From Nitrosopumilus sp. (lineage in GTDB: Archaea > Thermoproteota > Nitrososphaeria > Nitrososphaerales > Nitrosopumilaceae): 64,000 nt of DNA. How positions within the stretch are numbered: position 1 is the stretch's first letter; each line of letters begins with the position of its first letter. Location of the stretch: NCBI GenBank assembly GCA_965197525.1, contig OZ240211.1:864001-928000 (forward strand), read 5' to 3'. Below the pieces are notes generated by a model. That model did not search any database. It saw only the letters and a list, made by a program, of their open reading frames with translations, and was not told where the DNA came from. The position numbers and the translations under genes are program-made. Positions 1 to 64,000 of the stretch are shown here, piece after piece.

Positions 1-261
1 TTCTTGGCAGTATCATTGTCAGTATTGTTATTATTATTAACATAATTTGCAGTCACGACTGTTCACCATATCTTTTGTAAACAACGATACGATAATTGAC
101 TGGAGGTTTTTTTATCGTATTTTTGACAACTTGAAGCTTTACCAAGTACTTTGTCTTGATTGTGATCAGTAGCAACACTACTTGAAAGAATTACAAAAGT
201 CACATTCAGTATTAAAAACAGTCATCATATAACAAAGAGGTCATCTAAACTAGTCTTAGAC
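1..261. repeat. Dispersed paralogous segment; matches 53029-53084 joined to 59782-59970
   Basis: 73-261 aligns ungapped (189 bp) to 59782-59970; 1-50 resembles 53029-53084. The second copy is split by the 6.7-kb element. Confidence 0.85.
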
Positions 262-1014
262 TAGTAAGTGCACATTAGAGATTATTGGCAGTATTGGACA
301 AAAAGCTGTTCATTTTTCAATCAAAATGACATTTGCAATAAGCACTACTAGATCTTTAATCTGAACAGGTTTTTATCATGTATAAAAAACTTGAAATCAA
401 AAGTTCATCAAGGTCGGGGATTTCCTGCCAACATATCTCATCGCATTAATCTTTGGTTCCTATGTCCTGATGTCTTAAAATAACACGTGACGCATATTTT
501 CAAACGTAGCATAATATTCTGACACCAGTGTCATGTTTTGCCTGATGCCAATATTTCTCAATGGCATCAAGCTCTGGCAGTTGGCAGGTATAACATCCTC
601 ACATCCTTGTTTTGGGATACAAAATCAAAAGTTCACGTCCCCTCTTGATTTGTGTCTATGGGAAGATCTATGTGGATTACAGTTAGGCACGGATTAAGGG
701 ATGACATGAACACCTATTATCAAAATCATTTACTATATTTTTTAAGATCTTCTGGTTTTGTGTCCATATCTATGTGAGATCTTTTTAAAGCTTTTGTAAT
801 TTTAAACGTGTGTAAATACAGCTATCGCTAAGATTGGATCATACCCCATATTTTCAAAAAACGAATCGGACACATATCTATTCGAGGATATAACCTCATT
901 ACTATTCTTCGTTCATTCATTAACGATACAGCTGCAGTTACATAACCGGGTATGAAAACCCATATGGACTTCGCAGACAACCGTTAACTATAATTTTTGC
1001 TATGTGCATCATAT

Positions 1015-2268
1015 TCATTTTGCAATCTTTTTCTTCTTTTTTGATTTTTTAACGTGACGTGACGTGATCTCTTTTTGCTGTTTGTTGCCTTCTCTGATAC
1101 ACGTATTGTAGTCAATGCCTTTTGTGAGCATCCAGTAGATTATTCGAAGTAGCTTTGCAGATGCTGCAACTTTAGCTTTGGAAGAACCTCTTTTTGCACT
1201 GATCCGGTTATAAAATCCAGCGATAACATTGCCAGAGGATTTGCCATCCTTCATTACTCTGAGATGTGTTATGATAGATTCACCGAGGACCCATCTTGCC
1301 ATGGTACTTCCACTACGAGTGATACTCCCATGACGTACCATGTCTGCTGAGCCACGAACAGATGGTGCTATGCCCATGTAGGAGACTAGCTTGTCAGGAC
1401 TCGAAAATCTAGAGATCTCGCCAATCTCTGATGCAATAGTCAAAGCTGTAAAATTACCTATTCCCACCACAGATGTCAAGAGCTGGGCAGATTTGTTGCC
1501 CTTTACTGCCTGGGTTATACGCACATCAGTTGACAATATCATATCATTTAGAAAAGATATGGTCTTGAGGTGTGAGTCTATTCTCCAATCTTTTAGTGCG
1601 TATAGTTGTTGGTTATATCTTGAAGAAAACGGCACTCCTTTAATCTTGATTGCATTTTGTAAGAGAATTGCATGTACCAGATTTTTAAATCGAGCTTTTT
1701 CACGTACGAGTTTGGCACGGTGTCTTACAAGCTGTCGTTCCTCTGTGATTTCAGCATTGGGTACGTAGCATGTAGCTATGTATCCTCCACGTAGCATGTC
1801 TGCAAGTATCTTTGCATCCACCTTGTCTGTCTTCTTTTTTGACTCTGCAATTAGTCGTGTCTGGTAGGGGTTTGAGAGAACCACATCCAGGTTTAGGGAA
1901 TCTGTCAGAAATCTGTATACTCCATACCAGACTGAAGAGGATTCTAGTACATATTTTGCATCTTTGGGGTATTTGGAGAATTCTGTCTTTATTGAACCGG
2001 TGTCGTTTTCTACTCTTTGGTTGCGTAATAGTTCTCCGTCGTCGTTTACTACTGCTACTTGAAGAAACACTTTGTGCAAATCTATTCCTACAAATATCTT
2101 TTCTTGTTTTTTGATCTTTTGTAGGGCTACACTCATACTCTTTGTTTTATTTTTCCTCATCTGTTTGTTTGTTTTTGTGCTATTTGGCCTACTTGCTTTT
2201 TTCTTGGCAGACTTTTGTATCTTTGCAGGTTTATGCCGATTACTATCTAAATTTCTTTCTTGTTTCAC
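1015..2268 (-). CDS. IS110-family transposase (DEDD recombinase); probable start at ATG 2136
   Basis: VGIDLHK, LESS, KTDKVDAKILA and C-terminal GIAPSVRGSA motifs typical of IS110. Confidence 0.92.
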   Translation of the reverse strand: MKQERNLDSNRHKPAKIQKSAKKKASRPNSTKTNKQMRKNKTKSMSVALQKIKKQEKIFVGIDLHKVFLQVAVVNDDGELLRNQRVENDTGSIKTEFSKYPKDAKYVLESSSVWYGVYRFLTDSLNLDVVLSNPYQTRLIAESKKKTDKVDAKILADMLRGGYIATCYVPNAEITEERQLVRHRAKLVREKARFKNLVHAILLQNAIKIKGVPFSSRYNQQLYALKDWRIDSHLKTISFLNDMILSTDVRITQAVKGNKSAQLLTSVVGIGNFTALTIASEIGEISRFSSPDKLVSYMGIAPSVRGSADMVRHGSITRSGSTMARWVLGESIITHLRVMKDGKSSGNVIAGFYNRISAKRGSSKAKVAASAKLLRIIYWMLTKGIDYNTCIREGNKQQKEITSRHVKKSKKKKKIAK

Positions 2269-2289
2269 ATATAGTTACATAAGTTTAGC

Positions 2290-2520
2290 ATGATGTGACC
2301 AATACGGTTTGTAGTCCGGTAAAATTTACATACCGATAAACTTTTGATTATCAGTATAGTATCAAATGACCAGCAGTTACTCCGGGTAAAGGGCATACGC
2401 GTGGAACCTGAAAATGCTTCGTTATCAAGTCAAATCCCATCCGATCCACTTTTTTGGATTCAGACTGCGTATCTGCAGTGTCCCCTAATCAGGGGGTAAT
2501 AGCATAACTGCAATTCTATC
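2290..2520 (-). ncRNA. Candidate IS110 bridge/seek RNA region upstream of the transposase
   Basis: Non-coding; hairpins at 2444-2459, 2464-2479, 2482-2495 and long-range stem 2383-2389/2505-2511. IS110 elements are known to encode such RNAs. Confidence 0.4.
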
Positions 2521-2614
2521 TGTGCAAAATGGACCCATGCCATTGTTTCAAAAATAATACACATCGCGATGGTGATAATTACAGTAGTAATAATAATAAT
2601 TGGTGTTCAGGCAA

Positions 2615-2944
2615 TCAATGGTTACTAAACTGAGCATTCCATTTTTTAGACCATCTGCGAACCAGATAAATCTGAATGAGCATTGTTATGCCTATCATTG
2701 GAATATGTAAAATCCAATAAATCGGATCAAATATCCAATCTGGATCATAGTTAGTACTAAAAGACCAAGAGTCAGGAGTGAGAATCATAGAATAGACAGT
2801 GCTTACTACACCAACAATTCCCACATAAACTATCAGCAGATATTTTCTTAAATGTTTGATCTTATAAAATGCAATCAGATCCAATACTGGAAGTATAGAA
2901 TAGATTGTTTGTCTAGTTAAACTCACAGGACCAGTCGCAGGCAT
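2615..2944 (-). CDS. Small membrane protein
   Basis: 109-aa ORF with two hydrophobic segments. Confidence 0.6.
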   Translation of the reverse strand: MPATGPVSLTRQTIYSILPVLDLIAFYKIKHLRKYLLIVYVGIVGVVSTVYSMILTPDSWSFSTNYDPDWIFDPIYWILHIPMIGITMLIQIYLVRRWSKKWNAQFSNH

Positions 2945-3079
2945 ATTGCAAAACTGTAGTCTGAGTATATTTATGATTTGTGAAAGAAGTTTGTTGTAGG
3001 TGCTTCTGTAGAAGTTTTTCCATTCAGACCCGTGTGAACTTTATGAAGTTGTAGTACGTTTGAAGCATGTTTGCAAAGG

Positions 3080-4573
3080 TTAGATCAAAATAAGGAATAA
3101 TGGAACAGGGATCATTGTACATTCGTTATGTATAGAAAGATCATGTTTTGTCAGCATTAATGCCTTTGAAACACCACTAACTTTTTTAAAATCAATAATT
3201 CCCTGCAGATCCTTACGTCCTATATTGTTCTGATACTTGACCTCTATAGGGATTATCAGGTCATTGGCATATATGATGAAATCCACTTCATGACCTTCTT
3301 TTCTTGCCCAATAAGATACCGATTCTTTATAATCAAAACTTGTTTTAAAATTACTTAGATTGAAAGCGAGTCTAACTGAATGATCTGCAATTACATTCTC
3401 GACATACTTGCTTGTAGTAATACTATCCTGAAGTATTTTTAGACTGAATTCAAATGGTTTTTCCTTACGAGACATGGCATTTAGTGCGTGTAAGAAAAAT
3501 AAGTCTTGAAAGTAAATTTTTTTGTGTGAAGAATAGTGTGGTTTTTTCTTCTTGGAATTGTATTTGTATATGTATAAAAGTACAAACATACATGAAAGAG
3601 TCTTGGTATAATTTTCTACGGTATGGTGACTCCCAATATCAGTATCTTTTTTAAGTGACTCCCATGAAGTTGGTGAGCACAAATTTTGGATATAATTGGG
3701 AATTAGTTGTGGAAGATAGTCCTCATTATGAATTCGCTCAATATCACCTTTAATTGATTCCAAGTAGATGGTATAAGTTGACTCGTTAATAAATCCATTT
3801 TCTTGAAAATCGTTTATTGCCAATGGAATACCACCAGTAATCAAATAATTTTTAAAATGTTTATCCAGTGTATTTTGGTATGCTGACAATGATGTCATGA
3901 TACCATCAATATTACCTTCAAGTAAATTATCTAACAAACCAAGACGGGTTGATGAATCCAACAAGTTATTCTCCTCAATGAATTGTTTAATTTCTGAATC
4001 TACTGATGAAACATATTCTGCAAATTTCATTGGAGGCATGATCTTATCTAGAGGATCGTTTTCGGTAACACCTCTTCTACCCGGCATTAATTCTCCACCC
4101 AATCTCAAATCAATAGAATGAGAACCTGTTGCAATCACAGTGCAATTATCTAGTTTGCCTTGATCTTTGAGTTTTTTTATGCCATTTTGCCACCCGGTAA
4201 TATTTGAAATTTCGTCAAGAAATAGAAGAGATCTTCTGTCTTTTCTTAATGATGCACTTCTTTCAATATAAGCATCAACGACATCAGAGACATCTGCAGG
4301 TGATGTTTCTACGTCAAAAGAATAATACATCAGGTTCCAAGGATTCCATCCATTTTGAAGTCGTTCTCTGATCATTAGCTTGACCATAGTTGTTTTTCCT
4401 ACTTGTCTTGGTCCACGAAGTGTATAGATCAGATCTTCCTCGCAAAATTTTTTTTGAATTCTCGGTTCCCATTTTAGTTGAGATTCTTCCCACTTACGTA
4501 TTTGATTATCGTTATTAATTGCGGTAGAATCTTTCCACCATGGATTATACCCTAGGAGTTCATTATAGGACAT
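3080..4573 (-). CDS. AAA+ ATP-binding protein with DUF4143-type C-terminus
   Basis: Walker A GPRQVGKT, Walker B FLDEI, C-terminal EVDF...PIEVK. Confidence 0.85.
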   Translation of the reverse strand: MSYNELLGYNPWWKDSTAINNDNQIRKWEESQLKWEPRIQKKFCEEDLIYTLRGPRQVGKTTMVKLMIRERLQNGWNPWNLMYYSFDVETSPADVSDVVDAYIERSASLRKDRRSLLFLDEISNITGWQNGIKKLKDQGKLDNCTVIATGSHSIDLRLGGELMPGRRGVTENDPLDKIMPPMKFAEYVSSVDSEIKQFIEENNLLDSSTRLGLLDNLLEGNIDGIMTSLSAYQNTLDKHFKNYLITGGIPLAINDFQENGFINESTYTIYLESIKGDIERIHNEDYLPQLIPNYIQNLCSPTSWESLKKDTDIGSHHTVENYTKTLSCMFVLLYIYKYNSKKKKPHYSSHKKIYFQDLFFLHALNAMSRKEKPFEFSLKILQDSITTSKYVENVIADHSVRLAFNLSNFKTSFDYKESVSYWARKEGHEVDFIIYANDLIIPIEVKYQNNIGRKDLQGIIDFKKVSGVSKALMLTKHDLSIHNECTMIPVPLFLILI

Positions 4574-4690
4574 TACACATCACTGCCAACTGTTTTATAA
4601 ACATAATTTTATAGACTGCTAATAGCTTTATAAGTATTGAAAATGAATAATGCTAGTTTCTTTATAAGAAAGCACGAAGAATAAAACCCA

Positions 4691-4816
4691 ATGGTTGTTC
4701 GAAAAAGAGACATCAAAGCGTGTATGAAGTGTGGATGTGTTTATTCAGAAAGTTCACTTAACAACGTAATGAGATGTCCTGTTTGTAAAAGTATGATGGG
4801 GGAAAATATTGAATGA
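4691..4816 (+). CDS. 41-aa zinc-ribbon protein (not in ORF track)
   Basis: MVVRKRDIKACMKCGCVYSESSLNNVMRCPVCKSMMGENIE; two CxxC pairs. Confidence 0.55.
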   Translation: MVVRKRDIKACMKCGCVYSESSLNNVMRCPVCKSMMGENIE

Positions 4817-5007
4817 ATTAGCGATGAGTGAAATAAAATAATAATTATACCACGTCTTTTCCCCATCTAAGATCCTTGTTTTTCAGATTCAATACTGATC
4901 CGGACCATGGACAGTACACCATACTAATGTTCATTTTTGATATATGCTTTTCTTGACAGTGTGCTTTTTGTCTGCGTATTTGTTTCTCTCAGAGCTGTCA
5001 GCGTATT

Positions 5008-5138
5008 TCTCAGCATGGCTCTCTGTGAAATTATAGTATGTTTTCAATCCATCAATCAAGGGTGTCGAATCTCTTTAGATCCTTGAACACATCATAATCC
5101 CTAGTCTCACTTAGGTGTTCTATCTTATTGTTATTATC
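5008..5138 (-). pseudogene. IS6-type transposase C-terminal remnant (approximate limits)
   Basis: Frameshifted NNNKIEH...KRFDT/PLIDGLKTYYNFTESH resembles the NNNxME...HNFxRPH region of 58604-59728. Confidence 0.55.
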
Positions 5139-5218
5139 AGAGAGGGATGCGGAGCGTACTCTACTAACTTTTCTACAACTATTGAATATCTTCAGGTCAT
5201 CTCAGATAACAATAGTAG

Positions 5219-5596
5219 TTAGAACACATCATTTAATCTCTTTAGTTTTTTCAAACTAGATATTTCGATTGCGCTACTCAGTGTAACAATTTTGGCAAGT
5301 TTTGGATTTGCATTTTTGCCTAGTTTTAGAACTGGTTCTCCATGTAATCGTATCTCAAGAGTGGTATTTTCTTGCTTTAGTTTTTTTGCAAAACTCTTTG
5401 CTTCAGATAACTGTTTTATCATACCAGGTTTGCCTGAAACTTGAATTGGGATATCAATAATATCAATGACCATAGTATCGTTTGTTACTGTAAAATTGAG
5501 TATAGGGTTATCATCACGAGTTATCTTTAGACTTCCCTGCCCTAGGAAAGATAAAAAATTTGTGGATAGATCGGCGGCGGCATTCTTCTTCTTCAT
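5219..5596 (-). CDS. Hypothetical protein
   Basis: 125-aa ORF, paired with 5606-5791. Confidence 0.7.
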   Translation of the reverse strand: MKKKNAAADLSTNFLSFLGQGSLKITRDDNPILNFTVTNDTMVIDIIDIPIQVSGKPGMIKQLSEAKSFAKKLKQENTTLEIRLHGEPVLKLGKNANPKLAKIVTLSSAIEISSLKKLKRLNDVF

Positions 5597-5605
5597 CTAA
5601 TCACC

Positions 5606-5791
5606 TTATTGCGCAGTAATTGTCAGTTTTCCATTTAGGGAAACAGCACCTGTTGGGATTATTTTGCCATCTTTTTCCACTTTGCCTTTCAACTCAAGAT
5701 TCTCAAAATCATAGGTGATTGAGGCATGTTTTTGGGTCAGTTTGTCAAATACTTCTGCAAGCAGATTTGCCCACTCTTGTTCTTCGGCCAT
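5606..5791 (-). CDS. Hypothetical protein
   Basis: 61-aa ORF co-oriented with 5219-5596. Confidence 0.65.
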   Translation of the reverse strand: MAEEQEWANLLAEVFDKLTQKHASITYDFENLELKGKVEKDGKIIPTGAVSLNGKLTITAQ

Positions 5792-5897
5792 ATTGCCCTA
5801 TCGGATTTATGATATTTAACAATGATTATGGATTGTTGGCAGAGATTTTCGTGTTATCAAATCTGTCGATAATTCTATGATATTGTTTGAAAATAAT

Positions 5898-6347
5898 TCA
5901 GATATTTTTTGAAAATGAGAGGGAAGATTGTTCAAAACCAAGATTTAGATAAAAACTATGAGCATCTTTTCGCTGATGTCCAGACTCTAATCTTATCCTA
6001 TGACATTTTTTCTCTTTTGCAAGTGTGATGCAGTAATTGATTAGCTGTTTGCCTATATGCTGATTCCTGTATTTTTCAAGAACTATTAGCTCTGGAATAT
6101 ACATCTCATATGTGACATGATTAAGTCTGGGCAGGAGCACTATGCTAACAACGCCAACAATTTCGACATCGTTTAGCTCTGCGACAACTATTTTTTTGTC
6201 TGGTTGCATTATGTATTTTTTTACTAGCACTCTGAACACATCAACATCTGAATCTGTTTGAGGTTTAGGCCGTCCAAGATTGTACAACAAGCCAAGGATA
6301 ACAGGAATATCGTTGTCTGAAGCCTCTCTAATAACTACATTATTCAT
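5898..6347 (-). CDS. GNAT-family N-acetyltransferase
   Basis: YRNQHIGKQLI acetyl-CoA motif A; AHSFYLNLGF. Confidence 0.9.
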   Translation of the reverse strand: MNNVVIREASDNDIPVILGLLYNLGRPKPQTDSDVDVFRVLVKKYIMQPDKKIVVAELNDVEIVGVVSIVLLPRLNHVTYEMYIPELIVLEKYRNQHIGKQLINYCITLAKEKKCHRIRLESGHQRKDAHSFYLNLGFEQSSLSFSKNI

Positions 6348-6415
6348 AAACTAGATTATCTTGTCAGTACTTAAAAATTAGAGTAGCATGATGTACGACT
6401 AAAAAAGATAGCAGT

Positions 6416-6853
6416 CTAGACTAGGCCAGATATAGGTGAAATTGCTGTATAGATAGCCACAGTATAAACACCTTCAAAGATGCTTACAACATCTCCAGTA
6501 ATAGAATCAACATTTCTGATTCTGAATACATATTCATACGATCCGTCTTCTTGGATATCAACTTGTGCAAAATGAACAGGTGAATCATCTTGATATATTT
6601 GAATGATTACAGGATATGCATCGACATGGTTAGTAACGGTACCACTGACTGCTCCCCAAGGAAGTGTATTGTCATGAGGAATATCCATCGTGACTGTTGT
6701 TTTTTCTATACTAATCTCATCGCTAACTGGGGTAACAGTGATCTGATTGGTACCAGCAAAAGTGGCTTGAGGGACCAACACCATAATTGTAAATATCACA
6801 GCAACAGATGTAACTAAAACCGCATTTGATTTGGAGTTCATACCATATTCCAT
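6416..6853 (-). CDS. Secreted hypothetical protein
   Basis: N-terminal hydrophobic signal followed by beta-rich domain. Confidence 0.7.
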   Translation of the reverse strand: MEYGMNSKSNAVLVTSVAVIFTIMVLVPQATFAGTNQITVTPVSDEISIEKTTVTMDIPHDNTLPWGAVSGTVTNHVDAYPVIIQIYQDDSPVHFAQVDIQEDGSYEYVFRIRNVDSITGDVVSIFEGVYTVAIYTAISPISGLV

Positions 6854-6886
6854 CTTTCAGACACATTTAAAAAATTTACTACAAAT

Positions 6887-7264
6887 GGTTCTGTTGGGTT
6901 ATCGAGACCTAAAACATAGAAATAAATACTTTTGAATCATTACCATAATTATTGAATAGCACGAACACGCAATGTCCAAGATGCGGAAAGATATTCCAAG
7001 AGGACATGCAATGCAAATGTAATATATCGTGTACTAATTGTGGATTGTTCATTGATATGAACACATCATACAAGCTGTCCCCTAGGTTTAGGGATAGTAG
7101 AGATGACATACATGAAGCGCAGTCCGGCACTTTTGAGCAGGCGATGACGGAACCCAGCACATCATTGGTAATCCGAATAGTCGATATGTCAAAGTCGAGT
7201 TATATGGAGAAGAAATTTTGTTAACAAAACAACAAATTTCAGGTCTCGATAACCCAACAGAACC
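6887..7264. mobile_element. 378-bp non-autonomous IS6-type element with passenger ORF
   Basis: Perfect 24-bp TIRs GGTTCTGTTGGGTTATCGAGACCT (6887-6910 / 7241-7264); 8-bp TSD CTACAAAT (6879-6886, 7265-7272). Confidence 0.92.
6952..7224 (+). CDS. Cys-rich (zinc-finger-like) passenger protein
   Basis: CPRC, CKC and CTNC motifs; fills the element interior. Confidence 0.5.
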   Translation: MNSTNTQCPRCGKIFQEDMQCKCNISCTNCGLFIDMNTSYKLSPRFRDSRDDIHEAQSGTFEQAMTEPSTSLVIRIVDMSKSSYMEKKFC

Positions 7265-7554
7265 CTACAAATTGATTCCAAATGCGTAGCTAGGGTAACT
7301 CGTCTGCTATATCACAGCATGCCTTGTGAACCCATTGATCCTTGGAATTTTTTAAAATCTCCTTACCTGTCTTGATGGCATCGCCGCATTCTACACATTT
7401 TCCATTAAATCTGGCTTTCATAACGTTTCCATAGAATCAACCCATTTTAACACTTGTCATGTACTCTAGTCCCAACTAGAATAACAAAGAGATGGAGATT
7501 TTATTTAAAAAATGTAGAGAATTCATATATTAACCATAAATCAAGTAATGAAAA

Positions 7555-8094
7555 ATGAGTAAGAATTTTTGGCACGATATAGAGTCAGGTAAAGACATTC
7601 CAGAGATTGTCAATATCATAGTAGAGATTCCAAAAGGTTCCATGAACAAGTACGAGTATGATAAAAAACACAACATGATGAAGTTAGACAGAGTGTTGTT
7701 CTCGCCGTTTCACTATCCAGGAGATTACGGTCTAATACCACAGACACTCTCAGAGGATGGAGACCCGCTTGACGCATTGGTGCTAGTTACAAATTCCACA
7801 TATCCAGGAATACTAATTGAGGCAAGGCCGATAGGATTGCTACAGATGAAAGATGATGGAAAAATAGATGATAAGATAATCTGTGTTGCTACAAATGATC
7901 CAAGATACCTGCATACAATAGATATTACAGATATTGAAGATCATTATCGTTCAGAGATTGCGCATTTCTTCCAGGTTTACAAGGATTTAGAGGGGAAGAA
8001 AGTAGAGATTTTAGGTTGGAAGTCAGCTAAAGAGTCCAAAGTCGTCATAGTCGATTCAATTAAGAGATACAAGGACATTTTAAAAAAGTACTAA
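7555..8094 (+). CDS. ppa: Soluble inorganic pyrophosphatase
   Basis: KYEYDK, LDRVL, YG(L)IPQTLSEDGDPLD motifs. Confidence 0.97.
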   Translation: MSKNFWHDIESGKDIPEIVNIIVEIPKGSMNKYEYDKKHNMMKLDRVLFSPFHYPGDYGLIPQTLSEDGDPLDALVLVTNSTYPGILIEARPIGLLQMKDDGKIDDKIICVATNDPRYLHTIDITDIEDHYRSEIAHFFQVYKDLEGKKVEILGWKSAKESKVVIVDSIKRYKDILKKY

Positions 8095-8095
8095 C

Positions 8096-8353
8096 ATGAC
8101 AAAAGAATGCGAGCATTTTGGCAAAGAGAACATAACGGTATCTCAAAAGACAGAAAATTGCGAAGAGTGTGAAAAAGAGCATCTTCCGGTAGTTGCACTG
8201 CGAATGTGTTTGACATGTGGGCATGTAGGATGCTGTGATTCATCTGTTGGAAAACACGCAACAAAACACTTCAAGCAAACAGGCCATCCAACAATGAAAG
8301 CAATACCCGAGGACATCTGGAAGTGGTGCTACATTCACGAAGAATATTATTAA
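8096..8353 (+). CDS. UBP-type zinc finger protein
   Basis: CEH, CEEC, CLTCGHVGCC, HATKH pattern. Confidence 0.9.
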   Translation: MTKECEHFGKENITVSQKTENCEECEKEHLPVVALRMCLTCGHVGCCDSSVGKHATKHFKQTGHPTMKAIPEDIWKWCYIHEEYY

Positions 8354-8395
8354 CTTGTCAATTGTTTAAAGAACTATTTAAAACAGGATTATTAG

Positions 8396-8992
8396 CTAAT
8401 CAGATTTGCTGCTATCGTCATCATTATCACGTGATTCGTAAACCATCAAATTTTTCTCTTCAAGTAAACTGTGAATTTGATTGACAGAACGATGAACGTC
8501 ATTTTCAAGTTTAGCGCCTACACATACTAACTTTCCAGATGCAAATATCAGAATTACTGTTTTTGGATCAAGCATCCTATGAATCAATCCTGGGAACTGT
8601 TCTGGCTCATACATGCTCCTAGGCAGTGTTCTTGCTGCCTGTTCCAAGTTAACCTTACCCTTGAGATCGATTGACGATACAATATTCTGGATTGATACTA
8701 TGGGCTCGTTTTTGATCTTGATTTTGCCTTTTTTTAGTATCTTAACTACTTGGTTTACTGCAGCTTCTGCCAATACCTGTGACTTGGCTCCGGTACAAAC
8801 CATCTTTCCTGATCCAAAGAGTAGTGTTGCAGTCTTGGGGTCTTCAAGCCTAAATACTGCGCCTGGGAACTGTTCAGGATGATATTCTACTGTAGGAAAT
8901 TTTTTTGTAATATCCACTAAATCTAATTTTTGCTCAATAGTCGCAGAAGCAACTACATTGACAATTTGTATATTAGGCTGTGTTTGTGTCAT
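8396..8992 (-). CDS. tbp: TATA-box binding protein
   Basis: Duplicated YxPEQFPG...F.SGK.VC.GAK repeats. Confidence 0.97.
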   Translation of the reverse strand: MTQTQPNIQIVNVVASATIEQKLDLVDITKKFPTVEYHPEQFPGAVFRLEDPKTATLLFGSGKMVCTGAKSQVLAEAAVNQVVKILKKGKIKIKNEPIVSIQNIVSSIDLKGKVNLEQAARTLPRSMYEPEQFPGLIHRMLDPKTVILIFASGKLVCVGAKLENDVHRSVNQIHSLLEEKNLMVYESRDNDDDSSKSD

Positions 8993-8995
8993 GAT

Positions 8996-9928
8996 TTATT
9001 TTTCTCCAACAACATCCATATTTTGATCTATTCTTAGACCTTTGTATCGGTTTCGTATTGTAACTTCAGTAACATTTGCAGCTTCTGCAATATCACGTTG
9101 AGTCTTGTCCTCACCGTTTTTAACACAAGCCAAGTATAACGCAGCAGCAGCTAATCCCATTGGATCTTTTCCCGCAGATTCTTCATGCGCTTGAGCATCT
9201 TTGAGAACTTTGACTGCATGTCGTTTTGTTTTTTCTGTAATTCCAATTGTACTGGCAATTCTTGCAACACATTGAACAGGATCAACTACCGGCATCTTTA
9301 ATTCCAATTCTTGATGTAATATCCGATAACATCTAGAGATATCTTTCTTCTTTATATTACCGGCGTCTGATACATCTTTTAGGGTTCGCGGAGTTTCGGT
9401 ATCTCTACATGCGGCATAAAGAGAAGCTGCAATTAATGCGGAGATAGAACGGCCTTTTACAAGTCCTTTCTCTAGTGCTTTTCTATAGATGTATGATGCT
9501 TTTTCAATAACGGCATCGGAAAGTGATAGTTTATCTTTTAATGTTGATAGTTCACTCAACGCCTGTCTAAGATTTTTATCAGACGACGCATTGACCTTGC
9601 TTCTGCTGTCCCAAGTTCTCAATCTTTCAATCGTACTTTTCATGGTAGATGTAAGTGGTTTTCCAGAGGAGTCCTTATTCATGGGACTAATGATTGTAGC
9701 GAGTCCCCTATCATGCATTGCAAGTGATGTAGGAGCACCCGTTCTAGTTGGATCTGCCCCACCGTCTTTTGAGAATGAACGCCATTCAGGTCCAGAATCT
9801 TGCAGCGTCTCAGTTATTACATAGCCACACGTACTACAGAACCTTTCACCAGTGACGTTATCAGTTAGGAGGGTATTTTTCCCACACCTTCCGCATGCCG
9901 AATCAGGATTAACAGTTTCCAAGACCAA
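8996..9928 (-). CDS. tfb: Transcription initiation factor IIB
   Basis: Zn ribbon, DSGPEWRSF, cyclin repeats, TEVTIRNRYK. Confidence 0.97.
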   Translation of the reverse strand: MVLETVNPDSACGRCGKNTLLTDNVTGERFCSTCGYVITETLQDSGPEWRSFSKDGGADPTRTGAPTSLAMHDRGLATIISPMNKDSSGKPLTSTMKSTIERLRTWDSRSKVNASSDKNLRQALSELSTLKDKLSLSDAVIEKASYIYRKALEKGLVKGRSISALIAASLYAACRDTETPRTLKDVSDAGNIKKKDISRCYRILHQELELKMPVVDPVQCVARIASTIGITEKTKRHAVKVLKDAQAHEESAGKDPMGLAAAALYLACVKNGEDKTQRDIAEAANVTEVTIRNRYKGLRIDQNMDVVGEK

Positions 9929-10089
9929 TAGTAAACCACTTTTTCATAATTTATATCCTATATGAACCGATTTATTTAAAATTATCGAGAAAAAACGTTC
10001 TTGATATAGATTTTGAGGCTAAAACGCCAAAGAATGCATAGTTGGAAGAAATTTATTAGGTTGAGCTAATATTATACAGCGTTTGTAGG

Positions 10090-10626
10090 TTATGAAAGAT
10101 CAGATCTCATTAGAGGCAAGGTTTTGGCAAGTTTTTCTGTAAAGCCAATAAATGCCGTAGTCTCTTGCTCAATGTAGGACTCAATTTTATCATACTGGGC
10201 GTTGGCATACCATTGAGGAACCGTAACACCAGAACGTTCCTTGTTTGTAATTTTATCTAGCCCAGATCCTTTGTGTTCACCATTGTTAATTAAGATACCC
10301 ACATGATGTAAATCGATGTGCGGTCTAAATAGAACATCTATCTCCGGCAATTGATAATGTTTGGTTTTACTATTGAGAAATTGATGTTCAAATGTTAAAT
10401 TATAGCCAACAGGTATAAAGTCAAAACTATAGCTAGAAATTATCGGAGTGTCTTGTATGAATTTTTGTAAGAGTTCTTTTTCTCCTCCAAGTTCCCACTC
10501 TTTTAGAATTACTAGTGGGCCATTTTGTTTGAATGTATTTCTTTCCAATGGAACATATTGAATTGTTAAAAGTTTATCTTGTTGAGGATCAAGTCCACTA
10601 GTTTCAATATCAAGATAATAACTCAT
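10090..10626 (-). CDS. DEDD 3'-5' exonuclease / RNase H-like domain protein
   Basis: YLDIETSG, VGYNLTFE, HIDLH. Confidence 0.8.
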   Translation of the reverse strand: MSYYLDIETSGLDPQQDKLLTIQYVPLERNTFKQNGPLVILKEWELGGEKELLQKFIQDTPIISSYSFDFIPVGYNLTFEHQFLNSKTKHYQLPEIDVLFRPHIDLHHVGILINNGEHKGSGLDKITNKERSGVTVPQWYANAQYDKIESYIEQETTAFIGFTEKLAKTLPLMRSDLS

Positions 10627-10686
10627 TGTAATAACTTCTAGTTTATTAAAAAGATACTTGTAAATAAATGATCGTAAGAATCAATT

Positions 10687-12323
10687 TGGAATTACATACT
10701 TGGATTACATTATACGTCAATCATATATAATGCGCCGATTATTAACTGGATGGAAAAAGAAATAAAAGATTTTATTTATAGAACAGTGATTGTAAAACCA
10801 AGGCAGACAAAAGAACTGTCATTAAAGGCACGCAGGATTGCAAACTTTCAGACGTATTTTTTCAACATGGGTGTAGAGGCAGGACTAGTTGAAAAATATG
10901 ACAAAATCAAGACAAGCCGTACCATTACTGACATACATCACACCATGCCATGGAGCAACAGATACCACACCAATGTGGCAACAACTGCGTTCCAACAGGG
11001 GCATGATACGGCAGACAAACATTTGAAATCCTGCGCAAAAAAACGTAGGGTACGAAACTGGGCAAAAAAGACTGGCGGCAAGAACCACAACTGGCACACG
11101 TCATTTAAAAATCTCAAACCAAACAAATGGATTGACAGAAACAGTTTGTTCAGAAACTCCAAAAATGCAAAGCATACATCCATAACAGTAAACGGTCAGA
11201 ACCCCTCGCTGAGAATGGGAAAGTGGAAAAAACTGTACATGAACCTGCCTGGTATGGGTCAGGTGGAGCTGTTGTCGTCTTTGAAGAGTCTTCCAAAGCA
11301 ACTGGTATGTGAAAGAGACAAAAACAGCACTAGCAAATTCTACCAGACCAACATTGTATCATACAGGCTTGTTGAGAACACCAAAAAAATCACTGCCAAT
11401 ACAAACGATTCGAACCGCACGTTTGAGATCCATCTGACATTAAAAATACAGAGACCTAAAAATACGAATTGTGTAGTCGTATGCGGAATAGACATGGGGG
11501 TTAAGAAATCCCTAGTCGTTCATAACGGAATAAACACCGATTTTTACAGGACACCTTATTCCTGTAGGAGAAAAAAAGACGATGTAGTCTCAGAACAACA
11601 GTCAAAAAGAGACGGTCACAAACTGCATAGTAACAGATGGAAAAAAGAGGATCGCAAACTGAAGAGGATGAAGAAAACACTCAACAACAGAAGAACCGAG
11701 CACAATAATTTCCTTGCCAAACAGATTGTGATGAGAACAGGAGTGATAGTCATGGAAAAACTAAACATTGGCAATATGACTGCAAAAAATGAAAAGCGGA
11801 AAAGTGGCCTTAACAGGGAGATTTACGGGGCAGGTATGGGAAGAATGGGGGATAGAATAAAAATGACTGCCGAAAACCACGGAACCAAAACGCTTGAGAT
11901 TGTTCCACATTATACCAGCATAACGTGTAGTAAGTGCAATATGATCAACAGCAACTCTAGAACTACCAGGGATGTGTTTCAATGCGTATACTGTGGATTT
12001 CTGTGCGATGCAGACGGTAACGCCGGCACAAACATCAGACACTACGGACTTCCATGCATACGAAGGCTCCCGCTTGTAGACAGATATGGAAACTACAGGT
12101 GTGACAGCATGGAAAATATTATTTTAGCTAATAAAAATGGCACATCTAATAGTGTCAGTATTATTAGTGGCGGTAGGGACTATCGTCACAAGACAGAAGA
12201 ATCAAGACATGGCTTACACCATGTTGTTTCTAAAAAAGACGGCAAGAACCAAGCTGTGAATGATTTGTTGGACTGTCAGAAAAAAACCTTGGTGCAGAAA
12301 CGTAACCTAGGTATATAAGTCCC
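10687..12323 (+). mobile_element. 1,637-bp TnpB-only element, copy 1, with TIRs and 8-bp TSD
   Basis: Imperfect TIR (T)GGAATTACATACTTGGATTAC / GTAACCTAGGTATATAAGTCCC; TSD AATCAATT at 10679-10686 and 12324-12331. Confidence 0.85.
10750..12318 (+). CDS. tnpB: TnpB-family RNA-guided endonuclease
   Basis: RuvC-I GIDMG, RuvC-II VMEKL, Zn finger CSKC/CVYC, RuvC-III DADGNA. Confidence 0.92.
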   Translation: MEKEIKDFIYRTVIVKPRQTKELSLKARRIANFQTYFFNMGVEAGLVEKYDKIKTSRTITDIHHTMPWSNRYHTNVATTAFQQGHDTADKHLKSCAKKRRVRNWAKKTGGKNHNWHTSFKNLKPNKWIDRNSLFRNSKNAKHTSITVNGQNPSLRMGKWKKLYMNLPGMGQVELLSSLKSLPKQLVCERDKNSTSKFYQTNIVSYRLVENTKKITANTNDSNRTFEIHLTLKIQRPKNTNCVVVCGIDMGVKKSLVVHNGINTDFYRTPYSCRRKKDDVVSEQQSKRDGHKLHSNRWKKEDRKLKRMKKTLNNRRTEHNNFLAKQIVMRTGVIVMEKLNIGNMTAKNEKRKSGLNREIYGAGMGRMGDRIKMTAENHGTKTLEIVPHYTSITCSKCNMINSNSRTTRDVFQCVYCGFLCDADGNAGTNIRHYGLPCIRRLPLVDRYGNYRCDSMENIILANKNGTSNSVSIISGGRDYRHKTEESRHGLHHVVSKKDGKNQAVNDLLDCQKKTLVQKRNLGI

Positions 12324-13309
12324 AATCAATTTGTTGCTTTAATAATAACAGAATGCAGTTTGGTACATCGGATTATTGAATATGACTATTTAAGAGTAGA
12401 GCGATGAATGAATAAAATGTAAAAAATATGAAGATTGAAAGAATCAAAAAAGACAAGGTAGTTTGAAATAATAATAATAATAATAAGATAATCCATGGTT
12501 TGGATAAAAAACCAAAAATAAATTTTTGCTTGTTAGAATTTTCTTAGAAGTGTGTATATAATAGATCAGAGATGTTTGATTGAATGTTTTTTAACGGATA
12601 AGAATAAGATGATTTAGTGTGGTTCAATGAATGTAGATATAATTGATAGCGCAGTAAGAATAATTCAAATACGATTAGATAATTAGAATAAGACAAAATA
12701 ACATCCCATACAGAAAAATTCATTCCAGAAAAAGAGATAGACGTGATAGCAACGCACGATTGCTCGGTTTTAAAACACAAACCTAAGAAAAGGATTTGAA
12801 AGAAAGATATTAAAAAATTGTAAATGGAAGATGACAGATACTATGTACTCAAAAATACAATTATTTGAAATAAACTAGATAGTAGAAATGGGGCTGACAG
12901 CCCAACGCATGGACTGCCAGCTGTTCCCCGAACGGTTTGAATTCGATGTCAATTTACACAGTAAAGAATATGATTTAAACGTTTGAAAGTGTGTTAAAAT
13001 CATCATGTAGATACTGCAAAGTCAGATAAAGTTAGTCTCCTAACAATATAAGAATAAACTATAAAACAACTTGGGTTAAGATCAGACAGTGTAGAACTTG
13101 TGAAAAAACAGATGCGGAAATTACGTATTGGTACAACATTGCTTGTGTAGATATTTTCTACCATTAATTAAATTGTAAAAAGGTCCTGCATACGTTAAAC
13201 CAGAAAATGAAAATAAAATGTCAGCATTCAAGATGAAATATGCTTGTTAAAACTAGATTTTATGGCATGTAGATTAAAAAGATTAATAATTTGAATATTT
13301 GATGGACAT

Positions 13310-14509
13310 TTGATGCAAAGAGAGATTGTTTTACTTCTTACATTAATTGTGCTAGGCGGAATTTCGACAAATTATGCATATTCTCAAGATGCTCAACTTG
13401 CAACATTTCAAGAGACTGTGCAAATTATTATCGACAAGAATGTGTCTCAGAATGTTGCAGCATCAATATCTTTGCAGAGTACAAGTATTCAAGAGATTAG
13501 AATTCCGGCCCAATTGGAACAGCAAATTAGAGAAGACAGGCAAGTGACAGCTGTAATTTTTACAAATCAGGATGAATGCATCATGGGCGTGGTTGATAGA
13601 TCATGTATAGTAATGAACATAGCAGCAGATCCAAAGAATGAAGGAATTTTTGAGATTCAAGACGCAGCAAAAGCAGTATCAGAAAAATATATTGACGAAA
13701 TTAACCGGATTTTTGGCACCAAAGCCACGTTCCATTCAGTGTATCTGCAAAGTGGGAATGAGGCAAACAAATCATTAGAGGCCATAACCACAACAACAAC
13801 GGGCAAAGGAGTAATTTCAGCAGTGTATACACTACCAGCATCAGATACTAGCTCTATGTATGAAAAAATATCAGCAATTCTCATTCCAAGAGTGATTAGA
13901 GATAGTGGAGGATTTTATGACATAGCAAAAGAGATATCACATGATGAAAATGCAAGTATGACATTTACAATGGTTCCACTAGAATCAAAATCTCTGTTGC
14001 AGTTAAAATTGTCAGTAGATTATCCAAATAGAGCCGCAGGAATTTCAGAGATTAGCCCATTAGAATTTCTAAAGGCTGAAAGCATAAACAGATCAGATTA
14101 TTTTTCTACTGGATTTTATCCTTTAAACTCGTTAATTCAAGTAATAGTGTTATCACCTGAGAATACAAGCATATCAAAGGCGAAAGGAAATATACTTACA
14201 ACCCAAATTGTGGACGGGGAGAAAATTCCCGAATCAATCACAGAACAAGGATGGATTTTTGATCCAGACCAAGGAAGAGTGATACAAGGAAAGTACATCT
14301 TCGGTGAGGAGACGACGACAAGTAAAGAGAATCTAGAATTTTCATTGAGGGATACAAGTACTCAGACAGAGAAAACAGATCCCCCAACGATAGATCCAAG
14401 TATACAGACAGACAGATCAGAACTAGATGAATCGACGGTTATAATAATTATAATCTCAATAGCTGCAATTATTGCAGCAGTGTTTTATCTTAAAGGATAC
14501 AGAAGATAG
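13310..14509 (+). CDS. Membrane-anchored secreted hypothetical protein
   Basis: Signal peptide plus C-terminal TM helix and basic tail. Confidence 0.8.
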   Translation: MMQREIVLLLTLIVLGGISTNYAYSQDAQLATFQETVQIIIDKNVSQNVAASISLQSTSIQEIRIPAQLEQQIREDRQVTAVIFTNQDECIMGVVDRSCIVMNIAADPKNEGIFEIQDAAKAVSEKYIDEINRIFGTKATFHSVYLQSGNEANKSLEAITTTTTGKGVISAVYTLPASDTSSMYEKISAILIPRVIRDSGGFYDIAKEISHDENASMTFTMVPLESKSLLQLKLSVDYPNRAAGISEISPLEFLKAESINRSDYFSTGFYPLNSLIQVIVLSPENTSISKAKGNILTTQIVDGEKIPESITEQGWIFDPDQGRVIQGKYIFGEETTTSKENLEFSLRDTSTQTEKTDPPTIDPSIQTDRSELDESTVIIIIISIAAIIAAVFYLKGYRR

Positions 14510-14515
14510 GTGTAA

Positions 14516-15067
14516 TTAGATTAAAAGAACAGCTGCTGCAAAGACAGTAGTCCACCTCCCATCCTTATCACCTTTTGCAGATTGGGTAATGTTATGAGTG
14601 TTGTAAATCTCTCCTGAAATTGACCATTGCTGTCTCTTTTCATCCCAATTCTTGTCAGCATCAAATGGAATTCCAAGGGATGATGCAAGCATCTGTGCTG
14701 CAATGTCTTCGGCATAATCACCTGCTTGAGTTTCGTTCTGTCCAAAAGATTCGTACTCAGAGAGATATCCATATCTGCGCGTGTCTTTGGGTTGAGCAAG
14801 ACCTACTGATGCAGCACAAACCCTATGGGGTTCGTTGGTTTGGTTTTTGGAGTATATGGTAAAGAGAATCTGTCCTGGCTTGATTTTTTTTAATCCGTCC
14901 TTTCTAGGGATGAGTTTGGCTTGAGGTGGAAAGATACTAGAGATTAAAACAAGGTTGGTTCCCGCAATGCCTGCATCTCGTAGCGCATATTCAAAGCTAG
15001 TCAACCTATCCTCGTGGACTCCTTTGCCTCGTGTAAGGAATAAATTCTTAGCTACTAGATCTAACAT
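14516..15067 (-). CDS. pdaD: Pyruvoyl-dependent arginine decarboxylase
   Basis: SFEYALRDAGI..NLVLISSIFPP with self-cleavage SS motif. Confidence 0.9.
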   Translation of the reverse strand: MLDLVAKNLFLTRGKGVHEDRLTSFEYALRDAGIAGTNLVLISSIFPPQAKLIPRKDGLKKIKPGQILFTIYSKNQTNEPHRVCAASVGLAQPKDTRRYGYLSEYESFGQNETQAGDYAEDIAAQMLASSLGIPFDADKNWDEKRQQWSISGEIYNTHNITQSAKGDKDGRWTTVFAAAVLLI

Positions 15068-15233
15068 TTCTAAATTGATAAAAAAAAGTTATTATTTATA
15101 CTTTAGAAGTGATTTTAGATTAAACAAATTATAGTATCAGATACGAGCTAATCAATGGATTCGTTGTGTTACCCATGGTTTTCCATAGAATGTGTAGCAA
15201 AAATAGATCGTTACAGAATGAGGATCAGGTGAT

Positions 15234-15476
15234 TTAGTCAGTCCTTCTCTTTTTCTTCTTTCGTTTATCAGGAGCTTTTGGAACCTGAGTCAAAAAGATG
15301 AATGTGAAAAATGCGCCAAGACCCACATTAATGAGAGCCATAAATGTAATCATCACAGTCATGGTTGGCGGAGCAAGAGCTAGACCGATAATTAACCCCA
15401 TTGTTCCAGTAGAATAAAACAACATCATCATAACTTTTACGCGAACAGGCGAAATGTATCTCATAGAAGATGTCAT
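15234..15476 (-). CDS. Small two-TM membrane protein
   Basis: Two hydrophobic helices and Lys-rich tail. Confidence 0.7.
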   Translation of the reverse strand: MTSSMRYISPVRVKVMMMLFYSTGTMGLIIGLALAPPTMTVMITFMALINVGLGAFFTFIFLTQVPKAPDKRKKKKRRTD

Positions 15477-15512
15477 GACATAGCATTATTAAAAATTGAC
15501 GGTAAATTCAAT

Positions 15513-17149
15513 GGGAATTACATACTTGGATTACATTATACGTCAATCATATATAATGCACAGACTATTAACTGGATGGAAAAAGATATAGAAGATTTTA
15601 TTTATAGAACAGTGATTGTAAAACCAAGGCAGACAAAAGAACTGTCATTAAAGGCACGCAGGATTGCAAACTTTCAGACGTATTTTTTCAACATGGGCGT
15701 AGAGGCAGGACTAGTTGAAAAATATGACAAAATCAAGACAAGCCGTACCATTACTGACATACATCACACCATGCCATGGAGCAACAGATACCACACCAAT
15801 GTGGCAACAACTGCGTTCCAACAGGGGCATGATACGGCAGACAAACATTTGAAATCCTGCGCAAAAAAACGTAGAGTACGAAACTGGGCAAAAAAGACTG
15901 GCGGCAAGAACCACAACTGGCACACGTCATTTAAAAATCTCAAACCAAACAAATGGATTGACAGAAACAGTTTGTTCAGAAACTCCAAAAATGCAAAGCA
16001 TACATCCATAACAGTAAACGGTCAGAACCCCTCGCTGAGAATGGGAAAGTGGAAAAAACTGTACATGAACCTGCCTGGTATGGGTCAGGTGGAGCTGTTG
16101 TCGTCTTTGAAGAGTCTTCCAAAGCAACTGGTATGTGAAAGAGACAAAAACAGCACTAGCAAATTCTACCAGACCAACATTGTATCATACAGGCTTGTTG
16201 AGAACACCAAAAAAATCACTGCCAATACAAACGATTCGAACCGCACGTTTGAGATCCATCTGACACTAAAAATACAGAGACCTAAAAATACGGATCGTAC
16301 AGTCGTATGCGGAATAGACATGGGGGTTAAGAGATCCCTAGTCGTTCATGACGGAATAAACACCGATTTTTACAGGACACCTTATTCCTGTAGGAGAAAA
16401 AAAGACGATGTAGTCTCAAAACAACAGTCAAAAAGAGACGGCCACAAACTGCATAGTAACAGATGGAAAAAAGAGGATCGCAAACTGAAGAGGATGAAGA
16501 AAACACTCAACAACAGAAGAACCGAGCACAATAATTTCCTTGCCAAACAGATTGTGATGAGAACAGGAGTGATAGTCATGGAAAAACTAAACATTGGCAA
16601 TATGACTGCAAAAAATGAAAAGCGGAAAAGTGGCCTTAACAGGGAGATTTACGGGGCAGGTATGGGAAGAATGGGGGATAGAATAAAAATGACTGCCGAA
16701 AACCACGGAACCAAAACGCTTGAGATTGTTCCACATTATACCAGCATAACGTGTAGTAAGTGCAATATGATCAACAGCAACTCTAGAACTACCAGGGATG
16801 TGTTTCAATGCGTATACTGTGGATTTTTGTGCGATGCAGACGATAACGCCGGCACAAACATCAGACATTACGGACTTCCGTGCATACGAAGGCTCCCGCT
16901 TGTAGACAGATATGGAAACTACAGGTGTGACAGCATGGAAAATATTATTTTAGCTAATAAAAATGGCACATCTAATAGTGTCAGTATTATTAGTGGCGGT
17001 AGGGACTATCGTCACAAGACAGAAGAATCAAGACATGGCTTACACCATGTTGTTTCTAAAAAAGACGGCAAGAACCAAGCTGTGAATGATTTGTTGGACT
17101 GTCAGAAAAAAACCTTGGTGTATAAATGTAACCTAGGTATATAATTCCC
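15513..17149 (+). mobile_element. 1,637-bp TnpB-only element, copy 2, with TIRs and 8-bp TSD
   Basis: TIR GGGAATTACATACTTGGATTACA / TGTAACCTAGGTATATAATTCCC (19/23 match); TSD AATTCAAT at 15505-15512 and 17150-17157. Confidence 0.9.
15576..17144 (+). CDS. tnpB: TnpB-family RNA-guided endonuclease, near-identical to 10750-12318
   Basis: Same D/E/D RuvC triad (DADDNA) and Zn finger; 522 aa. Confidence 0.92.
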   Translation: MEKDIEDFIYRTVIVKPRQTKELSLKARRIANFQTYFFNMGVEAGLVEKYDKIKTSRTITDIHHTMPWSNRYHTNVATTAFQQGHDTADKHLKSCAKKRRVRNWAKKTGGKNHNWHTSFKNLKPNKWIDRNSLFRNSKNAKHTSITVNGQNPSLRMGKWKKLYMNLPGMGQVELLSSLKSLPKQLVCERDKNSTSKFYQTNIVSYRLVENTKKITANTNDSNRTFEIHLTLKIQRPKNTDRTVVCGIDMGVKRSLVVHDGINTDFYRTPYSCRRKKDDVVSKQQSKRDGHKLHSNRWKKEDRKLKRMKKTLNNRRTEHNNFLAKQIVMRTGVIVMEKLNIGNMTAKNEKRKSGLNREIYGAGMGRMGDRIKMTAENHGTKTLEIVPHYTSITCSKCNMINSNSRTTRDVFQCVYCGFLCDADDNAGTNIRHYGLPCIRRLPLVDRYGNYRCDSMENIILANKNGTSNSVSIISGGRDYRHKTEESRHGLHHVVSKKDGKNQAVNDLLDCQKKTLVYKCNLGI

Positions 17150-17231
17150 AATTCAATAATTCTTTGTAAAAAAGATTTGAAACAGAGTACAGGTAACATT
17201 TTAAACCTTCAAAAATTTCAATTTACTTCGT

Positions 17232-17305
<74 letters not shown>

Positions 17306-17384
17306 TTAAAATTTTAATTCAGTAATGAGATTTTCTATACAAAGGATGATAGTGATAAATAGAGCAGGATTCGAAGTGGAATAA

Positions 17385-18542
17385 ATGGATGATAAAGAGA
17401 GTGTAGTGGATGATAAAGAGAGTGTAGTGGATGATAAAGAGAGTGTAGTGGATGATAAAGAGAGTGTAGTGGATGATAAAGAGAGTGTAGTGGATGATAA
17501 AGAGAGTGTAGTGGATGATAAAGAGAGTGTAGTGGATGATAAAGAGAGTGTAGTGGATGATAAAGAGAGTGTAGTGGATGATAAAGAGAGTGTAGTGGAT
17601 GATAAAGAGAGTGTAGTGGATGATAAAGAGAGTGTAGTGGATGATAAAGAGAGTGTAGTGGATGATAAAGAGAGTGTAGTGGATCACATAGAGCCACTAC
17701 ATCGCCAGGAGATAAAACCAGTTACCCCAAAACACAGCCAAAATGCATCAGTTAAAAAATCCACGTTTAACGCACTAGTTATCGGGGTGATCATACTAGT
17801 AGGAGTTACAGCTTTTCTTGCAGGATCATACACATCAAATCAGGACTCTGATCAGATTTCTGCCGAAGAACTAGAGGAAGCGCTTGCAAAACTAGAGCTC
17901 AGACTGTTACAGAATCAATTACCCAAAAATCAACCACAGGCGGCACCAGCAGCTGCAGGAGGAGTACCACAAACAGATCCAATAAGGATTTCAATAGACG
18001 ATGATCCAATAATAGGCGATCCCAATGCAGCAATAACAATAATAGAATTCTCAGATTTTCAATGTCCATTTTGTGCAAGATTTAACGCACAGACACTTCC
18101 ACCACTTATGGAAGAATACATACAACAAGGAAAAGTAAAGTTAGTGTTTAGGGACTTTCCAATTCAAAGTATTCATCCAAATGCAGTACCAGCGTCGCTT
18201 GCAGCAGAATGTGCAAATGAACAAGGAAAATTCAAAGAGATGCATGACGTACTATTTGACAATCAAAGACAATGGAGTGACATAGATACTGCCGATGCAG
18301 TGTCCATATTTAATCAATATGCAAATAGTATGCAGTTAGATGAAACAGCGTTTAGCTCATGTCTTAATAATGGAAAATACATTGAAGAGATCAACAAGGA
18401 TCTTAGAGATGGCAGATCTTATGGTGTTTCTGGAACGCCGGGATTTTTCATAGGAAATGACCAAGTAGGATATATCGAGATAAAAGGAGCGCAGCCATTT
18501 GAGAGTTTCAAGAGAGTTATCGATGCTCAATTAGGAACATAA
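17385..18542 (+). CDS. DsbA-family thioredoxin-fold protein with N-terminal (DDKESVV)14 and TM anchor
   Basis: FSDFQCPFC CxxC; GVSGTP cis-Pro loop. Confidence 0.92.
   Translation: MDDKESVVDDKESVVDDKESVVDDKESVVDDKESVVDDKESVVDDKESVVDDKESVVDDKESVVDDKESVVDDKESVVDDKESVVDDKESVVDDKESVVDHIEPLHRQEIKPVTPKHSQNASVKKSTFNALVIGVIILVGVTAFLAGSYTSNQDSDQISAEELEEALAKLELRLLQNQLPKNQPQAAPAAAGGVPQTDPIRISIDDDPIIGDPNAAITIIEFSDFQCPFCARFNAQTLPPLMEEYIQQGKVKLVFRDFPIQSIHPNAVPASLAAECANEQGKFKEMHDVLFDNQRQWSDIDTADAVSIFNQYANSMQLDETAFSSCLNNGKYIEEINKDLRDGRSYGVSGTPGFFIGNDQVGYIEIKGAQPFESFKRVIDAQLGT
17388..17681 (+). repeat. 21-bp tandem repeat, 14 perfect units
   Basis: GATGATAAAGAGAGTGTAGTG x14 = 294 bp, in frame. Confidence 0.95.
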
Positions 18543-18645
18543 AGAATAACAAGCGTTTATTAGACCACAATCAAGGTTCTAATTATCGGAATAATGACGA
18601 GTAGGCAATGTGCTTTTTCGTCATTGCTAAAGAGAAGAAAGAAAA

Positions 18646-19968
18646 ATGACAAAATTTAAAGAATTAGGACTAAACGACAATATACTAAAAGGAATTGCAG
18701 ATCTTGGATTTGAGGATGCATTTCCAATTCAAGAGGCAGTTATTCCAGTATTACTAACAGGGAGAGATGTTGTAGGACAGGCGCATACGGGTTCTGGGAA
18801 GACTGCCGCGTTTGCGTTGTCAATGTTGCAAGAGATCCAGCCGAAGAGAGGAATCCAGGGATTAATCATGGCTCCAACAAGGGAGCTTGCAATGCAGATT
18901 ACAGATGAGATCAAAAAATTTGGAAAATACACAAAGAACAAGGTTGCAACAGTATACGGAGGACAAGGAATGGGAATTCAGCTAGATGCACTACACAGAG
19001 GGGTTGAAATTGTAGTCGCAACGCCTGGTAGGTTGATAGACCATCTCAAAAGAGGCTCGATAGAATTAGGAGATATTACACATATTGTTCTAGATGAGGC
19101 AGATACGATGCTAGATATGGGATTTATTGACGATATTCAATTCATTTTAGATTTAGCCCCAGAAGACAGAGTAATGTCTTTGTATTCTGCAACAATGCCT
19201 ACTGAGATTCTGAGACTATCTGAAGATTATCTAAATAATCCAAAACAGTTCTTGCTAGATGCAGACGATCTAAGTGGAGAAGGAATAGACCAAGCATATC
19301 TAGTAATCAAAGACAGGGACAAATTCAAACACCTGATAGATTTTGTAAAAAAGACAAAGGGACAATGTATCATATTTTGCTCTACAAAATACAGAACAAG
19401 AGATGTTGCTAAATTCCTGCATCAACAAAAATTCAATGCTGTGGCCATTGAAGGGGACATGTCACAGCACAGAAGAGAGCAATCCATGGGGAAATTTCGT
19501 AGTGGAAAAGCAGACATTCTTGTAGCTACAGATGTTGCATCAAGAGGCATAGATGTACCAAGAGTAAAGCTAGTAGTAAATTATGACGTACCGAACCAAG
19601 AGATGGCATACTTTCATAGAATTGGAAGAACAGCTAGAGCGGGAGCAAAAGGCAGAGCAATAACATTTGTATCATATTCGTCTATAGGTGACTGGAATAT
19701 CATCAAACGTCAAATCAAAGTGCCAATTATAGATTTGAATGAAGAGATGGGAATTAAAATTGCAATTCCAGATCCCCTAAAGAGACAGACATCAGGAAGA
19801 AGGTATGGAGGCCAATCAAGATCAGGTTATTCTAGAGGAGGAGGCCGTTCTGGAGGCTATGGAGGATCAGATAGAGGCGGTAACAGATATGGAAGATCAG
19901 ATAGAGGCGTAAAAAAATACAACAACAGAGATAATAGAAACAGTTATGGCGGACGCAGTAGATGGTAG
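18646..19968 (+). CDS. DEAD-box RNA helicase
   Basis: Q motif, AHTGSGKT, PTRELA, DEAD, SAT, HRIGRTAR; RG-rich tail. Confidence 0.97.
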   Translation: MTKFKELGLNDNILKGIADLGFEDAFPIQEAVIPVLLTGRDVVGQAHTGSGKTAAFALSMLQEIQPKRGIQGLIMAPTRELAMQITDEIKKFGKYTKNKVATVYGGQGMGIQLDALHRGVEIVVATPGRLIDHLKRGSIELGDITHIVLDEADTMLDMGFIDDIQFILDLAPEDRVMSLYSATMPTEILRLSEDYLNNPKQFLLDADDLSGEGIDQAYLVIKDRDKFKHLIDFVKKTKGQCIIFCSTKYRTRDVAKFLHQQKFNAVAIEGDMSQHRREQSMGKFRSGKADILVATDVASRGIDVPRVKLVVNYDVPNQEMAYFHRIGRTARAGAKGRAITFVSYSSIGDWNIIKRQIKVPIIDLNEEMGIKIAIPDPLKRQTSGRRYGGQSRSGYSRGGGRSGGYGGSDRGGNRYGRSDRGVKKYNNRDNRNSYGGRSRW

Positions 19969-20133
19969 CGAATCATCATCATTATTACTGGGTTCTGTAA
20001 CATTATCGGGACGTGAAATTTCATACACTGTTAAATATTCTGGACATTTACACAGTTTAATATTCTGGTCTCGATTATTATACAGAATTTATTTTTTAAT
20101 GGCTTATATAGAATTTAGTTCTAGTAATATATA

Positions 20134-20271
20134 ATGAGAATAGATGAACTAAAACAACGTTTAGTAGAAATTAAACAAGAAAAAAATTCAATAAAATTAG
20201 AAATACAAACATTAGATAATAAAAAACAAGAACTAGAATCTGAGATTAAAACATTAAAAGATGATATTTAA
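20134..20271 (+). CDS. 45-aa coiled-coil passenger protein (not in ORF track)
   Basis: MRIDELKQRLVEIKQEKNSIKLEIQTLDNKKQELESEIKTLKDDI; heptad pattern. Confidence 0.55.
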   Translation: MRIDELKQRLVEIKQEKNSIKLEIQTLDNKKQELESEIKTLKDDI

Positions 20272-20272
20272 T

Positions 20273-20428
20273 ATGGTTAAAAAAGAAAACGAAGCAAAAA
20301 TAAGACTATTACAATCATCACTTGATGAAATAAATAGACAGAAAAAAATACATCTTGATGCTATAGAAGATTTAAATGAACAAGAACAACTTATTATTAA
20401 TGAAATAGATAATTTAGAAAATCAATAA
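20273..20428 (+). CDS. 51-aa coiled-coil passenger protein (not in ORF track)
   Basis: MVKKENEAKIRLLQSSLDEINRQKKIHLDAIEDLNEQEQLIINEIDNLENQ; starts 1 nt after previous stop. Confidence 0.55.
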   Translation: MVKKENEAKIRLLQSSLDEINRQKKIHLDAIEDLNEQEQLIINEIDNLENQ

Positions 20429-20431
20429 AAA

Positions 20432-20722
20432 TTATTTTATATTTAAAAAACGCTTTTGTAGATTTTGTAAACTATTTGTAACATTATTATACCTAATACG
20501 ATTATTGTCATTTTTTGTAGTCTTTGTTAATGTTTTACTTGCATCGATTCCTGTTTGCAACCTATGTGCAAATTTTATATCATCTTTTTTTATTTTATTC
20601 ATTTTTTTATCAAGTTTTTCAAATTGTTTTGAAAACTCTAAATATTTTTTAGACTCTTTTTGATCTTTAATATCAAGTGCTAATATTTTAAAATTTTTAG
20701 CACATTCCGCAAATGAAACCAT
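20432..20722 (-). CDS. 96-aa helical passenger protein
   Basis: ORF convergent with the two coiled-coil ORFs inside the TIRs. Confidence 0.55.
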   Translation of the reverse strand: MVSFAECAKNFKILALDIKDQKESKKYLEFSKQFEKLDKKMNKIKKDDIKFAHRLQTGIDASKTLTKTTKNDNNRIRYNNVTNSLQNLQKRFLNIK

Positions 20723-20868
20723 TGTATATTATATATACATAAATAATATAATAATATTATTATTGTTGGTTTCGTCTAATAATCAAGACTAGAATATTGA
20801 ATAATATGTGAAATTTCACGTCCCGATAATGTTACAGAACCTATTACTGTAAGATTTAAAACCTTGAA

Positions 20869-21123
20869 GTGATTAACTACTACAAGGTAATGTATAAGGG
20901 ATTTATTTTGTTAAACTGCGATTTAGGCGCAGAAGGATATATTGTAGATGAATTAAAACACATGCAACATGTTAGTAATGCGTACCTAACTTTTGGAGCA
21001 TATGACGTGATTGTAGAGATTGAGACAGAAGACCAGATCAGATTTGAGAGCGTAATTGCAGAGATCAGAAGACTCTCAAGAGTAGTTAGTACGATGACGC
21101 TAAATGTTGTGACCGCTGATTAA
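20869..21123 (+). CDS. Lrp/AsnC ligand-binding domain protein (likely start at MYKGF)
   Basis: TFGAYDVIVEIE...VVSTMTL. Confidence 0.85.
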   Translation: MINYYKVMYKGFILLNCDLGAEGYIVDELKHMQHVSNAYLTFGAYDVIVEIETEDQIRFESVIAEIRRLSRVVSTMTLNVVTAD

Positions 21124-21157
21124 TTGTTATATAGAGTAGAGACAGGATTGTTTCAAA

Positions 21158-21448
21158 TTGCAAAAAATTGAATATGACGGATCGGTTTGGGTACTAGATT
21201 ATAACAATCCCAAACCGTTACTTGACCACGCCATTCACATGCTAGAAAAACACGGGGTAAAACAAGAAGACATGGTAATTACAGAGACTCCAACAGTGGA
21301 TGTGGGTGCAATAGTAGTAGAGATTTGGCCATACGAACTAGTTGTAGGAAGAGTAAGAACAACTCGTAATGACTCTTTTATTAGCGGCACAGAGTTTAAG
21401 ATTGAGTTAAAACTAGATGAAGATGGAAACTATGTAGATTACCTATGA
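21158..21448 (+). CDS. Hypothetical protein
   Basis: 96-aa ORF overlapping next start. Confidence 0.7.
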   Translation: MQKIEYDGSVWVLDYNNPKPLLDHAIHMLEKHGVKQEDMVITETPTVDVGAIVVEIWPYELVVGRVRTTRNDSFISGTEFKIELKLDEDGNYVDYL

Positions 21449-22134
21449 AAAAAAATAAAATTCAAAACATTGTGATCGGACTAGTTGCAGTTGGCATTAT
21501 TGGATCAATTATAGCGTACAACTATACAATAGAACAGACCAAACAAAAAGGTCTACAATTTGGAAATGATCTAGCACAAATACAACGGGATGTAGCAGAT
21601 TTACAGACAAAGTTTTATTCAGAAAAGATCAAATGGGATGAAGGAGACATTACAAAAGAAGAGCTGTTAGAATTTTATAAAGAGCATGTAAAAGAGTTTG
21701 AAAAAACCAATGAGAGATACGACAAGCTAACGCCACCGGAACTGTTCCAGAGTTCTGTAGATTTATTCAAGATCTCAGCTGAGACCCAGCTGCAAAGCGA
21801 CAAGGAGTATATCAGGTGGATAGATACAGGTGATGAGTCAGCAAAAATAAGATCAGATACACAGATTCAAGAGGCGTACGAATACGAAAACCTAGGATTA
21901 GCAGAGTTCCAGTTAGCAAAGAAGGGCTTGAAAAATTATGACGAGCAAGAAAAATTCACAGCACCGCCAGACGGAATAAGAGAGAAGGTCATTGAGATCA
22001 CAAACAACATGAAAGAGGAGTGTGATACAGAGTATCAGAATGAATCAGGACAGTTTGATTCAGAGCAGATAGAGATGGAATGGACCAACTGTTATGACGA
22101 CGCGGAGACATGGAGAGCTGAGCATCTTCCTTGA
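21445..22134 (+). CDS. Membrane-anchored helical hypothetical protein
   Basis: N-terminal TM, acidic helical body. Confidence 0.75.
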   Translation: MKKNKIQNIVIGLVAVGIIGSIIAYNYTIEQTKQKGLQFGNDLAQIQRDVADLQTKFYSEKIKWDEGDITKEELLEFYKEHVKEFEKTNERYDKLTPPELFQSSVDLFKISAETQLQSDKEYIRWIDTGDESAKIRSDTQIQEAYEYENLGLAEFQLAKKGLKNYDEQEKFTAPPDGIREKVIEITNNMKEECDTEYQNESGQFDSEQIEMEWTNCYDDAETWRAEHLP

Positions 22135-22338
22135 GAGAGAGATAGAGAACTAGATGTATAGAAAAAAACTTGTTGTATATTTCAAATGAATCCGGTGTAT
22201 GATGTATAACAACAAAAATGTGAATTTGTTGGCATAATGTATTTTTAGAAACATCATAGTAGGACATCTAAATTAAAAGGTAATTGATTATAGGGTTTAT
22301 AAAATCTGTATAATGTTGTGGCAAACAGCAAGATGGTA

Positions 22339-22794
22339 TTACAGCAGATCGGATTTGTCTAAAAGGTCCAAAACAGTAAAAAGCTCTTCAGCTAATAATT
22401 TTTCATCAAGAGGAGTAGGTTTTGAGAACCGAACTTGGAATGCGATTGTAAGCATATCTTGATCGGTGTGCGAGATTCGAACAGAATGAGCCTGACGATT
22501 AGTTGCAGACATAAAATGTTTCCACTTTTGAATATGTGTGCTAACGCGAGTCACTTGTTCTTCAACATTATCTAAAGTGGTATTCAAATCTGTATCAAAC
22601 AGACAGAATTTGAGAAGAGGAACCATAACAATGCCTCCTAGAACAGTATCACGGTTTTTGATCATAGAGGAGATGAACTCTTCTGCGTTATTTTTGTGGA
22701 CGTTAGGCCCATAGTCAGGATCAAAGTATCCTGTAATGAGTTTTTTTGAATCATATATTCGAAAAAAATCTTCGTCTAGTTCTAATTTCCACAA
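22339..22794 (-). CDS. Hypothetical protein
   Basis: 151-aa ORF. Confidence 0.7.
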   Translation of the reverse strand: MWKLELDEDFFRIYDSKKLITGYFDPDYGPNVHKNNAEEFISSMIKNRDTVLGGIVMVPLLKFCLFDTDLNTTLDNVEEQVTRVSTHIQKWKHFMSATNRQAHSVRISHTDQDMLTIAFQVRFSKPTPLDEKLLAEELFTVLDLLDKSDLL

Positions 22795-22870
22795 TATTTA
22801 AAAGATAATCTACAGATAAATAAACGATTAATCAGTGACATTAAATAAACTACAGAGATGACAATGAATA

Positions 22871-23155
22871 ATGACCATATCAAAAGAAGACAGGGATTTC
22901 ATTGACAGCTTGATTGACTATTATATCAGCGAATCAAGATCTTACAGACAGATAGCAGAAAATTTTCTGCCAGAGATAACATCAATTCCCGATACGACGT
23001 TTGGTATCATTACAGGATGCGTGTATGCAGGATTCTTACAGATATATCAGAACCGACAGCAGGTGCCAAATGTAGAGGATGTGCAAGAGTTTAACCAGAT
23101 TATAAAGAAACGAGCTGCCTTGATCAAAAAATCCATCATGGCAGACAAACAGTAG
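22871..23155 (+). CDS. Hypothetical protein
   Basis: 94-aa ORF. Confidence 0.7.
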   Translation: MTISKEDRDFIDSLIDYYISESRSYRQIAENFLPEITSIPDTTFGIITGCVYAGFLQIYQNRQQVPNVEDVQEFNQIIKKRAALIKKSIMADKQ

Positions 23156-23336
23156 ATCCGTCACCGGTGATAAACAGTATGATTTAATTTCAACTATGTT
23201 CAACTATAGATATGAATGTGGATGGGAGCAAGATCATCTTTGGATTAGGAGTAAGTTCGGCAGTTGCGACTGCTGTAATAGCACTATATTTTTCCATTCG
23301 GTAGAGATAAATCATTAAAAAAATTCAAAGAGTGTA

Positions 23337-23657
23337 ATGGCAGATACAAACGAGTTTAAGATTACACAGATAATTGATAACGGTCAGATGGTACAGCTCA
23401 CACTAGTTGAGAACATATCAACTGAACCAATCTCACGAAAACAGTTGATACTTGAGAGTGTCTCAAAGAAACTTGATGCAGAGACCAAAGAGCAGGTAAT
23501 GCCACTGCTAGAGGCAATCCTGCAAGCGCAGCCAACAGTTAACGTCAAATCTTACGAGCAGACAAAGATGGCAATAACAATGCCAAAGACAAGATATAAC
23601 GCGATGGGAAGACCTCAAGTAGATAGCATAATTGAGATAGATTTGAAGACAGTTTAG
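23337..23657 (+). CDS. Hypothetical protein
   Basis: 106-aa ORF. Confidence 0.7.
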
Positions 23658-25723
23658 ATGTGGGAGTTTATTTCATCAAGCGTGTACAAAGGCAGAGAAC
23701 AAGTAAAGTCCTTACACACAAAGACTGATGTCTTATCTGTGAATGATTTGCCAGCAAAGAACGGGTATTCTGAGAGGGATTCCAGCTGAGAGGGATTTTT
23801 AATAGTAACCAAGATAGCGTTTGGCAGATAGTCCAAACATAAGGATTGGCATATTTGAGAATTTTCAGTATTGATAACAGTAATCTCTACAGGTTTTTGA
23901 ATGTACATACAAATTGTGTTTAGCAGATGACCAAACGCAAACGGATTTTCAGCAGATTGCTGCGCCTGAGACTTCATTATTTTTGTGGCGATCTCCTCAA
24001 ATGCAGGTTTGTGAGACAGATGATATAGTTTGAGCAACAGAGAAGCAGAGACAGAGTTACCAGATGGCAGAGATAAATCATAGTTATTTCTTGGTCGGAT
24101 AATCAGTTTTTCGTGATCAGTGGATGTCATGAAGAAGATATTCTGCTCAGAGTCCCAGAAATTGCTGACCAAGTGATCGCCTAGCTTCAAAGACAGGTTT
24201 AGATATCTCAGATCAGGTTCGATTTCAAATACATCTAACAAAGCATTAGAAAAGTAGGAATAATCATCAAGATATCCATCAATTTTTGCAATACCGTCTT
24301 TGTAGGTTCGCAACAGTTTGCCATCCACAAGCATATTTTTCTCAATAAAAGAGATGCAATCTTTTGCAGCGTTCAGGTACCGAACATCATTTGTTACACG
24401 ATAGCCTTTTGCAAATGCTGTAATCATAAGAGAGTTCCATGAGACTAGCACCTTGTCGTCCAATCCAGGCGGTACCCGAGTAGAACGAACTTTGAGTAGT
24501 TTTTCAGAACAAGAAGTTAGAACTTTGCGAACTTGGGCCTCTGAGATTCCAAAATTAAATGCAACAGTAGAGATGTTGATGTTGTTGCATAGAATGCTGT
24601 TGCCTTCCCAATTTCCACCATCTGTCACATCATAATACAAGCAGAATAGATCAGCGTCATCCTGGAGAACCTCTTTAATTTCACTCTTCTTCCAGACATA
24701 ATACTTTCCCTCTACTCCATCAGAGTCAGCATCATATGCCGAATAAAATCCGCCTTCAGGGGAGGTCATCTCACGCAGAACAAAATCAAGTGTCTTTGTT
24801 AGAATATCAAGATAGAATGGGTTGCGGGTTATCTGATAAGCTTCAGCATAATTGACAGAGATCAAGGCATTATCGTAAAGCATCTTTTCAAAATGAGGCA
24901 CCAACCACTTGGCATCAGTAGAGTATCTGCAGAATCCACCTCCAATCTGATCAAATATTCCGCCTTTTGCCATCTTGTTGAGGGTCTTTAGTGCAAAGTC
25001 ACGGAATTTTGAGAAACCGGAGAGTTTGGCATATTGGAACAGAAAGGATACGTTTGCAGCACTGGGAAATTTAGGGGCAGAACCAAATCCACCGTATGTG
25101 GCATCTCCCATCTGAAACAAGTTCATAGCTGCTTCATCTAGGATAATTCTACCTAGTTTTGTTATGATCGAAGTCGGTTCTGGTTTATCAAGTGCGCCAA
25201 CAAAGTTCTCAGCAGATTTTTTGACGTCATGGGATCTCTCATTCCATGCTTGTGAGAGCTGTCTGCAGATACTTCCAAAACCGGGGTGGCCATGGGAATC
25301 TAGAACAGGAAAATAAGTTCCAGCATAGAACGGTTTTTGATCAGGGGTCAGGAATATACTCAAAGGCCAACCGCCTTGACCTGTTGCCATCTGGCATACT
25401 TTTTGGTATATATCATCAATATCAGGGCGTTCTTCGCGGTCAACTTTGATGTTGATAAAATTCTCGTTCATGAATTTAGCAACATCCTCATTCTCAAATG
25501 ATTCATGAGCCATTACATGACACCAGTGGCATGAGCTGTATCCTATGCTCAAGAAGATAGGTTTGTTTTGATCCTTTGCTTTTTTTAGTGCAGCGTCGCT
25601 CCAAGGATGCCAATCAACAGGATTGTTTGCATGCTGGAGCAAGTATGGACTGGTTTCATTGATAAGGCTGTTTTCCACTGCAATAACTGGGTTTGATTGA
25701 ATATTAGAATCTAAGTATCCCAA
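23654..25723 (-). CDS. Thioredoxin domain-containing protein, YyaL/SSP411 family
   Basis: [45 protein letters not shown]. Confidence 0.95.
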
Positions 25724-26055
25724 ATTCCTTGGCCTTCAGATAGTTCATAGATTCGAACATTAATCTTTTTGAGCAACTTTATTTTAGATTTAGCAGCCTT
25801 TTTGTTATGGGTGTAGTCTTTTTTTTCAACTAGTTCTTGTAGTCGTTGTAGTTGGGCCAACGAGAGTTTTTTGAACTCATGTTTAGAACCGGAGACCAGA
25901 TTCAATAATCTTATACGTTCACGATCTTCGTTTGTGATCTCGACCATAGTGAATATTTTAAAGATTTTGTAATTAAATCTTAATACTATTATTTTGTAAC
26001 AGATGGGCATAATATAACAAAGATCGGAGTATGATCTTTGGCATGTTATATTCAA
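25711..26055 (-). CDS. Hypothetical protein (likely start at [10 protein letters not shown])
   Basis: Basic helical ORF. Confidence 0.6.
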
Positions 26056-27183
26056 ACAATGCTAGTCATAAAAACACCCGTATCCGTAGAATTTAGCAAA
26101 AATTTCAATTTGCGAATATTAAAATTTTACGTATTTTCTCATATCAACATGGAAAAGATGCGCGCAATGGTACTCTCTGAATGTGCCAAGATTGAGACAG
26201 AACCATTAAAGCTTACAGAGATTGACAGACACCAGATAAAAAGACCAAACGAGATTTTATTAAAAATTCAAGCCTGTGGAGTGTGCCACTCACAGCTACA
26301 CGGAATAGAAGGAGACTGGAAAGATATAGGGATTCCGCCAACGTTGCCCACAGTACCCGGTCACGAAGTTGTTGGGAGAGTGGTTCAGATTGGGGAAAAA
26401 GTTACAAAATTCAAAGTTGGAGAACAGGCAGGAATCACTCCGCTTTTAGAGGCATGCAAAAATTGTCAATACTGCAAGGAAGGAAAAGAGTACCTGTGCG
26501 AATCATCAACAATAACAGGTGAATCGTTCAAAGGCGGATATACAGAATACATTACAGTGCTAGAGGATTTTGCAACCAAGGTTCCAGACAGCATGAAACC
26601 TGAATATGCTGCCCCATTGTTTTGTGCAGGGATAACAGCATACAAGGCAGTCAAGGCCTCAGAGCCGCACCCAAATAAAAAAGTCGGAATCTTTGGAATC
26701 GGAGGAGTAGGTCACATGGCAATACAGTTTGCAAGAGTAAAAGACTGCAATGTAATTGCATTTTCTAGATCGCAGAAACATCTTGATGTTGCAAAGAGGT
26801 TGGAGGCATCAGACGCAATTGCGTTCTCTGAGAATCAGCAAGAATTTTTAGATACACTAAAGGAGAAACATGGTATGCTGGACTCAGCAATCGTGTTTGC
26901 ACCAGCAGACATTGTTACAGACACTGCAATCAAATCAGTAAAGAAGGGAGGACTCGTAGTAATTGCAACTGTAGGAAAGAATCCTGAATTTATGGCATTT
27001 GAGGAGAAGACGATTAGAGGTACGCTGATAGGATCAACAAAAGACATGGAGGACGTCATCAAGATATGCGAGAAAGAGGATATCGAGGTCATCTCTCAGA
27101 CATTCCCGTTAGAGAAGGCAAATGAGGCACTTCAAAAACTAAAAGACTCGCAAGTAGAGGCAAGAGCGGTATTAATACCATAA
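26038..27183 (+). CDS. Zinc-dependent alcohol dehydrogenase (likely start at MEKMRAM, 26149)
   Basis: CGVCHSQ, GHEVVG, structural-Zn Cys cluster, GIGGVG. Confidence 0.93.
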   Translation: MACYIQTMLVIKTPVSVEFSKNFNLRILKFYVFSHINMEKMRAMVLSECAKIETEPLKLTEIDRHQIKRPNEILLKIQACGVCHSQLHGIEGDWKDIGIPPTLPTVPGHEVVGRVVQIGEKVTKFKVGEQAGITPLLEACKNCQYCKEGKEYLCESSTITGESFKGGYTEYITVLEDFATKVPDSMKPEYAAPLFCAGITAYKAVKASEPHPNKKVGIFGIGGVGHMAIQFARVKDCNVIAFSRSQKHLDVAKRLEASDAIAFSENQQEFLDTLKEKHGMLDSAIVFAPADIVTDTAIKSVKKGGLVVIATVGKNPEFMAFEEKTIRGTLIGSTKDMEDVIKICEKEDIEVISQTFPLEKANEALQKLKDSQVEARAVLIP

Positions 27184-27227
27184 TATCGAGAAGAGGATTA
27201 AATATAGAGGTTGAGAGGTTATTTTAC

Positions 27228-27380
27228 ATGAATTGCAAGAGATGTCACCATATGGACCAAGCGCATGTTTTCAACAAGGATAGCAACTCAATCATCAAGG
27301 CAGGAAAATGTAAAATCCCAACATGTACGTGTCAGCAATACCTAGATCCAATCCAAAAAATCGATGAAGAACTCTTGTAA
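27228..27380 (+). CDS. 50-aa Cys/His-rich metal-binding protein (not in ORF track)
   Basis: MNCKRCHHMDQAH...CKIPTCTC. Confidence 0.6.
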   Translation: MNCKRCHHMDQAHVFNKDSNSIIKAGKCKIPTCTCQQYLDPIQKIDEELL

Positions 27381-27397
27381 CAGTTCATATATCAAAA

Positions 27398-27646
27398 ATG
27401 TTTTGTGACGGTATGGAAAAACACAAACCTGCAGACGAGATGATAAAAGAGTTGGATAATCTGTTATCAAAGATAAATGCCATGGAGATTGTTGCAAAAA
27501 CTGATCATGAAAAGAGTTCTATAAAAATTCAGAGAGCGCTAGTAGAGGGGCAGATTCACTCAATTAACGAGTTTCAGCACTTGAAAAAAGCAATAGATCT
27601 ATTGACGATGGAATTATTCAAAATTCAAAATAAAATCAACGATTAA
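27398..27646 (+). CDS. Hypothetical protein
   Basis: 82-aa helical ORF. Confidence 0.7.
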   Translation: MFCDGMEKHKPADEMIKELDNLLSKINAMEIVAKTDHEKSSIKIQRALVEGQIHSINEFQHLKKAIDLLTMELFKIQNKIND

Positions 27647-28151
27647 TCCACATATCATTTATTTTATAATAGATATAACAACAATGCATACCAAGAACAA
27701 AAAATTAATGTTGCATGCTTGTCAAATAAATTGGAAGAAGCTAAAATGACTAATTCAGTAAAAAATCCAAAATGATATAGATATTATAAACATTATATCG
27801 TTTCATATGGGGATTATATAGATGGGTTACATTAGCCTCAACTCATAGACAGATCATAAAAAAAGATAGGTGAATGATATTGCATTCAATCGAAAAATAA
27901 TATATTATAATATATTATAATATATTATTTTTTATTTATTTTGAGCCTAACGTAACTAAAATATATAATCCCCTTTCATATTGTAAAAAGTAAGATTTTT
28001 CTGGATATTATAACGATCAATATGAATTCAATTTGACTGGATTTATCTACAGATAAATTTTGGATCTTGACAATAAAAAACTAAATTCATCTTGGCATTG
28101 TAAAAATAAAAAAGTAAGAATTAAAAACAATCTATATCATTTTATCATATC

Positions 28152-28691
28152 TTGCAACTAACTGAGGAGAATCATCATATGATAACGTTGCCTGATTTGG
28201 TACAACCTAGAATGAAAGTTGTATTTGTAGGAACAAATCCCGGGACAAAATCAGCACGAATAGGGCATTATTTTGCAGGTAATAGTAATATGTTTTGGAA
28301 ATTATTATATGAATCTAATTTGACAAAAGAACGGCTTACAACGGAACAGGATAACAAGTTAATCACATATGGTCACGGCCTCACAGATGTGATAAAACGA
28401 CCTACGCGTTCTACATCAGAATTACGAAGAGATGATGGAAACGGTGCAAGAGATCGTTTGAATTCCATTATAGAGAAAAACAGACCTAGCATAGTTGCGT
28501 TTGTAGGTAAAACAGGTTTTAGATACTATCTTGACTACAAGGGTAAATCTATCAAGTATGGTATGCAAAAATTCAAGATTGCCGAATCTTCTGTATACCT
28601 CCTCCCATCTACCAGTGGCCAGAGTTTTGCAGACACTAGTTACAAAGAGAAACTATTTTGGTATAAAAAATTAAAAAAAATTATATCATGA
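28152..28691 (+). CDS. mug: Mismatch-specific uracil-DNA glycosylase (MUG/TDG family), copy A
   Basis: VGTNPG, HYFAGNSNMFW, LTDVIKR, LPSTSG. Confidence 0.9.
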   Translation: MQLTEENHHMITLPDLVQPRMKVVFVGTNPGTKSARIGHYFAGNSNMFWKLLYESNLTKERLTTEQDNKLITYGHGLTDVIKRPTRSTSELRRDDGNGARDRLNSIIEKNRPSIVAFVGKTGFRYYLDYKGKSIKYGMQKFKIAESSVYLLPSTSGQSFADTSYKEKLFWYKKLKKIIS

Positions 28692-29087
28692 ATTTTCTTG
28701 AAATTAAAAAAAGAATCCCAGTACTGACAAAATACATCACGAGAGTTTATTTGGCTACATCGTTGGTTAATTGCAATGAACAAAATACTAGAACCATCAT
28801 TAGAGTATCAATTGATTTGAAATGACAATTGTTAATGAATAGACAGTATAGGATAATCCAAAATTAAATTCAATAGATTTAGTTAGAGACGCCAACATTG
28901 TTAAAAAATACGATATTTGTGTTTCAGAGATCGCCAAACCAAGTACTAAAATAGATATTAATATTACGACTGCAAAGATGTTCACGAAAAAAAATCAGAT
29001 GCGTGTATAGATACAAATGTTTCAAACGCGGGTTTAGGAATAGTCAACCGTAGAGTTTTTTAAGGACTTGTATGCTAAAATAACAAG

Positions 29088-29567
29088 TTGAATTCACCTG
29101 AAAAACTACTAACTCTGTTTCAGGCAATAGACAAAAAACTCTCCATGAATCAGTTTGATGACAAGTTAGAAATTCAAAAAATCACTTACCTAGCTCAAGA
29201 ATATGGGATTGATTTAGAATATGAATTTGAATGGAATAAACGCGGACCATACTGCAAACAAGTATCAGAGCATGCACATATAATCATAGATTCCAGCAGG
29301 AATATCAGTATTGATAATAACTTGAAAAATGAGAAGGAAAAACTATCACAATTTGTAAAAATAATAAAACCTTACATGGATAACACTGAATGGTTAGAAA
29401 TTGCAGCTTCGCTATTATATTTACGAAAAGACAGCTATGAAAACATGGAATTGAATCAAATAATAGGATACCTTATTGAAGACTTGACGTACGGTTACAA
29501 GAATTTCAATGAGGCGTTGGTTAGAAAAGCAATTTCCGAAATGTCGAAGAAAGGATTTTTGACATAA
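29088..29567 (+). CDS. YwgA/Panacea(SocA)-like winged-helix protein
   Basis: LEIQKITYLAQ...LEYEFEW..RGPY pattern. Confidence 0.65.
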   Translation: MNSPEKLLTLFQAIDKKLSMNQFDDKLEIQKITYLAQEYGIDLEYEFEWNKRGPYCKQVSEHAHIIIDSSRNISIDNNLKNEKEKLSQFVKIIKPYMDNTEWLEIAASLLYLRKDSYENMELNQIIGYLIEDLTYGYKNFNEALVRKAISEMSKKGFLT

Positions 29568-29603
29568 CGAAAAAATTCTTCGTTAAAATTATCGTGATAT
29601 GTT

Positions 29604-30622
29604 TTGTGGGACAATAAATGGAAAGAACTACTGAAGGATATTTCTACTAATGGTGTACTGGTATCACGAAAAGATTCAACTAGAAACACACAAGAAACTG
29701 TTTCATACAAATTTGAGATAGATGATTCTAGAAACAGATTAATCTCTGATGAATTACGTGGTATTGATATTTTTCAATGTGTTGGGCAATTTTTATGGAT
29801 TACACAAGGAAATTTCAATGTAGAAGCAATAAAGTATTACCAGCCGATCTCGGACAAATTTTCATCAGATGGGGTCAAAATGATAGGTGCATACGGTCCA
29901 AGATTATTTGGTATCCAACATCTTAATCAGATAGAGCACGTCATAGATACATTAACAGAAGATCCTGGAAAAGAAGGGCTGTAGCATCAATTTATTTGCC
30001 ACAATTTGACCAACACGAATTTGAAAATGAAGAAGTGCCGTGTACTCTGAATCTACAATATCTCATCCGTGATGACAAATTACAGGCAGTAACTTACATG
30101 AGAAGTCAAGATGCATTTAATGTGTTACCATATGATTTTTTCATATTCACAATGCTACAAGAATATCTTCTAAACAGATTAAAACCAGAACACCCAGAAT
30201 TCCAACTTGGAAGATATAATCATTATAGTGGAAGCTTCCATGTTTATCAGAAAGATCTAGATAAGATTAACAAAATCACAGACAATCAATCTTCAAAAAA
30301 CTTTACTATGAAGAAGATGCCATCAAAAAATGTAGAACTTCGTTTACGCGCATTGAATATATTTGAATCAATAGTAAGAACGGCAACATTAGCTAAAGGC
30401 AAGTATAAGATAAAATTTGATTTTGATGCAATGGTAGACGTGATGAATGACTCGTTGAAAGATGAATACTGGAGACAATTAGGATTGATATTATTATCAT
30501 ATAGTGCAATACAGACAGAAGACAGAGAAAGGCATAAACAAATATTTGATTTGTTAGATCCAGAATACAAATATTTTGTAAAACTCCATATTGACAAACA
30601 TCGTCTTACTGGATTCTATTAG
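29604..30622 (+). pseudogene. Thymidylate-synthase-fold cytidylate hydroxymethylase-like gene split by a 1-nt frameshift (29604-29984 + 29996-30622)
   Basis: AYGPRL; one extra A restores DPGKRRAVASIYLPQ; catalytic VPCT; MRSQD; LPYD (Asp at the TS Asn site); GSFHVY. Confidence 0.85.
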
Positions 30623-31136
30623 AATATCTTCTAAGATTTCTATACCATCCTAGTTTTTCATCATAACTTGTGTCCGCATAACTCTGTCCACTAGTAGATG
30701 GAAGAAGATAGATCCTAACATCCTTGTAATAATGTTGAAATCCATATTCTAAAGATGAATAATAGTTATTGGAATAAATCCTAAAACTCATTTTCCCAAC
30801 AAAAGCAAGAATTTTTGGAGATATCATATTCAAAGTACGGTTTAATCGTTGTATGTTTTGGGCCGTGTATTGTTTTTTAATAACAGTTATGTTACTAGTA
30901 GGCTGTTTTATAATATCAGTCAGTCCATAGCAGTAGTTTAACATATAATCATCCTCTTCTGTTTTTAACTGTCGATCTGTCAACTTTGATTCGTAAAGTA
31001 ATCTCCAAAACACGTTAGAGTGACCGGCAAAATAATGGCCTATTTTTGAAGATTTGGTACCCGGACTTGTACCTACAAATAGAATTTGTAGACCTTTTTT
31101 GATTATATCAGGAAGCGGTCGTAAAATTTCTGCCAA
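30606..31136 (-). CDS. mug: Mismatch-specific uracil-DNA glycosylase (MUG/TDG family), copy B
   Basis: VGTSPG, HYFAGHSNVFW, LPSTSG; paralog of 28152-28691. Confidence 0.9.
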   Translation of the reverse strand: MAEILRPLPDIIKKGLQILFVGTSPGTKSSKIGHYFAGHSNVFWRLLYESKLTDRQLKTEEDDYMLNYCYGLTDIIKQPTSNITVIKKQYTAQNIQRLNRTLNMISPKILAFVGKMSFRIYSNNYYSSLEYGFQHYYKDVRIYLLPSTSGQSYADTSYDEKLGWYRNLRRYSNRIQ

Positions 31137-31801
31137 TAAAATAGCGTAAAATTACTCATAAAAAAATATGTTTGTAGAAATGACTCAATTCAACTTTAAA
31201 TTTACGATTATAGGCATTATACAACGATATGAAGGTATGCACTCATGCCCAGTGCAAATCTAGGCAAGAATTATGTTTTTGTTTACAAGGGATCTGAGTC
31301 CATATATATGGAGCATGTCGATAGACATCTGTTACTCACGCCTCCATATACGTAAATTCGTTAACGGTATTTATAATAATAGTTCTTGCATTATTAACAT
31401 ATTCATTTGATGACGTCAATGGAATATTTATCCAATTATAATCAAAGTGATATGTTTCTTCTCAGCCTTTCGAGCGAATAATCAATTCTTTGATCTTTAA
31501 TACATCTACGGTCTCACATATCAAAGTGTAGTATAGCCACCTCTATATCAATAATAAGAAGAAAGAATATGTTTTGGAATTTCTGATCACATTAAATTTA
31601 ACATAATTGTCGCATCTTTTGTTGATTTACATCTCCAAACAACGCAAGGTAAAAAATTAACAAGTATGAATTACAGGTAACCTGAACAGTTATTTTATGT
31701 AAAACAAGTGCTTGATCATCAATTTTTACTTAGGTATCAACTATAAGTGTATAAAACTGTAAAAAAGAAATATGTCAATAAAGAAAATTGTCAGTGATTG
31801 T

Positions 31802-32260
31802 TTATGTGTCGTCGGCAGTTGTCGTATCGTCAGTTGTTACATCAGTTGCCGCTGCTGCATCATCGGGTTTTGCATCATCTACTTTGGTTGATTTTCGTAC
31901 AACGTAATCAGGTTGCGGCTTTTGCATATCTTCAGAATTACAAAATGGTTTATAGTGATTCATGATTTTATTTACCACGTTCTTTCGGTAAATGTCATTT
32001 GACTCAAATAAAGGCAATATTGCCAAATGTAACGAACCATTGGAACCTAAATTCTGTGTCCAACACTTGTAACGGGGGTGTTGTATAAAAAACGACGGAT
32101 CGTCAGTTTTATCACAGTCACCAACATAACATATACTAAATTTATCAGCATTACGTAAAAGAATCAAATAAACTAATTTTTCCATAGGTGGGCCCCATTC
32201 TTCAAGAGGAATTGGTCCGAGAAACTCATATTGAAGGATTTGTATGCTCAATAAATTCAT
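31802..32260 (-). CDS. Hypothetical protein
   Basis: 152-aa ORF with low-complexity Asp/Thr tail. Confidence 0.7.
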   Translation of the reverse strand: MNLLSIQILQYEFLGPIPLEEWGPPMEKLVYLILLRNADKFSICYVGDCDKTDDPSFFIQHPRYKCWTQNLGSNGSLHLAILPLFESNDIYRKNVVNKIMNHYKPFCNSEDMQKPQPDYVVRKSTKVDDAKPDDAAAATDVTTDDTTTADDT

Positions 32261-32372
32261 TACAAGATACTCTCTTTTCTGCTTTTCTTAAAAAAAGTAC
32301 GTTATGGCATTAGTTGAGAAATAAAATTGCAGCTTGAAAAGATTAAATTCAAGGGTTATCGATTTCCAATAA

Positions 32373-32621
32373 ATGAAAGAACCTCACAACCACGCGCAAG
32401 TAGGATATTCTATGATTGTAGTCTCAGCAAGCCTTGCTGCAATTGCGCTTATAGGACTAGCGATAGGCGGAGACGTTCTTTTCTCAGACAACATACAAAG
32501 GGATAATACAAGTCATTTCAATGAATGCAAAGCTAACGACTTTCAGCCAGAAGACTGTATAAAATACAGAGACAGAATCAACAATGACATATCGGGAATT
32601 TATGTAGACTTTGATGAATGA
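32373..32621 (+). CDS. Small membrane-anchored protein
   Basis: TM helix plus Cys pair. Confidence 0.7.
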   Translation: MKEPHNHAQVGYSMIVVSASLAAIALIGLAIGGDVLFSDNIQRDNTSHFNECKANDFQPEDCIKYRDRINNDISGIYVDFDE

Positions 32622-32935
32622 CATCAAAAGTTAACAATCGCGATAGAATTCAAGTAAACCCAAAGATTATAGAATGACACCATCCGGGCATGTTTTTTAC
32701 GTTCAGTACGAGGTGTCATTTTAAAAGAATTTTGGAGTTTGGCCTATTTGTTAGCAAAAAACGTAATCAAGTACGAGTAAACATAACGGAAAAATAGAGA
32801 GATATCATTTACAAGATTGAGAATAATTAGAAATGTATGTATAATTAGCATTACATTTAAAATCTAAACATGTAGCGGCAACTCTAAAGACTGCATCATT
32901 GAAATAATAAAACAGCGTAAGATAAAATATAAAGT

Positions 32936-33622
32936 TTAGAAACCATTGGCATAGTCACTTAGCATATTTTGGTTTTTGGTAAGTTTATTCATTGCATAAA
33001 ATGCACCACCGACAATTCCTGCCTGATAGAAAGTATACAAGAAAACATTTGACACGGTGTGATCAGACTGTGTAAAGCTCAGAGCAAGAATTGTAAAGAA
33101 TATGAAAATGCCTACAAAAGTCATAAATCTGTTTATAATGCCATTATCCATTCCAACAAGTCGATGAGTTGCTGTTGCCATCAAAACGATACTGCTTATA
33201 ATCAGAAAAGTTGCGCCTCCATTTACCAGAATAAACTCATTTATCCAAGGTAAGATCTCACCATCAAAGGAGAGAATACCTGGGAGGATACTGCCACCGT
33301 TTATTGCAAAATTTACAGAGCTAAATATGCCACCTATAACAAAAAAGAATAGGAATACCTTGATAACTGATCTCTTAAGTGGACTGCGAATCTCTGATGG
33401 CGCTACGGCTCGTTGAGTAATTCGAACCCCGTAGATAAATCCCAGAATCATTGCAGGGACAAACATGATAGGAATCAGAAATGGAAAGTTTTGACTAAGG
33501 GAGGCGATCTCTGTACTAAAAACTAGAAATATTATGATTGCAATTGAAGCAGAGATGCAAGAGAACAACAAGTTCTGAGCAGTATGGCCTTTAGAACTTT
33601 GAGGATTATCCCAGTTATACAT
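32936..33622 (-). CDS. Multi-pass membrane protein
   Basis: About six hydrophobic helices. Confidence 0.8.
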   Translation of the reverse strand: MYNWDNPQSSKGHTAQNLLFSCISASIAIIIFLVFSTEIASLSQNFPFLIPIMFVPAMILGFIYGVRITQRAVAPSEIRSPLKRSVIKVFLFFFVIGGIFSSVNFAINGGSILPGILSFDGEILPWINEFILVNGGATFLIISSIVLMATATHRLVGMDNGIINRFMTFVGIFIFFTILALSFTQSDHTVSNVFLYTFYQAGIVGGAFYAMNKLTKNQNMLSDYANGF

Positions 33623-33725
33623 GATATCAGTTTTGAAGAAGATGATTAAACCACGAATCTAAAAATCATTTGGGTAAATAATCAATTCTGTTTACCCTTT
33701 TTAATGGAGACGCAGAGCATAACTC

Positions 33726-33938
33726 ATGAGAGTAGGCAAGACGCTAGTTACGCTAGGCTCAATTATCAGCGTGCTAGGGTTTATCTTTCATCTCCAAGGG
33801 CAGGCAGTACTAGGTCCAGAATCCTCGTTTATGTACTCGAATCCGGATTGGGTTACGCTAGGCATACAAATAATGATTACAGGATTTGTCATAATAGGCA
33901 TAGGCAGTGTTGTGATCATCAGAAAACAAGCTAGATGA
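33726..33938 (+). CDS. Small two-TM membrane protein
   Basis: GFIFHLQGQAVLGPESSFMY motif between two TM helices. Confidence 0.7.
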   Translation: MRVGKTLVTLGSIISVLGFIFHLQGQAVLGPESSFMYSNPDWVTLGIQIMITGFVIIGIGSVVIIRKQAR

Positions 33939-33951
33939 CCTCAAACAGAGA

Positions 33952-35202
33952 TTAGAAGCCTGCAGCCATTGGATCATCAGGTTTCATCATCTCCCGTAAC
34001 AGAATTGTTGCAAAACTACCACGAGACAAGGAAAATTCTACAACACTATCATTGCCATCGTCTGAAACAGAAGAGGAGTAATTAGAACACTGGATTGCTG
34101 CCTGTCTGAATCCCCCCTCACTGCTTGCCTCTTGCATCTCTTTGATAAAAAAATCTTTAGGAGAGATCTCTTCTTGCTGTAATACTTTGGATATGTGATG
34201 ATCAAATCTTGTTTTTTTGTAATATGAATAACCAACAAACGGCAATGCCAAATGCTGCTGATCCAAGCCTTGTGTATGCTTTCCTATGATTCCATGTTTA
34301 TCAAAACACACATCACCTTGATACGCATTAAACAGATCTTCGCCGTCTAAAAACGCAAAGCTAAGAGATTGGTTAAAGATAAAAGATTGATAGGCTTGAA
34401 TGTAAAATCGTCTTAGCGATACAGGAATGGAGCGTAATGCACGAATCGGATCATCGTGTTCAATGATCTCTTTTAGAACTATTCTTTCAATATCCATCTG
34501 TGGTGGAACTTGATCAAAATATTTTTTATAATTCTCTTTATCAGATAGTTTTTGGCGAATTTCGGTATTTTCTTTAGAATCATAAACTGATGTAAATGAT
34601 AAGATGAGTTCTATTGCTTGCGCAAAATCTCGTTGTAGTATGGCCTTGCCAATTAAATGAGTTACAGGTCGTTTTGAACCAAAACGCTGATATCCATAAA
34701 AATTCAAAACGCGGTCATGCTCTGTAAAATCAGATAGATTGCCCTTAGAGCCAGTAATTTTCAACGTAAAACGATTTCCCACCATATCTTTTTTTGAGAG
34801 AGGTTTTTTCACAAACCCAATCTTTTCAAGAGAGTATCTAGGAGTTGAAAAATCCTCAATCGGCTTGCATTTATTTTGAGAGCAGACAAACTGCTCAGTC
34901 ACAGCAGATGCGTCCTTTAACCCAAGAGATTTTAGTCGTATGCCCCTGTATCTGAAGATCTCAGAGAGTGCGTGGTTTGTGTCAATTCTACGCTTTTTTA
35001 GTTTGTATACAGCGTATCCTTCTTTTTCTTGGTGTTGTTGTTGTTGACGATGATTAATAGATGCGTGTATCTTCTCAGAGATTAGCTCATCTACTTTGAA
35101 ATCATCAGGCTCAACTCGAATTTTGCCTCCAACTCCATCAAATTGTGTGCTGTATACCGTAATACCTATTTGAGAATCTAGTGAAGGGACGGGTTGTGTC
35201 AC
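33952..35202 (-). CDS. truD: tRNA pseudouridine(13) synthase
   Basis: DFKVDE, GLKDASAVTEQ, GNRF, NFYGYQRFG, FSLSRGSFAT. Confidence 0.95.
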   Translation of the reverse strand: MTQPVPSLDSQIGITVYSTQFDGVGGKIRVEPDDFKVDELISEKIHASINHRQQQQHQEKEGYAVYKLKKRRIDTNHALSEIFRYRGIRLKSLGLKDASAVTEQFVCSQNKCKPIEDFSTPRYSLEKIGFVKKPLSKKDMVGNRFTLKITGSKGNLSDFTEHDRVLNFYGYQRFGSKRPVTHLIGKAILQRDFAQAIELILSFTSVYDSKENTEIRQKLSDKENYKKYFDQVPPQMDIERIVLKEIIEHDDPIRALRSIPVSLRRFYIQAYQSFIFNQSLSFAFLDGEDLFNAYQGDVCFDKHGIIGKHTQGLDQQHLALPFVGYSYYKKTRFDHHISKVLQQEEISPKDFFIKEMQEASSEGGFRQAAIQCSNYSSSVSDDGNDSVVEFSLSRGSFATILLREMMKPDDPMAAGF

Positions 35203-36863
35203 GTTATAGTCACTGTAACATATTTACTGACAGCGACATCTGGTAGTTGACCACCTAGAAGAATTTTGTAGGTTCCCGGCAATATGTCATTTGATGCGTA
35301 TATAACAACAGAGATTTGAGTAGGGGCAGCAGAGGTCCCATCGTTGGTATCATCATCATCATTATTATTATTATTATTAGCGCCGTCTAATTGGAATGTA
35401 GAAAAGGATTCGTCAAACGGCTGCACGCTGATAAGAGGAGAAGCAGAAGATGCAACCAATGATACATCTAGGACGTCTTGAATTGCAGCATTGTTAGGCG
35501 ATATTGCAAAGTCAAATAACTGCAAAGTGCCATTAGTCATACTAATATTAGTGCCAGACGGAAATGACACCTCAAGTGGCAATGGAACAGATGTATCAAC
35601 AACGCCTATATTATTTTCAACCCATTCAGTAAACCAAATCTTTTCACCATCAATTGCAAAGTCAAAGATTTGGGCAATACCGCAGTCATCAAACACTAGA
35701 CCGCTTGGAGCAACGCAGTCTCCCCAGCCAGGATTCTTTGAAGGAACATGGTACTCCACCAGAGATTGAGATACTGGATCCATTACTGAGATATTGTTAG
35801 CTGTCTGTTCGTTGAACACAACACGTCCCAAGGAATCAGACTCGATCCAATATGGTCTGGATATAGGGGATTGCACTACTCCCGTAAGATTGCCGTACGT
35901 GTCAGGTAGCGGGTTAGCAGTTACGTATTGAACGAACTCTTCAGTCACGGGATCAAAACTAAAGAAGGATGACGAAGTTGTATCAGCTAACCAAAGAGTG
36001 CCATCATCTGTAAAGGTAACGCCGTTTGGTGTATTCAATTCAAGAGGAAGTAGAAAAACGTCAATAAAGTTAGTCAAGGGAAGAAACTGTGAACCAGAGA
36101 TGGCGACTGCTGTACGATACTCATTTTGTTTGAATTTTACCAGGGCCCCACCTTGTTGGAATAACCAGTTTGTGTACCAGACATTATCATCAACATCTAA
36201 TGCAAAATCTGAAGTGGCAGAGTTATTCAGGGCAGATGGTATACTAAGATAATTTGCATCTTCTTGATTAGATGTAGGATTCATAAACGTAAGCTGATCT
36301 CCGGTAAAATCGTTAATAATTATTTGAGATCCGTCAACCAAGAGTTTTTGGGGCAGAGAATCACCGGTTGAAGGATAGGATAGCCGATTGTACTCTTCAT
36401 CAAATGTGGAGAATTGCCATACTATATCGTGTGCCTCATCAGTAAACCAGAGAGAACCGTCAGGTGCGTAATCCATTCCCCACATCATAGAACGGGCGCC
36501 AGGTGGCCAGGAAGGGTTGTCATATTCAGTAAACAACTCGGTAACAGGATTGAATTTTGCAATATTGCCGGTATTGGTCTGGGCAAACCAAACATTTCCG
36601 TCATAATCAGTTACAATAGCTAGTGGATTTGTACAGGGTGTAGGAATTGAAAACTCTTGAACATAGTCAGTGGATTCTGCAGTACCCGATCCACAAAACT
36701 GAGCGCGTTGATCATCAGGAAAATTATCAGCAGGAGTTCCGGTGATGGTTGTGGTAGGGGTGTCAGTAGAAGGAGGCGCAACCATCATGCTTTGTAATCC
36801 AAAACCAGAAGTTACCATAATTCCACCAAAGAACAGAACGACTAAAAGCCCCTTTTTCTTCAT
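35199..36863 (-). CDS. Secreted Vgb-lyase-like (NHL beta-propeller) protein
   Basis: Signal peptide; repeated DG.(V/L)WF motifs. Confidence 0.8.
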   Translation of the reverse strand: MKKKGLLVVLFFGGIMVTSGFGLQSMMVAPPSTDTPTTTITGTPADNFPDDQRAQFCGSGTAESTDYVQEFSIPTPCTNPLAIVTDYDGNVWFAQTNTGNIAKFNPVTELFTEYDNPSWPPGARSMMWGMDYAPDGSLWFTDEAHDIVWQFSTFDEEYNRLSYPSTGDSLPQKLLVDGSQIIINDFTGDQLTFMNPTSNQEDANYLSIPSALNNSATSDFALDVDDNVWYTNWLFQQGGALVKFKQNEYRTAVAISGSQFLPLTNFIDVFLLPLELNTPNGVTFTDDGTLWLADTTSSSFFSFDPVTEEFVQYVTANPLPDTYGNLTGVVQSPISRPYWIESDSLGRVVFNEQTANNISVMDPVSQSLVEYHVPSKNPGWGDCVAPSGLVFDDCGIAQIFDFAIDGEKIWFTEWVENNIGVVDTSVPLPLEVSFPSGTNISMTNGTLQLFDFAISPNNAAIQDVLDVSLVASSASPLISVQPFDESFSTFQLDGANNNNNNDDDDTNDGTSAAPTQISVVIYASNDILPGTYKILLGGQLPDVAVSKYVTVTIT

Positions 36864-36905
36864 AAAAAAAATATCGTGTCTTGTTATATTATCGTATACC
36901 CATGA

Positions 36906-37271
36906 TCACAGTAGCTTTAGATCGCCTGTGATCTTGTCAATTAAATCCCCGGGTGCGGGACCTATTGAGATGCATGTGATTGTGCCAGGTGAAATCTGAG
37001 TATGGCCTGCATCAGTTACCTCAGACCATGGAAGATTCAAGTCAATTGCACGTATCTTTACATCCTGCAGAATCTTAAGACTAGATACTTTGAGGACCAC
37101 CTTTGCTTGGGAGCCGTGTTCTGACTCCCACCACCGGTCGTACCATTGAGGATGAGAACGTTTAGCGTGCTCTGCTCCAAGAATACATGCATGACCTACC
37201 TGGGCTGCAATCTTACCTTTTCCCATTTTTAGATCAGTTCGTACTACTATTACCTGTTTAACATCAATCAT
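36906..37271 (-). CDS. pth2: Peptidyl-tRNA hydrolase Pth2
   Basis: KQVIVVRTDLKMGKGKIAAQVGHA; DAGHTQI. Confidence 0.95.
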   Translation of the reverse strand: MIDVKQVIVVRTDLKMGKGKIAAQVGHACILGAEHAKRSHPQWYDRWWESEHGSQAKVVLKVSSLKILQDVKIRAIDLNLPWSEVTDAGHTQISPGTITCISIGPAPGDLIDKITGDLKLL

Positions 37272-37313
37272 AATACTATGAAATACTAGTATTATGAAAA
37301 ACTTTGGAAGTAG

Positions 37314-38851
37314 GGCTTTGTCAAACCTGCAGTGGGCATTCTAGGTGGAAATTATCGATTGATGACATTTTGAGCTGTACCGCATCAGGAACGCAGACGC
37401 CGTGATGATTTAGTATATTTACATTCGTCCAAAAAATCTTATTTTTTAATCTGTTTGTGTAATAAATTGATCCTATCATTAATAAAGAGTTATTAATAAT
37501 TATAATTGGTGAAATATATGAATGAGACAACCGATACCTATGTTGAAGATATTGTCTTTGATGATGGTGAAAAAATTGAAATAGCATGTTCCTACCCTGA
37601 TGCAGAAACTGCTATAAAGGCTTTACATGACTCAACTGAGTAATGACAAAGCCTAAAAACCTCATTTCATTTTCTACTGATTTTAAAAAACAATATCCTA
37701 ATAGACCTAAACCTGTACGTAACGACATTGATAATATTATAAAAGAATTAACAAAAGTTGTTCAATATATTTTAAAAAATAATCTTCCATTTAGAAAAAT
37801 GAAAATGTCTATTAGAATAGAATATTCTAACGAAGCATTAAGTGTAATTATTTTACCAGTTCCTAGAATAATTATCAAACGTATTGAATAATTTACGTTT
37901 ACTTGCATTTTGAATTAATGTAATCCGCTTGTTATTTCCATTAATTTTAATTCCATATTTTTCACTCGAAGTTTTACCGTCTAACGCTTGATGTTGCCTG
38001 AAATAGGTATGATAAATCTCGTAACCCTTTAACAAAACAGTATCATTTGTTTTTTTTAGACCTCGCATTATCTTTTCTTTATCTCTAATCTCATCGTTCA
38101 GTCTTTCCATCTTGTTATTGTTCATGTCATCTTGTAGATGGATATATTTGATATATGATGTCCTATCTGCACGTTTAGCAGTCCAGAACTCTTTTTCGTA
38201 AGCATCAGGATATGATCCTAACTCATCTATGATGAACACTTTAGATCTTGTACCTGTTACGTCCTTAGATTTCCTTAGACCTAGTGCATATTGATGAATT
38301 GGACAAACCATTAGAAAATCAAACGTTTTTAGAACTGCCTCAATGGAAAAGACATTCATTACAATACACTGTCAGGGTTTTGCGTCTTATTGTAGAAACA
38401 TAAATGAAAAACATAAATGAAAAACATAAACAAGATTAATTCTAGATTACAAAAACTACTCAATACCAATGAATTTAAGACAATTAAGGAAGAAGTTGGG
38501 CAAATTAGAAATGAAGATATTCCTGCACTTGAATCCATTAGAAAACTTACTGCCGGTTTGGAAAAATCCAAAAATAAGAAGGTCGATTATATTGGATAAT
38601 TCTGATGAATACATAGAAGAAGGAGTCATTGAAAAACTCCATTATTCTTTAGAACTTCAAAAATTGACAAATGAGATGTCTTTTCATCTGGCAGATAGTA
38701 CAAGATGGTTACATCACTATTGTAAGAAAAATAATATCCCATTATCCGATCAGGATAGAATTAACGAAATAGTAGATTAGGTAATCAAATTAAATGATGA
38801 TTCCCACCAAAAATTTATGCCTAATTTTTCAACTGCAGGTTTGGCATAGCC
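37314..38851. mobile_element. Degenerate IS6-type element (1,538 bp) with transposase remnant and AT-rich passengers
   Basis: 20-bp imperfect TIR GGCTTTGTCAAACCTGCAGT / ACTGCAGGTTTGGCATAGCC (18/20); no clean TSD. Confidence 0.65.
37853..38359 (-). pseudogene. IS6-type transposase fragment
   Basis: NNNKMERLN...HQALDGKT...TLIQNAS matches C-terminus of 58604-59728. Confidence 0.8.
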
Positions 38852-38883
38852 TGAAATAAATAATTGATAAAGAGACAGTACCT

Positions 38884-40038
38884 ATGAAGTTTGACGTAGT
38901 GATAGCAGGAGGAAGTGTCGCAGGATTACTGTGTGCAAGGGAGATAGCATCAAGGAATTTTTCGGTACTTGTAATTGAAGAAGATTACGAGATAGGCACG
39001 CCTGAACATTGCGGAGGACTAGTGAGCATGGCAGGATTAAAAGAGCTTGGAGTGATTCCGTTTAGAAGAACATTTGATCACATGATAGAGTCAGCGGAGA
39101 TAGTATCTCCGAATGGAACTAGTTTTACCATCAACTCAGAGAAACAAAGAGTTGCAGAGATAAGCAGAAGAGAATTAGACAAACAGATAGCTTTTCAGGC
39201 CCAAAGAAATGGTGCGACTATCAAAGTTAGAACTAGTTTCCAAGAAAGAACAGAGACAGGAATCAGAACAAACAATGAAAAGATTGACTGTAATATCTTC
39301 GTTGATGCACGAGGGGCAGCATCACTGATACACAGAGACAGAACAGGAATGCTGCCGTCAGCACAATACGAGATATATGCTGACTGGATAAAGAAAGGAA
39401 AGATCAAAGTAATCTTCGATCAGATAAGATACCCAGGATTCTTTGCATGGATAATTCCATCTGATGAAGGAAGAGGAAAGGTAGGGGTTGCGGGAAGAGG
39501 AATCAATGTAGCTGAAACTTTGGATAAGATTCTCGAGGAACAAGGTAAACATGCAATCATAAGAAAGATCTTTGCGCCAATATGGATAAAAGGTCCAATC
39601 AAAGACTTCGTTGATGGTAGCACCACAACGGTGATAGTAGGAGATGCAGCAGGGCAGGCAAAACCAACTACGGCAGGCGGAATATTCACTAGCGGAATGG
39701 GTGGAGTGTATGCAGGGCAAGCAATATCAGAATTTTTAGAGACAGGTAACAAAAAAGATTTGGAAAAGTATCAAAAGAGATGGACTGCAAGATTTGGTAA
39801 AGAGTTTGACAAACAACTCCATGCAAGAAAGATATTAGAACGAATAGACAATGACACCATCGACAAACTATTTGAGGCAATTACACCTGATACCATAGAG
39901 GAGATCTCACAGAGAGATGACTTTGATTTTCATACCAAATCAATTATAAAATTAATAGGACTAAAGACCTCAATTAAGACTGCCAAAATACTAATCAGCC
40001 AAGAGATCAGAAAACTGCAAAGTGATAATAATACATGA
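38884..40038 (+). CDS. Geranylgeranyl-reductase-family FAD oxidoreductase
   Basis: DVVIAGGSVAG, HCGG, VGDAAGQAKP. Confidence 0.9.
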   Translation: MKFDVVIAGGSVAGLLCAREIASRNFSVLVIEEDYEIGTPEHCGGLVSMAGLKELGVIPFRRTFDHMIESAEIVSPNGTSFTINSEKQRVAEISRRELDKQIAFQAQRNGATIKVRTSFQERTETGIRTNNEKIDCNIFVDARGAASLIHRDRTGMLPSAQYEIYADWIKKGKIKVIFDQIRYPGFFAWIIPSDEGRGKVGVAGRGINVAETLDKILEEQGKHAIIRKIFAPIWIKGPIKDFVDGSTTTVIVGDAAGQAKPTTAGGIFTSGMGGVYAGQAISEFLETGNKKDLEKYQKRWTARFGKEFDKQLHARKILERIDNDTIDKLFEAITPDTIEEISQRDDFDFHTKSIIKLIGLKTSIKTAKILISQEIRKLQSDNNT

Positions 40039-40297
40039 TATGTGCAAGATTAGTTACAAGTGTTGATTGATAGATAGATAGATAGATAGACTGAATATGG
40101 CTGATAAAACATATTATCTGGATTTGTTATGTGAGGATGGAATCAGAAGAGTGTTTTGCTGTCACACAGCTTATTCAAAAAGTAATAGAAAAAGATGAAC
40201 TTTTTTTTAGAAAAATTTCCAAGCGGATTCAGATAACTATTAAGACTATTCCTTAGCATAAGGTATAAATGATGTTTGCAGAAAAATTCAATACAAC

Positions 40298-40477
40298 ATG
40301 TCGTCAACTATCTCATTACCAACGTGTTGCTGTTGTCACAGGCACATTATGCCTAATGATAAATGCGTAAAATTCAACTGTCCTAGTTGTGGCGTAGATT
40401 TAATTTGGAGATGTCAAAGTTGCAGAGAGTCAGCAAGAAATTATACATGCACTCAATGTAATTTTAGAGGGCCTTAG
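40298..40477 (+). CDS. DUF1610-type zinc finger protein (not in ORF track)
   Basis: 59 aa; F.CPSCG...IWRCQSCR...[11 protein letters not shown]; usual archaeal neighbour upstream of EF-1beta. Confidence 0.85.
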
Positions 40478-40481
40478 AGAT

Positions 40482-40763
40482 ATGGCTCAATTACTACTAG
40501 TAGTAAAAATCCTTCCGTCTGGAACGGATGTAAACTTGGATAGCCTAGCTGAATCCATCAAGACAGCGCTAAAAGAAGGAATCGTCATGAAGAGACATGT
40601 AAAAGAACCATTGGCATTCGGATTAGAATTTATCAAAGCAGAATTCATAGTTGGCGATAAAGAAGGACAGATGGATAAATTAGAAGAATCTATCAGATCA
40701 GTTGACGGAGTAAGTGAATTTGAAGTACTCAATATGAGTAGAATGTCAGTTGATATGAAATAG
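40482..40763 (+). CDS. ef1b: Elongation factor 1-beta
   Basis: [19 protein letters not shown]. Confidence 0.92.
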
Positions 40764-40771
40764 GTGATTCC

Positions 40772-42958
40772 ATGATACGCAAAGAAGAAACTTTGCAGGT
40801 GAGGGTAGGAGAAGCAAAACAAAGAGACGTTGGAAAAAAACGTGCAAGAATTGGCACAGAAGCCATGGATTTTCTCAAAGTTAGTTCAGGCGATATTGTT
40901 GAAGTTTTGGGTTCTAGAACAAGTTGCGCAGTTGTTTGGCCGGTTGACGAAGATGAAAGATCAACTGATATAATCAGAATCGATGGGCAGACAAGAAAGA
41001 ATGTAGGTGCGTCACTAAATGACGTTGTAAAGATTAGAAAGGTGACATCAAAGATCGCAAAAACCATATCTTTGATGCCAGTTAATGATTCAGTTACAGT
41101 CGACAAAGAGTTTACAGATTTTGTAAAAAATAGATTAAAAGGAATGCCGATCGTTCACGGAGATGAGATCTCTGTAATGATTCTGGGAAATTCTATGGAC
41201 TTTAAGATTACAAAGACTACACCAAAAGGAGTAATCAAGATAGACCGTACTACAAATCTCAGCATCTCAACTGAGATGTCAGTTGATAGAAAAGTCAGGG
41301 TGACGTACGAGGAGGTAGGAGGATTAAGGAACGAAGTCAAGGCAATGAGAGAGATTGTAGAGCTGCCACTAAAACATCCAGAATTATTTGCAAGATTGGG
41401 AATTGAACCACATAGCGGAATACTGCTTTATGGTCCACCAGGATGTGGGAAGACGCTACTTGCAAAAGTTATGGCAAGTGAATCAGAGGCAAACATGTTC
41501 CCAATTAACGGTCCTGAAATCATGAACAAATATTATGGAGAGACAGAGGCGAAACTGAGAGATATTTTTAAAGAAGCCAAAGACAACGCTCCAAGTATAA
41601 TATTCATAGATGAAATTGATGCCATTGCGCCAAAGAGAGAAGAAGCATATGGTGATGTAGAGAAGAGAGTTGTGGCTCAATTACTGGCATTAATGGATGG
41701 CCTAAATGAGAGAGGCAACGTTATCGTACTAGGTGCAACAAACAGGCCAGACAGTATTGATCCAGCATTGCGAAGACCTGGTAGATTTGATAGAGAGTTT
41801 GAGATATCGGTACCAAATGAGGATGAGAGATTAGAGATTCTGGAGATTCATGCAAGAGTGATGCCGCTTAGTAAGGAGAATGACTTGAAGGCACTAGCAT
41901 CAGAGTTGCACGGATACACAGGTGCTGACATCAAATCACTATGTAGGGAGGCAGCACTAAAGTCAATTAGAAGATACATTCCAGAGATAGATTTAGAGAC
42001 AGAAAAGATCCCATCAGAGGTACTACAATCAATGCAGATTAAACCAATTGACTTTGAGGACGCAATGCATGAGGTTGTACCTACTGCAATGAGGGAGTTT
42101 TATGTTGAGAGATCAAAAGTATGGTGGCAGGATGTTGGAGGATTAGACGAGACTAAAAAATCTCTGACAGATAATTTGGCAGTTGCGATGAAAGAGCCTA
42201 GTAAATTTACAAAATTGGGAATAAGACCTCCAAAAGGAGCTCTAATTTATGGTCCACCAGGATGCGGAAAAACCCTACTAGGACGAGCACTAGCTACTGA
42301 GACTGGTGCAAATATGATTCTAGTCAGAGGTCCTGAAATACTCTCAAAGTGGCTTGGCGAATCAGAGAAGGCAGTCAGAGAGATATTCAGAAAGGCAAAA
42401 ACCTCATCTCCCTGCGTGATAATTTTTGATGAATTAGACTCACTTGCACGCTACAGATCAGGTGATAGCAGTAATAGTGGAAGCGGAGGAACAAATGAGA
42501 CCATTCTAAGTCAGCTATTAACTGAGATTGAAGAAGGCATATCATCCCGAGTAGTCATAATTGGAATCACTAACAGACCAGATGTTTTAGATAGTTCACT
42601 GCTAAGAACAGGAAGGTTAGATTTAGCACTTTATGTAGGGCCGCCAGATGAGAAAGGAAGATTGGAGATTATTAAGATCCTGACAAAAAAGATGCCGCTT
42701 GCAGGGGATGTAAAACTAAAAGAGATAGCAGTTGCCACTACAAATTATACCGGTGCAGATTTAGCTGCACTTTGTAGAGAGGCAGCAGTTGAGGCTATGC
42801 GAAACAATTCTGCAAAAATTTCTAGCCATGACTTTGCAAGCAGTTTGAAACAAGTCAAACCATCAATTACTAAAGAGATTGACCAGTGGTACAACACCGT
42901 AAAGGAAAGTATATCTAACGTCATACCCAAGTCAGGGGATAAATCATTTTACGGATGA
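40772..42958 (+). CDS. cdc48: CDC48/p97-family AAA ATPase
   Basis: Two [11 protein letters not shown] modules with N-domain. Confidence 0.97.
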
Positions 42959-42970
42959 TGATGAAGATAA

Positions 42971-43273
42971 ATGGCAATACCAATAAGAAACACAGTATAC
43001 GAAAAGATACAACAGGCAAATACACTAACGGATGTTGAGCTCTACAAAAATCTAATAAAAAACGGACATGTTATTGCAGATGACAGATTCAACAAGATAC
43101 TTTTAGATTTGGAGATTCTAGGCCTCATAAAGGTATCATGGGTTACAAAAGATGAACGCAGAATACAGATTACATCAGGAGTAGAAGAAAAAGAGATGGA
43201 TAAAATCGAAGAGCAGAACAAACAGACAATAGAAAAAGATTACGAAGCCAGTTTCCCAGGTGTAGATAAGTAA
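42971..43273 (+). CDS. Hypothetical winged-helix-like protein
   Basis: 100-aa ORF. Confidence 0.7.
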   Translation: MAIPIRNTVYEKIQQANTLTDVELYKNLIKNGHVIADDRFNKILLDLEILGLIKVSWVTKDERRIQITSGVEEKEMDKIEEQNKQTIEKDYEASFPGVDK

Positions 43274-43276
43274 CTA

Positions 43277-44164
43277 CTAGAATAACGGAATATGAAACGC
43301 TGCATCTAATGCAATTGCTAAGAATATTATTGTAAGATATGGAGCGGTAACTTTGTACGCCTTCCAAGCAAACTCAGATGTAGGATCTTTGGTAAGTTTG
43401 TAATGATATGCAAGCATCAACCCGCCAGAGAATACTGCAATGACAGTGTATATGACTCCCAGACCATTTGGAATAAAAGAGAGTACCAAAGAGTATGGAA
43501 GCAGAATTATTGTGTTACCCAAAATGTATTTTGATGTCTTGTGCATACCAATAACTACGGGAAGCATCGGAATCTCGGCTTGTGCATATTGATCTTTCAT
43601 CTTCATTGCAAGACACCAGAAATGGGAAGGAGTCCAAACAAATACCAAGAATCCAACTAAGAACCCCAAGAGATCCATACTGTTGGTAGCTGCTGCCCAT
43701 CCTGCCCAAGCTGCAGCGCTACCTGCAATTCCGCCGATCACAATATTTGAGGTGTTCTTTCGTTTTAGCCAAACTGTGTAGATAACTACATATGAGAATA
43801 TTCCAACTGCGATAAAGAATGCAGATACTGCATTTAATGCAAAATATCCATATACTACAGATACCCCGCTTACAACCAAACCGTATATTAAAACATGCGA
43901 TGCTGCCATTCTTCCTGACGGAATAGGTCTTGTGCTAGTTCTTGCCATCTTTGGGTCAACGTCCCTGTCATAGTAATGGTTCAAAGCACTAGAGCCGGCA
44001 GATGCCAAGGCACCTGCAACAATTATGTGCAGGTAAGACACATACTCTAAATCCTCAACACCCGGAACTAGTTTACTTGCAGCAAACATGGACGTGACAG
44101 CGGTGATTACTAGCAGAATCACAATTCTAGGCTTGGATATCTCTATTATCTCGTTAAATCCCAA
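43277..44164 (-). CDS. cyoE: Protoheme IX farnesyltransferase
   Basis: NHYYDRDVDPKMARTSTRPIPSG, WTPSHF. Confidence 0.95.
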   Translation of the reverse strand: MGFNEIIEISKPRIVILLVITAVTSMFAASKLVPGVEDLEYVSYLHIIVAGALASAGSSALNHYYDRDVDPKMARTSTRPIPSGRMAASHVLIYGLVVSGVSVVYGYFALNAVSAFFIAVGIFSYVVIYTVWLKRKNTSNIVIGGIAGSAAAWAGWAAATNSMDLLGFLVGFLVFVWTPSHFWCLAMKMKDQYAQAEIPMLPVVIGMHKTSKYILGNTIILLPYSLVLSFIPNGLGVIYTVIAVFSGGLMLAYHYKLTKDPTSEFAWKAYKVTAPYLTIIFLAIALDAAFHIPLF

Positions 44165-44257
44165 TCTATTATATCATATTTCAATGGCATTTAATTTCTT
44201 TTGATAAACACTGCATTTCAAAAGGAATAAGTAACTCAATTCTATCAGCTAATTCAA

Positions 44258-45361
44258 ATGAGTAATTGGGATCTCATGATGCCCGGAATGGGACTAACAT
44301 CTATAGGCTTGGGAGGACTCGTACTATCTTATGCAGAGATAGCTCATACGTTCATTGACGGCATGCATGCTTTGAGCGGTCTGACCATGTTTGTAGGACT
44401 AATCTTTTTAGCTGCAGGCATCTTAGATGGCGGTGTCTCTACTAGTAACAAGGCAAAAGCCACAACTCTGGTAATCTTGTCAATAGCACTAGGATTTGGA
44501 ATGTTTGCCATGACAATGAACACGTCAAACTTTACAGTCACGATAGCTGGAATTTTGATGGCAATCGCATTTCCTGCAATAATTATAGGATATCTTGCAA
44601 TGAAGCATCCAAGTGTTGTAAAACCCATAGGATCAATTGTAGGGATGGCGTCAGCTGTGGGAATCATCATGTGGGTAGCATTCGGGTTTGTAACTCCAGA
44701 TACGTATATCATTCCACAGGCAGTAGTTGACGAACAAGTAGCAGAGGTTGAAGAAGATTTAGCGCCTACTGGACCAATATACGAGATCGATATGCTTTTA
44801 GATTCATCTATTGAAGGAAACCCGGACTATGAACCAGATGTTGCAATGGTGTCGCAGGGGCATACTATTCAATGGATAAATGTCGACACAGTTGCACACA
44901 CAGTAACAAGTACTGAAGGGTTTGGTGAATTGTTTGATTCGAGTTTGGTTAGTGCAGGAGATACATTTACACTTGATACTACAGATTTTGAACTAGGCGA
45001 GTATGAATATTTGTGCAGTGTGCATACTTGGATGGTTGCAACAATAATTATTGAAGAACCAGTAGAGCCGACGAGAGTGCTAATGCCACAGGGATCAGGA
45101 ATAAAACAAGAAGGACAGTTATACTATGACCCAGAGAACATAGAAGTTACGGCGGGAACCACCATATCATGGGATAATCTTGATAATATACTTCACACAG
45201 TAACGTCAGGAACTATAGAAGATGGATCAGACGAAATATTTGACTCGGACTTGATAGCTGTAGGCGAATCATTTGAATATACGTTTACAGAAGCTGGAAC
45301 TTTTGATTATTACTGTATTGTACATCCATGGATGATTGGACAGGTTAACGTAGTAGAGTAA
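44258..45361 (+). CDS. Membrane protein with two cupredoxin (blue copper) domains
   Basis: N-terminal TMs; HTVT...YLCSVHTWM and YYCIVHPWM. Confidence 0.9.
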   Translation: MSNWDLMMPGMGLTSIGLGGLVLSYAEIAHTFIDGMHALSGLTMFVGLIFLAAGILDGGVSTSNKAKATTLVILSIALGFGMFAMTMNTSNFTVTIAGILMAIAFPAIIIGYLAMKHPSVVKPIGSIVGMASAVGIIMWVAFGFVTPDTYIIPQAVVDEQVAEVEEDLAPTGPIYEIDMLLDSSIEGNPDYEPDVAMVSQGHTIQWINVDTVAHTVTSTEGFGELFDSSLVSAGDTFTLDTTDFELGEYEYLCSVHTWMVATIIIEEPVEPTRVLMPQGSGIKQEGQLYYDPENIEVTAGTTISWDNLDNILHTVTSGTIEDGSDEIFDSDLIAVGESFEYTFTEAGTFDYYCIVHPWMIGQVNVVE

Positions 45362-45370
45362 ACTGCAGAT

Positions 45371-45793
45371 TTGCAAAAAATTATACTATCAAAATCAAAT
45401 AAAGAGATTCTAGCCCAACATGCAGAAAGTCAAAGGCCTAATGAATCATGTGCAATATTATTTGGAAATAAAAATATAGTTTTAGACATAGTGTTGACTG
45501 AGAATATTGCAAAATCACCAACGAATTTTACAATATCTGCAGAGGAGTTAATCAAGGTATACAGCATGGAGAAAACCAAAAAGATGAACATTATAGGCAT
45601 ATTTCATTCTCATCCTAACTCAGATGCATACCCATCAAAGACTGATGAAAAATTTATGGAATATAATCCGGTAGTATGGATAATTTACTCTGGAATCAAC
45701 AAAGATTTCAAGGCATACACTCTTGACAATAAGGTTGTAGAGGTATTGATTGCAGAAGAAGAAGAAGAAGAAGAAGAAGAAGAAGAAGCATAA
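45371..45793 (+). CDS. JAB/MPN (M67) metalloprotease
   Basis: ESCA, IFHSHP.S...PSKTD; poly-Glu tail. Confidence 0.9.
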   Translation: MQKIILSKSNKEILAQHAESQRPNESCAILFGNKNIVLDIVLTENIAKSPTNFTISAEELIKVYSMEKTKKMNIIGIFHSHPNSDAYPSKTDEKFMEYNPVVWIIYSGINKDFKAYTLDNKVVEVLIAEEEEEEEEEEEA

Positions 45794-45902
45794 TATGTTA
45801 AAATAACCTTGTTCTGCGATTATGTTCTATTAGGTTGATATCACAAGGTGTAGACATACTTTACTCCTTAGATTAAATAATCCCTTTTTTTACTCATAAT
45901 TT

Positions 45903-46163
45903 ATGGAAATTCACGTATACGACACTTATGTCAAAGCAGCAGACGGTCACACCATGCACTTTGATGTAATAACAAGTGAAAAAGATCACGAGAAAGCCAT
46001 TACCTATGGTAAAGAGTGGTTATCATCAATCGGTGAAGGACAAGCAGATATGACAACAAGCGAATGTCAGTTCTGCCACTCTGAGAGTGCACCAGAACCA
46101 GTAGAACAGGCAATCAAGGAAAAAGGTTACTTTATCCAAAAGATGCAAGGCTGTCCTCAATAA
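45903..46163 (+). CDS. DUF2024-type protein
   Basis: HVYDTYV..DG.TMHFDV, CQFCH. Confidence 0.75.
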   Translation: MEIHVYDTYVKAADGHTMHFDVITSEKDHEKAITYGKEWLSSIGEGQADMTTSECQFCHSESAPEPVEQAIKEKGYFIQKMQGCPQ

Positions 46164-46204
46164 AAAAAATATATTTTTTCTTTTTCTTTTTCTTTCTTTA
46201 GATC

Positions 46205-46420
46205 ATGTTTTTAAAACGTGTTAGAAGCATACATAGTATGTCCAAACACAAATATTCAAAATGGACAGTAGAAGGAGACAAGAAGACAAAATGGATTTGT
46301 GGATGTTTTCATACTGCTGACAACTATTTCAAATTCTGCGATACACATAATATGACACTGCAGAGAGCAATTCAAGCTCAAATCGACGAGTTAGATATGA
46401 CGTTGGTTATTGAGGATTAG
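46205..46420 (+). CDS. Small Cys/His-containing protein
   Basis: CGC...FCDTH. Confidence 0.6.
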   Translation: MFLKRVRSIHSMSKHKYSKWTVEGDKKTKWICGCFHTADNYFKFCDTHNMTLQRAIQAQIDELDMTLVIED

Positions 46421-48549
46421 ATAGCAAGTATTGCAACAAACGCAGATACAAACACTATTGCAATTGTGTTTAACAATTTGATTACAGTGTTAAGGGCAGG
46501 ACCTGCGGTGTCTTTGTATGGATCGCCTATAATGTCACCTACGACTGCAACTTTGTGTACCTCAGAACCTTTCTCACCTTTCATCTCAACTAGCTTTTTG
46601 GCATTATCCCATGCACCGCCGGTATTTGCCAAATGATACGCCAACAGGATGCCAGTTACTACTGAACCCATTAACAGTCCCGCTACTGCAGTAGGACCTA
46701 ACAAAACACCTAATATGATCGGCGCAATTATTGCGACAAGCGCAGGTTTCCACAATTCTTTAAGCGATGCAGCAGTTGCAATATCCACACATTTAGCATA
46801 ATCAGGCTTTGAGTCTCCGGTAAGAATACCAGCATCTGCTTTGAACTGTCGCCTTACCTCATCTACCATCTTTCCTGCAGCTCTAGATACACCGTTAATG
46901 AGTTGACCGGTTATAATAAATGGAATCAAACCACCAATTAACAGGCCTACAATGATTGCAGGATTTGTTAAACTATAATCCAGAGCTAAAACGCCTTCAA
47001 AGACATGAGCTGCCTCAAATTGAAATGCCTGAATCATGGCAAGAGCTGCCAATGCAGCACTAGCAATAGCAAATCCCTTTGTAACTGCCTTGGTTGTATT
47101 TCCTACAGCATCAATCTCATCAGTAACTTTACGATTCTCCTCACCCATCTTTGTCATCTCAACGATTCCGCCTGCATTATCTGCAATTGGACCAAATGCA
47201 TCTATACTCAAGACGATGCCTGCCAGACTCAACATGGCCATGGCAGTCAATGAAGTACCAAATATTCCATACAGTACAGGGTCTGCACCTTCAGGGGCGG
47301 CGCCAGCTGCAATACTATAAGATATGATAATTGCAACCACTAGAGCAATCATGAATGGTCCAGTTGACTGCATACCCTTGATTATTCCCATCAAAGTCAG
47401 TGACGCATAACCCCATTTTGCAGAATCTGCAATCTCGATGACAGGTTTCTGTTTGTAGCTGGTGTAGAAATCAGTAATCCGTTGAATTACAGGAACAAGG
47501 ATAACCCCTATAACAGTTGAACCAAACAGAGCATAAGATGTCATAGAGTCTCCGATAAATTGTGTAATAAATACAAAGTTCAACGCAATTGCAATTACAG
47601 CTGAGACATAAAATGAGCGATTGAGTGGTTTCATGACATCAGTAATATTTTTTGAGCCAACAATTACTACGCCTATAATAGAGGCAACCATTCCAGAAGA
47701 GCCAATCAGAATAGGATACAAAAAGAAGTTTGGTGCACCAATCAGTGCTGCAATGAGCAATGCTGCAAGAATTGTGACTATGTATGATTCATAAACATCA
47801 GATCCCATTCCTGCTGCATCACCGACATTATCACCTACGTTATCGGCAATAGTTGCCGGATTTCGAGGATCATCTTCAGGAATATTTGCTTCAACCTTTC
47901 CTACCAGGTCAGCGCCCATATCAGCAGCTTTGGTAAAGATACCGCCTCCAATTCTAATAAATAGTGCAATCAGACTTGCTCCAATCCCAACACCAGCTAT
48001 TGTGATTGGATCAGGATATATTACATAAAGACCTGTGATTGCAAGTAAAGCCATTGCAGGAACAGCCAAACCAACGGTGGCACCACCACGAAACGCCATG
48101 GCAAATGTTTTTCCAAGACCGCTACTACTTAGATGTGCGGCCCTTACTGCTGCCTTTACTGTAATTTTTAACGATATTACACCTGCAACTGCAGAGAGTG
48201 TTGCGCCTACTGCAAATGCAAGTCCGTTTGAAGGCTGAAGGAATGCTCCTATTATTACTGATAGTGCTATTGCAACAGGTACAATAATTTTCATCTCTCT
48301 TCTGAGAAATGCTCCTGCACCTTCTTTGACAGCATTTGATATAGCCATCATCTCTTTTGTGCCAGATGGCTGTTTTGTAATCCAGAGTACCAAACCGCCT
48401 GCAACTAAAAAGGATACGATTCCAGTAACAAACGGTAAAATTATAGGTAGAATTTCCGTCCGTCCCACATCAAGGACAGTTAGTTCCGTCCCACGTGCAA
48501 TAAAAGGTAAAATTGTAGGCAGAATTTCCATTATATACTTTGCATGCAA
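46417..48549 (-). CDS. hppA: Membrane-bound H+-translocating pyrophosphatase
   Basis: GGIFTKAADMGADLVGKVE, DNVGDNVGD, GDPYKDTAGP. Confidence 0.96.
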   Translation of the reverse strand: MHAKYIMEILPTILPFIARGTELTVLDVGRTEILPIILPFVTGIVSFLVAGGLVLWITKQPSGTKEMMAISNAVKEGAGAFLRREMKIIVPVAIALSVIIGAFLQPSNGLAFAVGATLSAVAGVISLKITVKAAVRAAHLSSSGLGKTFAMAFRGGATVGLAVPAMALLAITGLYVIYPDPITIAGVGIGASLIALFIRIGGGIFTKAADMGADLVGKVEANIPEDDPRNPATIADNVGDNVGDAAGMGSDVYESYIVTILAALLIAALIGAPNFFLYPILIGSSGMVASIIGVVIVGSKNITDVMKPLNRSFYVSAVIAIALNFVFITQFIGDSMTSYALFGSTVIGVILVPVIQRITDFYTSYKQKPVIEIADSAKWGYASLTLMGIIKGMQSTGPFMIALVVAIIISYSIAAGAAPEGADPVLYGIFGTSLTAMAMLSLAGIVLSIDAFGPIADNAGGIVEMTKMGEENRKVTDEIDAVGNTTKAVTKGFAIASAALAALAMIQAFQFEAAHVFEGVLALDYSLTNPAIIVGLLIGGLIPFIITGQLINGVSRAAGKMVDEVRRQFKADAGILTGDSKPDYAKCVDIATAASLKELWKPALVAIIAPIILGVLLGPTAVAGLLMGSVVTGILLAYHLANTGGAWDNAKKLVEMKGEKGSEVHKVAVVGDIIGDPYKDTAGPALNTVIKLLNTIAIVFVSAFVAILAI

Positions 48550-48567
48550 AATTCTTGTAAATATAAA

Positions 48568-48957
48568 TCAAATAGGAGGGGTTTTTATCCGTCTTCGATA
48601 TGGAGGAAATGTTTTCCCGCGTAGCCCTTGTCTTACCAGTTTATTGAATCTTTTACCATGCGCAAGATATGGAAATCGCATATGAATTAACTCGTGGACT
48701 ATTGTATTTTCAAGCGTCTTTAGATCAGGAATTTTTCTGACATTAATAAAGACGAGGTTGTGTTGAAGATAGGAGACTCCAAAATATTTGTAGGCTGATG
48801 TTCTTCGTCCCTCAGTCATCTCTTTTGGAGCATCCAAGACTTGTTTTGTAGTTAGAAGAACCTCAGGCTCAGTAATTGAGAATCGGGCAGAATAGATTCC
48901 AACCTTTTCTAATATTTGCAGTCTAAGGTCAGGGTCAAGCTTCATAGTATATATCAC
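48568..48957 (-). CDS. HExxH zincin-like protein
   Basis: TIVHELIH. Confidence 0.7.
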   Translation of the reverse strand: MIYTMKLDPDLRLQILEKVGIYSARFSITEPEVLLTTKQVLDAPKEMTEGRRTSAYKYFGVSYLQHNLVFINVRKIPDLKTLENTIVHELIHMRFPYLAHGKRFNKLVRQGLRGKTFPPYRRRIKTPPI

Positions 48958-49198
48958 ACAGTATGCGTTTATCTTGAAATGTCAGTATTTTGTATAGACG
49001 GCATTAAACATGTTTGACTCGTAAATAAAATGAATTTGCATTTAAGAGACGGGGTTGACCCAGAGGTTAAAAAATATAGAATTGGATTAAAACCAAGTCC
49101 CATAATGATCATAAAGTGACAAAGGACCTCAAAAGTAAGAGCAGGCCCAAAGCTGTCATTTTTTTAGCAAAAATCAGACACAGACTGTATGACAAGTA

Positions 49199-50281
49199 GA
49201 GTGGCGTTATCAAGTCTTTGCAATTGATTTTCTGAATAGATACCGTTCAATATTTTGATTGAATGTAGCGGTTCTTAGATATTTCATTGCGGCTCGTGCA
49301 CGTTCGCTAACATGTTCATGGCGTTCATACATGAAAGGTTGAATTTTTAACTGGTGCCAACATTCTTCAATTGCACTAAATTCAGGACATCCTGTAGGCA
49401 AATACATTATTCGCAGTCGAGAACTGTTTTCTTTTACAAATTTTTTAAATGTCTTTGTTTTATGTTGGGATGCTGCATCCATGACAATGGCTACCTTGTC
49501 AGATAGTTCCAATAGTTTTTTGACAAATTTGAGAAATGTCGAACCGTTGAATTTTTTTTTCTGTAAAAAATATTGATGTGAGTCTGATATTGCACCATAA
49601 ATTATACGTCTCCGATGTCTCCAAAATATGCTCTGAATATTTTTTGACCCACCGGAGACCATGGGCCGCGCTTTGTGACATAGTCATGCATCAGTTGTTT
49701 CATCCTGTATATACATCTCAAAACCGTCCCGTTTTACGCATGAAATCCACCGTTTCAGGGATTTTTGCCACTCTTCCATCTGTTCACTAGATGCCTTGTT
49801 TTTGTGTGCGGAATCCTGGTACCTTTGGAGTAAAGTTATGACGACGCAGTATGTCGCGTATTCCAGATTCGGTGTATTTTACTCCTGTATCTTTTTTTAT
49901 TTTATGTACGAGTTGTTTTGGAAAAATACCGTTTTTAACACCTGCAAAAAATTCTGTAATCTTATGATTTACTATTTTTGTCGGGCGTCCGGATCTTGGT
50001 TTTTCATACAATCCTGCAACTCCAAATTCTTTAAATCGCATAACCCAATTTTTAATTGTGTTGTAAGATTTGTAAAACAACTGTGCGATTATTGAAATCG
50101 TTTCGCCTTCCTCTATGACATTTAACACTGCAAGCATCCGTTCTTTTGCTTTTGGGTTTAATTCCCTCTTGTAGACACACATTAATTCCACATTCTGGTT
50201 TTTCACGATGGGCAGTAAATGCTTCAAGCTATAAATGTTTCTAGTGTTTTTGAAAATTGCAAAGACTTTTTGACGTCACTC
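49199..50281 (-). mobile_element. IS630-family element with degenerate transposase (49787-50227 + 49210-49662)
   Basis: TIR TAGAGTGGCGTTATCAAGTCTTTGCAATT vs TAGAGTGACGTCAAAAAGTCTTTGCAATT (25/29), TA at both ends; HTH, MDAASQH, YLP...PEFSAIE; frameshifts and a stop. Confidence 0.88.
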
Positions 50282-50283
50282 TA

Positions 50284-51302
50284 ACAGACGAGGTGTCCCA
50301 GTCAGAGAGGTCTCCGTTAAATACACGAGCATATTCGAACATGAATGACATGTTGGTAACAGACGAGGTGTTCCAGTTGGAGATATCACCGTTAAATTTG
50401 CCGGTATTGGCAAACATCTCAAACATGGTGGTAACAGACGAGGTGTTCCAGTTGGAGATATCACCGTTAAATTTGTGGGTATTGGCAAACATGGCAAACA
50501 TGCCTGTAACAGACGATGTGTTCCAGTTAGAGAGGTCTCCGTTAAATTCGTGGGCACTGCCGAACATGTTGGACATGTTGGTAACAGACGAGGTGTTCCA
50601 GTTAGAGAGGTCTCCGTTAAATTCGCCGGCAAAGTAGAACATCTCGAACATGTTGGTAACAGACGAGGTGTCCCAGTTAGAGAGGTCTCCGTTAAATTCG
50701 CCGGCAAAGTAGAACATCTCGAACATGTTGGTAACAGACGAGGTGTTCCAGTTAGAGAGGTCTCCGTTAAATTGGCTTGCGTAGCGGAACATGCCAGACA
50801 TGTCAGTAACCTGGGACAGATCAGGTGCATCAGTGGCGTGGTAGGTCATCTGACTGGCACCGCGGAATGCATTCTTCATAGTAGACCACTGGATGTCACC
50901 CCATTGGTTAATTGAGTGAAGTAACGTAGGTGTGGAGCCACTGCCGTCAAGATTTATTCTCGACAGGTCGCCAGTCATGGTAACACGGTAAGAGGCAGGT
51001 GTAGTGTATGTGTGTGTGACTTGGCCGTTAGAATTTACCGTGGTTGTGTCACCATCACCCCAATCTATAGTCAAGATTCCTCCTGAATGTATATCTACAG
51101 GTATACGTATCTTCTGGTTGATCCCAGTCGTAACCCATGTAGTCAGAAATGGATCATCTGTTTGTGTTTGCGCGTAGGCGTATATTGGAATTTCTGTGTA
51201 TACAGTATCGTGTAATGAATCTAACTTGTCCACTAAAAACATGTCCAGTTGTGTTGCAGTCAACATACTGACAGATATCAAAAGTATAATACTTAGAATC
51301 AA
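50284..51302 (-). pseudogene. BspA/DUF285 leucine-rich-repeat surface protein, interrupted by IS5 (5') and IS630 (3')
   Basis: 25-aa repeats FNGDLSNWNTSSVTNM..MF; truncated at IS630 end. Confidence 0.88.
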
Positions 51303-51313
51303 TGTTCTATATT

Positions 51314-52812
51314 AGAACTTATGAGCAATCCCAAAATATAAGAAAAAAAAACTCCAGTCACAAAGTCAAAAATAATAAAAATATTCCATACAACGCATCA
51401 TCAAGACGACATTCTCATATGTTTGATATTTTCATTATGCCATGCCTGAAATTCATGCGCAGACGTGTAGCACTGCAATGTGCACTGAACTAACTATGTA
51501 GCGGTATCTTGACTGGTGGCAACATTTGTCTTATCCCAGTCTATTACCGGTCTTGGATTATCATTCACAGGCGGTCCCTTCTCCATCTTATCCCACAAGA
51601 GCTCCAGGTTTACAAGTCCGGTTATGATGTTAAATTCATTATTAAATTCACTGACTGTTCCATTGTATGGGGCAACAAGTCTACCGTATCGTTTTAGCCT
51701 GCCAATACTGTGCTCTACCTTTACCCTGATGGAATTGACGTTGTGGTTTTCTTTTTTCTCTTTTGGTGTAAAATGTCTATGATTCTTGCTTCTCTTGTGT
51801 GGTTGTTGGGTAATTGTGCCTGGCAGTTCCTTTTCAATTCCCTTGTACCCCAGGTCCGTAAAGAGATGAACACGATCCTCATCAGGGATATCCTCACTGC
51901 ACATCTTCTCCCACCATATTCCAAATGGCAGTGGACTACTCTCTCTGAGTAATGTAATGTCGCGGATGGATCCCAAAGTGCTCTTTGATGCAGCCACAAT
52001 GACTCCGTTATCATTTATGCATACAGTGGTGTTAAACGTAAACTTTTTCTTTTTTCCAGAATATGTTATGCTTCTCATCTGGTTGTTACTAGGTCTATTC
52101 ACAGGACAATGAGTACCGTCAACCATGGCGATACCTCCATCAGGTCCGGGCATTATTTTTTTAAACTCTTCTTTTGTTTTTGCATTTGCTATATCTTTTG
52201 AAATGTTGCTGGCTGTAGGTAGCACTATACTCAACATAGAATCCATGATTTTGATGTATCGTGATACTGCAGCTTGATCCACTCCAAATAATGTAGCAAG
52301 GGATCCCTGTGTGGGATTGCCTTTTTTGTATATCAACGCCATGAGTAGTGCGTGTCTGAGATACAGCTTGCAGTGATTCCCTGCATCAGATGACCTGTCA
52401 TCATTATCTCTGAACAAGAGGGATTTGTTGTCTTGTTTCATGCATAGTGTTGCCACCATGCACCGAGTAGAGGTGTTCGATGAGATTATCAATAATGATG
52501 CAAAGATTCATGATGCCACATTAACGGATGTGGCCAAGTTCCAGTACCTGCTTGCCAGGGCAGCCTGCCCTGCAACTCCTGATTCAGAACCATTCCGAGT
52601 ATTCCAGAGATCTCGTTCGTGTCTGATGATCTCTTCCTGACGCTTGTTTTTTTCTCTAAGAATTTTAATCTCTTTTTGTAAACGCTTTATTTCTTGTTTT
52701 GACAACAATATGACTGGTATCTTTTAATTTTAACAGGTTAAATCATAAATTTTTGACAGCAATGTTAACGCATCTATGGCCGATCTGAGAATCAGGATTA
52801 CTCATAAGTTCT
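51314..52812 (-). mobile_element. IS5/ISL2-Harbinger-type element (DDE_Tnp_4 transposase 51494-52492 plus 52508-52708)
   Basis: 18-bp TIR AGAACTTATGAGCAATCC / GGATTACTCATAAGTTCT; 3-bp TSD ATT; VDGTH, YSGKKK, TDLGYKG, VEHSIG. Confidence 0.88.
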
Positions 52813-53452
52813 ATTGTGAGTATCTGCAGAGGTTGAGATATTTGGTAACGCCGCGTGGTGTACGTTCTTCTATTGCCGACAATATGTGTAACATTCTACT
52901 CTCCGCCTAATCTCTCTCTCTCTCTCCCCACAACAGCATTCTTCAGACTAGCTAAAACTATAGTCAATATTGCAGTCAGAGAGGAGTTTGAGAATTGGAT
53001 GTCACGTATACAGAATCTGTTTTTATTGTTCTTGGAAATGTACTTGTCAGTATTGTTACTATTGTTATTATTAATATAATTTGCCATTATTTGGGGCTGT
53101 TAAGTTCATGGTAGATAATTCTTGCTGTTAAGGGTCGGTAGATGATTGTGATTTAGACACCACGTGTAGAATTTTGGATGGTATTATATCATCCTCGTTC
53201 TCATACTCGTATACTGTATCCAGAGTATCTGTAAAACCAGCGGTTCTTTCTGTTCTGACCATAACAATCATCATTATCCATAGTATTCTTTTAACTTTTC
53301 TAATACAGGGTTCTGTTAACTTATCGTCGCTTAATTCTTCCTGTTAACTGTCGAGGGGTGAGTGTTCTGTCGGTTCTGTCTAATAATGGGGATATGGAAT
53401 AGATGTCAGGGGTTAAACCCTGTTGTTAATTGTCAGTAGTTTTATGGTGATT

Positions 53453-54652
53453 TCATAGTTCTGTCTTACCCTTACCGAACTTCATGCCCTCTGCAACCAG
53501 CACGGCATTAAGTTCAGTCATGGTAAGCTTTCCGCCCTTCCGTCTGTTGCAGTTACCACAAAGTAGTTGAAGGTTTTTGTCATCATCCTGACCACCCTTT
53601 GCTTTTGGTATGATGTGATCTACCTCCAAATCCTTGAATAGATAATGGTATTTACAACCGTTGCAGTACCCATGTTGGATTCCGTATAACGTATGCTTGA
53701 CATCCTTGGATCGCCTACCCTTTCTTTTTGGTATATCCGTTCTTTGTATAACTTGTCCTGCGCTAGTAATGAACTTGGCAATTCCTGCATCTTTCTTGAG
53801 TCTTTGTTCAATCAACGAATAGGCTCTTTCTGATATATCGCACCCTATCCATTTTCTGCCCTGTTTCTCTGCTGCAAGACAATCTGTGGCACAGCCACAA
53901 AAGGGGTCAAACACCATTCCACCAGTGTAACTGCTGGCTTTTATGATTCGTTCCAAAAGTGCAAGTGGTTTTTGCGTATGGTGGCCAAGCCTTTCTGAAC
54001 CCTTGACACCAGATATGTCAGTCCAGATGTTCTACAAAGGCAGTCCCTTTGCATCATCAAGATATATCTTATAACGTGGAAGTCCACCTTTTTTCTTTGG
54101 GTAATGCAACATATCATTTTTTTCTAACTCCAACATAGATTCTAACGCTCTCTTCCAGATTCTCATATGCCCCTTGTATTCATACTCGTACCCTCCGCCT
54201 GACAGACTTTTAGCAGTTAATTGTTCATGGCTATAATATCCACGATCATCCTTGTTCTTGAAATTTTTCTTTTTGTATTCCTCCGAGTATGGAAGATAGA
54301 CATCATTCCATGTGTAGTCTCTGGTCTTGGAGTAAAACAGTATCTGGTCAGAAATCTTCCCGTATCTCTTGCTGTCATTGTGAGAACTGGTTCGTTTCCA
54401 CGTTATGTCGTTTCGGAATGATTCCGCACCAAATATTGAATCCAGTACCAGCTTGAGATAATGGCTCATTGTGGTGTCGCAGTGCAGGTACAACGAACCT
54501 GTTGATTTTAGAATTCTATGCATCTCCAAAATCCTAATTGCCATGTATATCAGATACGACATTGTAGATTTTCCTCCTACTTTGCCAGCAGTTCCTATAA
54601 TCGAATACAAGGATTCGTTGATCTCTGCAATCTCGGTGCACTCAAAGGACAA
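53453..54652 (-). pseudogene. 5'-truncated, nonsense-mutated copy of the DNA methyltransferase-HNH fusion
   Basis: Near-identical to 56403-57830; CAG>TAG at 54032-54034; lacks DPPF; HNH half intact. Confidence 0.9.
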
Positions 54653-54748
54653 ACTCCAGCAGAATCAGCTAAAATCACGGTTGGCGGAATAAATCGTTGG
54701 AAAACAATTATAGAAAACGCTTCATTGCACAAGCAAAATTCAGTCTAA
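54636..54748 (+). pseudogene. IS6-type transposase 3' fragment
   Basis: LKGQTPAESAKITVGGINRWKTIIENAS matches LDGDTPADRAGIRVKGDNKWKTIIQNAS. Confidence 0.75.
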
Positions 54749-54756
54749 TAGAATTG

Positions 54757-54828
54757 TGATGGTAGTGGGAATTGAACCCACGTCGTATGGGTCGGAATCC
54801 ATACATCATACCACTAGACCATACAACC
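54757..54828 (-). tRNA. tRNA-like sequence with 8-nt anticodon loop (possible pseudo-tRNA)
   Basis: D arm GTCTAGTGGTATGAT; perfect T arm GTGGG-TTCAATT-CCCAC; anticodon stem TATGG/CCATA around ATTCCGAC; weak acceptor stem. Confidence 0.6.
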
Positions 54829-55049
54829 AAAAATAAATTGCCTCCTGCTTTCCGACGAACTGTGCCCAGTCCAACAGGAGGTATGCTTATTCTAATCGGG
54901 TAAACCGACAGAACACACACAACAAGCTTGTAACATCATAATATTATATACCATATATAAGAATATTATTAGCCTAAAGATTCAGCACCCGAAGATTACA
55001 CAGAACCTTCGATCGCAATCATTTTATATAACTATTCTAATACTTAGTA

Positions 55050-55637
55050 ATGACTTTTAAAATAATAAAAACAATACTGTTTACATCTTTGATTACTGCA
55101 ATGATTCTTCCATTTGGAATGGATTATGCATTTGCAGATCATCCAGACACAGATGTATGGAGCACTGATAGAGAATTTGATATTCAATCATCATTGAATA
55201 ACATATCTCATGCAAGTTTTACACCAGCTACAGATTTTGAAGACGCTGCAGACGTATGGAACTCTGTGAGTAATTCGTGGTGGGACTTTACAAGAGATGA
55301 TTCAAGTAATGATGTAGAAATTGGTGCATGGTTTATGGGTTGGCATATATCCACATTAGCTGAAACCACATGGTATGACAGTGGGGGTTACATGTTATGG
55401 GCTTTTATCGATTTTAACAGTGCTAAAGATTTTAGAGATGTAAATGTATCTCAAGGATGGATGTCTTATGACTATGAAACTGTTGCCATCCATGAAATCG
55501 GACATGTTGCTGGTATCCATGATCATACAACAACATCAAGCTCACCTATGATAGCTTCAATTTCAGTCAATACTGTAGATAGAACATTGAACAGCCATGA
55601 TAAAGCAACAATTAGGGGGATGTATCAAGATGAATAA
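55050..55637 (+). CDS. Secreted matrixin-like zinc metalloprotease
   Basis: Signal peptide; HEIGHVAGIHDH; Met-turn SSPMIA. Confidence 0.85.
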   Translation: MTFKIIKTILFTSLITAMILPFGMDYAFADHPDTDVWSTDREFDIQSSLNNISHASFTPATDFEDAADVWNSVSNSWWDFTRDDSSNDVEIGAWFMGWHISTLAETTWYDSGGYMLWAFIDFNSAKDFRDVNVSQGWMSYDYETVAIHEIGHVAGIHDHTTTSSSPMIASISVNTVDRTLNSHDKATIRGMYQDE

Positions 55638-56199
55638 AAAACTATTACTACCTCTTTTGGTACTTGTGGTAATTCCTGTTCTTGTATTTAGTCAACCAGA
55701 TGCTGATACAATAGGGAAACAATTTGCAGTTGATAACCCAGGTATATCTATTGGTGTTAGTACTTTAGAAGAGGCTTTAACAGAAGAGCAAGAGATCAAC
55801 AGAGCATCTCTTATTGTTGAAGGAACTATACTAGAAGCCAAACCATACTGGAAGATTATCCATAATGATAAACCACCTAGAATTTACACCGAATTTACTG
55901 TTAAAGTAGATGATGTCATCAAAGGTGATATAAATTCTCAAACTATCACATTTGTAGTGGGTGGTGGTGATTTAGATGGAATAATTTCTAGAACAGAGTC
56001 AGTAGATCTAACTGTGGGAGAACAAGTAATTTTATTACTTGGAAAAGACATCTATAGTATATTTGGGGACACATACAACCCAATATCTATCTCAAAATCT
56101 ATTTACAAAATTGAAGATGGTCAAGCAATAAACAAACTAGATGATAGAACAGGCAACAAAGACGACGTAAAAGAGAGAATATCTGATCTATTAAGATAG
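55597..56199 (+). CDS. Secreted/membrane hypothetical protein coupled to the protease
   Basis: Signal peptide; ASLIVEGTI...IYTEFTVKVDDVIKG. Confidence 0.75.
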   Translation: MIKQQLGGCIKMNKKLLLPLLVLVVIPVLVFSQPDADTIGKQFAVDNPGISIGVSTLEEALTEEQEINRASLIVEGTILEAKPYWKIIHNDKPPRIYTEFTVKVDDVIKGDINSQTITFVVGGGDLDGIISRTESVDLTVGEQVILLLGKDIYSIFGDTYNPISISKSIYKIEDGQAINKLDDRTGNKDDVKERISDLLR

Positions 56200-56402
56200 A
56201 TACCCTTATCTTTTTTTTATGAATATTAGTTAAAGAATTATAAAATAACATCATATGTCATAAATTGTGCGAATTGACTGCTGCAGGAATTGTGGGAAGT
56301 TATTAAAAGTGTTGGAATATGGTTCTGTGTAATCTTCGGGTGCTGAGATTATGAGTTCTGTTAACTTGACGGGATCTAACTCTTTCTGGTAAGTGTCAGG
56401 AG

Positions 56403-57830
56403 CTAGGATCCAGAACGCCCCTTGCCGAACTTCATGCCCTCTGCAACTAGCACGGCATTAAGTTCAGTCATGGTAAGCTTTCCGCCCTTCCGTCTGTTGC
56501 AGTTACCACAAAGTAGTTGAAGGTTTTTGTCATCATCCTGACCACCCTTTGCTTTTGGTATGATGTGATCTACCTCCAAATCCTTGAATAGATAATGGTA
56601 TTTACAACCGTTGCAGTACCCATGTTGAATACCGTATAGCGTATGCTTGATGTCCTTGGATCGCCTGCCTTTTCTTTTTGGTATATCCGTTCTTTGTATG
56701 ACTTGTCCTGCACCAGTAATGAACTTGGCAATACCTGCATCTTTCTTGAGTCTTTGTTCAATCAGCGAATAGGCTCTTTCTGATATATCGCACCCTATCC
56801 ATTGTCTACCCAATCTCTCTGCCGCAAGACAAGCTGTTGCACATCCACAAAACGGATCAAACACGATTTCTCCTACGTTACTGCTTGTCTCAATGATGCG
56901 CTCCAGTAATGCCAGTGGTTTTTGCGTGGGATAACCAAGTCTTTCCTGACCTCGAACATTTGGAATATCAGTCCAGATGTTCTGTAGTGGTACACCTTTA
57001 GCATCTTTCAGGTATATCTTGCGACGAGGCAGTCCACCCTTCTTCTTTGGATAGTGTATCATGTCGTTCCTTTCCAACCCTAGCATAGATTCTAACGGTC
57101 GTTCCCATGTCCTTATGTGTCCCTTATACTCATACTCATATCCCCCAGCCGATAAGTTCTCGGCAGTCAATTTCTCGTGACTGTAACGTCCACGCCCGTC
57201 CTCATTCTTGAAATTCTTCTTGGTGTATTCTTCCGAGTACGGCAGATATACATCATTCCATGTGTAGTCTCTGGTCTTGGAGTAAAACAGTATCTGGTCA
57301 GAAATCTTCCCATATCTCTTGCCGTCATTGTGAGAACTGGTTCGTTTCCACGTTATGTCGTTTCGGAATGATGCTCCACCAAATATTGAATCCAGTACCA
57401 GCTTGAGATAATGACTCATTGTGGTATCGCAGTGCAGGTACAACGAACCCGTTGATTTTAGAATTCTGTGCATCTCCAAAATCCTAATTGCCATGTATAT
57501 CAGATACGACATTGTAGATTTTCCTCCTACTTTGCCAGCAGTTCCTATAATCGAATACAAGGATTCGTTGATCTCTGCAATCTCACCCCACCATGCAACA
57601 TCCACATCACTAAGTGTCCATGTGTCCTTAAACTCGACACCTGCTGCCTTTGATCCTATTGGTGCAGCATAATTGTGTTTGGAATTGAACGGAGGATCAA
57701 GATAAATCAAATCTACACCTTCATCTTCCATACCTCTCATAACAGGCAGATTATCGGCTGTGAAGATAGTTCGATTTTTAATGGTCAAAATGACCACCTT
57801 GAATAACATGATTTGATTTGATTGCTTCAA
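56403..57830 (-). CDS. N6/N4 DNA methyltransferase fused to a C-terminal HNH endonuclease
   Basis: IYLDPPF, YPTQKP, DPFCGCAT; CNGC...EVDHIIP..GG.....NLQLLCGNCNRRK. Confidence 0.92.
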   Translation of the reverse strand: MKQSNQIMLFKVVILTIKNRTIFTADNLPVMRGMEDEGVDLIYLDPPFNSKHNYAAPIGSKAAGVEFKDTWTLSDVDVAWWGEIAEINESLYSIIGTAGKVGGKSTMSYLIYMAIRILEMHRILKSTGSLYLHCDTTMSHYLKLVLDSIFGGASFRNDITWKRTSSHNDGKRYGKISDQILFYSKTRDYTWNDVYLPYSEEYTKKNFKNEDGRGRYSHEKLTAENLSAGGYEYEYKGHIRTWERPLESMLGLERNDMIHYPKKKGGLPRRKIYLKDAKGVPLQNIWTDIPNVRGQERLGYPTQKPLALLERIIETSSNVGEIVFDPFCGCATACLAAERLGRQWIGCDISERAYSLIEQRLKKDAGIAKFITGAGQVIQRTDIPKRKGRRSKDIKHTLYGIQHGYCNGCKYHYLFKDLEVDHIIPKAKGGQDDDKNLQLLCGNCNRRKGGKLTMTELNAVLVAEGMKFGKGRSGS

Positions 57831-57862
57831 AAATATTATTGGAAGGAAGTACCCCTATTGTG

Positions 57863-58224
57863 GGTTCTTGGTTCTTGGTTCTTGGTTCTTGGTTCTTGGT
57901 TCTTGGTTCTTGGTTCTTGGTTCTTGGTTCTTGGTTCTTGGTTCTTGGTTCTTGGTTCTTGGTTCTTGGTTCTTGGTTCTTGGTTCTTGGTTCTTGGTTC
58001 TTGGTTCTTGGTTCTTGGTTCTTGGTTCTTGGTTCTTGGTTCTTGGTTCTTGGTTCTTGGTTCTTGGTTCTTGGTTCTTGGTTCTTGGTTCTTGGTTCTT
58101 GGTTCTTGGTTCTTGGTTCTTGGTTCTTGGTTCTTGGTTCTTGGTTCTTGGTTCTTGGTTCTTGGTTCTTGGTTCTTGGTTCTTGGTTCTTGGTTCTTGG
58201 TTCTTGGTTCTTGGTTCTTGGTTC
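57863..58224. repeat. Heptamer tandem repeat (GGTTCTT)51 plus GGTTC
   Basis: Perfect 7-bp period over 362 bp. Confidence 0.95.
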
Positions 58225-58230
58225 ATATCA

Positions 58231-58395
58231 TCACATACTCGGTTTTAGAATCAGTTTGTTTCCAATGATTTTAGCTTCCAATTCCTGTCCTTTGTTCCAC
58301 TCCAGTTTTTTTACTTCTTCCTTTGAAAGATTGATGTACCATCTTCGATATTCCTTGTCACCTACACGTCTGTTTATCTTGTCTTGTAACTTCAT
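58231..58395 (-). CDS. 54-aa AbrB/MazE-like DNA-binding protein (not in ORF track)
   Basis: MKLQDKINRRVGDKEYRRWYINLSKEEVKKLEWNKGQELEAKIIGNKLILKPSM. Confidence 0.7.
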   Translation of the reverse strand: MKLQDKINRRVGDKEYRRWYINLSKEEVKKLEWNKGQELEAKIIGNKLILKPSM

Positions 58396-58409
58396 ATCTT
58401 TTAATTATA

Positions 58410-58474
58410 TAGACCCCTAATAAACAAATCGGTTTATTTGTAGGGGTCTAAACATTTATATTATTAGGGGTCTA
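58410..58474. promoter_or_regulatory. Putative operator in the divergent AbrB/transposase promoter
   Basis: TAGACCCCTA at 58410-58419 with inverted copies at 58441-58450 and 58465-58474. Confidence 0.6.
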
Positions 58475-58603
58475 ATACTATTGTATGAAAAGAACTGCAA
58501 TGATGAAAAAAGAATCAAAGGGTATGGGACACCCAATGATGAGATTGTTACGATCTGAGTACTCTTTTCTGTCCCACTTTATAATTTTTGAGGTGTCGTA
58601 CCT

Positions 58604-59728
58604 ATGAACGCAAGACAGGCAAGAGGTCAAACCATTGTAGAAAAACAGGGTCAGATCAGAAGAATAAACGACACACAATACGAGATCAAAAGCCAAAACA
58701 GTGATTCTCTATACGATGTGGTTGGCACTGAGTTTGGATGGTCGTGTTCATGTCCCGATCATCAGTTCCGTAAGGTTTGCTGTAAACATATCCATGCAGT
58801 CGAAATATCAATCAAGATACATCAAAAGGTGTATGATGATGTGGTAATTTCAGAAGTTACCATTGACACGTGCAAATACTGCAAATCGGCAAACATAACC
58901 AAGATGGGAGTACGTCACAACAAAAATTATGACGTTCAGATGTTTAGTTGCAAAGACTGTAACAGAAAGTTTTCAATCAATTTGGGATTTGAGAAGATGA
59001 GGGCTACACCAGACCAAATCACAATGGCTATGAACCTGTACTTTAACGGTGAATCCACAAGAAAGACTGCACAGTCGTTGTTACTCACTGGAATCAAGGT
59101 ATCAAACGTCACCATACACAACTGGATAAAGAAATACGTTGATCTTATGGATAGGTATTTGGAAAAGATTACACCTCAAGTGGGTGAATCATGGAGGACT
59201 GATGAGATGTATTTGAAGATCAAGGGTGACAAAAAATACATGTTTGCCATGTTAGATTCTGAGACTAGATTTTGGTTGGCACAGATGGTCTCAGAACACA
59301 AGGGGAATGATGATGTATCGCCAATGTTCAAACAGGCTAAATGCACTGCCAACAAAGTGCCATCAACCCTAATATCTGACGGAGCTGCAAACTTTCATCA
59401 TGCTTGGAAAGAACAATACAAGGCAAAGAATTTCTTACACAAGGACACAGAACACGTAAGGCACATACATCTTGCAGGCGATATGAACAACAACCAAATG
59501 GAATCCTTTAACGGTAATACCATGAGGTTGCGTGAGAGTGCTACAAGAGGAATCAAAAAAGATGATTCTGTCATATTCAAGGGTATGCAAATCCATCACA
59601 ACTTTGTCAGACCTCATCAAAGTTTAGATGGTGATACTCCAGCAGACAGGGCCGGTATCAGGGTTAAAGGTGACAACAAATGGAAAACCATAATTCAGAA
59701 CGCTTCAATGGTACCTACCAACCCTTAA
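58604..59728 (+). CDS. IS6-family DDE transposase with N-terminal SWIM and Zn-ribbon domains
   Basis: CSCPD..CKH; CKYC/CKDC; WRTDEMY, LISDG, NNNQMESFN, HNFVRPH. Confidence 0.92.
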   Translation: MNARQARGQTIVEKQGQIRRINDTQYEIKSQNSDSLYDVVGTEFGWSCSCPDHQFRKVCCKHIHAVEISIKIHQKVYDDVVISEVTIDTCKYCKSANITKMGVRHNKNYDVQMFSCKDCNRKFSINLGFEKMRATPDQITMAMNLYFNGESTRKTAQSLLLTGIKVSNVTIHNWIKKYVDLMDRYLEKITPQVGESWRTDEMYLKIKGDKKYMFAMLDSETRFWLAQMVSEHKGNDDVSPMFKQAKCTANKVPSTLISDGAANFHHAWKEQYKAKNFLHKDTEHVRHIHLAGDMNNNQMESFNGNTMRLRESATRGIKKDDSVIFKGMQIHHNFVRPHQSLDGDTPADRAGIRVKGDNKWKTIIQNASMVPTNP

Positions 59729-60007
59729 CAGCAAGAATTACCTACCGTGAACTTAACAGCCCCCATTATTTTTTACCATTATTTTGTAGACAACGATACG
59801 GTAATTGACCGGAGGTTTCTTTATCGTATTTTTGACAACTTGAAGTTTTACCAAGCACATTGTCTTGATTGGGATCAGTAACAACACTACTTGAAAGAAT
59901 TACAAAAGTCACATTCAGTATTAAAAACAACCATCATATAACAAAGAGGTCATCTAAACTAGTCTTAGACCGATAATAATATACATGATTAACGGTGAAA
60001 TCTTGAT

Positions 60008-63000
60008 ATGAACATGCTGAGAATTCATCCCATGATGGCAGTCATGGCCATTGTGGTAGTGACTGTATCTTTGTTACTTTTCCAGTACTATGATGTCAGT
60101 TTTGCGTCTGCCTATATGACTGACCCTGTGATCACGATAACTGACAGCCCCCCCCCCCACCTCCACACACCTGTAACGGTAACTACCTCAGAGATACAGC
60201 AGTCGGCAGCCAGTTTTCTGAACCGTGAGTACGGGCGAATCGACGTACTCAACCCGCAGTCCTATCCTGTAGTGGGCGGGGAGTGGACGATAAACTTTAG
60301 GACATACGGTACCCATAACCTAACAATCTCTGTAATAAACGGCACCACGTTTGGGGACTCTTCTCCTGACGACGTGGGGTTTGTGGAGGTATTGTGCGGC
60401 AACGACTCCATACTGGATGCTACAGCACATGATGGGATCATTACGTTTGAGGACTATCAGTGCGACGGCATCGCAAGCCTCGTGCTATCGGTTCACACCC
60501 CTGGCATACACGACATACATCTAAGCTTTGGTGTGGATACTGCGTACGCATCAAACAACGCGTATCCAAACTCCGTAGTGGAGATAAACAGCTCCACTAC
60601 AAACGGTCCCACGCTATCAGACGATGACAGTTTCGGCGTCTCCGTTGCTTCCATAGGCGACCTTGACGGCGACGGGGTGACAGACCTTGCAGTTGGTGCT
60701 TATCAAGATGACAACGGCGGCGGATCAAACCGCGGCGCCGTACACATAATGTTTATGAATATGGACGGTACGATAAACAGCACAGTAGAGATAAACGACT
60801 CCACTACAAACGGTCCCACGCTATCAAACAATGACAATTTCGGCTTCTCCGTTGCTTCCATAGGCGACCTTGACGGCGACGGGGTGACAGACCTTGCAGT
60901 TGGTGCTTATCGAGACGACGAGGGCGGATCAGACCGCGGCGCAGTACACATAATGTTTATGAATACAAACGGTACGGTAGACAGCACAGTAGAGATAAAC
61001 AGCTCCACTGCAAACGGTCCCACGCTATCAAACGATGACCGTTTCGGCGTCTCCGTTACTCCCATAGGCGACCTTGACGGCGACGGTGTGACAGACCTTG
61101 CAGTTGGTGCTTATCAAGACGACGAGGGCGGACGAGACCACGGCGCAGTACACATAATGTTTATGAATATGGACGGCACGATAAACAGCACAGTAGAGAT
61201 AAACGACTCCACTACAAACGGTCCCACGCTATCAAGCTTTGACCGTTTCGGCTTCTCCGTTACCCCCATAGGCGACCTTGACGGCGACGGGGTGACAGAC
61301 CTTGCAGTTGGTGCTGTTCAAGATAACGACCGCGGATCAGACCGCGGCGCCGTACACATAATGTTTATGAATATGGACGGTACGGTAGACAGCACAGTAG
61401 AGATAAACAGCTCCACTACAAACGGTCCCACGCTATCAAACAATGACAATTTCGGCTTCTCCGTTGCTTCCATAGGCGACCTTGACGGCGACGGGGTGAC
61501 AGACCTTGCAGTTGGTGCTTATCGAGACGACGAGGGCGGATCAGACCGCGGCGCCGTACACATAATGTTTATGAATACTGACGGTACGGTAGACAGCACA
61601 GTAGAGATAAACGACTCCACTACAAACGGTCCCACGCTATCAAACGATGACAATTTCGGCACCTCCGTTGCTTCCATAGGCGATCTTGATGGTGACGGGG
61701 TGACAGACCTTGCAGTTGGTGCTTATCAAGACGACGAGGGTGGAGAGGATCGCGGCGCCGTACACATAATCTTCATTAATGACATAAGAACTGCCGGAAA
61801 CGGCTCTGTTGACAGCACAGTAGAGATAAACGACTCCACTGCAAACGGTCCCGCGCTATTAGACAATGACCGTTTCGGCGTCTCCGTTACTCCCATAGGC
61901 GACCTTGACGGCGACGGTGTGACAGACCTTGCAGTTGGTGCTAATCGGGATGACGACGGCGGACTAGACCGCGGCGCCGTACACATAATGTTTATGAATA
62001 TGGACGGCACGATAAACAGCACAGTAGAGATAAACGACTCCACTGCAAACGGTCCCACGCTATCAGACAATGACCGTTTCGGCATCTCCGTTGCTTCCAT
62101 AGGCGACCTTGACGGCGACGGGGTGACAGACCTTGCAGTTGGTGCTCATCTAGACAACGAGGGTGGAACAGACCGCGGCGCCGTACACATAATGTTTATG
62201 AATACAAACGGTACGGTAAACAACACAGTAGAGATAAACGACTCCACTGCAAACGGTCCCACGCTATCAAACAATGACCGTTTCGGCTTCTCCGTTACCC
62301 CCATAGGCGACCTTGACGGCGACGGGGTGACAGACCTTGCAGTTGGTGCTTTTCAAGACGACGACGGCGGATCAGACCGCGGCGCAGTACACATAATGTT
62401 TATGAATACAAACGGTACGGTAGACAGCACAGTAGAGATAAACAGCTCCACTGCAAACGGTCCCACGCTATCAAACGATGACCGTTTCGGCGTCTCCGTT
62501 ACTCCCATAGGCGACCTTGACGGCGACGGGGTGACAGACCTTGCAGTTGGTGCTTATCAAGACGACGACGGCGGAGCAGACCGCGGCGCCGTACACATAA
62601 TGTTTATGAATATGGACGGCACGATAAACAGCACAGTAGAGATAAACGATTCCACTACAAACGGTCCCACACTATCAGACGATGACAGTTTCGGCTTCTC
62701 CGTTGCTTCCATAGGCGACCTTGATGGTGACGGGGTGACAGACCTTGCAGTTGGTGCTTATCAAGACGACGAGGGTGGAACAGACCGCGGCGCCGTACAC
62801 ATAATGTTTATAAATATGGACGGCACGATAAACAGCACAGTAGAGATAAACAGCTCCACTGCAAACGGTCCCACGCTATCAAACGATGACCGTTTCGGCT
62901 TCTCCGTTGCTTCCATAGGCGACCTTGACGGCGACGGGGTGACAGACCTTGCAGTTGGTGCTTATCAAGACGACGAGGGTGGAACAAACCGCGGCGCCAT

Positions 63001-64000
63001 CAATGTCATATATCTTGACAAAGAGGTACTGGTCCGTGCCGTATCCTCTACAACCGCAGACGGTACCTACGGATCAGGAGAGACAGTAGACATTACCATC
63101 AAATTCTCAGAACCAGTCACCGTAACTGGGACACCTCAACTCGCACTTGATACCAATCCTTCAAGGCAGGGCAACTATTCATCAGGCTCAGGCACTGACA
63201 CCCTTACCTTCAAGTACGAGGTACAGACTGGAGATACATCTGCAGATCTCCAATATGCTTCAGAGAGCTCATTGATGCTGGTGGAGGGAGTGACGACTAT
63301 TACTGCCCTAAAAAGCCCGAGTGAGGATGCTGTCCCTACACTCCCGGATCCTGTAATAATGTTTGGCTTTAACCCTCTAGGCGCATTCGGATCCCTTGGG
63401 CAAAACAAAGATATTAAAATTGATACCACTGCCCCCACGGTAACAGACACCACTCCGCCCCGTGTTGCCTCCATACTGCGTGATACCCCTCTAGCTCAAT
63501 CCACAACTGATACCACCTTGGTGTTTGCTGTCACGTTTGATGAGCCGGTAATCAATGTGGGTGTTGCTGACTTTACAGTAGCAGGCAACGGTACGGGTAC
63601 AATATCTGGCGTATCAGGTTCCGGTACATCATACCGAGTAACAGTCACAGTAGATAATGTTGGAACCATAGGATTGGATATCGCACAAAACCACGACATA
63701 CAGGATACTGCAACCAACCGTTTGGCCAACCTGACACCTACCGGCTCTGATCAGACCTACACAGTCACGGTACCAGACACCACTGCCCCCACGATACCAG
63801 ACACCACTCCGCCCCGCGTTGCCTCCATTGTTGACAGGACAGTAGAGATAAACGACTCCACTGCAAACGGTCCCACGCTATCAAACAGTGACCGTTTCGG
63901 CGTCTCCGTTGCTTCCATAGGCGATCTTGATGGTGACGGGGTGACAGACCTCGCAGTTGGTGCTAATCGAGATAACGACGGTGGAGCAAACCGCGGCGCC
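60008..64000 (+). CDS. Giant surface protein with FG-GAP (integrin-alpha-like) repeats and Ig-like domains; runs off the window
   Basis: Signal peptide; 12 near-identical repeats of about 68 aa (FG.SV..IGDLDGDGVTDLAVGA...RGAVHIMF) at about 60580-63020, an Ig-like region, and a 13th repeat from about 63840; frame spot-checked at 60581, 62843 and 63842. Confidence 0.9.
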   Translation, partial: MNMLRIHPMMAVMAIVVVTVSLLLFQYYDVSFASAYMTDPVITITDSPPPHLHTPVTVTTSEIQQSAASFLNREYGRIDVLNPQSYPVVGGEWTINFRTYGTHNLTISVINGTTFGDSSPDDVGFVEVLCGNDSILDATAHDGIITFEDYQCDGIASLVLSVHTPGIHDIHLSFGVDTAYASNNAYPNSVVEINSSTTNGPTLSDDDSFGVSVASIGDLDGDGVTDLAVGAYQDDNGGGSNRGAVHIMFMNMDGTINSTVEINDSTTNGPTLSNNDNFGFSVASIGDLDGDGVTDLAVGAYRDDEGGSDRGAVHIMFMNTNGTVDSTVEINSSTANGPTLSNDDRFGVSVTPIGDLDGDGVTDLAVGAYQDDEGGRDHGAVHIMFMNMDGTINSTVEINDSTTNGPTLSSFDRFGFSVTPIGDLDGDGVTDLAVGAVQDNDRGSDRGAVHIMFMNMDGTVDSTVEINSSTTNGPTLSNNDNFGFSVASIGDLDGDGVTDLAVGAYRDDEGGSDRGAVHIMFMNTDGTVDSTVEINDSTTNGPTLSNDDNFGTSVASIGDLDGDGVTDLAVGAYQDDEGGEDRGAVHIIFINDIRTAGNGSVDSTVEINDSTANGPALLDNDRFGVSVTPIGDLDGDGVTDLAVGANRDDDGGLDRGAVHIMFMNMDGTINSTVEINDSTANGPTLSDNDRFGISVASIGDLDGDGVTDLAVGAHLDNEGGTDRGAVHIMFMNTNGTVNNTVEINDSTANGPTLSNNDRFGFSVTPIGDLDGDGVTDLAVGAFQDDDGGSDRGAVHIMFMNTNGTVDSTVEINSSTANGPTLSNDDRFGVSVTPIGDLDGDGVTDLAVGAYQDDDGGADRGAVHIMFMNMDGTINSTVEINDSTTNGPTLSDDDSFGFSVASIGDLDGDGVTDLAVGAYQDDEGGTDRGAVHIMFINMDGTINSTVEINSSTANGPTLSNDDRFGFSVASIGDLDGDGVTDLAVGAYQDDEGGTNRGAINVIYLDKEVLVRAVSSTTADGTYGSGETVDITIKFSEPVTVTGTPQLALDTNPSRQGNYSSGSGTDTLTFKYEVQTGDTSADLQYASESSLMLVEGVTTITALKSPSEDAVPTLPDPVIMFGFNPLGAFGSLGQNKDIKIDTTAPTVTDTTPPRVASILRDTPLAQSTTDTTLVFAVTFDEPVINVGVADFTVAGNGTGTISGVSGSGTSYRVTVTVDNVGTIGLDIAQNHDIQDTATNRLANLTPTGSDQTYTVTVPDTTAPTIPDTTPPRVASIVDRTVEINDSTANGPTLSNSDRFGVSVASIGDLDGDGVTDLAVGANRDNDGGANRGA
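60148..60158 (+). repeat. C11 homopolymer inside the 5' coding region
   Basis: GACAG-C11-AC; currently in frame. Confidence 0.9.

Follow-up and report, generated by a model that had tools for sequence, protein, structure and literature searches.

[quoted passage not shown] IS200/IS605 elements have subterminal hairpins instead of TIRs and always insert on the 3' side of a fixed sequence of four or five nucleotides, and IS607 is a serine-recombinase element without TIRs or TSDs. The window analysed here (the whole 64,000-nt stretch of a Nitrosopumilus sp. genome) contains two TnpB elements which the first-pass annotation had interpreted otherwise: as non-autonomous elements with TIRs and 8-bp TSDs, moved by a DDE transposase.

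Element architecture and insertion sites

Copy 1 (10687..12323, + strand) and copy 2 (15513..17149, + strand) are 1,637 bp each and 98% identical to each other. The initial description of their contents proved accurate: both encode a 522-aa TnpB with intact RuvC and zinc-finger residues (intact ORF at 10750..12318 in copy 1, ORF at 15576..17144 in copy 2, both on the + strand), and in copy 2 the TAA stop codon (17142-17144) is located inside the right TIR, 5 bp from the terminus. As judged by the ORF list and Pfam, tnpB is the only ORF in each element and there is no transposase gene, and thus the elements are non-autonomous and not insertion sequences in the strict sense. The TIRs are imperfect, as had been noted, with arms that we measured at 26 nt: a repeat search of copy 2 located them at 15512-15537 and 17125-17150 (85% complementary), and we place the left TIR at 15513..15538 (+; GGGAATTACATACTTGGATTACATTA) and the right TIR at 17124..17149 (-; GGGAATTATATACCTAGGTTACATTT when read inward), with the ends of the element being GGGAATTAT and GGGAATTAC. 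A TATA-like box read from the sequence of copy 2 (15548..15557, +; ~25 nt 5' of the ATG) is a putative archaeal promoter, which would yield a near-leaderless mRNA.

Both copies are flanked by exact 8-mers: AATCAATT at 10679..10686 and 12324..12331 in the case of copy 1, and AATTCAAT at 15505..15512 and 17150..17157 in the case of copy 2. While the TSDs are exact as first described, the end of copy 1 is not, since this copy starts with TGG rather than GGG (its first base is T instead of G). Together with an extra T after the right TSD, this suggests that base 1 changed from G to T, or else that the TSD is 9 bp long and one G has been lost. The expectation that each genomic copy would have a private duplication held throughout the 2.21-Mb genome: all seven two-ended copies have an exact 8-bp TSD of their own, and all seven are different (AATTCAAT, AATCAATT, CTAAATCA, CTACTGAA, TAAAAAAA, GTAATCAA and ATGTTAAC). 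By our own arithmetic, an 8-out-of-8 match between flanks has a chance probability of p ~2e-5 at this base composition, and the agreement seen is well beyond what chance would give. The comparison with empty alleles, also proposed in the first-pass annotation, yielded a direct result. In a contig of run X5, from a strain ~94–96% identical to the window genome, the copy 2 site is empty, with position 15512 joined to the sequence that follows 17157 and a single AATTCAAT at the junction. The same strain carries the element at another site (TSD GCCATATG), and the insertion sites of the two genomes differ. Furthermore, once the element and one TSD copy are left out, the window is collinear with six congeners.

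Could these nevertheless be IS200/IS605 (IS1341-type) or IS607-type TnpB elements, with fixed cleavage-site sequences mimicking a TSD? TnpB-only elements classically constitute the IS1341 group, with which ours share a single tnpB, a length of ~1.3–1.6 kb, a multicopy state and a probable 3' omegaRNA, and the pentanucleotide TCAAT is common to both window TSDs. However, the seven genomic TSDs are mutually different, as are those in other genomes, the 26-nt TIRs are kept clade-wide and the empty allele has exactly one 8-mer. The protein models argue in the same direction: the window TnpBs score above the cut-off of NF040570 (guided_TnpB; 116.9 bits, cut-off 100), but far below those of NCBIfam IS200_TnpB (70 versus 425) and NF038280 (IS607_TnpB; 86.7 bits versus 350). 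Neither TIRs nor a TSD are found in IS200/IS605 elements, which insert adjoining a fixed 4–5-nt site (PMC13565253), whereas our elements have TIRs and 8-bp TSDs and lack a fixed flank site; the presence of TIRs and TSDs similarly separates them from IS607. We consider the probability of an IS200/IS605 or IS607 identity to be negligible: it is ruled out by the variable TSDs and the empty allele.

IS1595-type ends and the candidate transposase

The search for a DDE-transposase element sharing this TIR succeeded and, as the first-pass annotation had guessed, the family is IS1595 (the prokaryotic relative of Merlin in eukaryotes). The left TIR is identical at 24 of 26 positions to the end of a DDE-methylase-EndoVII IS1595 element in the congener G017, and the DDE fragment of that element is 88% identical to an ORF in our genome (615175-616176). 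This ORF is intact, encodes 333 aa and matches the IS1595 family transposase model NF033547 with 154 bits (cut-off 75). DDE genes 64–74% identical to it begin ~58 bp inside a GGGRATTATATAC terminus at four loci (L046, L058, L059 and L065), and locus L074 harbours a complete 2,694-bp element (740-3433) with identical 34-nt TIRs starting with GGGAATTATA, a TSD of AAACATAT, and genes for a DDE transposase, a methylase and an Eco47II-like protein. In total, an IS1595 transposase gene is located directly inside a terminus of this family at five independent loci in four genomes. In the autonomous relatives with this terminus, the transposase has a zinc ribbon and a DDE_Tnp_IS1595 domain, and the cargo is methylase/endonuclease, not TnpB. 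The ends of the TnpB element also fit what we take to be the ISNwi1 end signature, ggnnatTAT.

Members of the IS1595 family usually have flanking 8-bp TSDs (PMC8101967). Our elements resemble the family in their 8-bp TSD, their termini starting with GG and the tolerance of passenger genes, and differ from it in encoding no transposase and in having as passenger a TnpB with a putative RNA scaffold that runs into the TIR. Judging from these alignments, the ends belong to IS1595-family transposons. Given IS1595-type inverted ends and 8-bp TSDs, the elements are almost certainly moved by a transposase whose gene lies elsewhere; ORF 615175-616176 is the best candidate in the genome and may be the enzyme that acts on them. 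A search for a TIR pair around this ORF turned up a matching end at 614150, 1 kb upstream, but no right end. Elements that have these TIRs and combine tnpB with a DDE gene were not seen in the 13 foreign loci, the genome or two congeners, and at L109 the only DDE fragment present lies outside the TIRs.

The lack of a transposase in cis, and of a complete element around the genome's own IS1595 ORF, would also be compatible with movement by a non-IS1595 transposase (DDE or other), the likeness of the termini being convergent or the product of recombination; indeed, further IS families have 8-bp TSDs, and many other ISs are present in the genome. We regard this as very improbable in view of the five loci in four genomes at which an IS1595 gene lies directly within such a terminus, of the one complete element with its 8-bp TSD, and of the 24/26 match to the IS1595 element of the congener. 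The DDE-mobilised, non-autonomous nature of the elements that had originally been proposed is thus upheld by the TSDs, the empty allele and the IS1595 ends. With good confidence we propose that the elements are non-autonomous IS1595-family members (with ISNwi1-like ends) of ammonia-oxidising archaea that carry TnpB and a structured RNA as cargo and are moved in trans. An IS1595 transposase with a zinc ribbon and a DDE_Tnp_IS1595 domain, encoded elsewhere, would recognise the ~26-bp TIRs, and its staggered 8-bp cut upon insertion would create the private 8-bp TSD, at sites that are AT-rich and otherwise unspecific.

Is the family still mobile in the window genome? The genomic copies diverge by 0–5%, three of them are disrupted, nested or carry internal deletions, and the sole full-length IS1595 ORF of this type lies outside any intact element, all of which would suit a fossil family that transposed formerly and is immobile now. 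Five copies retain an intact tnpB ORF, however, and the ~94–96% identical strain has the copy 2 site empty and a private site occupied. We therefore view present immobility as rather unlikely, while granting it some weight.

TnpB and the 3' RNA structure

The association of TnpB with these ends extends well beyond the window. Homologues at 41–80% amino acid identity retain GGGRMTTAYATA ends, and perfect 8-bp TSDs flank six of the eight homologue loci (L015, L016, L110, L112, L117 and L118); no TSD was found at foreign loci L109 and L113 nor at L100, a locus of the second family. A more distant member, L120, has the TSD TTCTTTTT. The second TnpB family (~31–33% identity) shares the ends and likewise has 8-bp TSDs, both in our genome and in the congener G018. 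At E<=1e-30 the clade has ~33 representatives among 1.8 billion entries. This compact TnpB clade has thus kept to a single terminus type from a time before its two families diverged (to ~31–33% identity), which makes the partnership a lasting one rather than an isolated capture.

Both window TnpBs match Pfam OrfB_IS605 and Cas12f1-like_TNB (PF01385 and PF07282), and are equidistant from ISDra2 TnpB and mimivirus Fanzor2 (E ~1e-11 each). The clade alignment, which includes sequences down to 41% identity, shows no variation at the residues D248, E336 and D422 or at the cysteines C393/C396 and C412/C415. TnpB is under strong purifying selection, with a dN/dS of ~0.09 across residues 1-430, and is predicted to cleave DNA.

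The 3' end of tnpB harbours a structured RNA, a putative omegaRNA scaffold. In copy 2 a multi-stem structure supported by RNAalifold and a covariance model (16990..17138, +) overlaps the last ~50 tnpB codons (~150 nt) and stops ~11 nt short of the terminus; in copy 1 the core is located at 12164..12282 (+; covariance-model match of 129 bits). In RNAalifold, the last ~250 alignment columns yield 8–10 compensatory pairs with energies of -33 to -42, as compared to 0–3 pairs and -4 to -27 in a sliding-window control over the rest of tnpB. In the covariance-model alignment, which is fitted to the structure and therefore inflates pairing counts, 96.7% of cells are paired and both sides change in 17 of 24 pairs (shuffles: 8.8 +/- 1.5, with 0 of 500 reaching the observed value; slid controls: 2–5). 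Among tnpB genes that are more distant, the model also matches the 3' end at L122 (56 bits), L120, L099 and L102. No match was found in Rfam. Finally, dS is 2–4-fold lower in the C-terminal 92 codons of tnpB. Strong covariation together with lowered synonymous change at the tnpB 3' end fits an omegaRNA scaffold, and this is probably what the structure is.

It is also conceivable that TnpB is inert or exapted cargo, and that the 3' RNA/DNA structure serves transposase binding or transcription termination: no TAM is visible at the insertion sites, and in the view of one review TnpB is of little benefit to DDE cut-and-paste elements (PMC13565253). The proteins themselves speak against inertness, with a catalytic triad and zinc finger invariant at 41% identity and a dN/dS of ~0.09, as does the covarying structure, which occupies the usual position of an omegaRNA scaffold on the sense strand and is kept in TnpBs of ~33% identity. 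As to a role in transposition, the window contains a 165-bp MITE (27809..27973) of the same TIR family (GGGGATTATATA...), with the TSD TTTCATAT at 27801-27808 and 27974-27981. This MITE has the TIRs without the RNA structure, and thus the structure is not needed by the transposase. All in all, we judge inert cargo to be unlikely.

Known TnpB systems and the TAM

The first-pass annotation had likened the elements to Fanzor capture and presented them as a prokaryotic parallel to it. While the DDE-mobilised TIR/TSD element at the heart of that comparison stands, the claimed novelty was overstated. Altae-Tran et al. (2023, PNAS; PMC10691335) described TnpBs that are associated with DDE transposases and enclosed by inverted terminal repeats, together with solo TnpBs that share their ends and are inferred to be moved in trans by a DDE transposase; their criteria were inverted terminal repeats and a tnpB 3' end no more than 250 bp from the transposon end. 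Our TnpB likewise lies inside an inverted-repeat transposon, its 3' end 5 bp from the terminus. The general principle was therefore already published in 2023, although the family named in the text consulted is IS630, to which ISL2 and IS1031 can be added (PMC13565253), and IS1595 is not among them. Unlike in the branches described there, TnpB and DDE in cis were not found here in the 13 foreign loci, the genome and two congeners. A literature search for TnpB together with Thaumarchaeota (ammonia-oxidising archaea) retrieved no paper.

In Fanzor1/Fanzor2* elements, as in ours, a TnpB-family nuclease is the sole gene of a non-autonomous TIR/TSD element, including the Fanzor-only element of SfAV (PMC3627910). 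Fanzors are eukaryotic or viral, whereas our elements have a prokaryotic host, and Fanzor TSDs are short or specific as compared to the variable 8 bp seen here. In Fanzors the RNA extends across the TIR as far as the flanking DNA (Bao & Jurka 2013, PMC3627910; Yoon et al. 2023, PMC10711439), with TIR and TSD reported to lie within the scaffold and the guide to start after the TSD (PMC10711439); in the first-pass annotation the TSD had itself been suggested as the start of the guide. If it behaves like the TnpB and Fanzor systems characterised so far, our TnpB would be loaded with RNA transcribed past the right end into the adjoining DNA, and the loaded nuclease might target the element's own insertion site when it is empty, in a putative homing role.

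The elements provide a clean, well-bounded natural case of a TnpB and putative omegaRNA cassette as a non-autonomous passenger of the DDE family IS1595, and their exact TIRs, variable 8-bp TSD, candidate transposase, MITE siblings and empty-site strain make for a practical study system. The system bears on what an RNA-guided nuclease gives to cut-and-paste or copy-paste DDE elements, and on how a TAM is defined where the target site is not sequence-specific.

TCAAT had been put forward as a target preference or TAM. This proposal failed: among the seven genomic TSDs the motif is restricted to the two in the window, it is missing from all twelve TSDs elsewhere, and the 5' bases are not conserved. 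No conserved motif was found in or 5' of the 20 TSDs (genome, foreign loci and MITE), and hence the TAM cannot be read from the insertion sites. For a homing model, nothing visible in the TSDs and 5' flanks distinguishes empty from occupied sites. While in IS605, IS607 and Fanzor/Tc1-type elements target choice by the transposase supplies a fixed TAM, in our elements it cannot, since the TSD is 8 bp and variable with nothing conserved 5' of it. Speculatively, and with low probability, the TAM of this TnpB clade could be very relaxed or absent, or could be the invariant TIR terminus itself (...TATAATTCCC), with the cut falling beside the occupied donor junction. If the TAM were the TIR terminus, TnpB would have its role in the excision or copying of the DDE transposon and not in homing into empty sites.

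TnpB elements and their target-site duplications

The TnpB element of the window is a real, recently mobile, non-autonomous element of the IS1595 type, carrying TnpB and a probable omegaRNA. Its two window copies, copy 1 (10687–12323) and copy 2 (15513–17149), measure 1,637 bp each, are 98% identical and hold one 522-aa TnpB ORF apiece (10750–12318 and 15576–17144) that matches Pfam OrfB_IS605 and Cas12f1-like_TNB, which agrees with the first-pass annotation. The ends are imperfect inverted repeats, as proposed there, and the repeat search returned 26 nt with 85% complementarity; the tnpB stop codon does lie within the right terminal inverted repeat (TIR), as seen at copy 2 (TAA, 17142–17144). 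The exact flanking 8-mers are AATCAATT and AATTCAAT. Copy 1 starts with TGG, not GGG, and a T likewise follows its right duplication, which leaves open both a G>T change and a 9-bp duplication.

The host, as judged by the archaeal AmoA encoded in its complete genome (2.21 Mb, 39.6% G+C, one contig), is an ammonia-oxidising archaeon. BLAST recovered twelve pieces of the element in this genome, which resolve into five full-length copies whose ORFs are intact, one copy interrupted by a 16.8-kb insertion, one interrupted by a 1.3-kb IS, one internally deleted derivative of 386 bp and one degenerate copy. All genome copies with both ends carry a private, exact 8-bp repeat, namely those of the two window copies and CTAAATCA, CTACTGAA, TAAAAAAA, GTAATCAA and ATGTTAAC. 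By our own arithmetic the chance probability of an 8/8 flank match is ~2e-5 at this base composition, and the repeats are therefore real target-site duplications. The alternative raised at the outset, that a fixed Y1 cleavage site merely mimics a duplication, is rejected: the duplications differ from one another, which removes this scenario, and the empty allele has a single 8-mer.

Logan contigs of four public sequencing runs, aligned to window positions 14900–17380, were decisive. In X5, a run on a related strain from a different study (flank ~94% identical), one contig joins 15512 to the sequence following the right duplication; the copy-2 site is thus empty and AATTCAAT is present once. 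The same run carries the element elsewhere, 96% identical and with GCCATATG on both sides. Furthermore, in six congeneric genomes the orthologous intergenic region upstream of tRNA-Thr is collinear, and gapless at the junction, with the window minus the element and one copy of the duplication. Together, X5 and the six congeners show that the element inserted with an 8-bp duplication and moved after the strains diverged.

The 16.8-kb insertion (C1:33774–50590 of the genome contig, outside the window) splits one TnpB element 55–60 bp from its left end, and carries inverted termini (CAGTTAACCCAAA...) together with the 6-bp duplication ATTAAC. The ~1.3-kb IS, whose ends read CAGTAGTCGGAAATGTAC, sits inside one copy of the element at C1:1331427–1332728 and abuts another next to 562543.

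IS1595-family transposons with the same termini

That DDE transposons can carry TnpB is already published as a principle (Altae-Tran et al. 2023, PMC10691335). That paper distinguishes six DDE branches, and a 2026 review (PMC13565253) attributes the association to the DDE families ISL2, IS630 and IS1031; IS1595 is not among the families named in the text examined. Our full-text literature search returned nothing relevant linking TnpB with IS1595 or Thaumarchaeota. Non-autonomous TIR/TSD elements that carry only Fanzor are the eukaryotic parallel of the TnpB element (PMC3627910, PMC10711439).

The first-pass annotation had proposed capture of TnpB by a DDE-mobilised element with IS1595-like ends, and a DDE transposase with the same TIR is indeed found. 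The genome encodes two DDE_Tnp_IS1595 ORFs, one of which (615175–616176; 333 aa, zinc ribbon and DDE domain) scores 154 bits with the NCBIfam IS1595 model against a cut-off of 75. Relatives of this ORF, 64–74% identical, occur in other genera of the same family and are multicopy in one genus. At four of the relative loci the transposase gene starts ~58 bp inside a GGGRATTATATAC terminus. One related archaeal genome has a complete 2,694-bp element (L074 740–3433, G166:C160) with identical 34-nt TIRs starting GGGAATTATA, the 8-bp duplication AAACATAT, and genes for a transposase, an N6/N4 methylase and an Eco47II-like endonuclease. A transposase-methylase-endonuclease VII element of a congener (L020 143–1776, G017:C1) ends in GGGGATTACATACTTGGGTTACATTAGG, a terminus that agrees with the left TIR of the TnpB element in 24/26 positions; the transposase of this congener element, a fragment, shares 88% identity with the intact ORF 615175–616176. 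In the published description (PMC8101967), IS1595-family elements generally have 8-bp duplications at their flanks and encode zinc-finger and DDE_Tnp_IS1595 domains, and 5'-GG termini are conserved in the Merlin elements, which are their relatives in eukaryotes. We conclude that the TnpB elements descend from an IS1595-family lineage of transposons as non-autonomous members, and that their mobilisation is very probably in trans.

Among the loci and genomes examined, no element holds tnpB and a transposase together. The candidate transposase of this genome, ORF 615175–616176, lies outside any intact element: a matching end is located 1 kb upstream, at 614150, and there is no right TIR within 24 kb. 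C1:614150–616176 and the truncated 1394730–1395940 have in common a 30-nt terminus (GGGGATTATATACATGGGTATACTTGGTTC) and the first part of the IS1595 transposase gene, with ~900 bp of unrelated sequence between terminus and gene, and at 614150–616176 a tRNA-like sequence lies directly upstream of the gene. The second IS1595 ORF (338464–339318) was rejected as the partner of the GGTTCTGT TnpB family; the end beside it, at 338241, is part of a ~165-bp MITE and not a gene boundary. Separately, L074 740–3433 and L020 143–1776 are instances of restriction-modification-like cargo on IS1595-family transposons of related archaea.

The TnpB clade and other TnpB families

Relatives of this TnpB are few: a search of 5.8 billion sequences yields 18 clusters at E<1e-90, and one of 1.84 billion yields 33 representatives at E<=1e-30, as compared to 16,886 TnpB-like matches overall. 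The relatives come from ENA/Logan contigs only, and we examined the surrounding DNA for thirteen of them; a related-locus search of species genomes gave a single weak locus, and that of JGI metagenomes gave none. All homologues of 41–80% identity have the termini GGGRMTTAYATA...TATAAKYCCC, and 6/8 of those with two ends are flanked by perfect 8-bp duplications (TCATGTCT, TTGAATTT, TTTTATTT, TTTATCTT, GGTATTGA and TGAATTTT); P0117, a more distant member, has the duplication TTCTTTTT. A second TnpB family, 31–33% identical, has the same type of terminus and 8-bp duplications both in this genome (1984842–1986191, ACAATAAA/ACAACAAA) and in a congener (TCATGTGG; CAGCATCA/CGGCATCA). Finally, a 165-bp MITE at window 27809–27973, which has TIRs of the GGGGATTATATA type and TTTCATAT as its 8-bp duplication, belongs to the terminus family of the TnpB elements and has neither tnpB nor the conserved RNA. 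Since ends and duplications are kept across the homologues, the second family and the MITE, the link between this TnpB lineage and its termini is old and stable.

Some 2 kb from the element of P0117, an intermediate TnpB (L120 / L121 4001–5431), lies a gene for a family-B DNA polymerase in which LAGLIDADG matches are faint; the surroundings may belong to a virus or to some other mobile element. A second and much larger TnpB family in this genome consists of ~400-aa proteins in 1,331-bp elements with about 35 ends genome-wide (for example C1 635341–636672, 2206174–2207504 and 210771–212102, with a fragment at about window 6987–7200), perfect 27-bp TIRs (GGTTCTGTTGGGTTAACGGGTGTTGA) and 8-bp duplications (AGATTAAG, AGTTGTAT, ATGTGGAA/ATATGGAA). 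The abundance of this family makes the TIR/duplication type the dominant form of TnpB in the genome.

The nuclease, its 3' RNA and the target

The RuvC D/E/D triad and zinc finger, annotated as intact, correspond to D248, E336, D422 and two CxxC pairs, all invariant across the clade. The protein passes the NCBIfam guided_TnpB cut-off and scores far below the IS200- and IS607-specific models. Among solved structures in the PDB it is equally distant from ISDra2 TnpB (9e-12) and mimivirus Fanzor2 (1e-11); an AlphaFold2 model from a 10-sequence alignment (mean pLDDT 52.9, RuvC half <50) was too poor for a fold search. Over residues 1–430, dN/dS is ~0.09 with dS of 1.0–1.7 (Nei-Gojobori). In the last 92 codons dS drops 2–4-fold and dN does not, a pattern that marks a second constraint, acting at the nucleotide level.

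For ten clade members, the RNAalifold prediction at window 16993–17138 is a structure of several stems with many compensatory pairs. In a sliding-window control along the whole-gene codon alignment only the last ~250 columns stand out, with 8–10 compensatory pairs and -33 to -42 kcal/mol as compared to 0–3 pairs and -4 to -27 elsewhere; the opposite strand has fewer. A covariance model of the RNA core (119 positions) recovers both window copies and the 3' ends of more distant tnpB genes, the second family included. In its alignment, which is fitted to the model and so favours pairing, 96.7% of cells pair and both sides change in 17/24 pairs, a count that falls to 8.8 +/- 1.5 in shuffles (0/500 reach the observed value) and to 2–5 for slid structures. 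No Rfam family matches the elements. As judged by position, strand, size and conservation, the 3' structure is probably the omegaRNA scaffold of TnpB. In X1, a sponge metatranscriptome, a contig spans 16964–17149 and continues 251 nt past the right end at another locus, though contigs from an RNA library cannot show transcription, strand or ends, and X1 does not count among the evidence. At L016 7421–7578, in one homologue, the ACGGC-loop-GCCGT hairpin of the conserved 3' RNA is tandemly duplicated by a 39-nt insertion that keeps the frame.

TCAAT, initially suggested as a target preference or target-adjacent motif (TAM), is rejected: only the two window copies have it, and neither the five other genome duplications nor any of those found elsewhere contain it. 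Conservation is also lacking in the five bases before the duplication, in the genome and elsewhere, and the insertion sites thus reveal no TAM. The first-pass proposal that the guide begins with the duplication would hold if the scaffold stopped at the element terminus. For Fanzors in TIR/TSD transposons, on the published reading, TIR and TSD belong to the scaffold and the RNA runs ~15 nt past the TSD (PMC10711439); the variable 8-mer cannot be a conserved part of the scaffold.

Two further features of the window were recorded. At 17386–17684, where ORF 17385–18542 starts, short words recur over at least 100 nt, probably as a tandem repeat within coding sequence. The tRNA that ARAGORN calls at 54756–54828 (minus strand), with no type assigned, has four bases in its anticodon (tccg) and may contain an intron or be unusual.

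Follow-up and report, generated by a model that had tools for sequence, protein, structure and literature searches.

An ammonia-oxidising archaeon carries, in a low-GC block of its genome, a thymidylate synthase (TS) homolog next to DNA glycosylase genes, and the question raised by this locus is whether these genes belong together and what they might do. The window (the whole 64,000-nucleotide stretch of DNA that was analyzed) was surveyed using open reading frames and Pfam models, and the locus was compared with other genomes.

The inserted island and its genes

The locus came in by horizontal insertion and belongs to a conserved accessory module of the Nitrosopumilaceae, of which this copy is partly inactivated. 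Its features are:

27650..31889, no strand: inserted island, 4.24 kb, low GC (synteny, empty-site alignment, GC profile)
28152..28691, + strand: MUG-A, family-2 (MUG/TDG-type) member of the uracil-DNA glycosylase (UDG) superfamily (PF03167, 9.7e-18), intact
28741..29004 (approximate), + strand: pseudogene of a DNPH1/MilB-type nucleoside 5'-monophosphate N-glycosidase (N-hydrolase), located by tblastn with the intact gene of L004 (the closest module) and by DNA alignment
29088..29567, + strand: X, acidic protein of 159 aa, homolog of the DarG C-terminal (DarT-binding) domain without a macrodomain, intact
29604-30622, + strand: TS homolog, both frames (PF00303 in each piece)
29604..29984, + strand: 5' piece of the TS homolog (PF00303, 5.4e-5; aligned to intact homologs of 333-345 aa)
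29967..29975, + strand: TS frameshift site, GGAAAAGAA here and GGAAAGAGA in the closest ortholog, one base missing
29969..30622, + strand: 3' piece of the TS homolog, residues ~123-339 (PF00303, 7.2e-8)
30606..31136, - strand: MUG-B, paralog of MUG-A convergent to the TS gene (PF03167, 9e-15), intact
31802..32260, - strand: flanking host gene, 152 aa, no family (empty-site alignment)

Synteny was compared with that of 15 genomes from the genus: the flanking genes are separated by ~110-136 bp at the counterpart site, and because related genomes have this empty site the additional DNA is an insertion that interrupts the host genome. The borders were obtained by aligning the empty sites of three genomes (G183, G357, and G254) to the window. 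An earlier note, made from the letters of this DNA, had placed the island at 27650-31800; the left edge was retained, while synteny moved the right edge to 31889. This border falls within the flanking host gene, the 3' end of which (31802-31889) lies inside the insertion and substitutes for the Cys-containing C-terminus of related genomes; its product had no match in Pfam, PADLOC, or NCBIfam. GC was 0.31-0.33 at 27-33 kb and 0.39-0.41 on either side, and DNA similarity to L004 was limited to 28109-31178.

Open reading frames, Pfam, and the GC profile agreed with the earlier description of a low-GC block with four genes in their given places, and no kinase, glycosyltransferase, or antibiotic gene adjoining them was found in the window, as had also been noted. 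The full content is MUG-A, the N-hydrolase pseudogene, X, the MilA-type TS homolog, and convergent MUG-B, the pseudogene between MUG-A and X being a fifth gene that had been missed. It lies in two frames with three in-frame stops, has lost ~230 bp of its 3' end, and has a change at the catalytic Glu, a residue conserved in the DNPH1-like N-hydrolase family.

The TS homolog had been described as a single gene on the + strand; it is present there, although not as one intact frame. Its 5' piece encodes residues 1-122 of ~339 and then runs out of frame for four codons to a TAG stop, because one nucleotide was deleted at ~29970, and read-through into the -1 frame restores the family consensus GKRRAV (translations; DNA alignment with L004). 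The frameshift, which is recent, was found with identical sequence and no differences or gaps in independently assembled Logan contigs from three runs of two samples. The catalytic Cys, RSQD, LPYD, and a MilA-like C-terminal helical domain are all in the 3' piece, whose last 17 bp, stop included, are shared with the end of MUG-B. The nucleotide-level half of the module (N-hydrolase and TS homolog) is dead in this copy, and the frames of MUG-A, X, and MUG-B are intact.

Conservation and distribution of the module

Chance does not explain the cluster, since the same order of X, TS homolog, and convergent MUG gene recurs in ~28 loci. Co-occurrence elsewhere, proposed earlier as a check, was strongly borne out, and the triad is kept in a locus (L068) with a TS identity of 37-40%. 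X lies immediately upstream of the TS gene in all 25 assessable loci, and of 22 intact loci that could be assessed, 21 have MUG-B convergent and downstream of the TS gene. The core is thus an operon-like X-TS pair with a convergent MUG/TDG-type gene that abuts or overlaps the TS 3' end, to which a second MUG gene and a DNPH1/MilB-type N-hydrolase are added in most copies (MUG-A in 19 loci, N-hydrolase in 15). Another lineage has a TS gene and a convergent UDG gene adjoining xseAB genes. X is absent from that pair, and in L015 X is broken by an IS element while the TS frame stays open, which argues against strict toxin-antitoxin dependence.

The module occurs in seven of 401 Nitrosopumilaceae genomes, belonging to three of 27 genera. 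All module genes are under purifying selection (median dN/dS 0.16-0.25; ~0.16 for MUG-A and ~0.20 for MUG-B). The flanks differ between copies, IS elements and a restriction-enzyme fragment lie close by, and decay is frequent; such rarity, variable IS-bearing flanks, and decay are typical of conflict systems. Apart from a partial DarG hit of X, no module gene matched a known defense system in PADLOC, and no description of the gene set as a system was found in the literature. In one subclade the module has an additional, weakly MazG-like gene, possibly a dCTP pyrophosphatase, which is a lead only and had no Pfam or PDB support.

Protein families and possible functions

The TS homolog matched its homologs at 72% identity over 339 aa. 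Its best solved relative is MilA (2.2e-29), onto which the predicted model of an intact ortholog superimposed with a TM score of 0.80 over 333 columns, C-terminal domain included. The Cys of VPCT aligned with E. coli Cys146 and the Asp of LPYD with Asn177, in agreement with the earlier reading of a catalytic Cys and an Asp in place of Asn; RRAV and RSQD aligned with Arg126/127 and Ser167/Asp169. Among 65 family members, Cys146, Asp at 177, Glu at 143 (three before the Cys), Ser167, and Arg126 were each found in 64-65, and position 177 was Asp, never Asn, in all 65. N177D together with the acidic residue three before the Cys upholds the assignment to the cytosine-nucleotide hydroxymethylase type. 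The rule given in the earlier note, by which RRAV/RSQD residues mark deoxy-specific enzymes, is confirmed by the MilA paper (PMC5175136), which sets out the deoxy/ribo residues of such hydroxymethylases, and both Ser167 and Arg126 are present. From these residues, interpreted with PMC5175136 and PMC13326640, we infer that the TS homolog uses dCMP as its substrate and places a group on C5, hydroxymethyl being the likeliest. Which product forms, and even whether folate is used, is uncertain, because Glu58, conserved in TS, T4 gp42, MilA, and RB69 gp48, is absent from all 65 members (Gln, His, or Thr instead), Ala or Ser stands in for Trp80, and D169N, a marker of 5-hydroxy-dCMP, occurs in 15 of the 65.

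A profile built on 12 intact N-hydrolase orthologs matched DNPH1, named 5-hydroxymethyl-dUMP N-hydrolase in the PDB, at 3.6e-10, MilB at 6.9e-8, and a classical deoxyribosyltransferase at 1.4e-3; judged by these profiles, the nearest relative is DNPH1. The likely start of MUG-A, judged by orthologs, is the ATG at 28179. MUG-A scored 105.6 bits against the NCBIfam Mug model, under the 144-bit equivalog cut-off; among solved structures it is closest to E. coli MUG (1.2e-21) and human TDG (1e-20). It retains the catalytic Asn (GTNPG; motif invariant in eight of eight orthologs). The earlier call of two MUG glycosylases, the second a diverged paralog, stands as to family and kinship (~50% identity), but MUG-B has lost the catalytic Asn (GTSPG; Ser in seven of eight orthologs, Arg in one). 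The MUG proteins are basic (pI 9.7-9.9), whereas the median pI of X is 4.86.

Only the C-terminal part of DarG was matched by X (PADLOC 1.3e-8; NCBIfam 6.9e-7). Its AlphaFold2 model (pLDDT 91) had 7yk3_B as the top Foldseek match (probability 1.0), with a VIA-align Z score of 11.2 to 7yk3 over 141 residues (rmsd 3.0 Å), the next match reaching Z 4.8. X had been described as YwgA/Panacea-like; one source does name a relative YwgA, but no Pfam family, Panacea included, was found for X in a Pfam search.

The reading we favor, with a probability of roughly 0.4, is a mobile conflict module: it would produce 5-modified dCMP and act on modified pyrimidines both in DNA and in the nucleotide pool. The insertion, the conserved architecture under purifying selection, the TS residues and MilA fold, the kinship to DNPH1, the DarG-like acidic X beside basic MUG proteins, and the non-housekeeping status of the genes lead to this reading. 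Going by conserved residues, the N-hydrolase would split modified dNMP, MUG-A would remove a 5-substituted pyrimidine from DNA, and MUG-B may handle or bind such sites differently, while X may keep one module enzyme in check. In a virus-host conflict or an addiction-type system, the released TS enzyme would taint the dC pool, rapidly replicating DNA would incorporate the modified base, and the glycosylase would then attack this DNA, with host damage limited by N-hydrolase and X. MUG/TDG enzymes are not known to excise 5hmC, and excision in this scheme would thus require a novel specificity. A conflict role is favored by X paralogs adjoining PIN, GAP1-N2, and DUF5131 genes, by MUG homologs of the genus occurring only alongside the module or TS homolog, and by Brig1, which shows that a glycosylase of the UDG superfamily can serve as an antiviral effector targeting an hmC-derived base (PMC11078745). 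Against it stand the loss of Glu58, the absence of module members from IMG/VR viral contigs, and the absence from the module loci of a dNMP kinase or dCTPase for dNTP conversion. The three candidate roles offered in the earlier note (marking viral DNA for excision, an antidote to hmU:G lesions, and attack on modified viral DNA) are all complicated by the inactivated state of the local copy, by the missing Glu58 together with D169N in 15 of 65 members, and by the lost Asn of MUG-B.

The main rival, which we consider unlikely, is modification of self DNA with built-in repair: 5-hm-dCMP from the TS homolog would be fed by host kinases into the organism's own DNA, the DNPH1-like hydrolase would destroy 5-hm-dUMP in the pool, the MUGs would excise hmU:G, and X would be a regulator. 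It calls for no new enzyme specificity, as excision of hmU:G is an established TDG/MUG-family activity and the PDB name of DNPH1 fits the hydrolase. A MUG gene confined to the company of the TS homolog is expected if the repair enzyme travels with the modification, TS and MUG form the deepest conserved core even without X, and distant TS relatives lie in bacterial DNA-hypermodification islands (aGPT-Pplase3/ADDT, Mrr), such islands being likewise patchy and mobile. However, without a dCTPase or dedicated kinase the replacement of C would be partial and random, and so a poor self mark; a restriction partner is not conserved, MUG-B lacks the catalytic Asn, and frequent decay speaks against an integrated genome-wide function. 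The acidic DarG-like X and its PIN/GAP1-adjoining paralogs suggest toxin control or conflict and not a DNA-binding regulator.

Two further readings appear improbable. The TS homolog and N-hydrolase could deplete dC nucleotides by turning dCMP irreversibly into free 5-hydroxymethylcytosine and deoxyribose 5-phosphate, starving replication in a bacteriostatic manner (abortive-infection or toxin-antitoxin-like) and leaving the MUGs only collateral misincorporation to repair. This would mirror the MilA/MilB reaction pair at the deoxy level, dCTP-deaminase and dGTPase defenses are known with a similar outcome, the position of X immediately ahead of the enzyme gene is reminiscent of an antitoxin-toxin pair, and the MazG-like lead would fit; but that lead lacks Pfam and PDB support, the N-hydrolase is absent from at least six loci with an intact TS gene, and the more constant partner is the MUG glycosylase. 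Alternatively, the glycosylases could attack viral DNA containing hmC or hmU in a Brig1-like manner, with N-hydrolase and TS homolog (in a reverse reaction or as a binder) detoxifying or salvaging the released modified nucleotides. One substrate class would then be common to all the catalytic parts and the loss of Glu58 would fit an altered or non-canonical reaction, but viruses with hmC or hmU DNA are not known for these archaea, a reverse TS reaction is undocumented, and the other cofactor- and substrate-positioning residues, kept under purifying selection, resemble those of a working synthase. What speaks for such a role is that UDG-superfamily glycosylases are a proven defense against hmC-derived bases (PMC11078745).

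Very improbable is a small-molecule pathway that, as in MilA/MilB or BcmA/BcmB, yields free 5-hydroxymethylcytosine from which a pyrimidine metabolite or antimetabolite is built: among solved relatives MilA comes first, C-terminal domain included, and 15 loci carry a MilB/DNPH1-clade N-glycosidase, but the ribo-specific Lys133 and Ala176 are replaced by deoxy-type Arg and Ser, the neighborhoods contain no tailoring, export, or resistance genes, and DNA glycosylases are the constant partners with the N-glycosidase dispensable. Ordinary housekeeping neighbors (a thymidylate synthase for dTMP beside U:G mismatch repair), as the Pfam and NCBIfam names thymidylate synthase and Mug suggest, are hardly credible and already contradicted by Asp for Asn177 in 65 of 65 members, NCBIfam scores that all lie far under the equivalog cut-offs, ThyX (with no second ThyA) and a separate, higher-scoring UDG in the genome, and the inserted nature of a module absent from 394 of 401 family genomes.

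Comparison with known systems

The archaeal enzyme shares with T4 gp42 the ThyA fold, the catalytic Cys, Asp177, the acidic residue at -3, Ser167, and Arg126, from which a dCMP substrate and a hydroxymethyl product are predicted. It differs in being cellular and not viral, at an identity of only ~20-25%, in having a MilA-type C-terminal helical domain, and in lacking Glu58 and Trp80; gp42 acts with the gp1 kinase, gp56 dCTPase, and glucosyltransferases, whereas the archaeal partners are glycosylases and an N-hydrolase, with no kinase, dCTPase, or glycosyltransferase. The nearest non-archaeal TS relatives found (~30% identity) come from bacterial islands, where aGPT-Pplase3/ADDT, a P-loop kinase-like gene, and Mrr accompany the MilA-type TS. 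These relatives have the same C-terminal domain and Asp177 and also lie in cellular islands, but they keep Glu58, and their partners are DNA base-hypermodification transferases and a restriction nuclease instead of glycosylases, N-hydrolase, and X.

MilA/MilB (mildiomycin) and BcmA/BcmB (bacimethrin) combine a CMP hydroxymethylase with an hmCMP N-glycosidase, and the module likewise pairs an N-glycosidase from the MilB clade with its TS homolog, which resembles MilA in sequence and, from end to end, in fold, extra five-helix domain included. Lys133 and Ala176 of MilA are nevertheless Arg and Ser in the module, Glu68 is Gln or His, and the module has no antibiotic cluster and DNA glycosylases as constant partners. 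Mammalian DNPH1 and SMUG1/TDG represent the same two enzyme kinds; in that hmdU axis a hydroxymethyl-pyrimidine nucleotide turns toxic through incorporation followed by excision. The module differs in encoding a predicted source of the modified nucleotide, in clustered and mobile genes, and in substrates that are predicted.

X resembles the C-terminal domain of DarG from the toxin-antitoxin and anti-phage system DarTG, which binds and blocks DarT by ssDNA mimicry according to the title of Deep et al. (2023), cited in PMC11825919, but X has no macrodomain, the module has no DarT, and the neighboring enzyme is a TS homolog and not an ADP-ribosyltransferase. Brig1, finally, is a UDG-superfamily enzyme in a defense context that excises a 5-hydroxymethylcytosine-derived base, alpha-glucosyl-hmC (PMC11078745). 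Brig1 is a single gene with a family-4 UDG as best structural match, whereas the module, for which such a role is proposed, comprises family-2 (MUG/TDG) paralogs linked to a predicted maker of modified nucleotides.

Layout, insertion and decay of the island

The low-GC block that the earlier note had described, with mug-A, a YwgA-like gene, a gene of the thymidylate synthase (TS) fold and a convergent mug-B, was confirmed at 28.1-31.2 kb of the window. All four genes lie where that note had placed them; it had overlooked a fifth, a pseudogene of a DNPH1/MilB-type N-hydrolase between MUG-A and the YwgA-like gene, here called X (159 aa). MUG-A and MUG-B are UDG-family paralogs. The features are the following:

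28152-28691, plus strand: MUG-A
~28741-29004, between MUG-A and X: N-hydrolase pseudogene in two frames, with three stops, the catalytic Glu changed and ~230 bp deleted
29088-29567, plus strand: X
29604-29984 and 29969/29996-30622, plus strand: TS homolog in two pieces, both matched by PF00303
30606-31136, minus strand: MUG-B, overlapping the 3' end of the TS gene by 17 bp
31802-32260, minus strand: host flanking gene of 152 aa; the right end of the insertion falls within its 3' end, which it replaces

The island is an insertion into a genome that is complete (2.21 Mb, one contig). Its GC content is 0.31-0.33, against ~0.40 on both sides, and positions 27664-31888 are without counterpart in 15 congeneric genomes, in which the flanks are collinear; in the empty sites of three genomes (G183, G357, and G254) the flanking genes stand 110-136 bp apart. 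Relatives of the 152-aa flanking gene encode a Cys-containing C-terminus; in the window copy its place is taken by a tail of low complexity, rich in Asp, Thr and Ala. DNA similarity to L004, the locus holding the closest module with intact genes, amounts to 78-81% and is confined to 28109-31178. Neither terminal inverted repeats nor a target duplication were recognised at the island ends. The AT-rich left spacer holds one pair of inverted repeats of 33 nt (82%) and a palindrome of 20+20 nt without mismatch (27809-27973 and 27893-27932), with no convincing other copy in the genome, and the right-hand spacer has weak repeats elsewhere in the genome that yielded no lead. Further along the window, at 54756-54828 on the minus strand, lies a tRNA-like gene (Rfam tRNA, 48.6 bits) for which ARAGORN reads a four-base anticodon (tccg).

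Seven of 401 Nitrosopumilaceae genomes contain the TS homolog, all seven among the 246 of high quality; they represent 3 of 27 genera, and one of them has two copies. The window's genome falls in a genus with Nitrosopumilus sp., and the other family members are Nitrosarchaeum and uncultured Nitrosopumilaceae. The flanks of the module vary by genome and include IS transposases and a fragment of a HaeIII-like restriction enzyme. At L004 the intact module adjoins a truncated HaeIII-like type II restriction gene and IS transposases of the DDE_3 and IS66 types (L004:3707-4192 and L004:1-3469). Decay of the module is common: both the N-hydrolase gene and the TS gene are inactivated in the window, genome G370 keeps a TS stub and lacks MUG-B, genome G080 has a frameshifted MUG-A and has lost the TS gene, an IS splits X at L015 where MUG-B is also missing, and MUG-B is frameshifted at L009.

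Active site and predicted chemistry of the TS homolog

The TS homolog is the only gene of the ThyA fold in the genome, which also encodes ThyX. The latter spans 565 aa in one uninterrupted frame (G000:C1:97151-98518; L002, L003) and contains two Thy1 domains, so that it is apparently a tandem fusion. Intact TS homologs are 333-345 aa long and the closest is 72% identical to the window copy, in which one base is absent from GGAAA(G)AGAAGG so that the gene falls into two frames. The same sequence, free of any difference or gap, was recovered in Logan contigs of unrecorded read type that a single study had yielded (three runs, two samples); the source sample may be among these. Because the contigs carry the frameshift, an error of sequencing or assembly is unlikely to be its cause. 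Programmed -1 slippage at A-AAA-G, by which the consensus peptide would be regained, is mentioned only as a thought; the TS homolog occupies one frame in every other family genome searched. The frameshift aside, the window copy differs at 1 of 62 family-invariant positions (P42S), and its dN/dS relative to L004 is as low as among intact copies. Judged from the sequence, the frame break is recent.

Among solved structures the best relative is the CMP hydroxymethylase MilA (phmmer against the PDB, 2.2e-29), followed at a distance by classical TS (~1e-9 to 1e-12) and T4 gp42 (8e-8). An AlphaFold2 model of an intact ortholog (pLDDT 85.7) was aligned by Foldseek with MilA at a TM-score of 0.80 over 333 columns and with E. 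coli TS at 0.55-0.57. A viral origin of the family was rejected, as no member was found on IMG/VR viral contigs; tblastn matches in phage genomes were distant TS homologs only, with at most 31.6% identity among the matches listed.

For the reading of the active site, 65 family members were aligned with E. coli ThyA, T4 gp42 and RB69 gp48 taken from annotated records, and the Leu143 position was scored by directly counting the residue three before the Cys. The catalytic Cys146 is present in all 65 members (VPCT in the window, aligned with PCH of E. coli), as is Asp at the position of Asn177 (LPYD in the window), which bears out the Asn to Asp switch and the catalytic Cys that the earlier note had read from the window copy. 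Asp at this position marks cytosine specificity (PMC5175136, PMC13326640). All members also have Glu at the Leu143 position, where an acidic residue leads to a hydroxymethyl rather than a methyl product (PMC13326640). Arg126 (65/65) and Ser167 (64/65) are of the deoxy type; MilA, which prefers CMP, has Lys133 and Ala176, and the MilA mutant A176S/K133R uses dCMP instead (PMC5175136). The rule by which the earlier note had assigned the RRAV/RSQD residues to deoxy-specific enzymes thus holds. These residues give good support to dCMP as the predicted substrate, and hydroxymethyl-dCMP is the most likely option for the product.

The predicted chemistry, by which dCMP and methylene-tetrahydrofolate would give 5-hm-dCMP, is nevertheless uncertain because two further residues have been lost. 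At Glu58, the catalytic residue (MilA Glu68, T4 Glu60) described as extremely conserved (PMC5175136) and kept in E. coli TS, T4 gp42, RB69 gp48 and distant bacterial relatives, the 65 members have Gln (43, including the window copy), His (21) or Thr (1), and none has Glu; the Trp80 position is Ala or Ser. The family offers a natural experiment on TS chemistry in the absence of Glu58. Asp169 is kept in the window copy (RSQD), and its position is occupied in 15 of the 65 members (e.g., P0071) by Asn, a marker of the 5-hydroxy-dCMP synthases of the RB69 gp48 type (PMC13326640), so the family may make two different products.

MUG-A, MUG-B, the N-hydrolase and X

Both MUGs match E. coli MUG and human TDG at 1e-20 to 1e-21, MUG-A with 1.2e-21 to the former and 1e-20 to the latter, and the NCBIfam Mug scores of MUG-A and MUG-B (105.6 and 85.3 bits) are both below the 144-bit equivalog cut-off. 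The catalytic Asn of the GxNPG motif is kept in MUG-A (GTNPG in 8/8 orthologs) and gone from MUG-B (GTSPG in seven of eight orthologs, GTRPG in one). Despite this loss MUG-B evolves under purifying selection (dN/dS 0.20), and it represents a conserved family-2 glycosylase without the catalytic Asn. A separate, higher-scoring UDG is encoded elsewhere in the genome, and within the genus MUG homologs occur only alongside the module.

The family profile of the N-hydrolase, built from intact orthologs, matches DNPH1 (3.6e-10; named 5-hydroxymethyl-dUMP N-hydrolase in the PDB), MilB (6.9e-8) and a classical deoxyribosyltransferase (1.4e-3). The catalytic Glu of the PSxGxGxE motif that is changed in the window pseudogene is invariant in 12/12 intact orthologs.

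For X no Pfam family was found, and the Panacea/DUF4065 model was not among the Pfam matches at E ≤1 for 27 family members. X matches only the C-terminal part of the DarG models of PADLOC (1.3e-8) and NCBIfam (6.9e-7), namely positions 168-291 of 329, and the N-terminal macrodomain of DarG is not present in its 159 aa. The structural model of X (pLDDT 91) aligns with DarG of the M. tuberculosis DarTG complex (7yk3_D) with Z 11.2 and an rmsd of 3.0 Å over 141 residues, the next match having Z 4.8, and Foldseek gives DarG a probability of 1.0. A remote relationship to Panacea by way of DarG is possible. None of the module loci has a DarT-like gene; a search of the window's genome with PF14487 (DarT) was silent, as were its controls. 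With a median pI of 4.86 and a net charge of -9, X is acidic, and the MUGs are basic (pI 9.7-9.9). Close homologs of X are also found outside the module, next to DUF5131 or GAP1-N2 genes. Distant paralogs are present in 60 of 401 family genomes, and a single genome has as many as nine; one in the window's genome adjoins a PIN gene (G000:C1:1874901-1875290; L027:5827-6303). The expansion of X paralogs beside varied genes suggests that they serve generally as partners or in the manner of antitoxins.

Conservation, proposed function and known systems

The gene set of TS homolog, MUG and YwgA-like protein, whose co-occurrence the earlier note had proposed as a check, recurs in ~28 loci, a count that pools loci from genomes, assemblies and metagenomes, some of them not independent of one another. 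The TS gene is immediately preceded by X in 25/25 assessable loci; MUG-B is convergent downstream of the TS gene and abuts or overlaps its 3' end in 21/22. MUG-A is found in 19 loci and missing from two assessable ones, and the N-hydrolase is found in 15. Median dN/dS is 0.16-0.25 for all five module genes.

In the relative L068 (37-40% TS identity) X is followed by a TS gene with Gln at position 58 and by a single convergent MUG that has the Asn; the MUG pair thus probably arose at a later stage by duplication, the Asn being lost from the copy that occupies the ancestral position. The more distant P0144 locus combines a 350-aa TS homolog with a convergent, overlapping UDG-family gene of 220 aa, next to the exonuclease VII genes xseA and xseB and a DUF3644 gene; it has no X, and suggests that the pair of TS and UDG also exists outside Nitrosopumilaceae. 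Other distant relatives, on phage-like contigs (e.g., L048), keep Glu58 and are accompanied by a kinase and a dCMP deaminase. Three bacterial islands (L018, L019, and L020) carry a MilA-type TS homolog that keeps Glu58, together with DUF4031, aGPT-Pplase3/ADDT and thymidylate-kinase-like genes and with genes for Mrr, an integrase and a HipA toxin. They have the look of islands for DNA hypermodification that are encoded by the cell.

A subclade has an extra gene of 340-366 aa between the N-hydrolase and X (L036:168-686, L038:2703-3719, L039:3319-4419) with no match in Pfam or the PDB. Its sole signal was a weak language-model lead to MazG-type NTP pyrophosphohydrolases (0.89), and, if of the MazG type, it might tentatively be regarded as a candidate dCTPase.

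From the parts described, the TS homolog would convert dCMP into a C5-modified, probably hydroxymethylated, dCMP. The N-hydrolase would split the modified dNMP, MUG-A would cut the 5-substituted pyrimidine out of DNA, and MUG-B may bind or process sites with such a base. X might restrain one of the module enzymes through protein binding, by analogy with the action of the C-terminal domain of DarG on DarT. A role in conflict, either antiviral or of the addiction type, is tentatively favored, with a probability of roughly 0.4, because one maker is permanently accompanied by three breakers and a binder, and because the module behaves like a mobile, accessory element that is lost quickly. One elaborate form of it, a so far undescribed immune or addiction system that poisons the nucleotide pool and excises the product, is unlikely when taken in all its steps. 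Infection would free the cellular dCMP C5-modifying enzyme, its chemistry non-canonical with the missing Glu58 and opened Trp80 pocket, from the acidic, DNA-mimic-like X; the enzyme would taint the dC pool, and the dedicated MUG paralog would remove the modified base from fast-replicating viral DNA, while the DNPH1-like hydrolase and the catalytically altered MUG-B would protect the slow-replicating host chromosome.

The chief rival is modification of the cell's own DNA, with the hydrolase and the MUGs clearing hmU by-products. It has the merit that a new enzyme specificity is unnecessary, and we consider it somewhat unlikely, since it fits poorly with the nature of X, with the frequent decay and with the missing companion enzymes: neither a dNMP kinase, whose absence next to the island had already been pointed out, nor a dCTPase, as in phage pathways, was found in the window or in the ~28 related loci. 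Lesser alternatives are depletion of the dC pool, a module directed against hmC and a metabolite pathway like that of MilA/MilB. An ordinary housekeeping role of the genes was excluded.

Every part of the module belongs to a known family, and the combination was not found described in the literature searches or in PADLOC. In PADLOC-DB v2 only the partial DarG match of X was obtained, the TS homolog, both MUGs and the N-hydrolase being unmatched, and literature searches on an archaeal hydroxymethylase-glycosylase system, on hmC in Nitrosopumilus and on YwgA returned nothing relevant. The hosts are abundant ammonia-oxidizing archaea whose defence against viruses is poorly known. The module would be a prokaryotic counterpart to the mammalian axis of hydroxymethyl-pyrimidine toxicity and sanitation. 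If the conflict reading is true, it would in addition be a new antiviral route through modified nucleotides; if the self-modification reading is true, it would be a new modification of self-DNA with its own repair.

Of the known enzymes, MilA has an extra C-terminal domain of five helices (PMC5175136), and the structural model predicts that the extra helical domain of MilA/BcmA is also part of the TS homolog. The ribo-type residues Lys133' and Ala176 of MilA/BcmA are replaced by Arg and Ser in the TS homolog, and the changes at Glu58 and Trp80 set its family apart from all characterised relatives.

Follow-up and report, generated by a model that had tools for sequence, protein, structure and literature searches.

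The element, its ends and its target site

A 6,671-bp (~6.7 kb) element spans positions 53093–59763 of the analysed window, a 64,000-nt stretch of a genome of Nitrosopumilus, an ammonia-oxidising archaeon. The source genome is metagenome-derived and consists of a single contig. Positions between 53 and 60 kb are given in window coordinates, and those of paralogs and siblings, marked "genome", in whole-genome coordinates. The following features were identified:

53085–53092, no strand: left copy of the target site duplication (TSD), CATTATTT; octamer present once in the paralog at genome 1861200–1861207
53093–53141, plus: outer left terminal inverted repeat (TIR), IRL-A, tipped with GG and carrying two GCTGTTAAG boxes; 46/49 complementary to 59715–59763
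53308–53358, plus: B'-1, a TIR-like sequence inside the element, lying just downstream of the MTase-HNH pseudogene and oriented as IRL-A; 86% identity with the TIRs of the sibling at genome 700 kb
53453–54652, minus: MTase-HNH pseudogene; 87.5% nt identical to 56418–57583
54633–54748, plus: last ~37 codons of a "type X" IS6-type transposase; aligns with transposase 3' ends at genome 748k, 1960k and 2002k
54756–54828, minus: tRNA-like gene with an 8-nt anticodon loop and one U·C acceptor mismatch, CCA not encoded; Rfam tRNA, 48.6 bits
54982–55007, facing leftwards: IRR-X, right end of a truncated type X element and left arm of a 26-nt perfect inverted repeat; matches the TIR of a full copy
55050–55637, plus: predicted secreted matrixin-like zinc metalloprotease with a HEIGHVAGIHDH motif; profile matches
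55597–56199, plus: partner protein (ORF) with an N-terminal hydrophobic segment, overlapping the protease gene
56321–56346, plus: second arm of the 26-nt perfect inverted repeat, a type X terminus; inverted-repeat search and full-copy comparison
56354–56402, plus: inner TIR-like sequence B'-2, abutting the stop codon of the intact MTase-HNH gene; collinearity with the 3.19-kb sibling has its left limit here
56403–57830, minus: intact single-chain beta-class DNA methyltransferase fused to an HNH nuclease (MTase-HNH), 475 aa; profile matches
57863–58224, no strand: (GGTTCTT)x51.7 array between the AbrB-like and MTase-HNH genes; 100% perfect repeat
58231–58395, minus: small DNA-binding protein of predicted AbrB/MazE fold, 54 aa, divergent from the transposase; model and structure matches
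58410–58474, no strand: three exact, operator-like TAGGGGTCTA boxes, the two direct ones bracketing a TATA-like box, TTTATATT; equivalent boxes compared in siblings
58604–59728, plus: IS6-type transposase, 374 aa, with a SWIM finger, a Cys4 ribbon and a DDE domain; profile matches
59715–59763, minus: outer right TIR (IRR-A), overlapping the final 14 nt of the transposase ORF; TIR comparison
59764–59771, no strand: right copy of the TSD, an exact 8-bp repeat of the left copy

All of the features listed in a preliminary description of this DNA were found where it had placed them, including the 49-bp TIRs with the motif GCTGTTAAG repeated twice in each, the exact TSD, and the last codons of the transposase within the right TIR, 14 nt inside which the ORF terminates. 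The element lies 237 bp upstream of a large gene for an FG-GAP-repeat protein, in one copy of a genome-specific repeat. The uninterrupted target that had been proposed at positions 1–261 is a real paralog, and better ones exist at genome 1861200–1861207 and 390105/390106. Both of the latter have contiguous flanks and join 53092 to 59772 seamlessly. The octamer has diverged at the second of them; at the first, CATTATTT is present once, and not twice, the pattern that the preliminary description had named as fatal to an insertion. These empty sites are paralogs, 93% identical, and not orthologs; an orthologous empty site is lacking because the flanking repeat occurs only in this genome. The TSD together with the empty-site paralog indicates that the element was inserted as a unit into a copy of the repeat. 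The search for other copies yielded no second full copy, either in this genome or in 150 other genomes of the genus, and current activity of the element is unproven because it is single-copy among all genomes searched.

Transposase, regulator and methyltransferase module

The transposase triad (D200, D259 and E300) is invariant across 11 relatives. The protein matches Pfam PF13610 (DDE_Tnp_IS240) with 53.2 bits (cut-off, 27), and its best NCBIfam match is NF033587 (IS6; E-value, 1.8 × 10−30), at 106 bits, below the curated 125. The end of the element reads GGGGCTGTTAAG..., with the GG tip and CTGTT of the IS6 consensus (PMC7986276), the "caaa" motif being replaced by TAAG. Siblings measuring 2–5 kb, with ends of the same type, 8-bp TSDs (CTATTGTG, TTTAATAG, AAAAATAG and CTCTATTG) and other cargo were found in this and other Nitrosopumilus genomes; those at genome 700 kb and 585 kb have no TSD, and the smallest autonomous sibling is 1,970 bp long.

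The 54-aa product of the gene next to the transposase gave a weak Pfam match (E-value, 0.003), PF04014 being below the cut-off here and above it in the counterpart from genome G014. Its AlphaFold model (pLDDT, 91.8) has a beta-beta-alpha-beta-beta order, and the top Foldseek matches are C56, MazE, AbrB, SpoVT and VapB (probability, 0.87–0.99; E-values weak, 0.1–1); it is the consistency of these top matches that supports the predicted AbrB fold. The gene had been counted among the cargo. It is indeed present, but is part of the transposition core: in at least eight sibling loci it lies divergent to the transposase gene, at a distance of ~100 bp. The boxes beside it co-vary between sibling elements around a TATA-like motif. 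The three TAGGGGTCTA boxes around the promoter are the most likely binding sites of the AbrB-fold protein, which would govern the transposase as well as the operon to which it belongs, presumably as a repressor. The arrangement is reminiscent of C-protein Type II restriction-modification (R-M) operons, which are headed by the gene for a small DNA-binding protein and have repeated operator boxes in the promoter region. However, the C-protein fold is helix-turn-helix, as opposed to the AbrB/MazE fold predicted here, and the boxes of the element occupy the region between operon and transposase gene, so that one protein may control both. The heptamer array downstream is the sole one in the genome, and an ORF (58226–57855) reads through it on the minus strand.

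The intact MTase-HNH protein contains methyltransferase motifs (PF01555; E-value, 5 × 10−44), including DPPF, and a nuclease domain (PF01844; E-value, 1 × 10−13) in a single chain. Its closest solved methylases are M.MboIIA, CcrM and RsrI, and the HNH part resembles HNH domains of the IscB/Cas9 type. PADLOC recognises the methylase part only. In the two closest relatives of the transposase (75% aa identity), which are encoded by TIR-bounded elements of 3.2–3.5 kb, the same slot is filled by true Type II R-M systems: one carries a D12 methyltransferase, an R.HinP1I-type restriction endonuclease and an AbrB/MazE-like gene (TSD, AAAAATAG), and the other an N6_N4 methyltransferase with a BsaWI-type endonuclease. 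These pairs strengthen an R-M-like reading of MTase-HNH, with which the AbrB-headed operon ends; the module would most likely protect or stabilise the element, and by analogy might serve for defence or addiction, as proposed earlier.

It is rather unlikely, but deserves weighing, that MTase-HNH is instead an orphan, phage-type, epigenetic or anti-restriction methylase whose HNH part nicks or homes into related elements. A homing-type HNH would explain the occurrence of MTase-HNH on very different IS6 backbones: in a 2.98-kb element of genome G155 (TSD, CTCTATTG), a protein 86% identical to MTase-HNH is found beside a transposase only 38% identical, and within the present genome the corresponding values are 77–94% and 60%. 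Behind each of the three MTase-HNH copies here there is also a separate TIR-like sequence, lying just within the outer end or the end stub of a different IS6-type element; phage homologues among the matches listed cover the methylase part only, and the likeness to IscB/Cas9-type domains points the same way. On the other hand, besides the complete classical pairs of the two nearest relatives, the MTase plus HNH architecture is very common (at least 8000 homologues at E ≤ 0.001, with both domains in nearly all of the best 120) and also occurs far outside IS contexts, e.g., in bacterial genomes, and neither a homing-type target nor an intron or intein context was observed.

The transposase, the divergent AbrB-fold gene and MTase-HNH make up a core of ~3.4 kb (56354–59763) that is collinear with a 3,190-bp element at genome 700 kb. 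Since this part is by itself collinear with complete siblings of 3 kb and is bounded on the left by a TIR-like sequence, it might be taken for the real element, with the outer left TIR as a solo relic and the octamer match as a coincidence. Such a reading was rejected as highly improbable: the inner end at 56354 bears only a moderate resemblance to IRR-A, differing at many positions of a six-way alignment, whereas the outer pair agrees at 46/49; no direct repeat flanks 56354; and the paralogs are joined seamlessly at the outer boundaries.

Composition and history of the left arm

The left part of the element holds the MTase-HNH pseudogene, which has lost residues 1–81 together with the DPPF motif, contains one in-frame TAG, and loses homology at 54633. 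The pseudogene noted in the preliminary description is present; at only 87.5% identity to the intact gene, it is what is left of a second MTase-HNH module. That description's transposase fragment and tRNA-like gene were likewise confirmed; together with the arms of the 26-nt inverted repeat, they represent the 3' end and a left-end (IRL) stub of a different IS6-type element. The first ~19 nt of the two outward-facing arms (GGTTCTGTGTAATCTTCG) match the perfect 30-nt TIRs of a full type X copy at genome 746475–748444. ARAGORN assigned a 4-base anticodon to the tRNA-like gene, i.e., an 8-nt loop, and the gene lacks the 7-nt loop and fully paired acceptor of a tRNA; it agrees with the nearest tRNA of the genome at 57 of 73 positions. 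Equivalent genes follow the stop codon of the type X transposase at genome 1960237–1960323 and 2002247–2002334, and the element holding the former is bounded by the TSD TTTAATAG. These occurrences mark the tRNA-like gene as a normal part of the cargo of type X elements.

The protease cassette is bordered on both sides by the same 26-nt terminus of type X, in direct orientation; the last 375 bp remain of one copy and ~33 bp of the other. The protease gene and that of its partner, a protein that gave no family match in profile searches, seem to have become enclosed by two remnants, in the same direction, of another IS6-type element, a layout like that of IS26 pseudo-compound transposons. In genome G007 the pair is 93% identical, and the partner is 99.5% identical in another Nitrosopumilus species (G154).

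The latter genome holds 53089–55009 and 55413–56353 at 99.6–99.8% identity in a different flank; ordinary homologous DNA of the two genomes is 71–79% identical. The IRL-A core sequence is identical there (G154/L031), and homology begins precisely at the IRL-A tip. The 403-bp deletion in G154 begins directly beside IRR-X, and homology stops precisely at 56353. At 56353/56354, two different elements are joined at an identical base in two genomes. The G154 copy has lost or replaced the right half, and a second complete insertion is undocumented. The comparison of cargo across related genomes has recovered the left 3.26 kb in G154 and R-M cargo with the closest transposase relatives.

It could be supposed that a short type A element (ends and transposase, perhaps with one MTase-HNH) produced the TSD, that nested insertions and rearrangements at this site later added the rest, and that the 6.7 kb never moved as a whole. 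At least two further lineages of IS6 type are indeed represented in the interior, by ends and fragments, and the full element is single-copy anywhere searched. However, in G154 the left 3.26 kb is found already assembled and joined to IRL-A at a different site, and because the match starts exactly at the same TIR tip, this composite arm must have travelled with the IRL-A end and be older than the comparison. The internal pieces also lack the end pairs or TSDs of their own expected of fresh nested insertions, and growth in situ is considered improbable. A chimeric join of repeats by the assembler is far more improbable still. Repeats and IS fragments abound in the region, and the perfect 52-unit heptamer array is a type of sequence that assemblers handle badly, but the exact TIR/TSD geometry and the seamless paralogous empty sites are unlike the product of a misjoin, and the G154 assembly, an independent one, shows the left 3.26 kb in the same internal order.

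Taken together, 53093–59763 is probably a cargo-carrying IS6-family transposon, inserted as one piece with an 8-bp duplication and made up of a working core and accreted left debris. Its cargo is a three-part mosaic: the core, a second MTase-HNH module that has decayed but has an end of its own, and the protease cassette, the last two forming the debris of ~3.3 kb. The zinc-finger DDE transposase would act on the long two-box ends, and the whole block may move, or may recently have moved, on the outer TIR pair.

Relation to known systems and implications

The IS6/IS26 family (IS26, IS257, IS6100 and IS240) has been reviewed by Varani et al. (2021; PMC7986276). The present element resembles it in the IS240/IS6-best DDE transposase, the 8-bp target duplication, the GG tip and CTGTT ends, and the transposase stop codon within the right end; its inner cassette between two same-direction copies may correspond to the layout of IS26 pseudo-compound transposons. 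In contrast to the compact members, which have a single gene in ~0.7–0.9 kb (up to 1.76 kb) and inverted repeats of 15–20 bp, the element is 6,671 bp long and its siblings 2–5 kb, and the ends are 49–60 bp with two repeated boxes. The transposase of the element (374 aa) has SWIM and Cys4 N-terminal fingers, and beside its gene is one for an AbrB-fold protein, with operator-like boxes of its own. IS6/IS26 elements transpose through cointegrates or targeted conservative integration. The footprints seen in the present sequences are the following: the same-direction type X stubs around the protease cassette, the deletion beside an end in G154, and the shared 56353/56354 junction. By analogy, its transposition chemistry may be that of IS26.

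The sole passenger-carrying member named in the 2021 review is ISDsp3, a transporter IS (PMC7986276). Like it, the element has one intact transposase serving passengers (MTase-HNH, protease, partner and tRNA-like gene) within one TIR pair. Unlike ISDsp3, which carries one hypothetical gene, the present group carries R-M-type modules that differ between close relatives, and tRNA-like genes and TnpB ride the same kinds of ends. The proposal of a large archaeal IS6 transporter element therefore holds as regards the single transposase, the single TIR pair, the passengers and the siblings with other cargo, but the passengers were not independently chosen. No description of the group of gene-carrying IS6 relatives to which the element belongs was found in the literature searched. 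In the mobile R-M units reported by Furuta, Abe and Kobayashi (2010; PMC2853133), R-M genes are likewise linked to transposase genes and show up as insertions when compared with empty sites; here, a single-chain MTase-HNH is the module, and it is carried by a unit transposon of IS6 type whose regulator is shared.

It may be suggested, tentatively, that ammonia-oxidising archaea host modular IS6-type "defence shuttles", in which cargo is exchanged on a constant chassis by transposase-mediated joining precisely at the ends of related elements. If so, the chassis would consist of the transposase and its private AbrB-fold regulator, the cargo would include three kinds of R-M, Fic, tRNA-like genes and TnpB, and the 56353/56354 junction would be the footprint of an end-targeted swap, an IS26-like targeted reaction between heterologous elements.

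Boundaries, target site and family placement

The element (window positions 53093–59763; 6,671 bp) lies on a single 2.21-Mb contig with a G+C content of 39.6%, the window covering bases 864001–928000 of it; the composition of the element (0.35–0.42 per kb) is not distinct from that of the genome. Its main features are as follows.

Features of the element and its outer ends
53093–53141: left terminal inverted repeat (TIR) arm, IRL-A, with a GG tip and GCTGTTAAG twice
53308–53358: extra left-type end sequence, directly downstream of the pseudogene copy of MTase-HNH (single-chain DNA methylase and HNH nuclease)
54982–55007: left 26-nt arm
Between the two type X remnants: protease cassette, a matrixin-like protease gene and an overlapping partner gene
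56321–56346: right 26-nt arm
56354–56402: extra left-type end sequence, directly downstream of the intact MTase-HNH copy
56403–57830 (-): intact MTase-HNH gene
59715–59763: right TIR arm, IRR-A, with a GG tip and GCTGTTAAG twice

The preliminary description had proposed 49-bp TIRs with an internal repeated motif, and the two outer arms indeed pair, being complementary at 46 of 49 positions. The octamer CATTATTT, described as the target site duplication (TSD), is found immediately outside both arms, the last 14 bases of the 374-codon transposase fall within the right arm, and every cargo item that had been listed was located in its place. Both flanks are part of a repeat that occurs at least five more times in the genome. 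One of these copies, at 1861 kb, joins the sequences to the left of 53093 and to the right of 59763 directly and has CATTATTT only once; another, at 390 kb, likewise has uninterrupted flanks and a diverged octamer. Therefore, the duplication is real and was created by insertion of the DNA that then stood between the outer arms. Both of these empty sites are paralogous, an orthologous one being unavailable because the repeat of the right flank was not found in the 150 other genomes of the genus searched. The search for other copies yielded no second full copy in this genome or in the genus sample.

An ORF rich in FG-GAP repeats and longer than 1,331 codons starts 237 bp downstream of the insertion point. 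This very large gene (60008–64000, +) is made of 204-bp tandem units (tandem repeat at 60577–62998) and has a G+C content of about 0.52, versus 0.40 for the genome; the region upstream of it is the multi-copy repeat used as insertion target. An IS5-like transposase gene with DDE_Tnp_4 and HTH_Tnp_4 domains (51494–52492, -) is found some 600 bp to the left of the element, and a gene for a DUF285/PKD repeat protein at 50241–51302.

IS6/IS26 elements are tiny one-gene insertion sequences, and the only way we know of in which they move resistance genes is by pairwise flanking. The transposase of the present element best matches Pfam DDE_Tnp_IS240 (above the cut-off) and the NCBIfam model 'IS6 family transposase', the best hit there, which scores below its curated cut-off. 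The protein carries a SWIM finger at the N-terminus, and D200, D259, E300 and eight Cys/His positions are invariant in an alignment with ten relatives. The hallmarks of the family are 8-bp repeats, GG-tipped inverted repeats of 15–20 bp containing a cTGTt motif, and a length of about 800 bp (PMC7986276). The 8-bp repeats, the GG tip and the cTGTt motif are shared by the element, whereas its length, gene number and 49-bp two-box ends are unlike those of the family. Judged by its sequence, it would behave as an IS6 member that has the sequence-level traits of the family but departs from it in size and one-gene organisation.

The element fits the definition of a transporter IS, for which a 2021 review names a single passenger-carrying IS6 member, ISDsp3 (PMC7986276). 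A survey of thaumarchaeal mobile elements describes IS-like transposons of one or two genes (PMC6563490), and no description of IS6-type carriers of restriction-modification genes in archaea was found in the literature searched. The earlier reading as a large IS6 transporter thus stands as far as a genuine single-transposase, IS6-type cargo transposon is concerned; it does not extend to the payload as a set of chosen passengers, nor to the AbrB-like gene as cargo.

Layered interior and movement of the composite

The payload preserves, in layers, a record of previous IS6-type events and is not a selected passenger set. The core of the element (56354–59763) aligns collinearly with a 3,190-bp element found at 700 kb in this genome. 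The latter has 60-nt TIRs and contains a small ORF and a tRNA-like sequence besides a transposase (60% identical) and a frameshifted MTase-HNH gene (77–94% identical). In another species (G155), a 2.98-kb element flanked by CTCTATTG encodes an MTase-HNH of 86% identity next to a transposase of only 38%. The two MTase-HNH copies within the present element are 87.5% identical, so they are no fresh duplication.

The interrupted MTase-HNH gene borders at 54633 on the last ~37 codons of the transposase of a different IS6-type lineage (type X), which the tRNA-like gene follows. A full copy of type X is present at genome positions 746475–748444, with the TSD CTATTGTG and perfect 30-nt TIRs starting GGGTTCTGTGTAATCTTCG. 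The 26-nt arms match this terminus over their first ~19 nt and both point outward, which rules out reading this perfect inverted repeat as the termini of a small element with the protease as its cargo. A truncated type X copy, holding the transposase fragment and the tRNA-like gene, has its right end in the left arm, and a second type X copy in the same direction survives as a left-end stub, the right arm. With such direct remnants on either side, the protease/partner pair has the layout of an IS26-type pseudo-compound transposon; this origin is only probable, because the type X copies are cut to 375 bp and ~33 bp. PADLOC returned methylase models only, with no match for the AbrB-like gene, the protease or the partner.

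A further sibling of 5.1 kb (genome 583727–588872; positions 4227–9372 of locus L024) has 51-nt TIRs (88%) and no TSD. It contains two unknown proteins, a small CxxC ORF and a nested rve-type IS, and its transposase apparently lacks the N-terminal part. Just outside it are a methylase gene and a gene whose product has a C-terminus resembling the HNH domain.

The genome of another Nitrosopumilus species (G154; OZ244732.1) contains window positions 53089–55009 at 99.6% and 55413–56353 at 99.8% identity, against 71–79% for ordinary DNA homologous between the two genomes. The match starts precisely where the outer left TIR has its tip, and the flank beyond is unrelated; therefore, the assembled left arm has moved on its outer left end at least one further time, which argues against growth in place. 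The 403 bp missing in G154 begin directly beside the type X right end, and this loss looks like an end-adjacent deletion. The match stops exactly at 56353, beyond which stand an IS6-type end of another kind (GTACACTGTTCAAAACTCGGG...), an interrupted transposase gene and a Fic gene. IRR-A is absent from the whole G154 genome, where the right half of the element is gone, no partner of the neighbouring type D end was found within 19 kb, and the flanks of the copy show no synteny with the present genome. The interspecies identity of 99.6–99.8% shows that the exchange route has been in recent use.

At the junction 56353/56354 (5712/5713 of the G154 locus, L031), the shared left DNA meets, at the identical base, a different IS6-type element in each of the two species: an MTase-HNH carrier in one and a Fic carrier in the other. 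Left ends in tandem or doubled form are further found in G162, in G014 (133 bp apart) and in the 700-kb element (59 bp). The shared junction would fit recurrent insertion at a favoured position next to an end, or else transposase-mediated exchange at ends; taken with the doubled ends, it suggests that elements land next to the ends of related elements or are exchanged there.

tRNA-like genes and TnpB genes on type X ends

The tRNA-like gene of the element scores 48.6 bits with Rfam and has a four-base anticodon according to ARAGORN. Its fold energy is unexceptional alone (z -1.3), and the gene is thus backed by the covariance model, not by thermodynamics. In the type X copies at 1960 kb and 2002 kb, tRNA-like genes follow the transposase stop too, so they are a regular type X passenger and not a separate acquisition. 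The 1960-kb gene lies within a 4.1-kb element (1956395–1960520) bounded by TTTAATAG; its position inside this TSD-bounded copy rules out insertion of type X beside tRNA genes.

Odd extra tRNA-like genes are found in the genome at 1960237–1960323, 2002247–2002334, 615040–615126, 828334–828421 and 1904518–1904602, and at 2161–2261 of locus L023; the types include Leu-taa (twice), 'Asp-atc', Leu-cag and a long Arg-tct. Four or more of them are situated in or beside IS6-type elements, usually ~20 bp past the transposase stop and convergent with it.

Four elements of 1.33–1.44 kb with type X ends encode a TnpB-like protein (Cas12f1-like TNB and RuvC domains) as sole product.

TnpB elements (genome positions)
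724290–725621 (within locus L102, 724201–725700)
838811–840157
1567235–1568566
1649168–1650609

Three of the four have 8-bp TSDs (TTTTTGGA, CAGCCCTT and TTATTCTT). The first three elements are 95–97% identical, and therefore they were probably moved recently in trans by an IS6-type transposase. No relevant paper on IS6-type ends around TnpB was found, the literature results being dominated by IS605/IS607.

Regulator, heptamer array and restriction-modification slot

The 54-residue AbrB-like protein is modelled with a pLDDT of 91.8 in the order beta-beta-alpha-beta-beta. Its best structural matches are all AbrB/MazE/SpoVT/VapB-type chains, with E-values that are weak for such a small protein. 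Homologues occur in 18 of 150 genomes of the genus, and at 8 of the 19 fetched loci the regulator gene and an IS6-type transposase gene are divergently oriented and ~100–400 bp apart. The region between the two genes in the present element contains three exact TAGGGGTCTA boxes inside 65 bp, the sole matches in the 64-kb window with one mismatch allowed. In sibling elements, two or three boxes occupy the same places with different sequences (TAGGTACCTA, TAGGCACCTA, TATGGTACCATA, TATGATATCATA), two boxes being spaced 24 bp around a TTTATAT motif, and regulator and operator-like boxes co-vary between elements. The AbrB-like gene is part of the element machinery, and its product would act as a private repressor seated on the promoter region common to the transposase gene and the cargo operon.

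A perfect 51.7-unit GGTTCTT array, the only one in the genome, separates the regulator gene from MTase-HNH. It is read as (NQEPRTK)n by a minus-strand ORF (58226 to 57855) that begins 4 nt past the AbrB-like stop and terminates 25 nt short of the TTG start codon of MTase-HNH. Where this ORF stops would depend on the unit count modulo 3, and, as far as the sequence can tell, changes in copy number could alter downstream expression.

MTase-HNH combines a beta-class N6A/N4C methylase (DPPF motif), whose nearest solved relatives are M.MboIIA, CcrM and RsrI, with a Cys4 HNH domain. This is a very common domain combination: there are at least 8000 matches, and nearly all of the best 120 have both domains. 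Among the matches listed, phage homologues cover the methylase part alone, and a Cenarchaeum MAG protein bears only the name 'hypothetical protein'. No relevant paper on MTase-HNH fusions on insertion sequences was found in the literature. The two nearest transposases (75% identity) belong to TIR-bounded elements of 3.2–3.5 kb in other genomes of the genus, and in these close relatives the slot is taken by unrelated types of restriction-modification module: in G014 (TSD AAAAATAG) a D12 methylase and an R.HinP1I-type endonuclease along with an AbrB/MazE-like gene, and in G009 an N6_N4 methylase with a BsaWI-type endonuclease. Since three unrelated designs occupy one slot, a restriction-modification-like role of MTase-HNH, in defence or addiction, appears to be the best reading, the strongest clue to function being positional.

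The co-varying regulator and boxes, and MTase-HNH behind its heptamer tract, are compact parts that are open to experiment. An IS6 relative that habitually holds genes inside its own ends points to a larger role for IS6, and it provides a concrete vehicle for the exchange of defence genes among ammonia-oxidising archaea.
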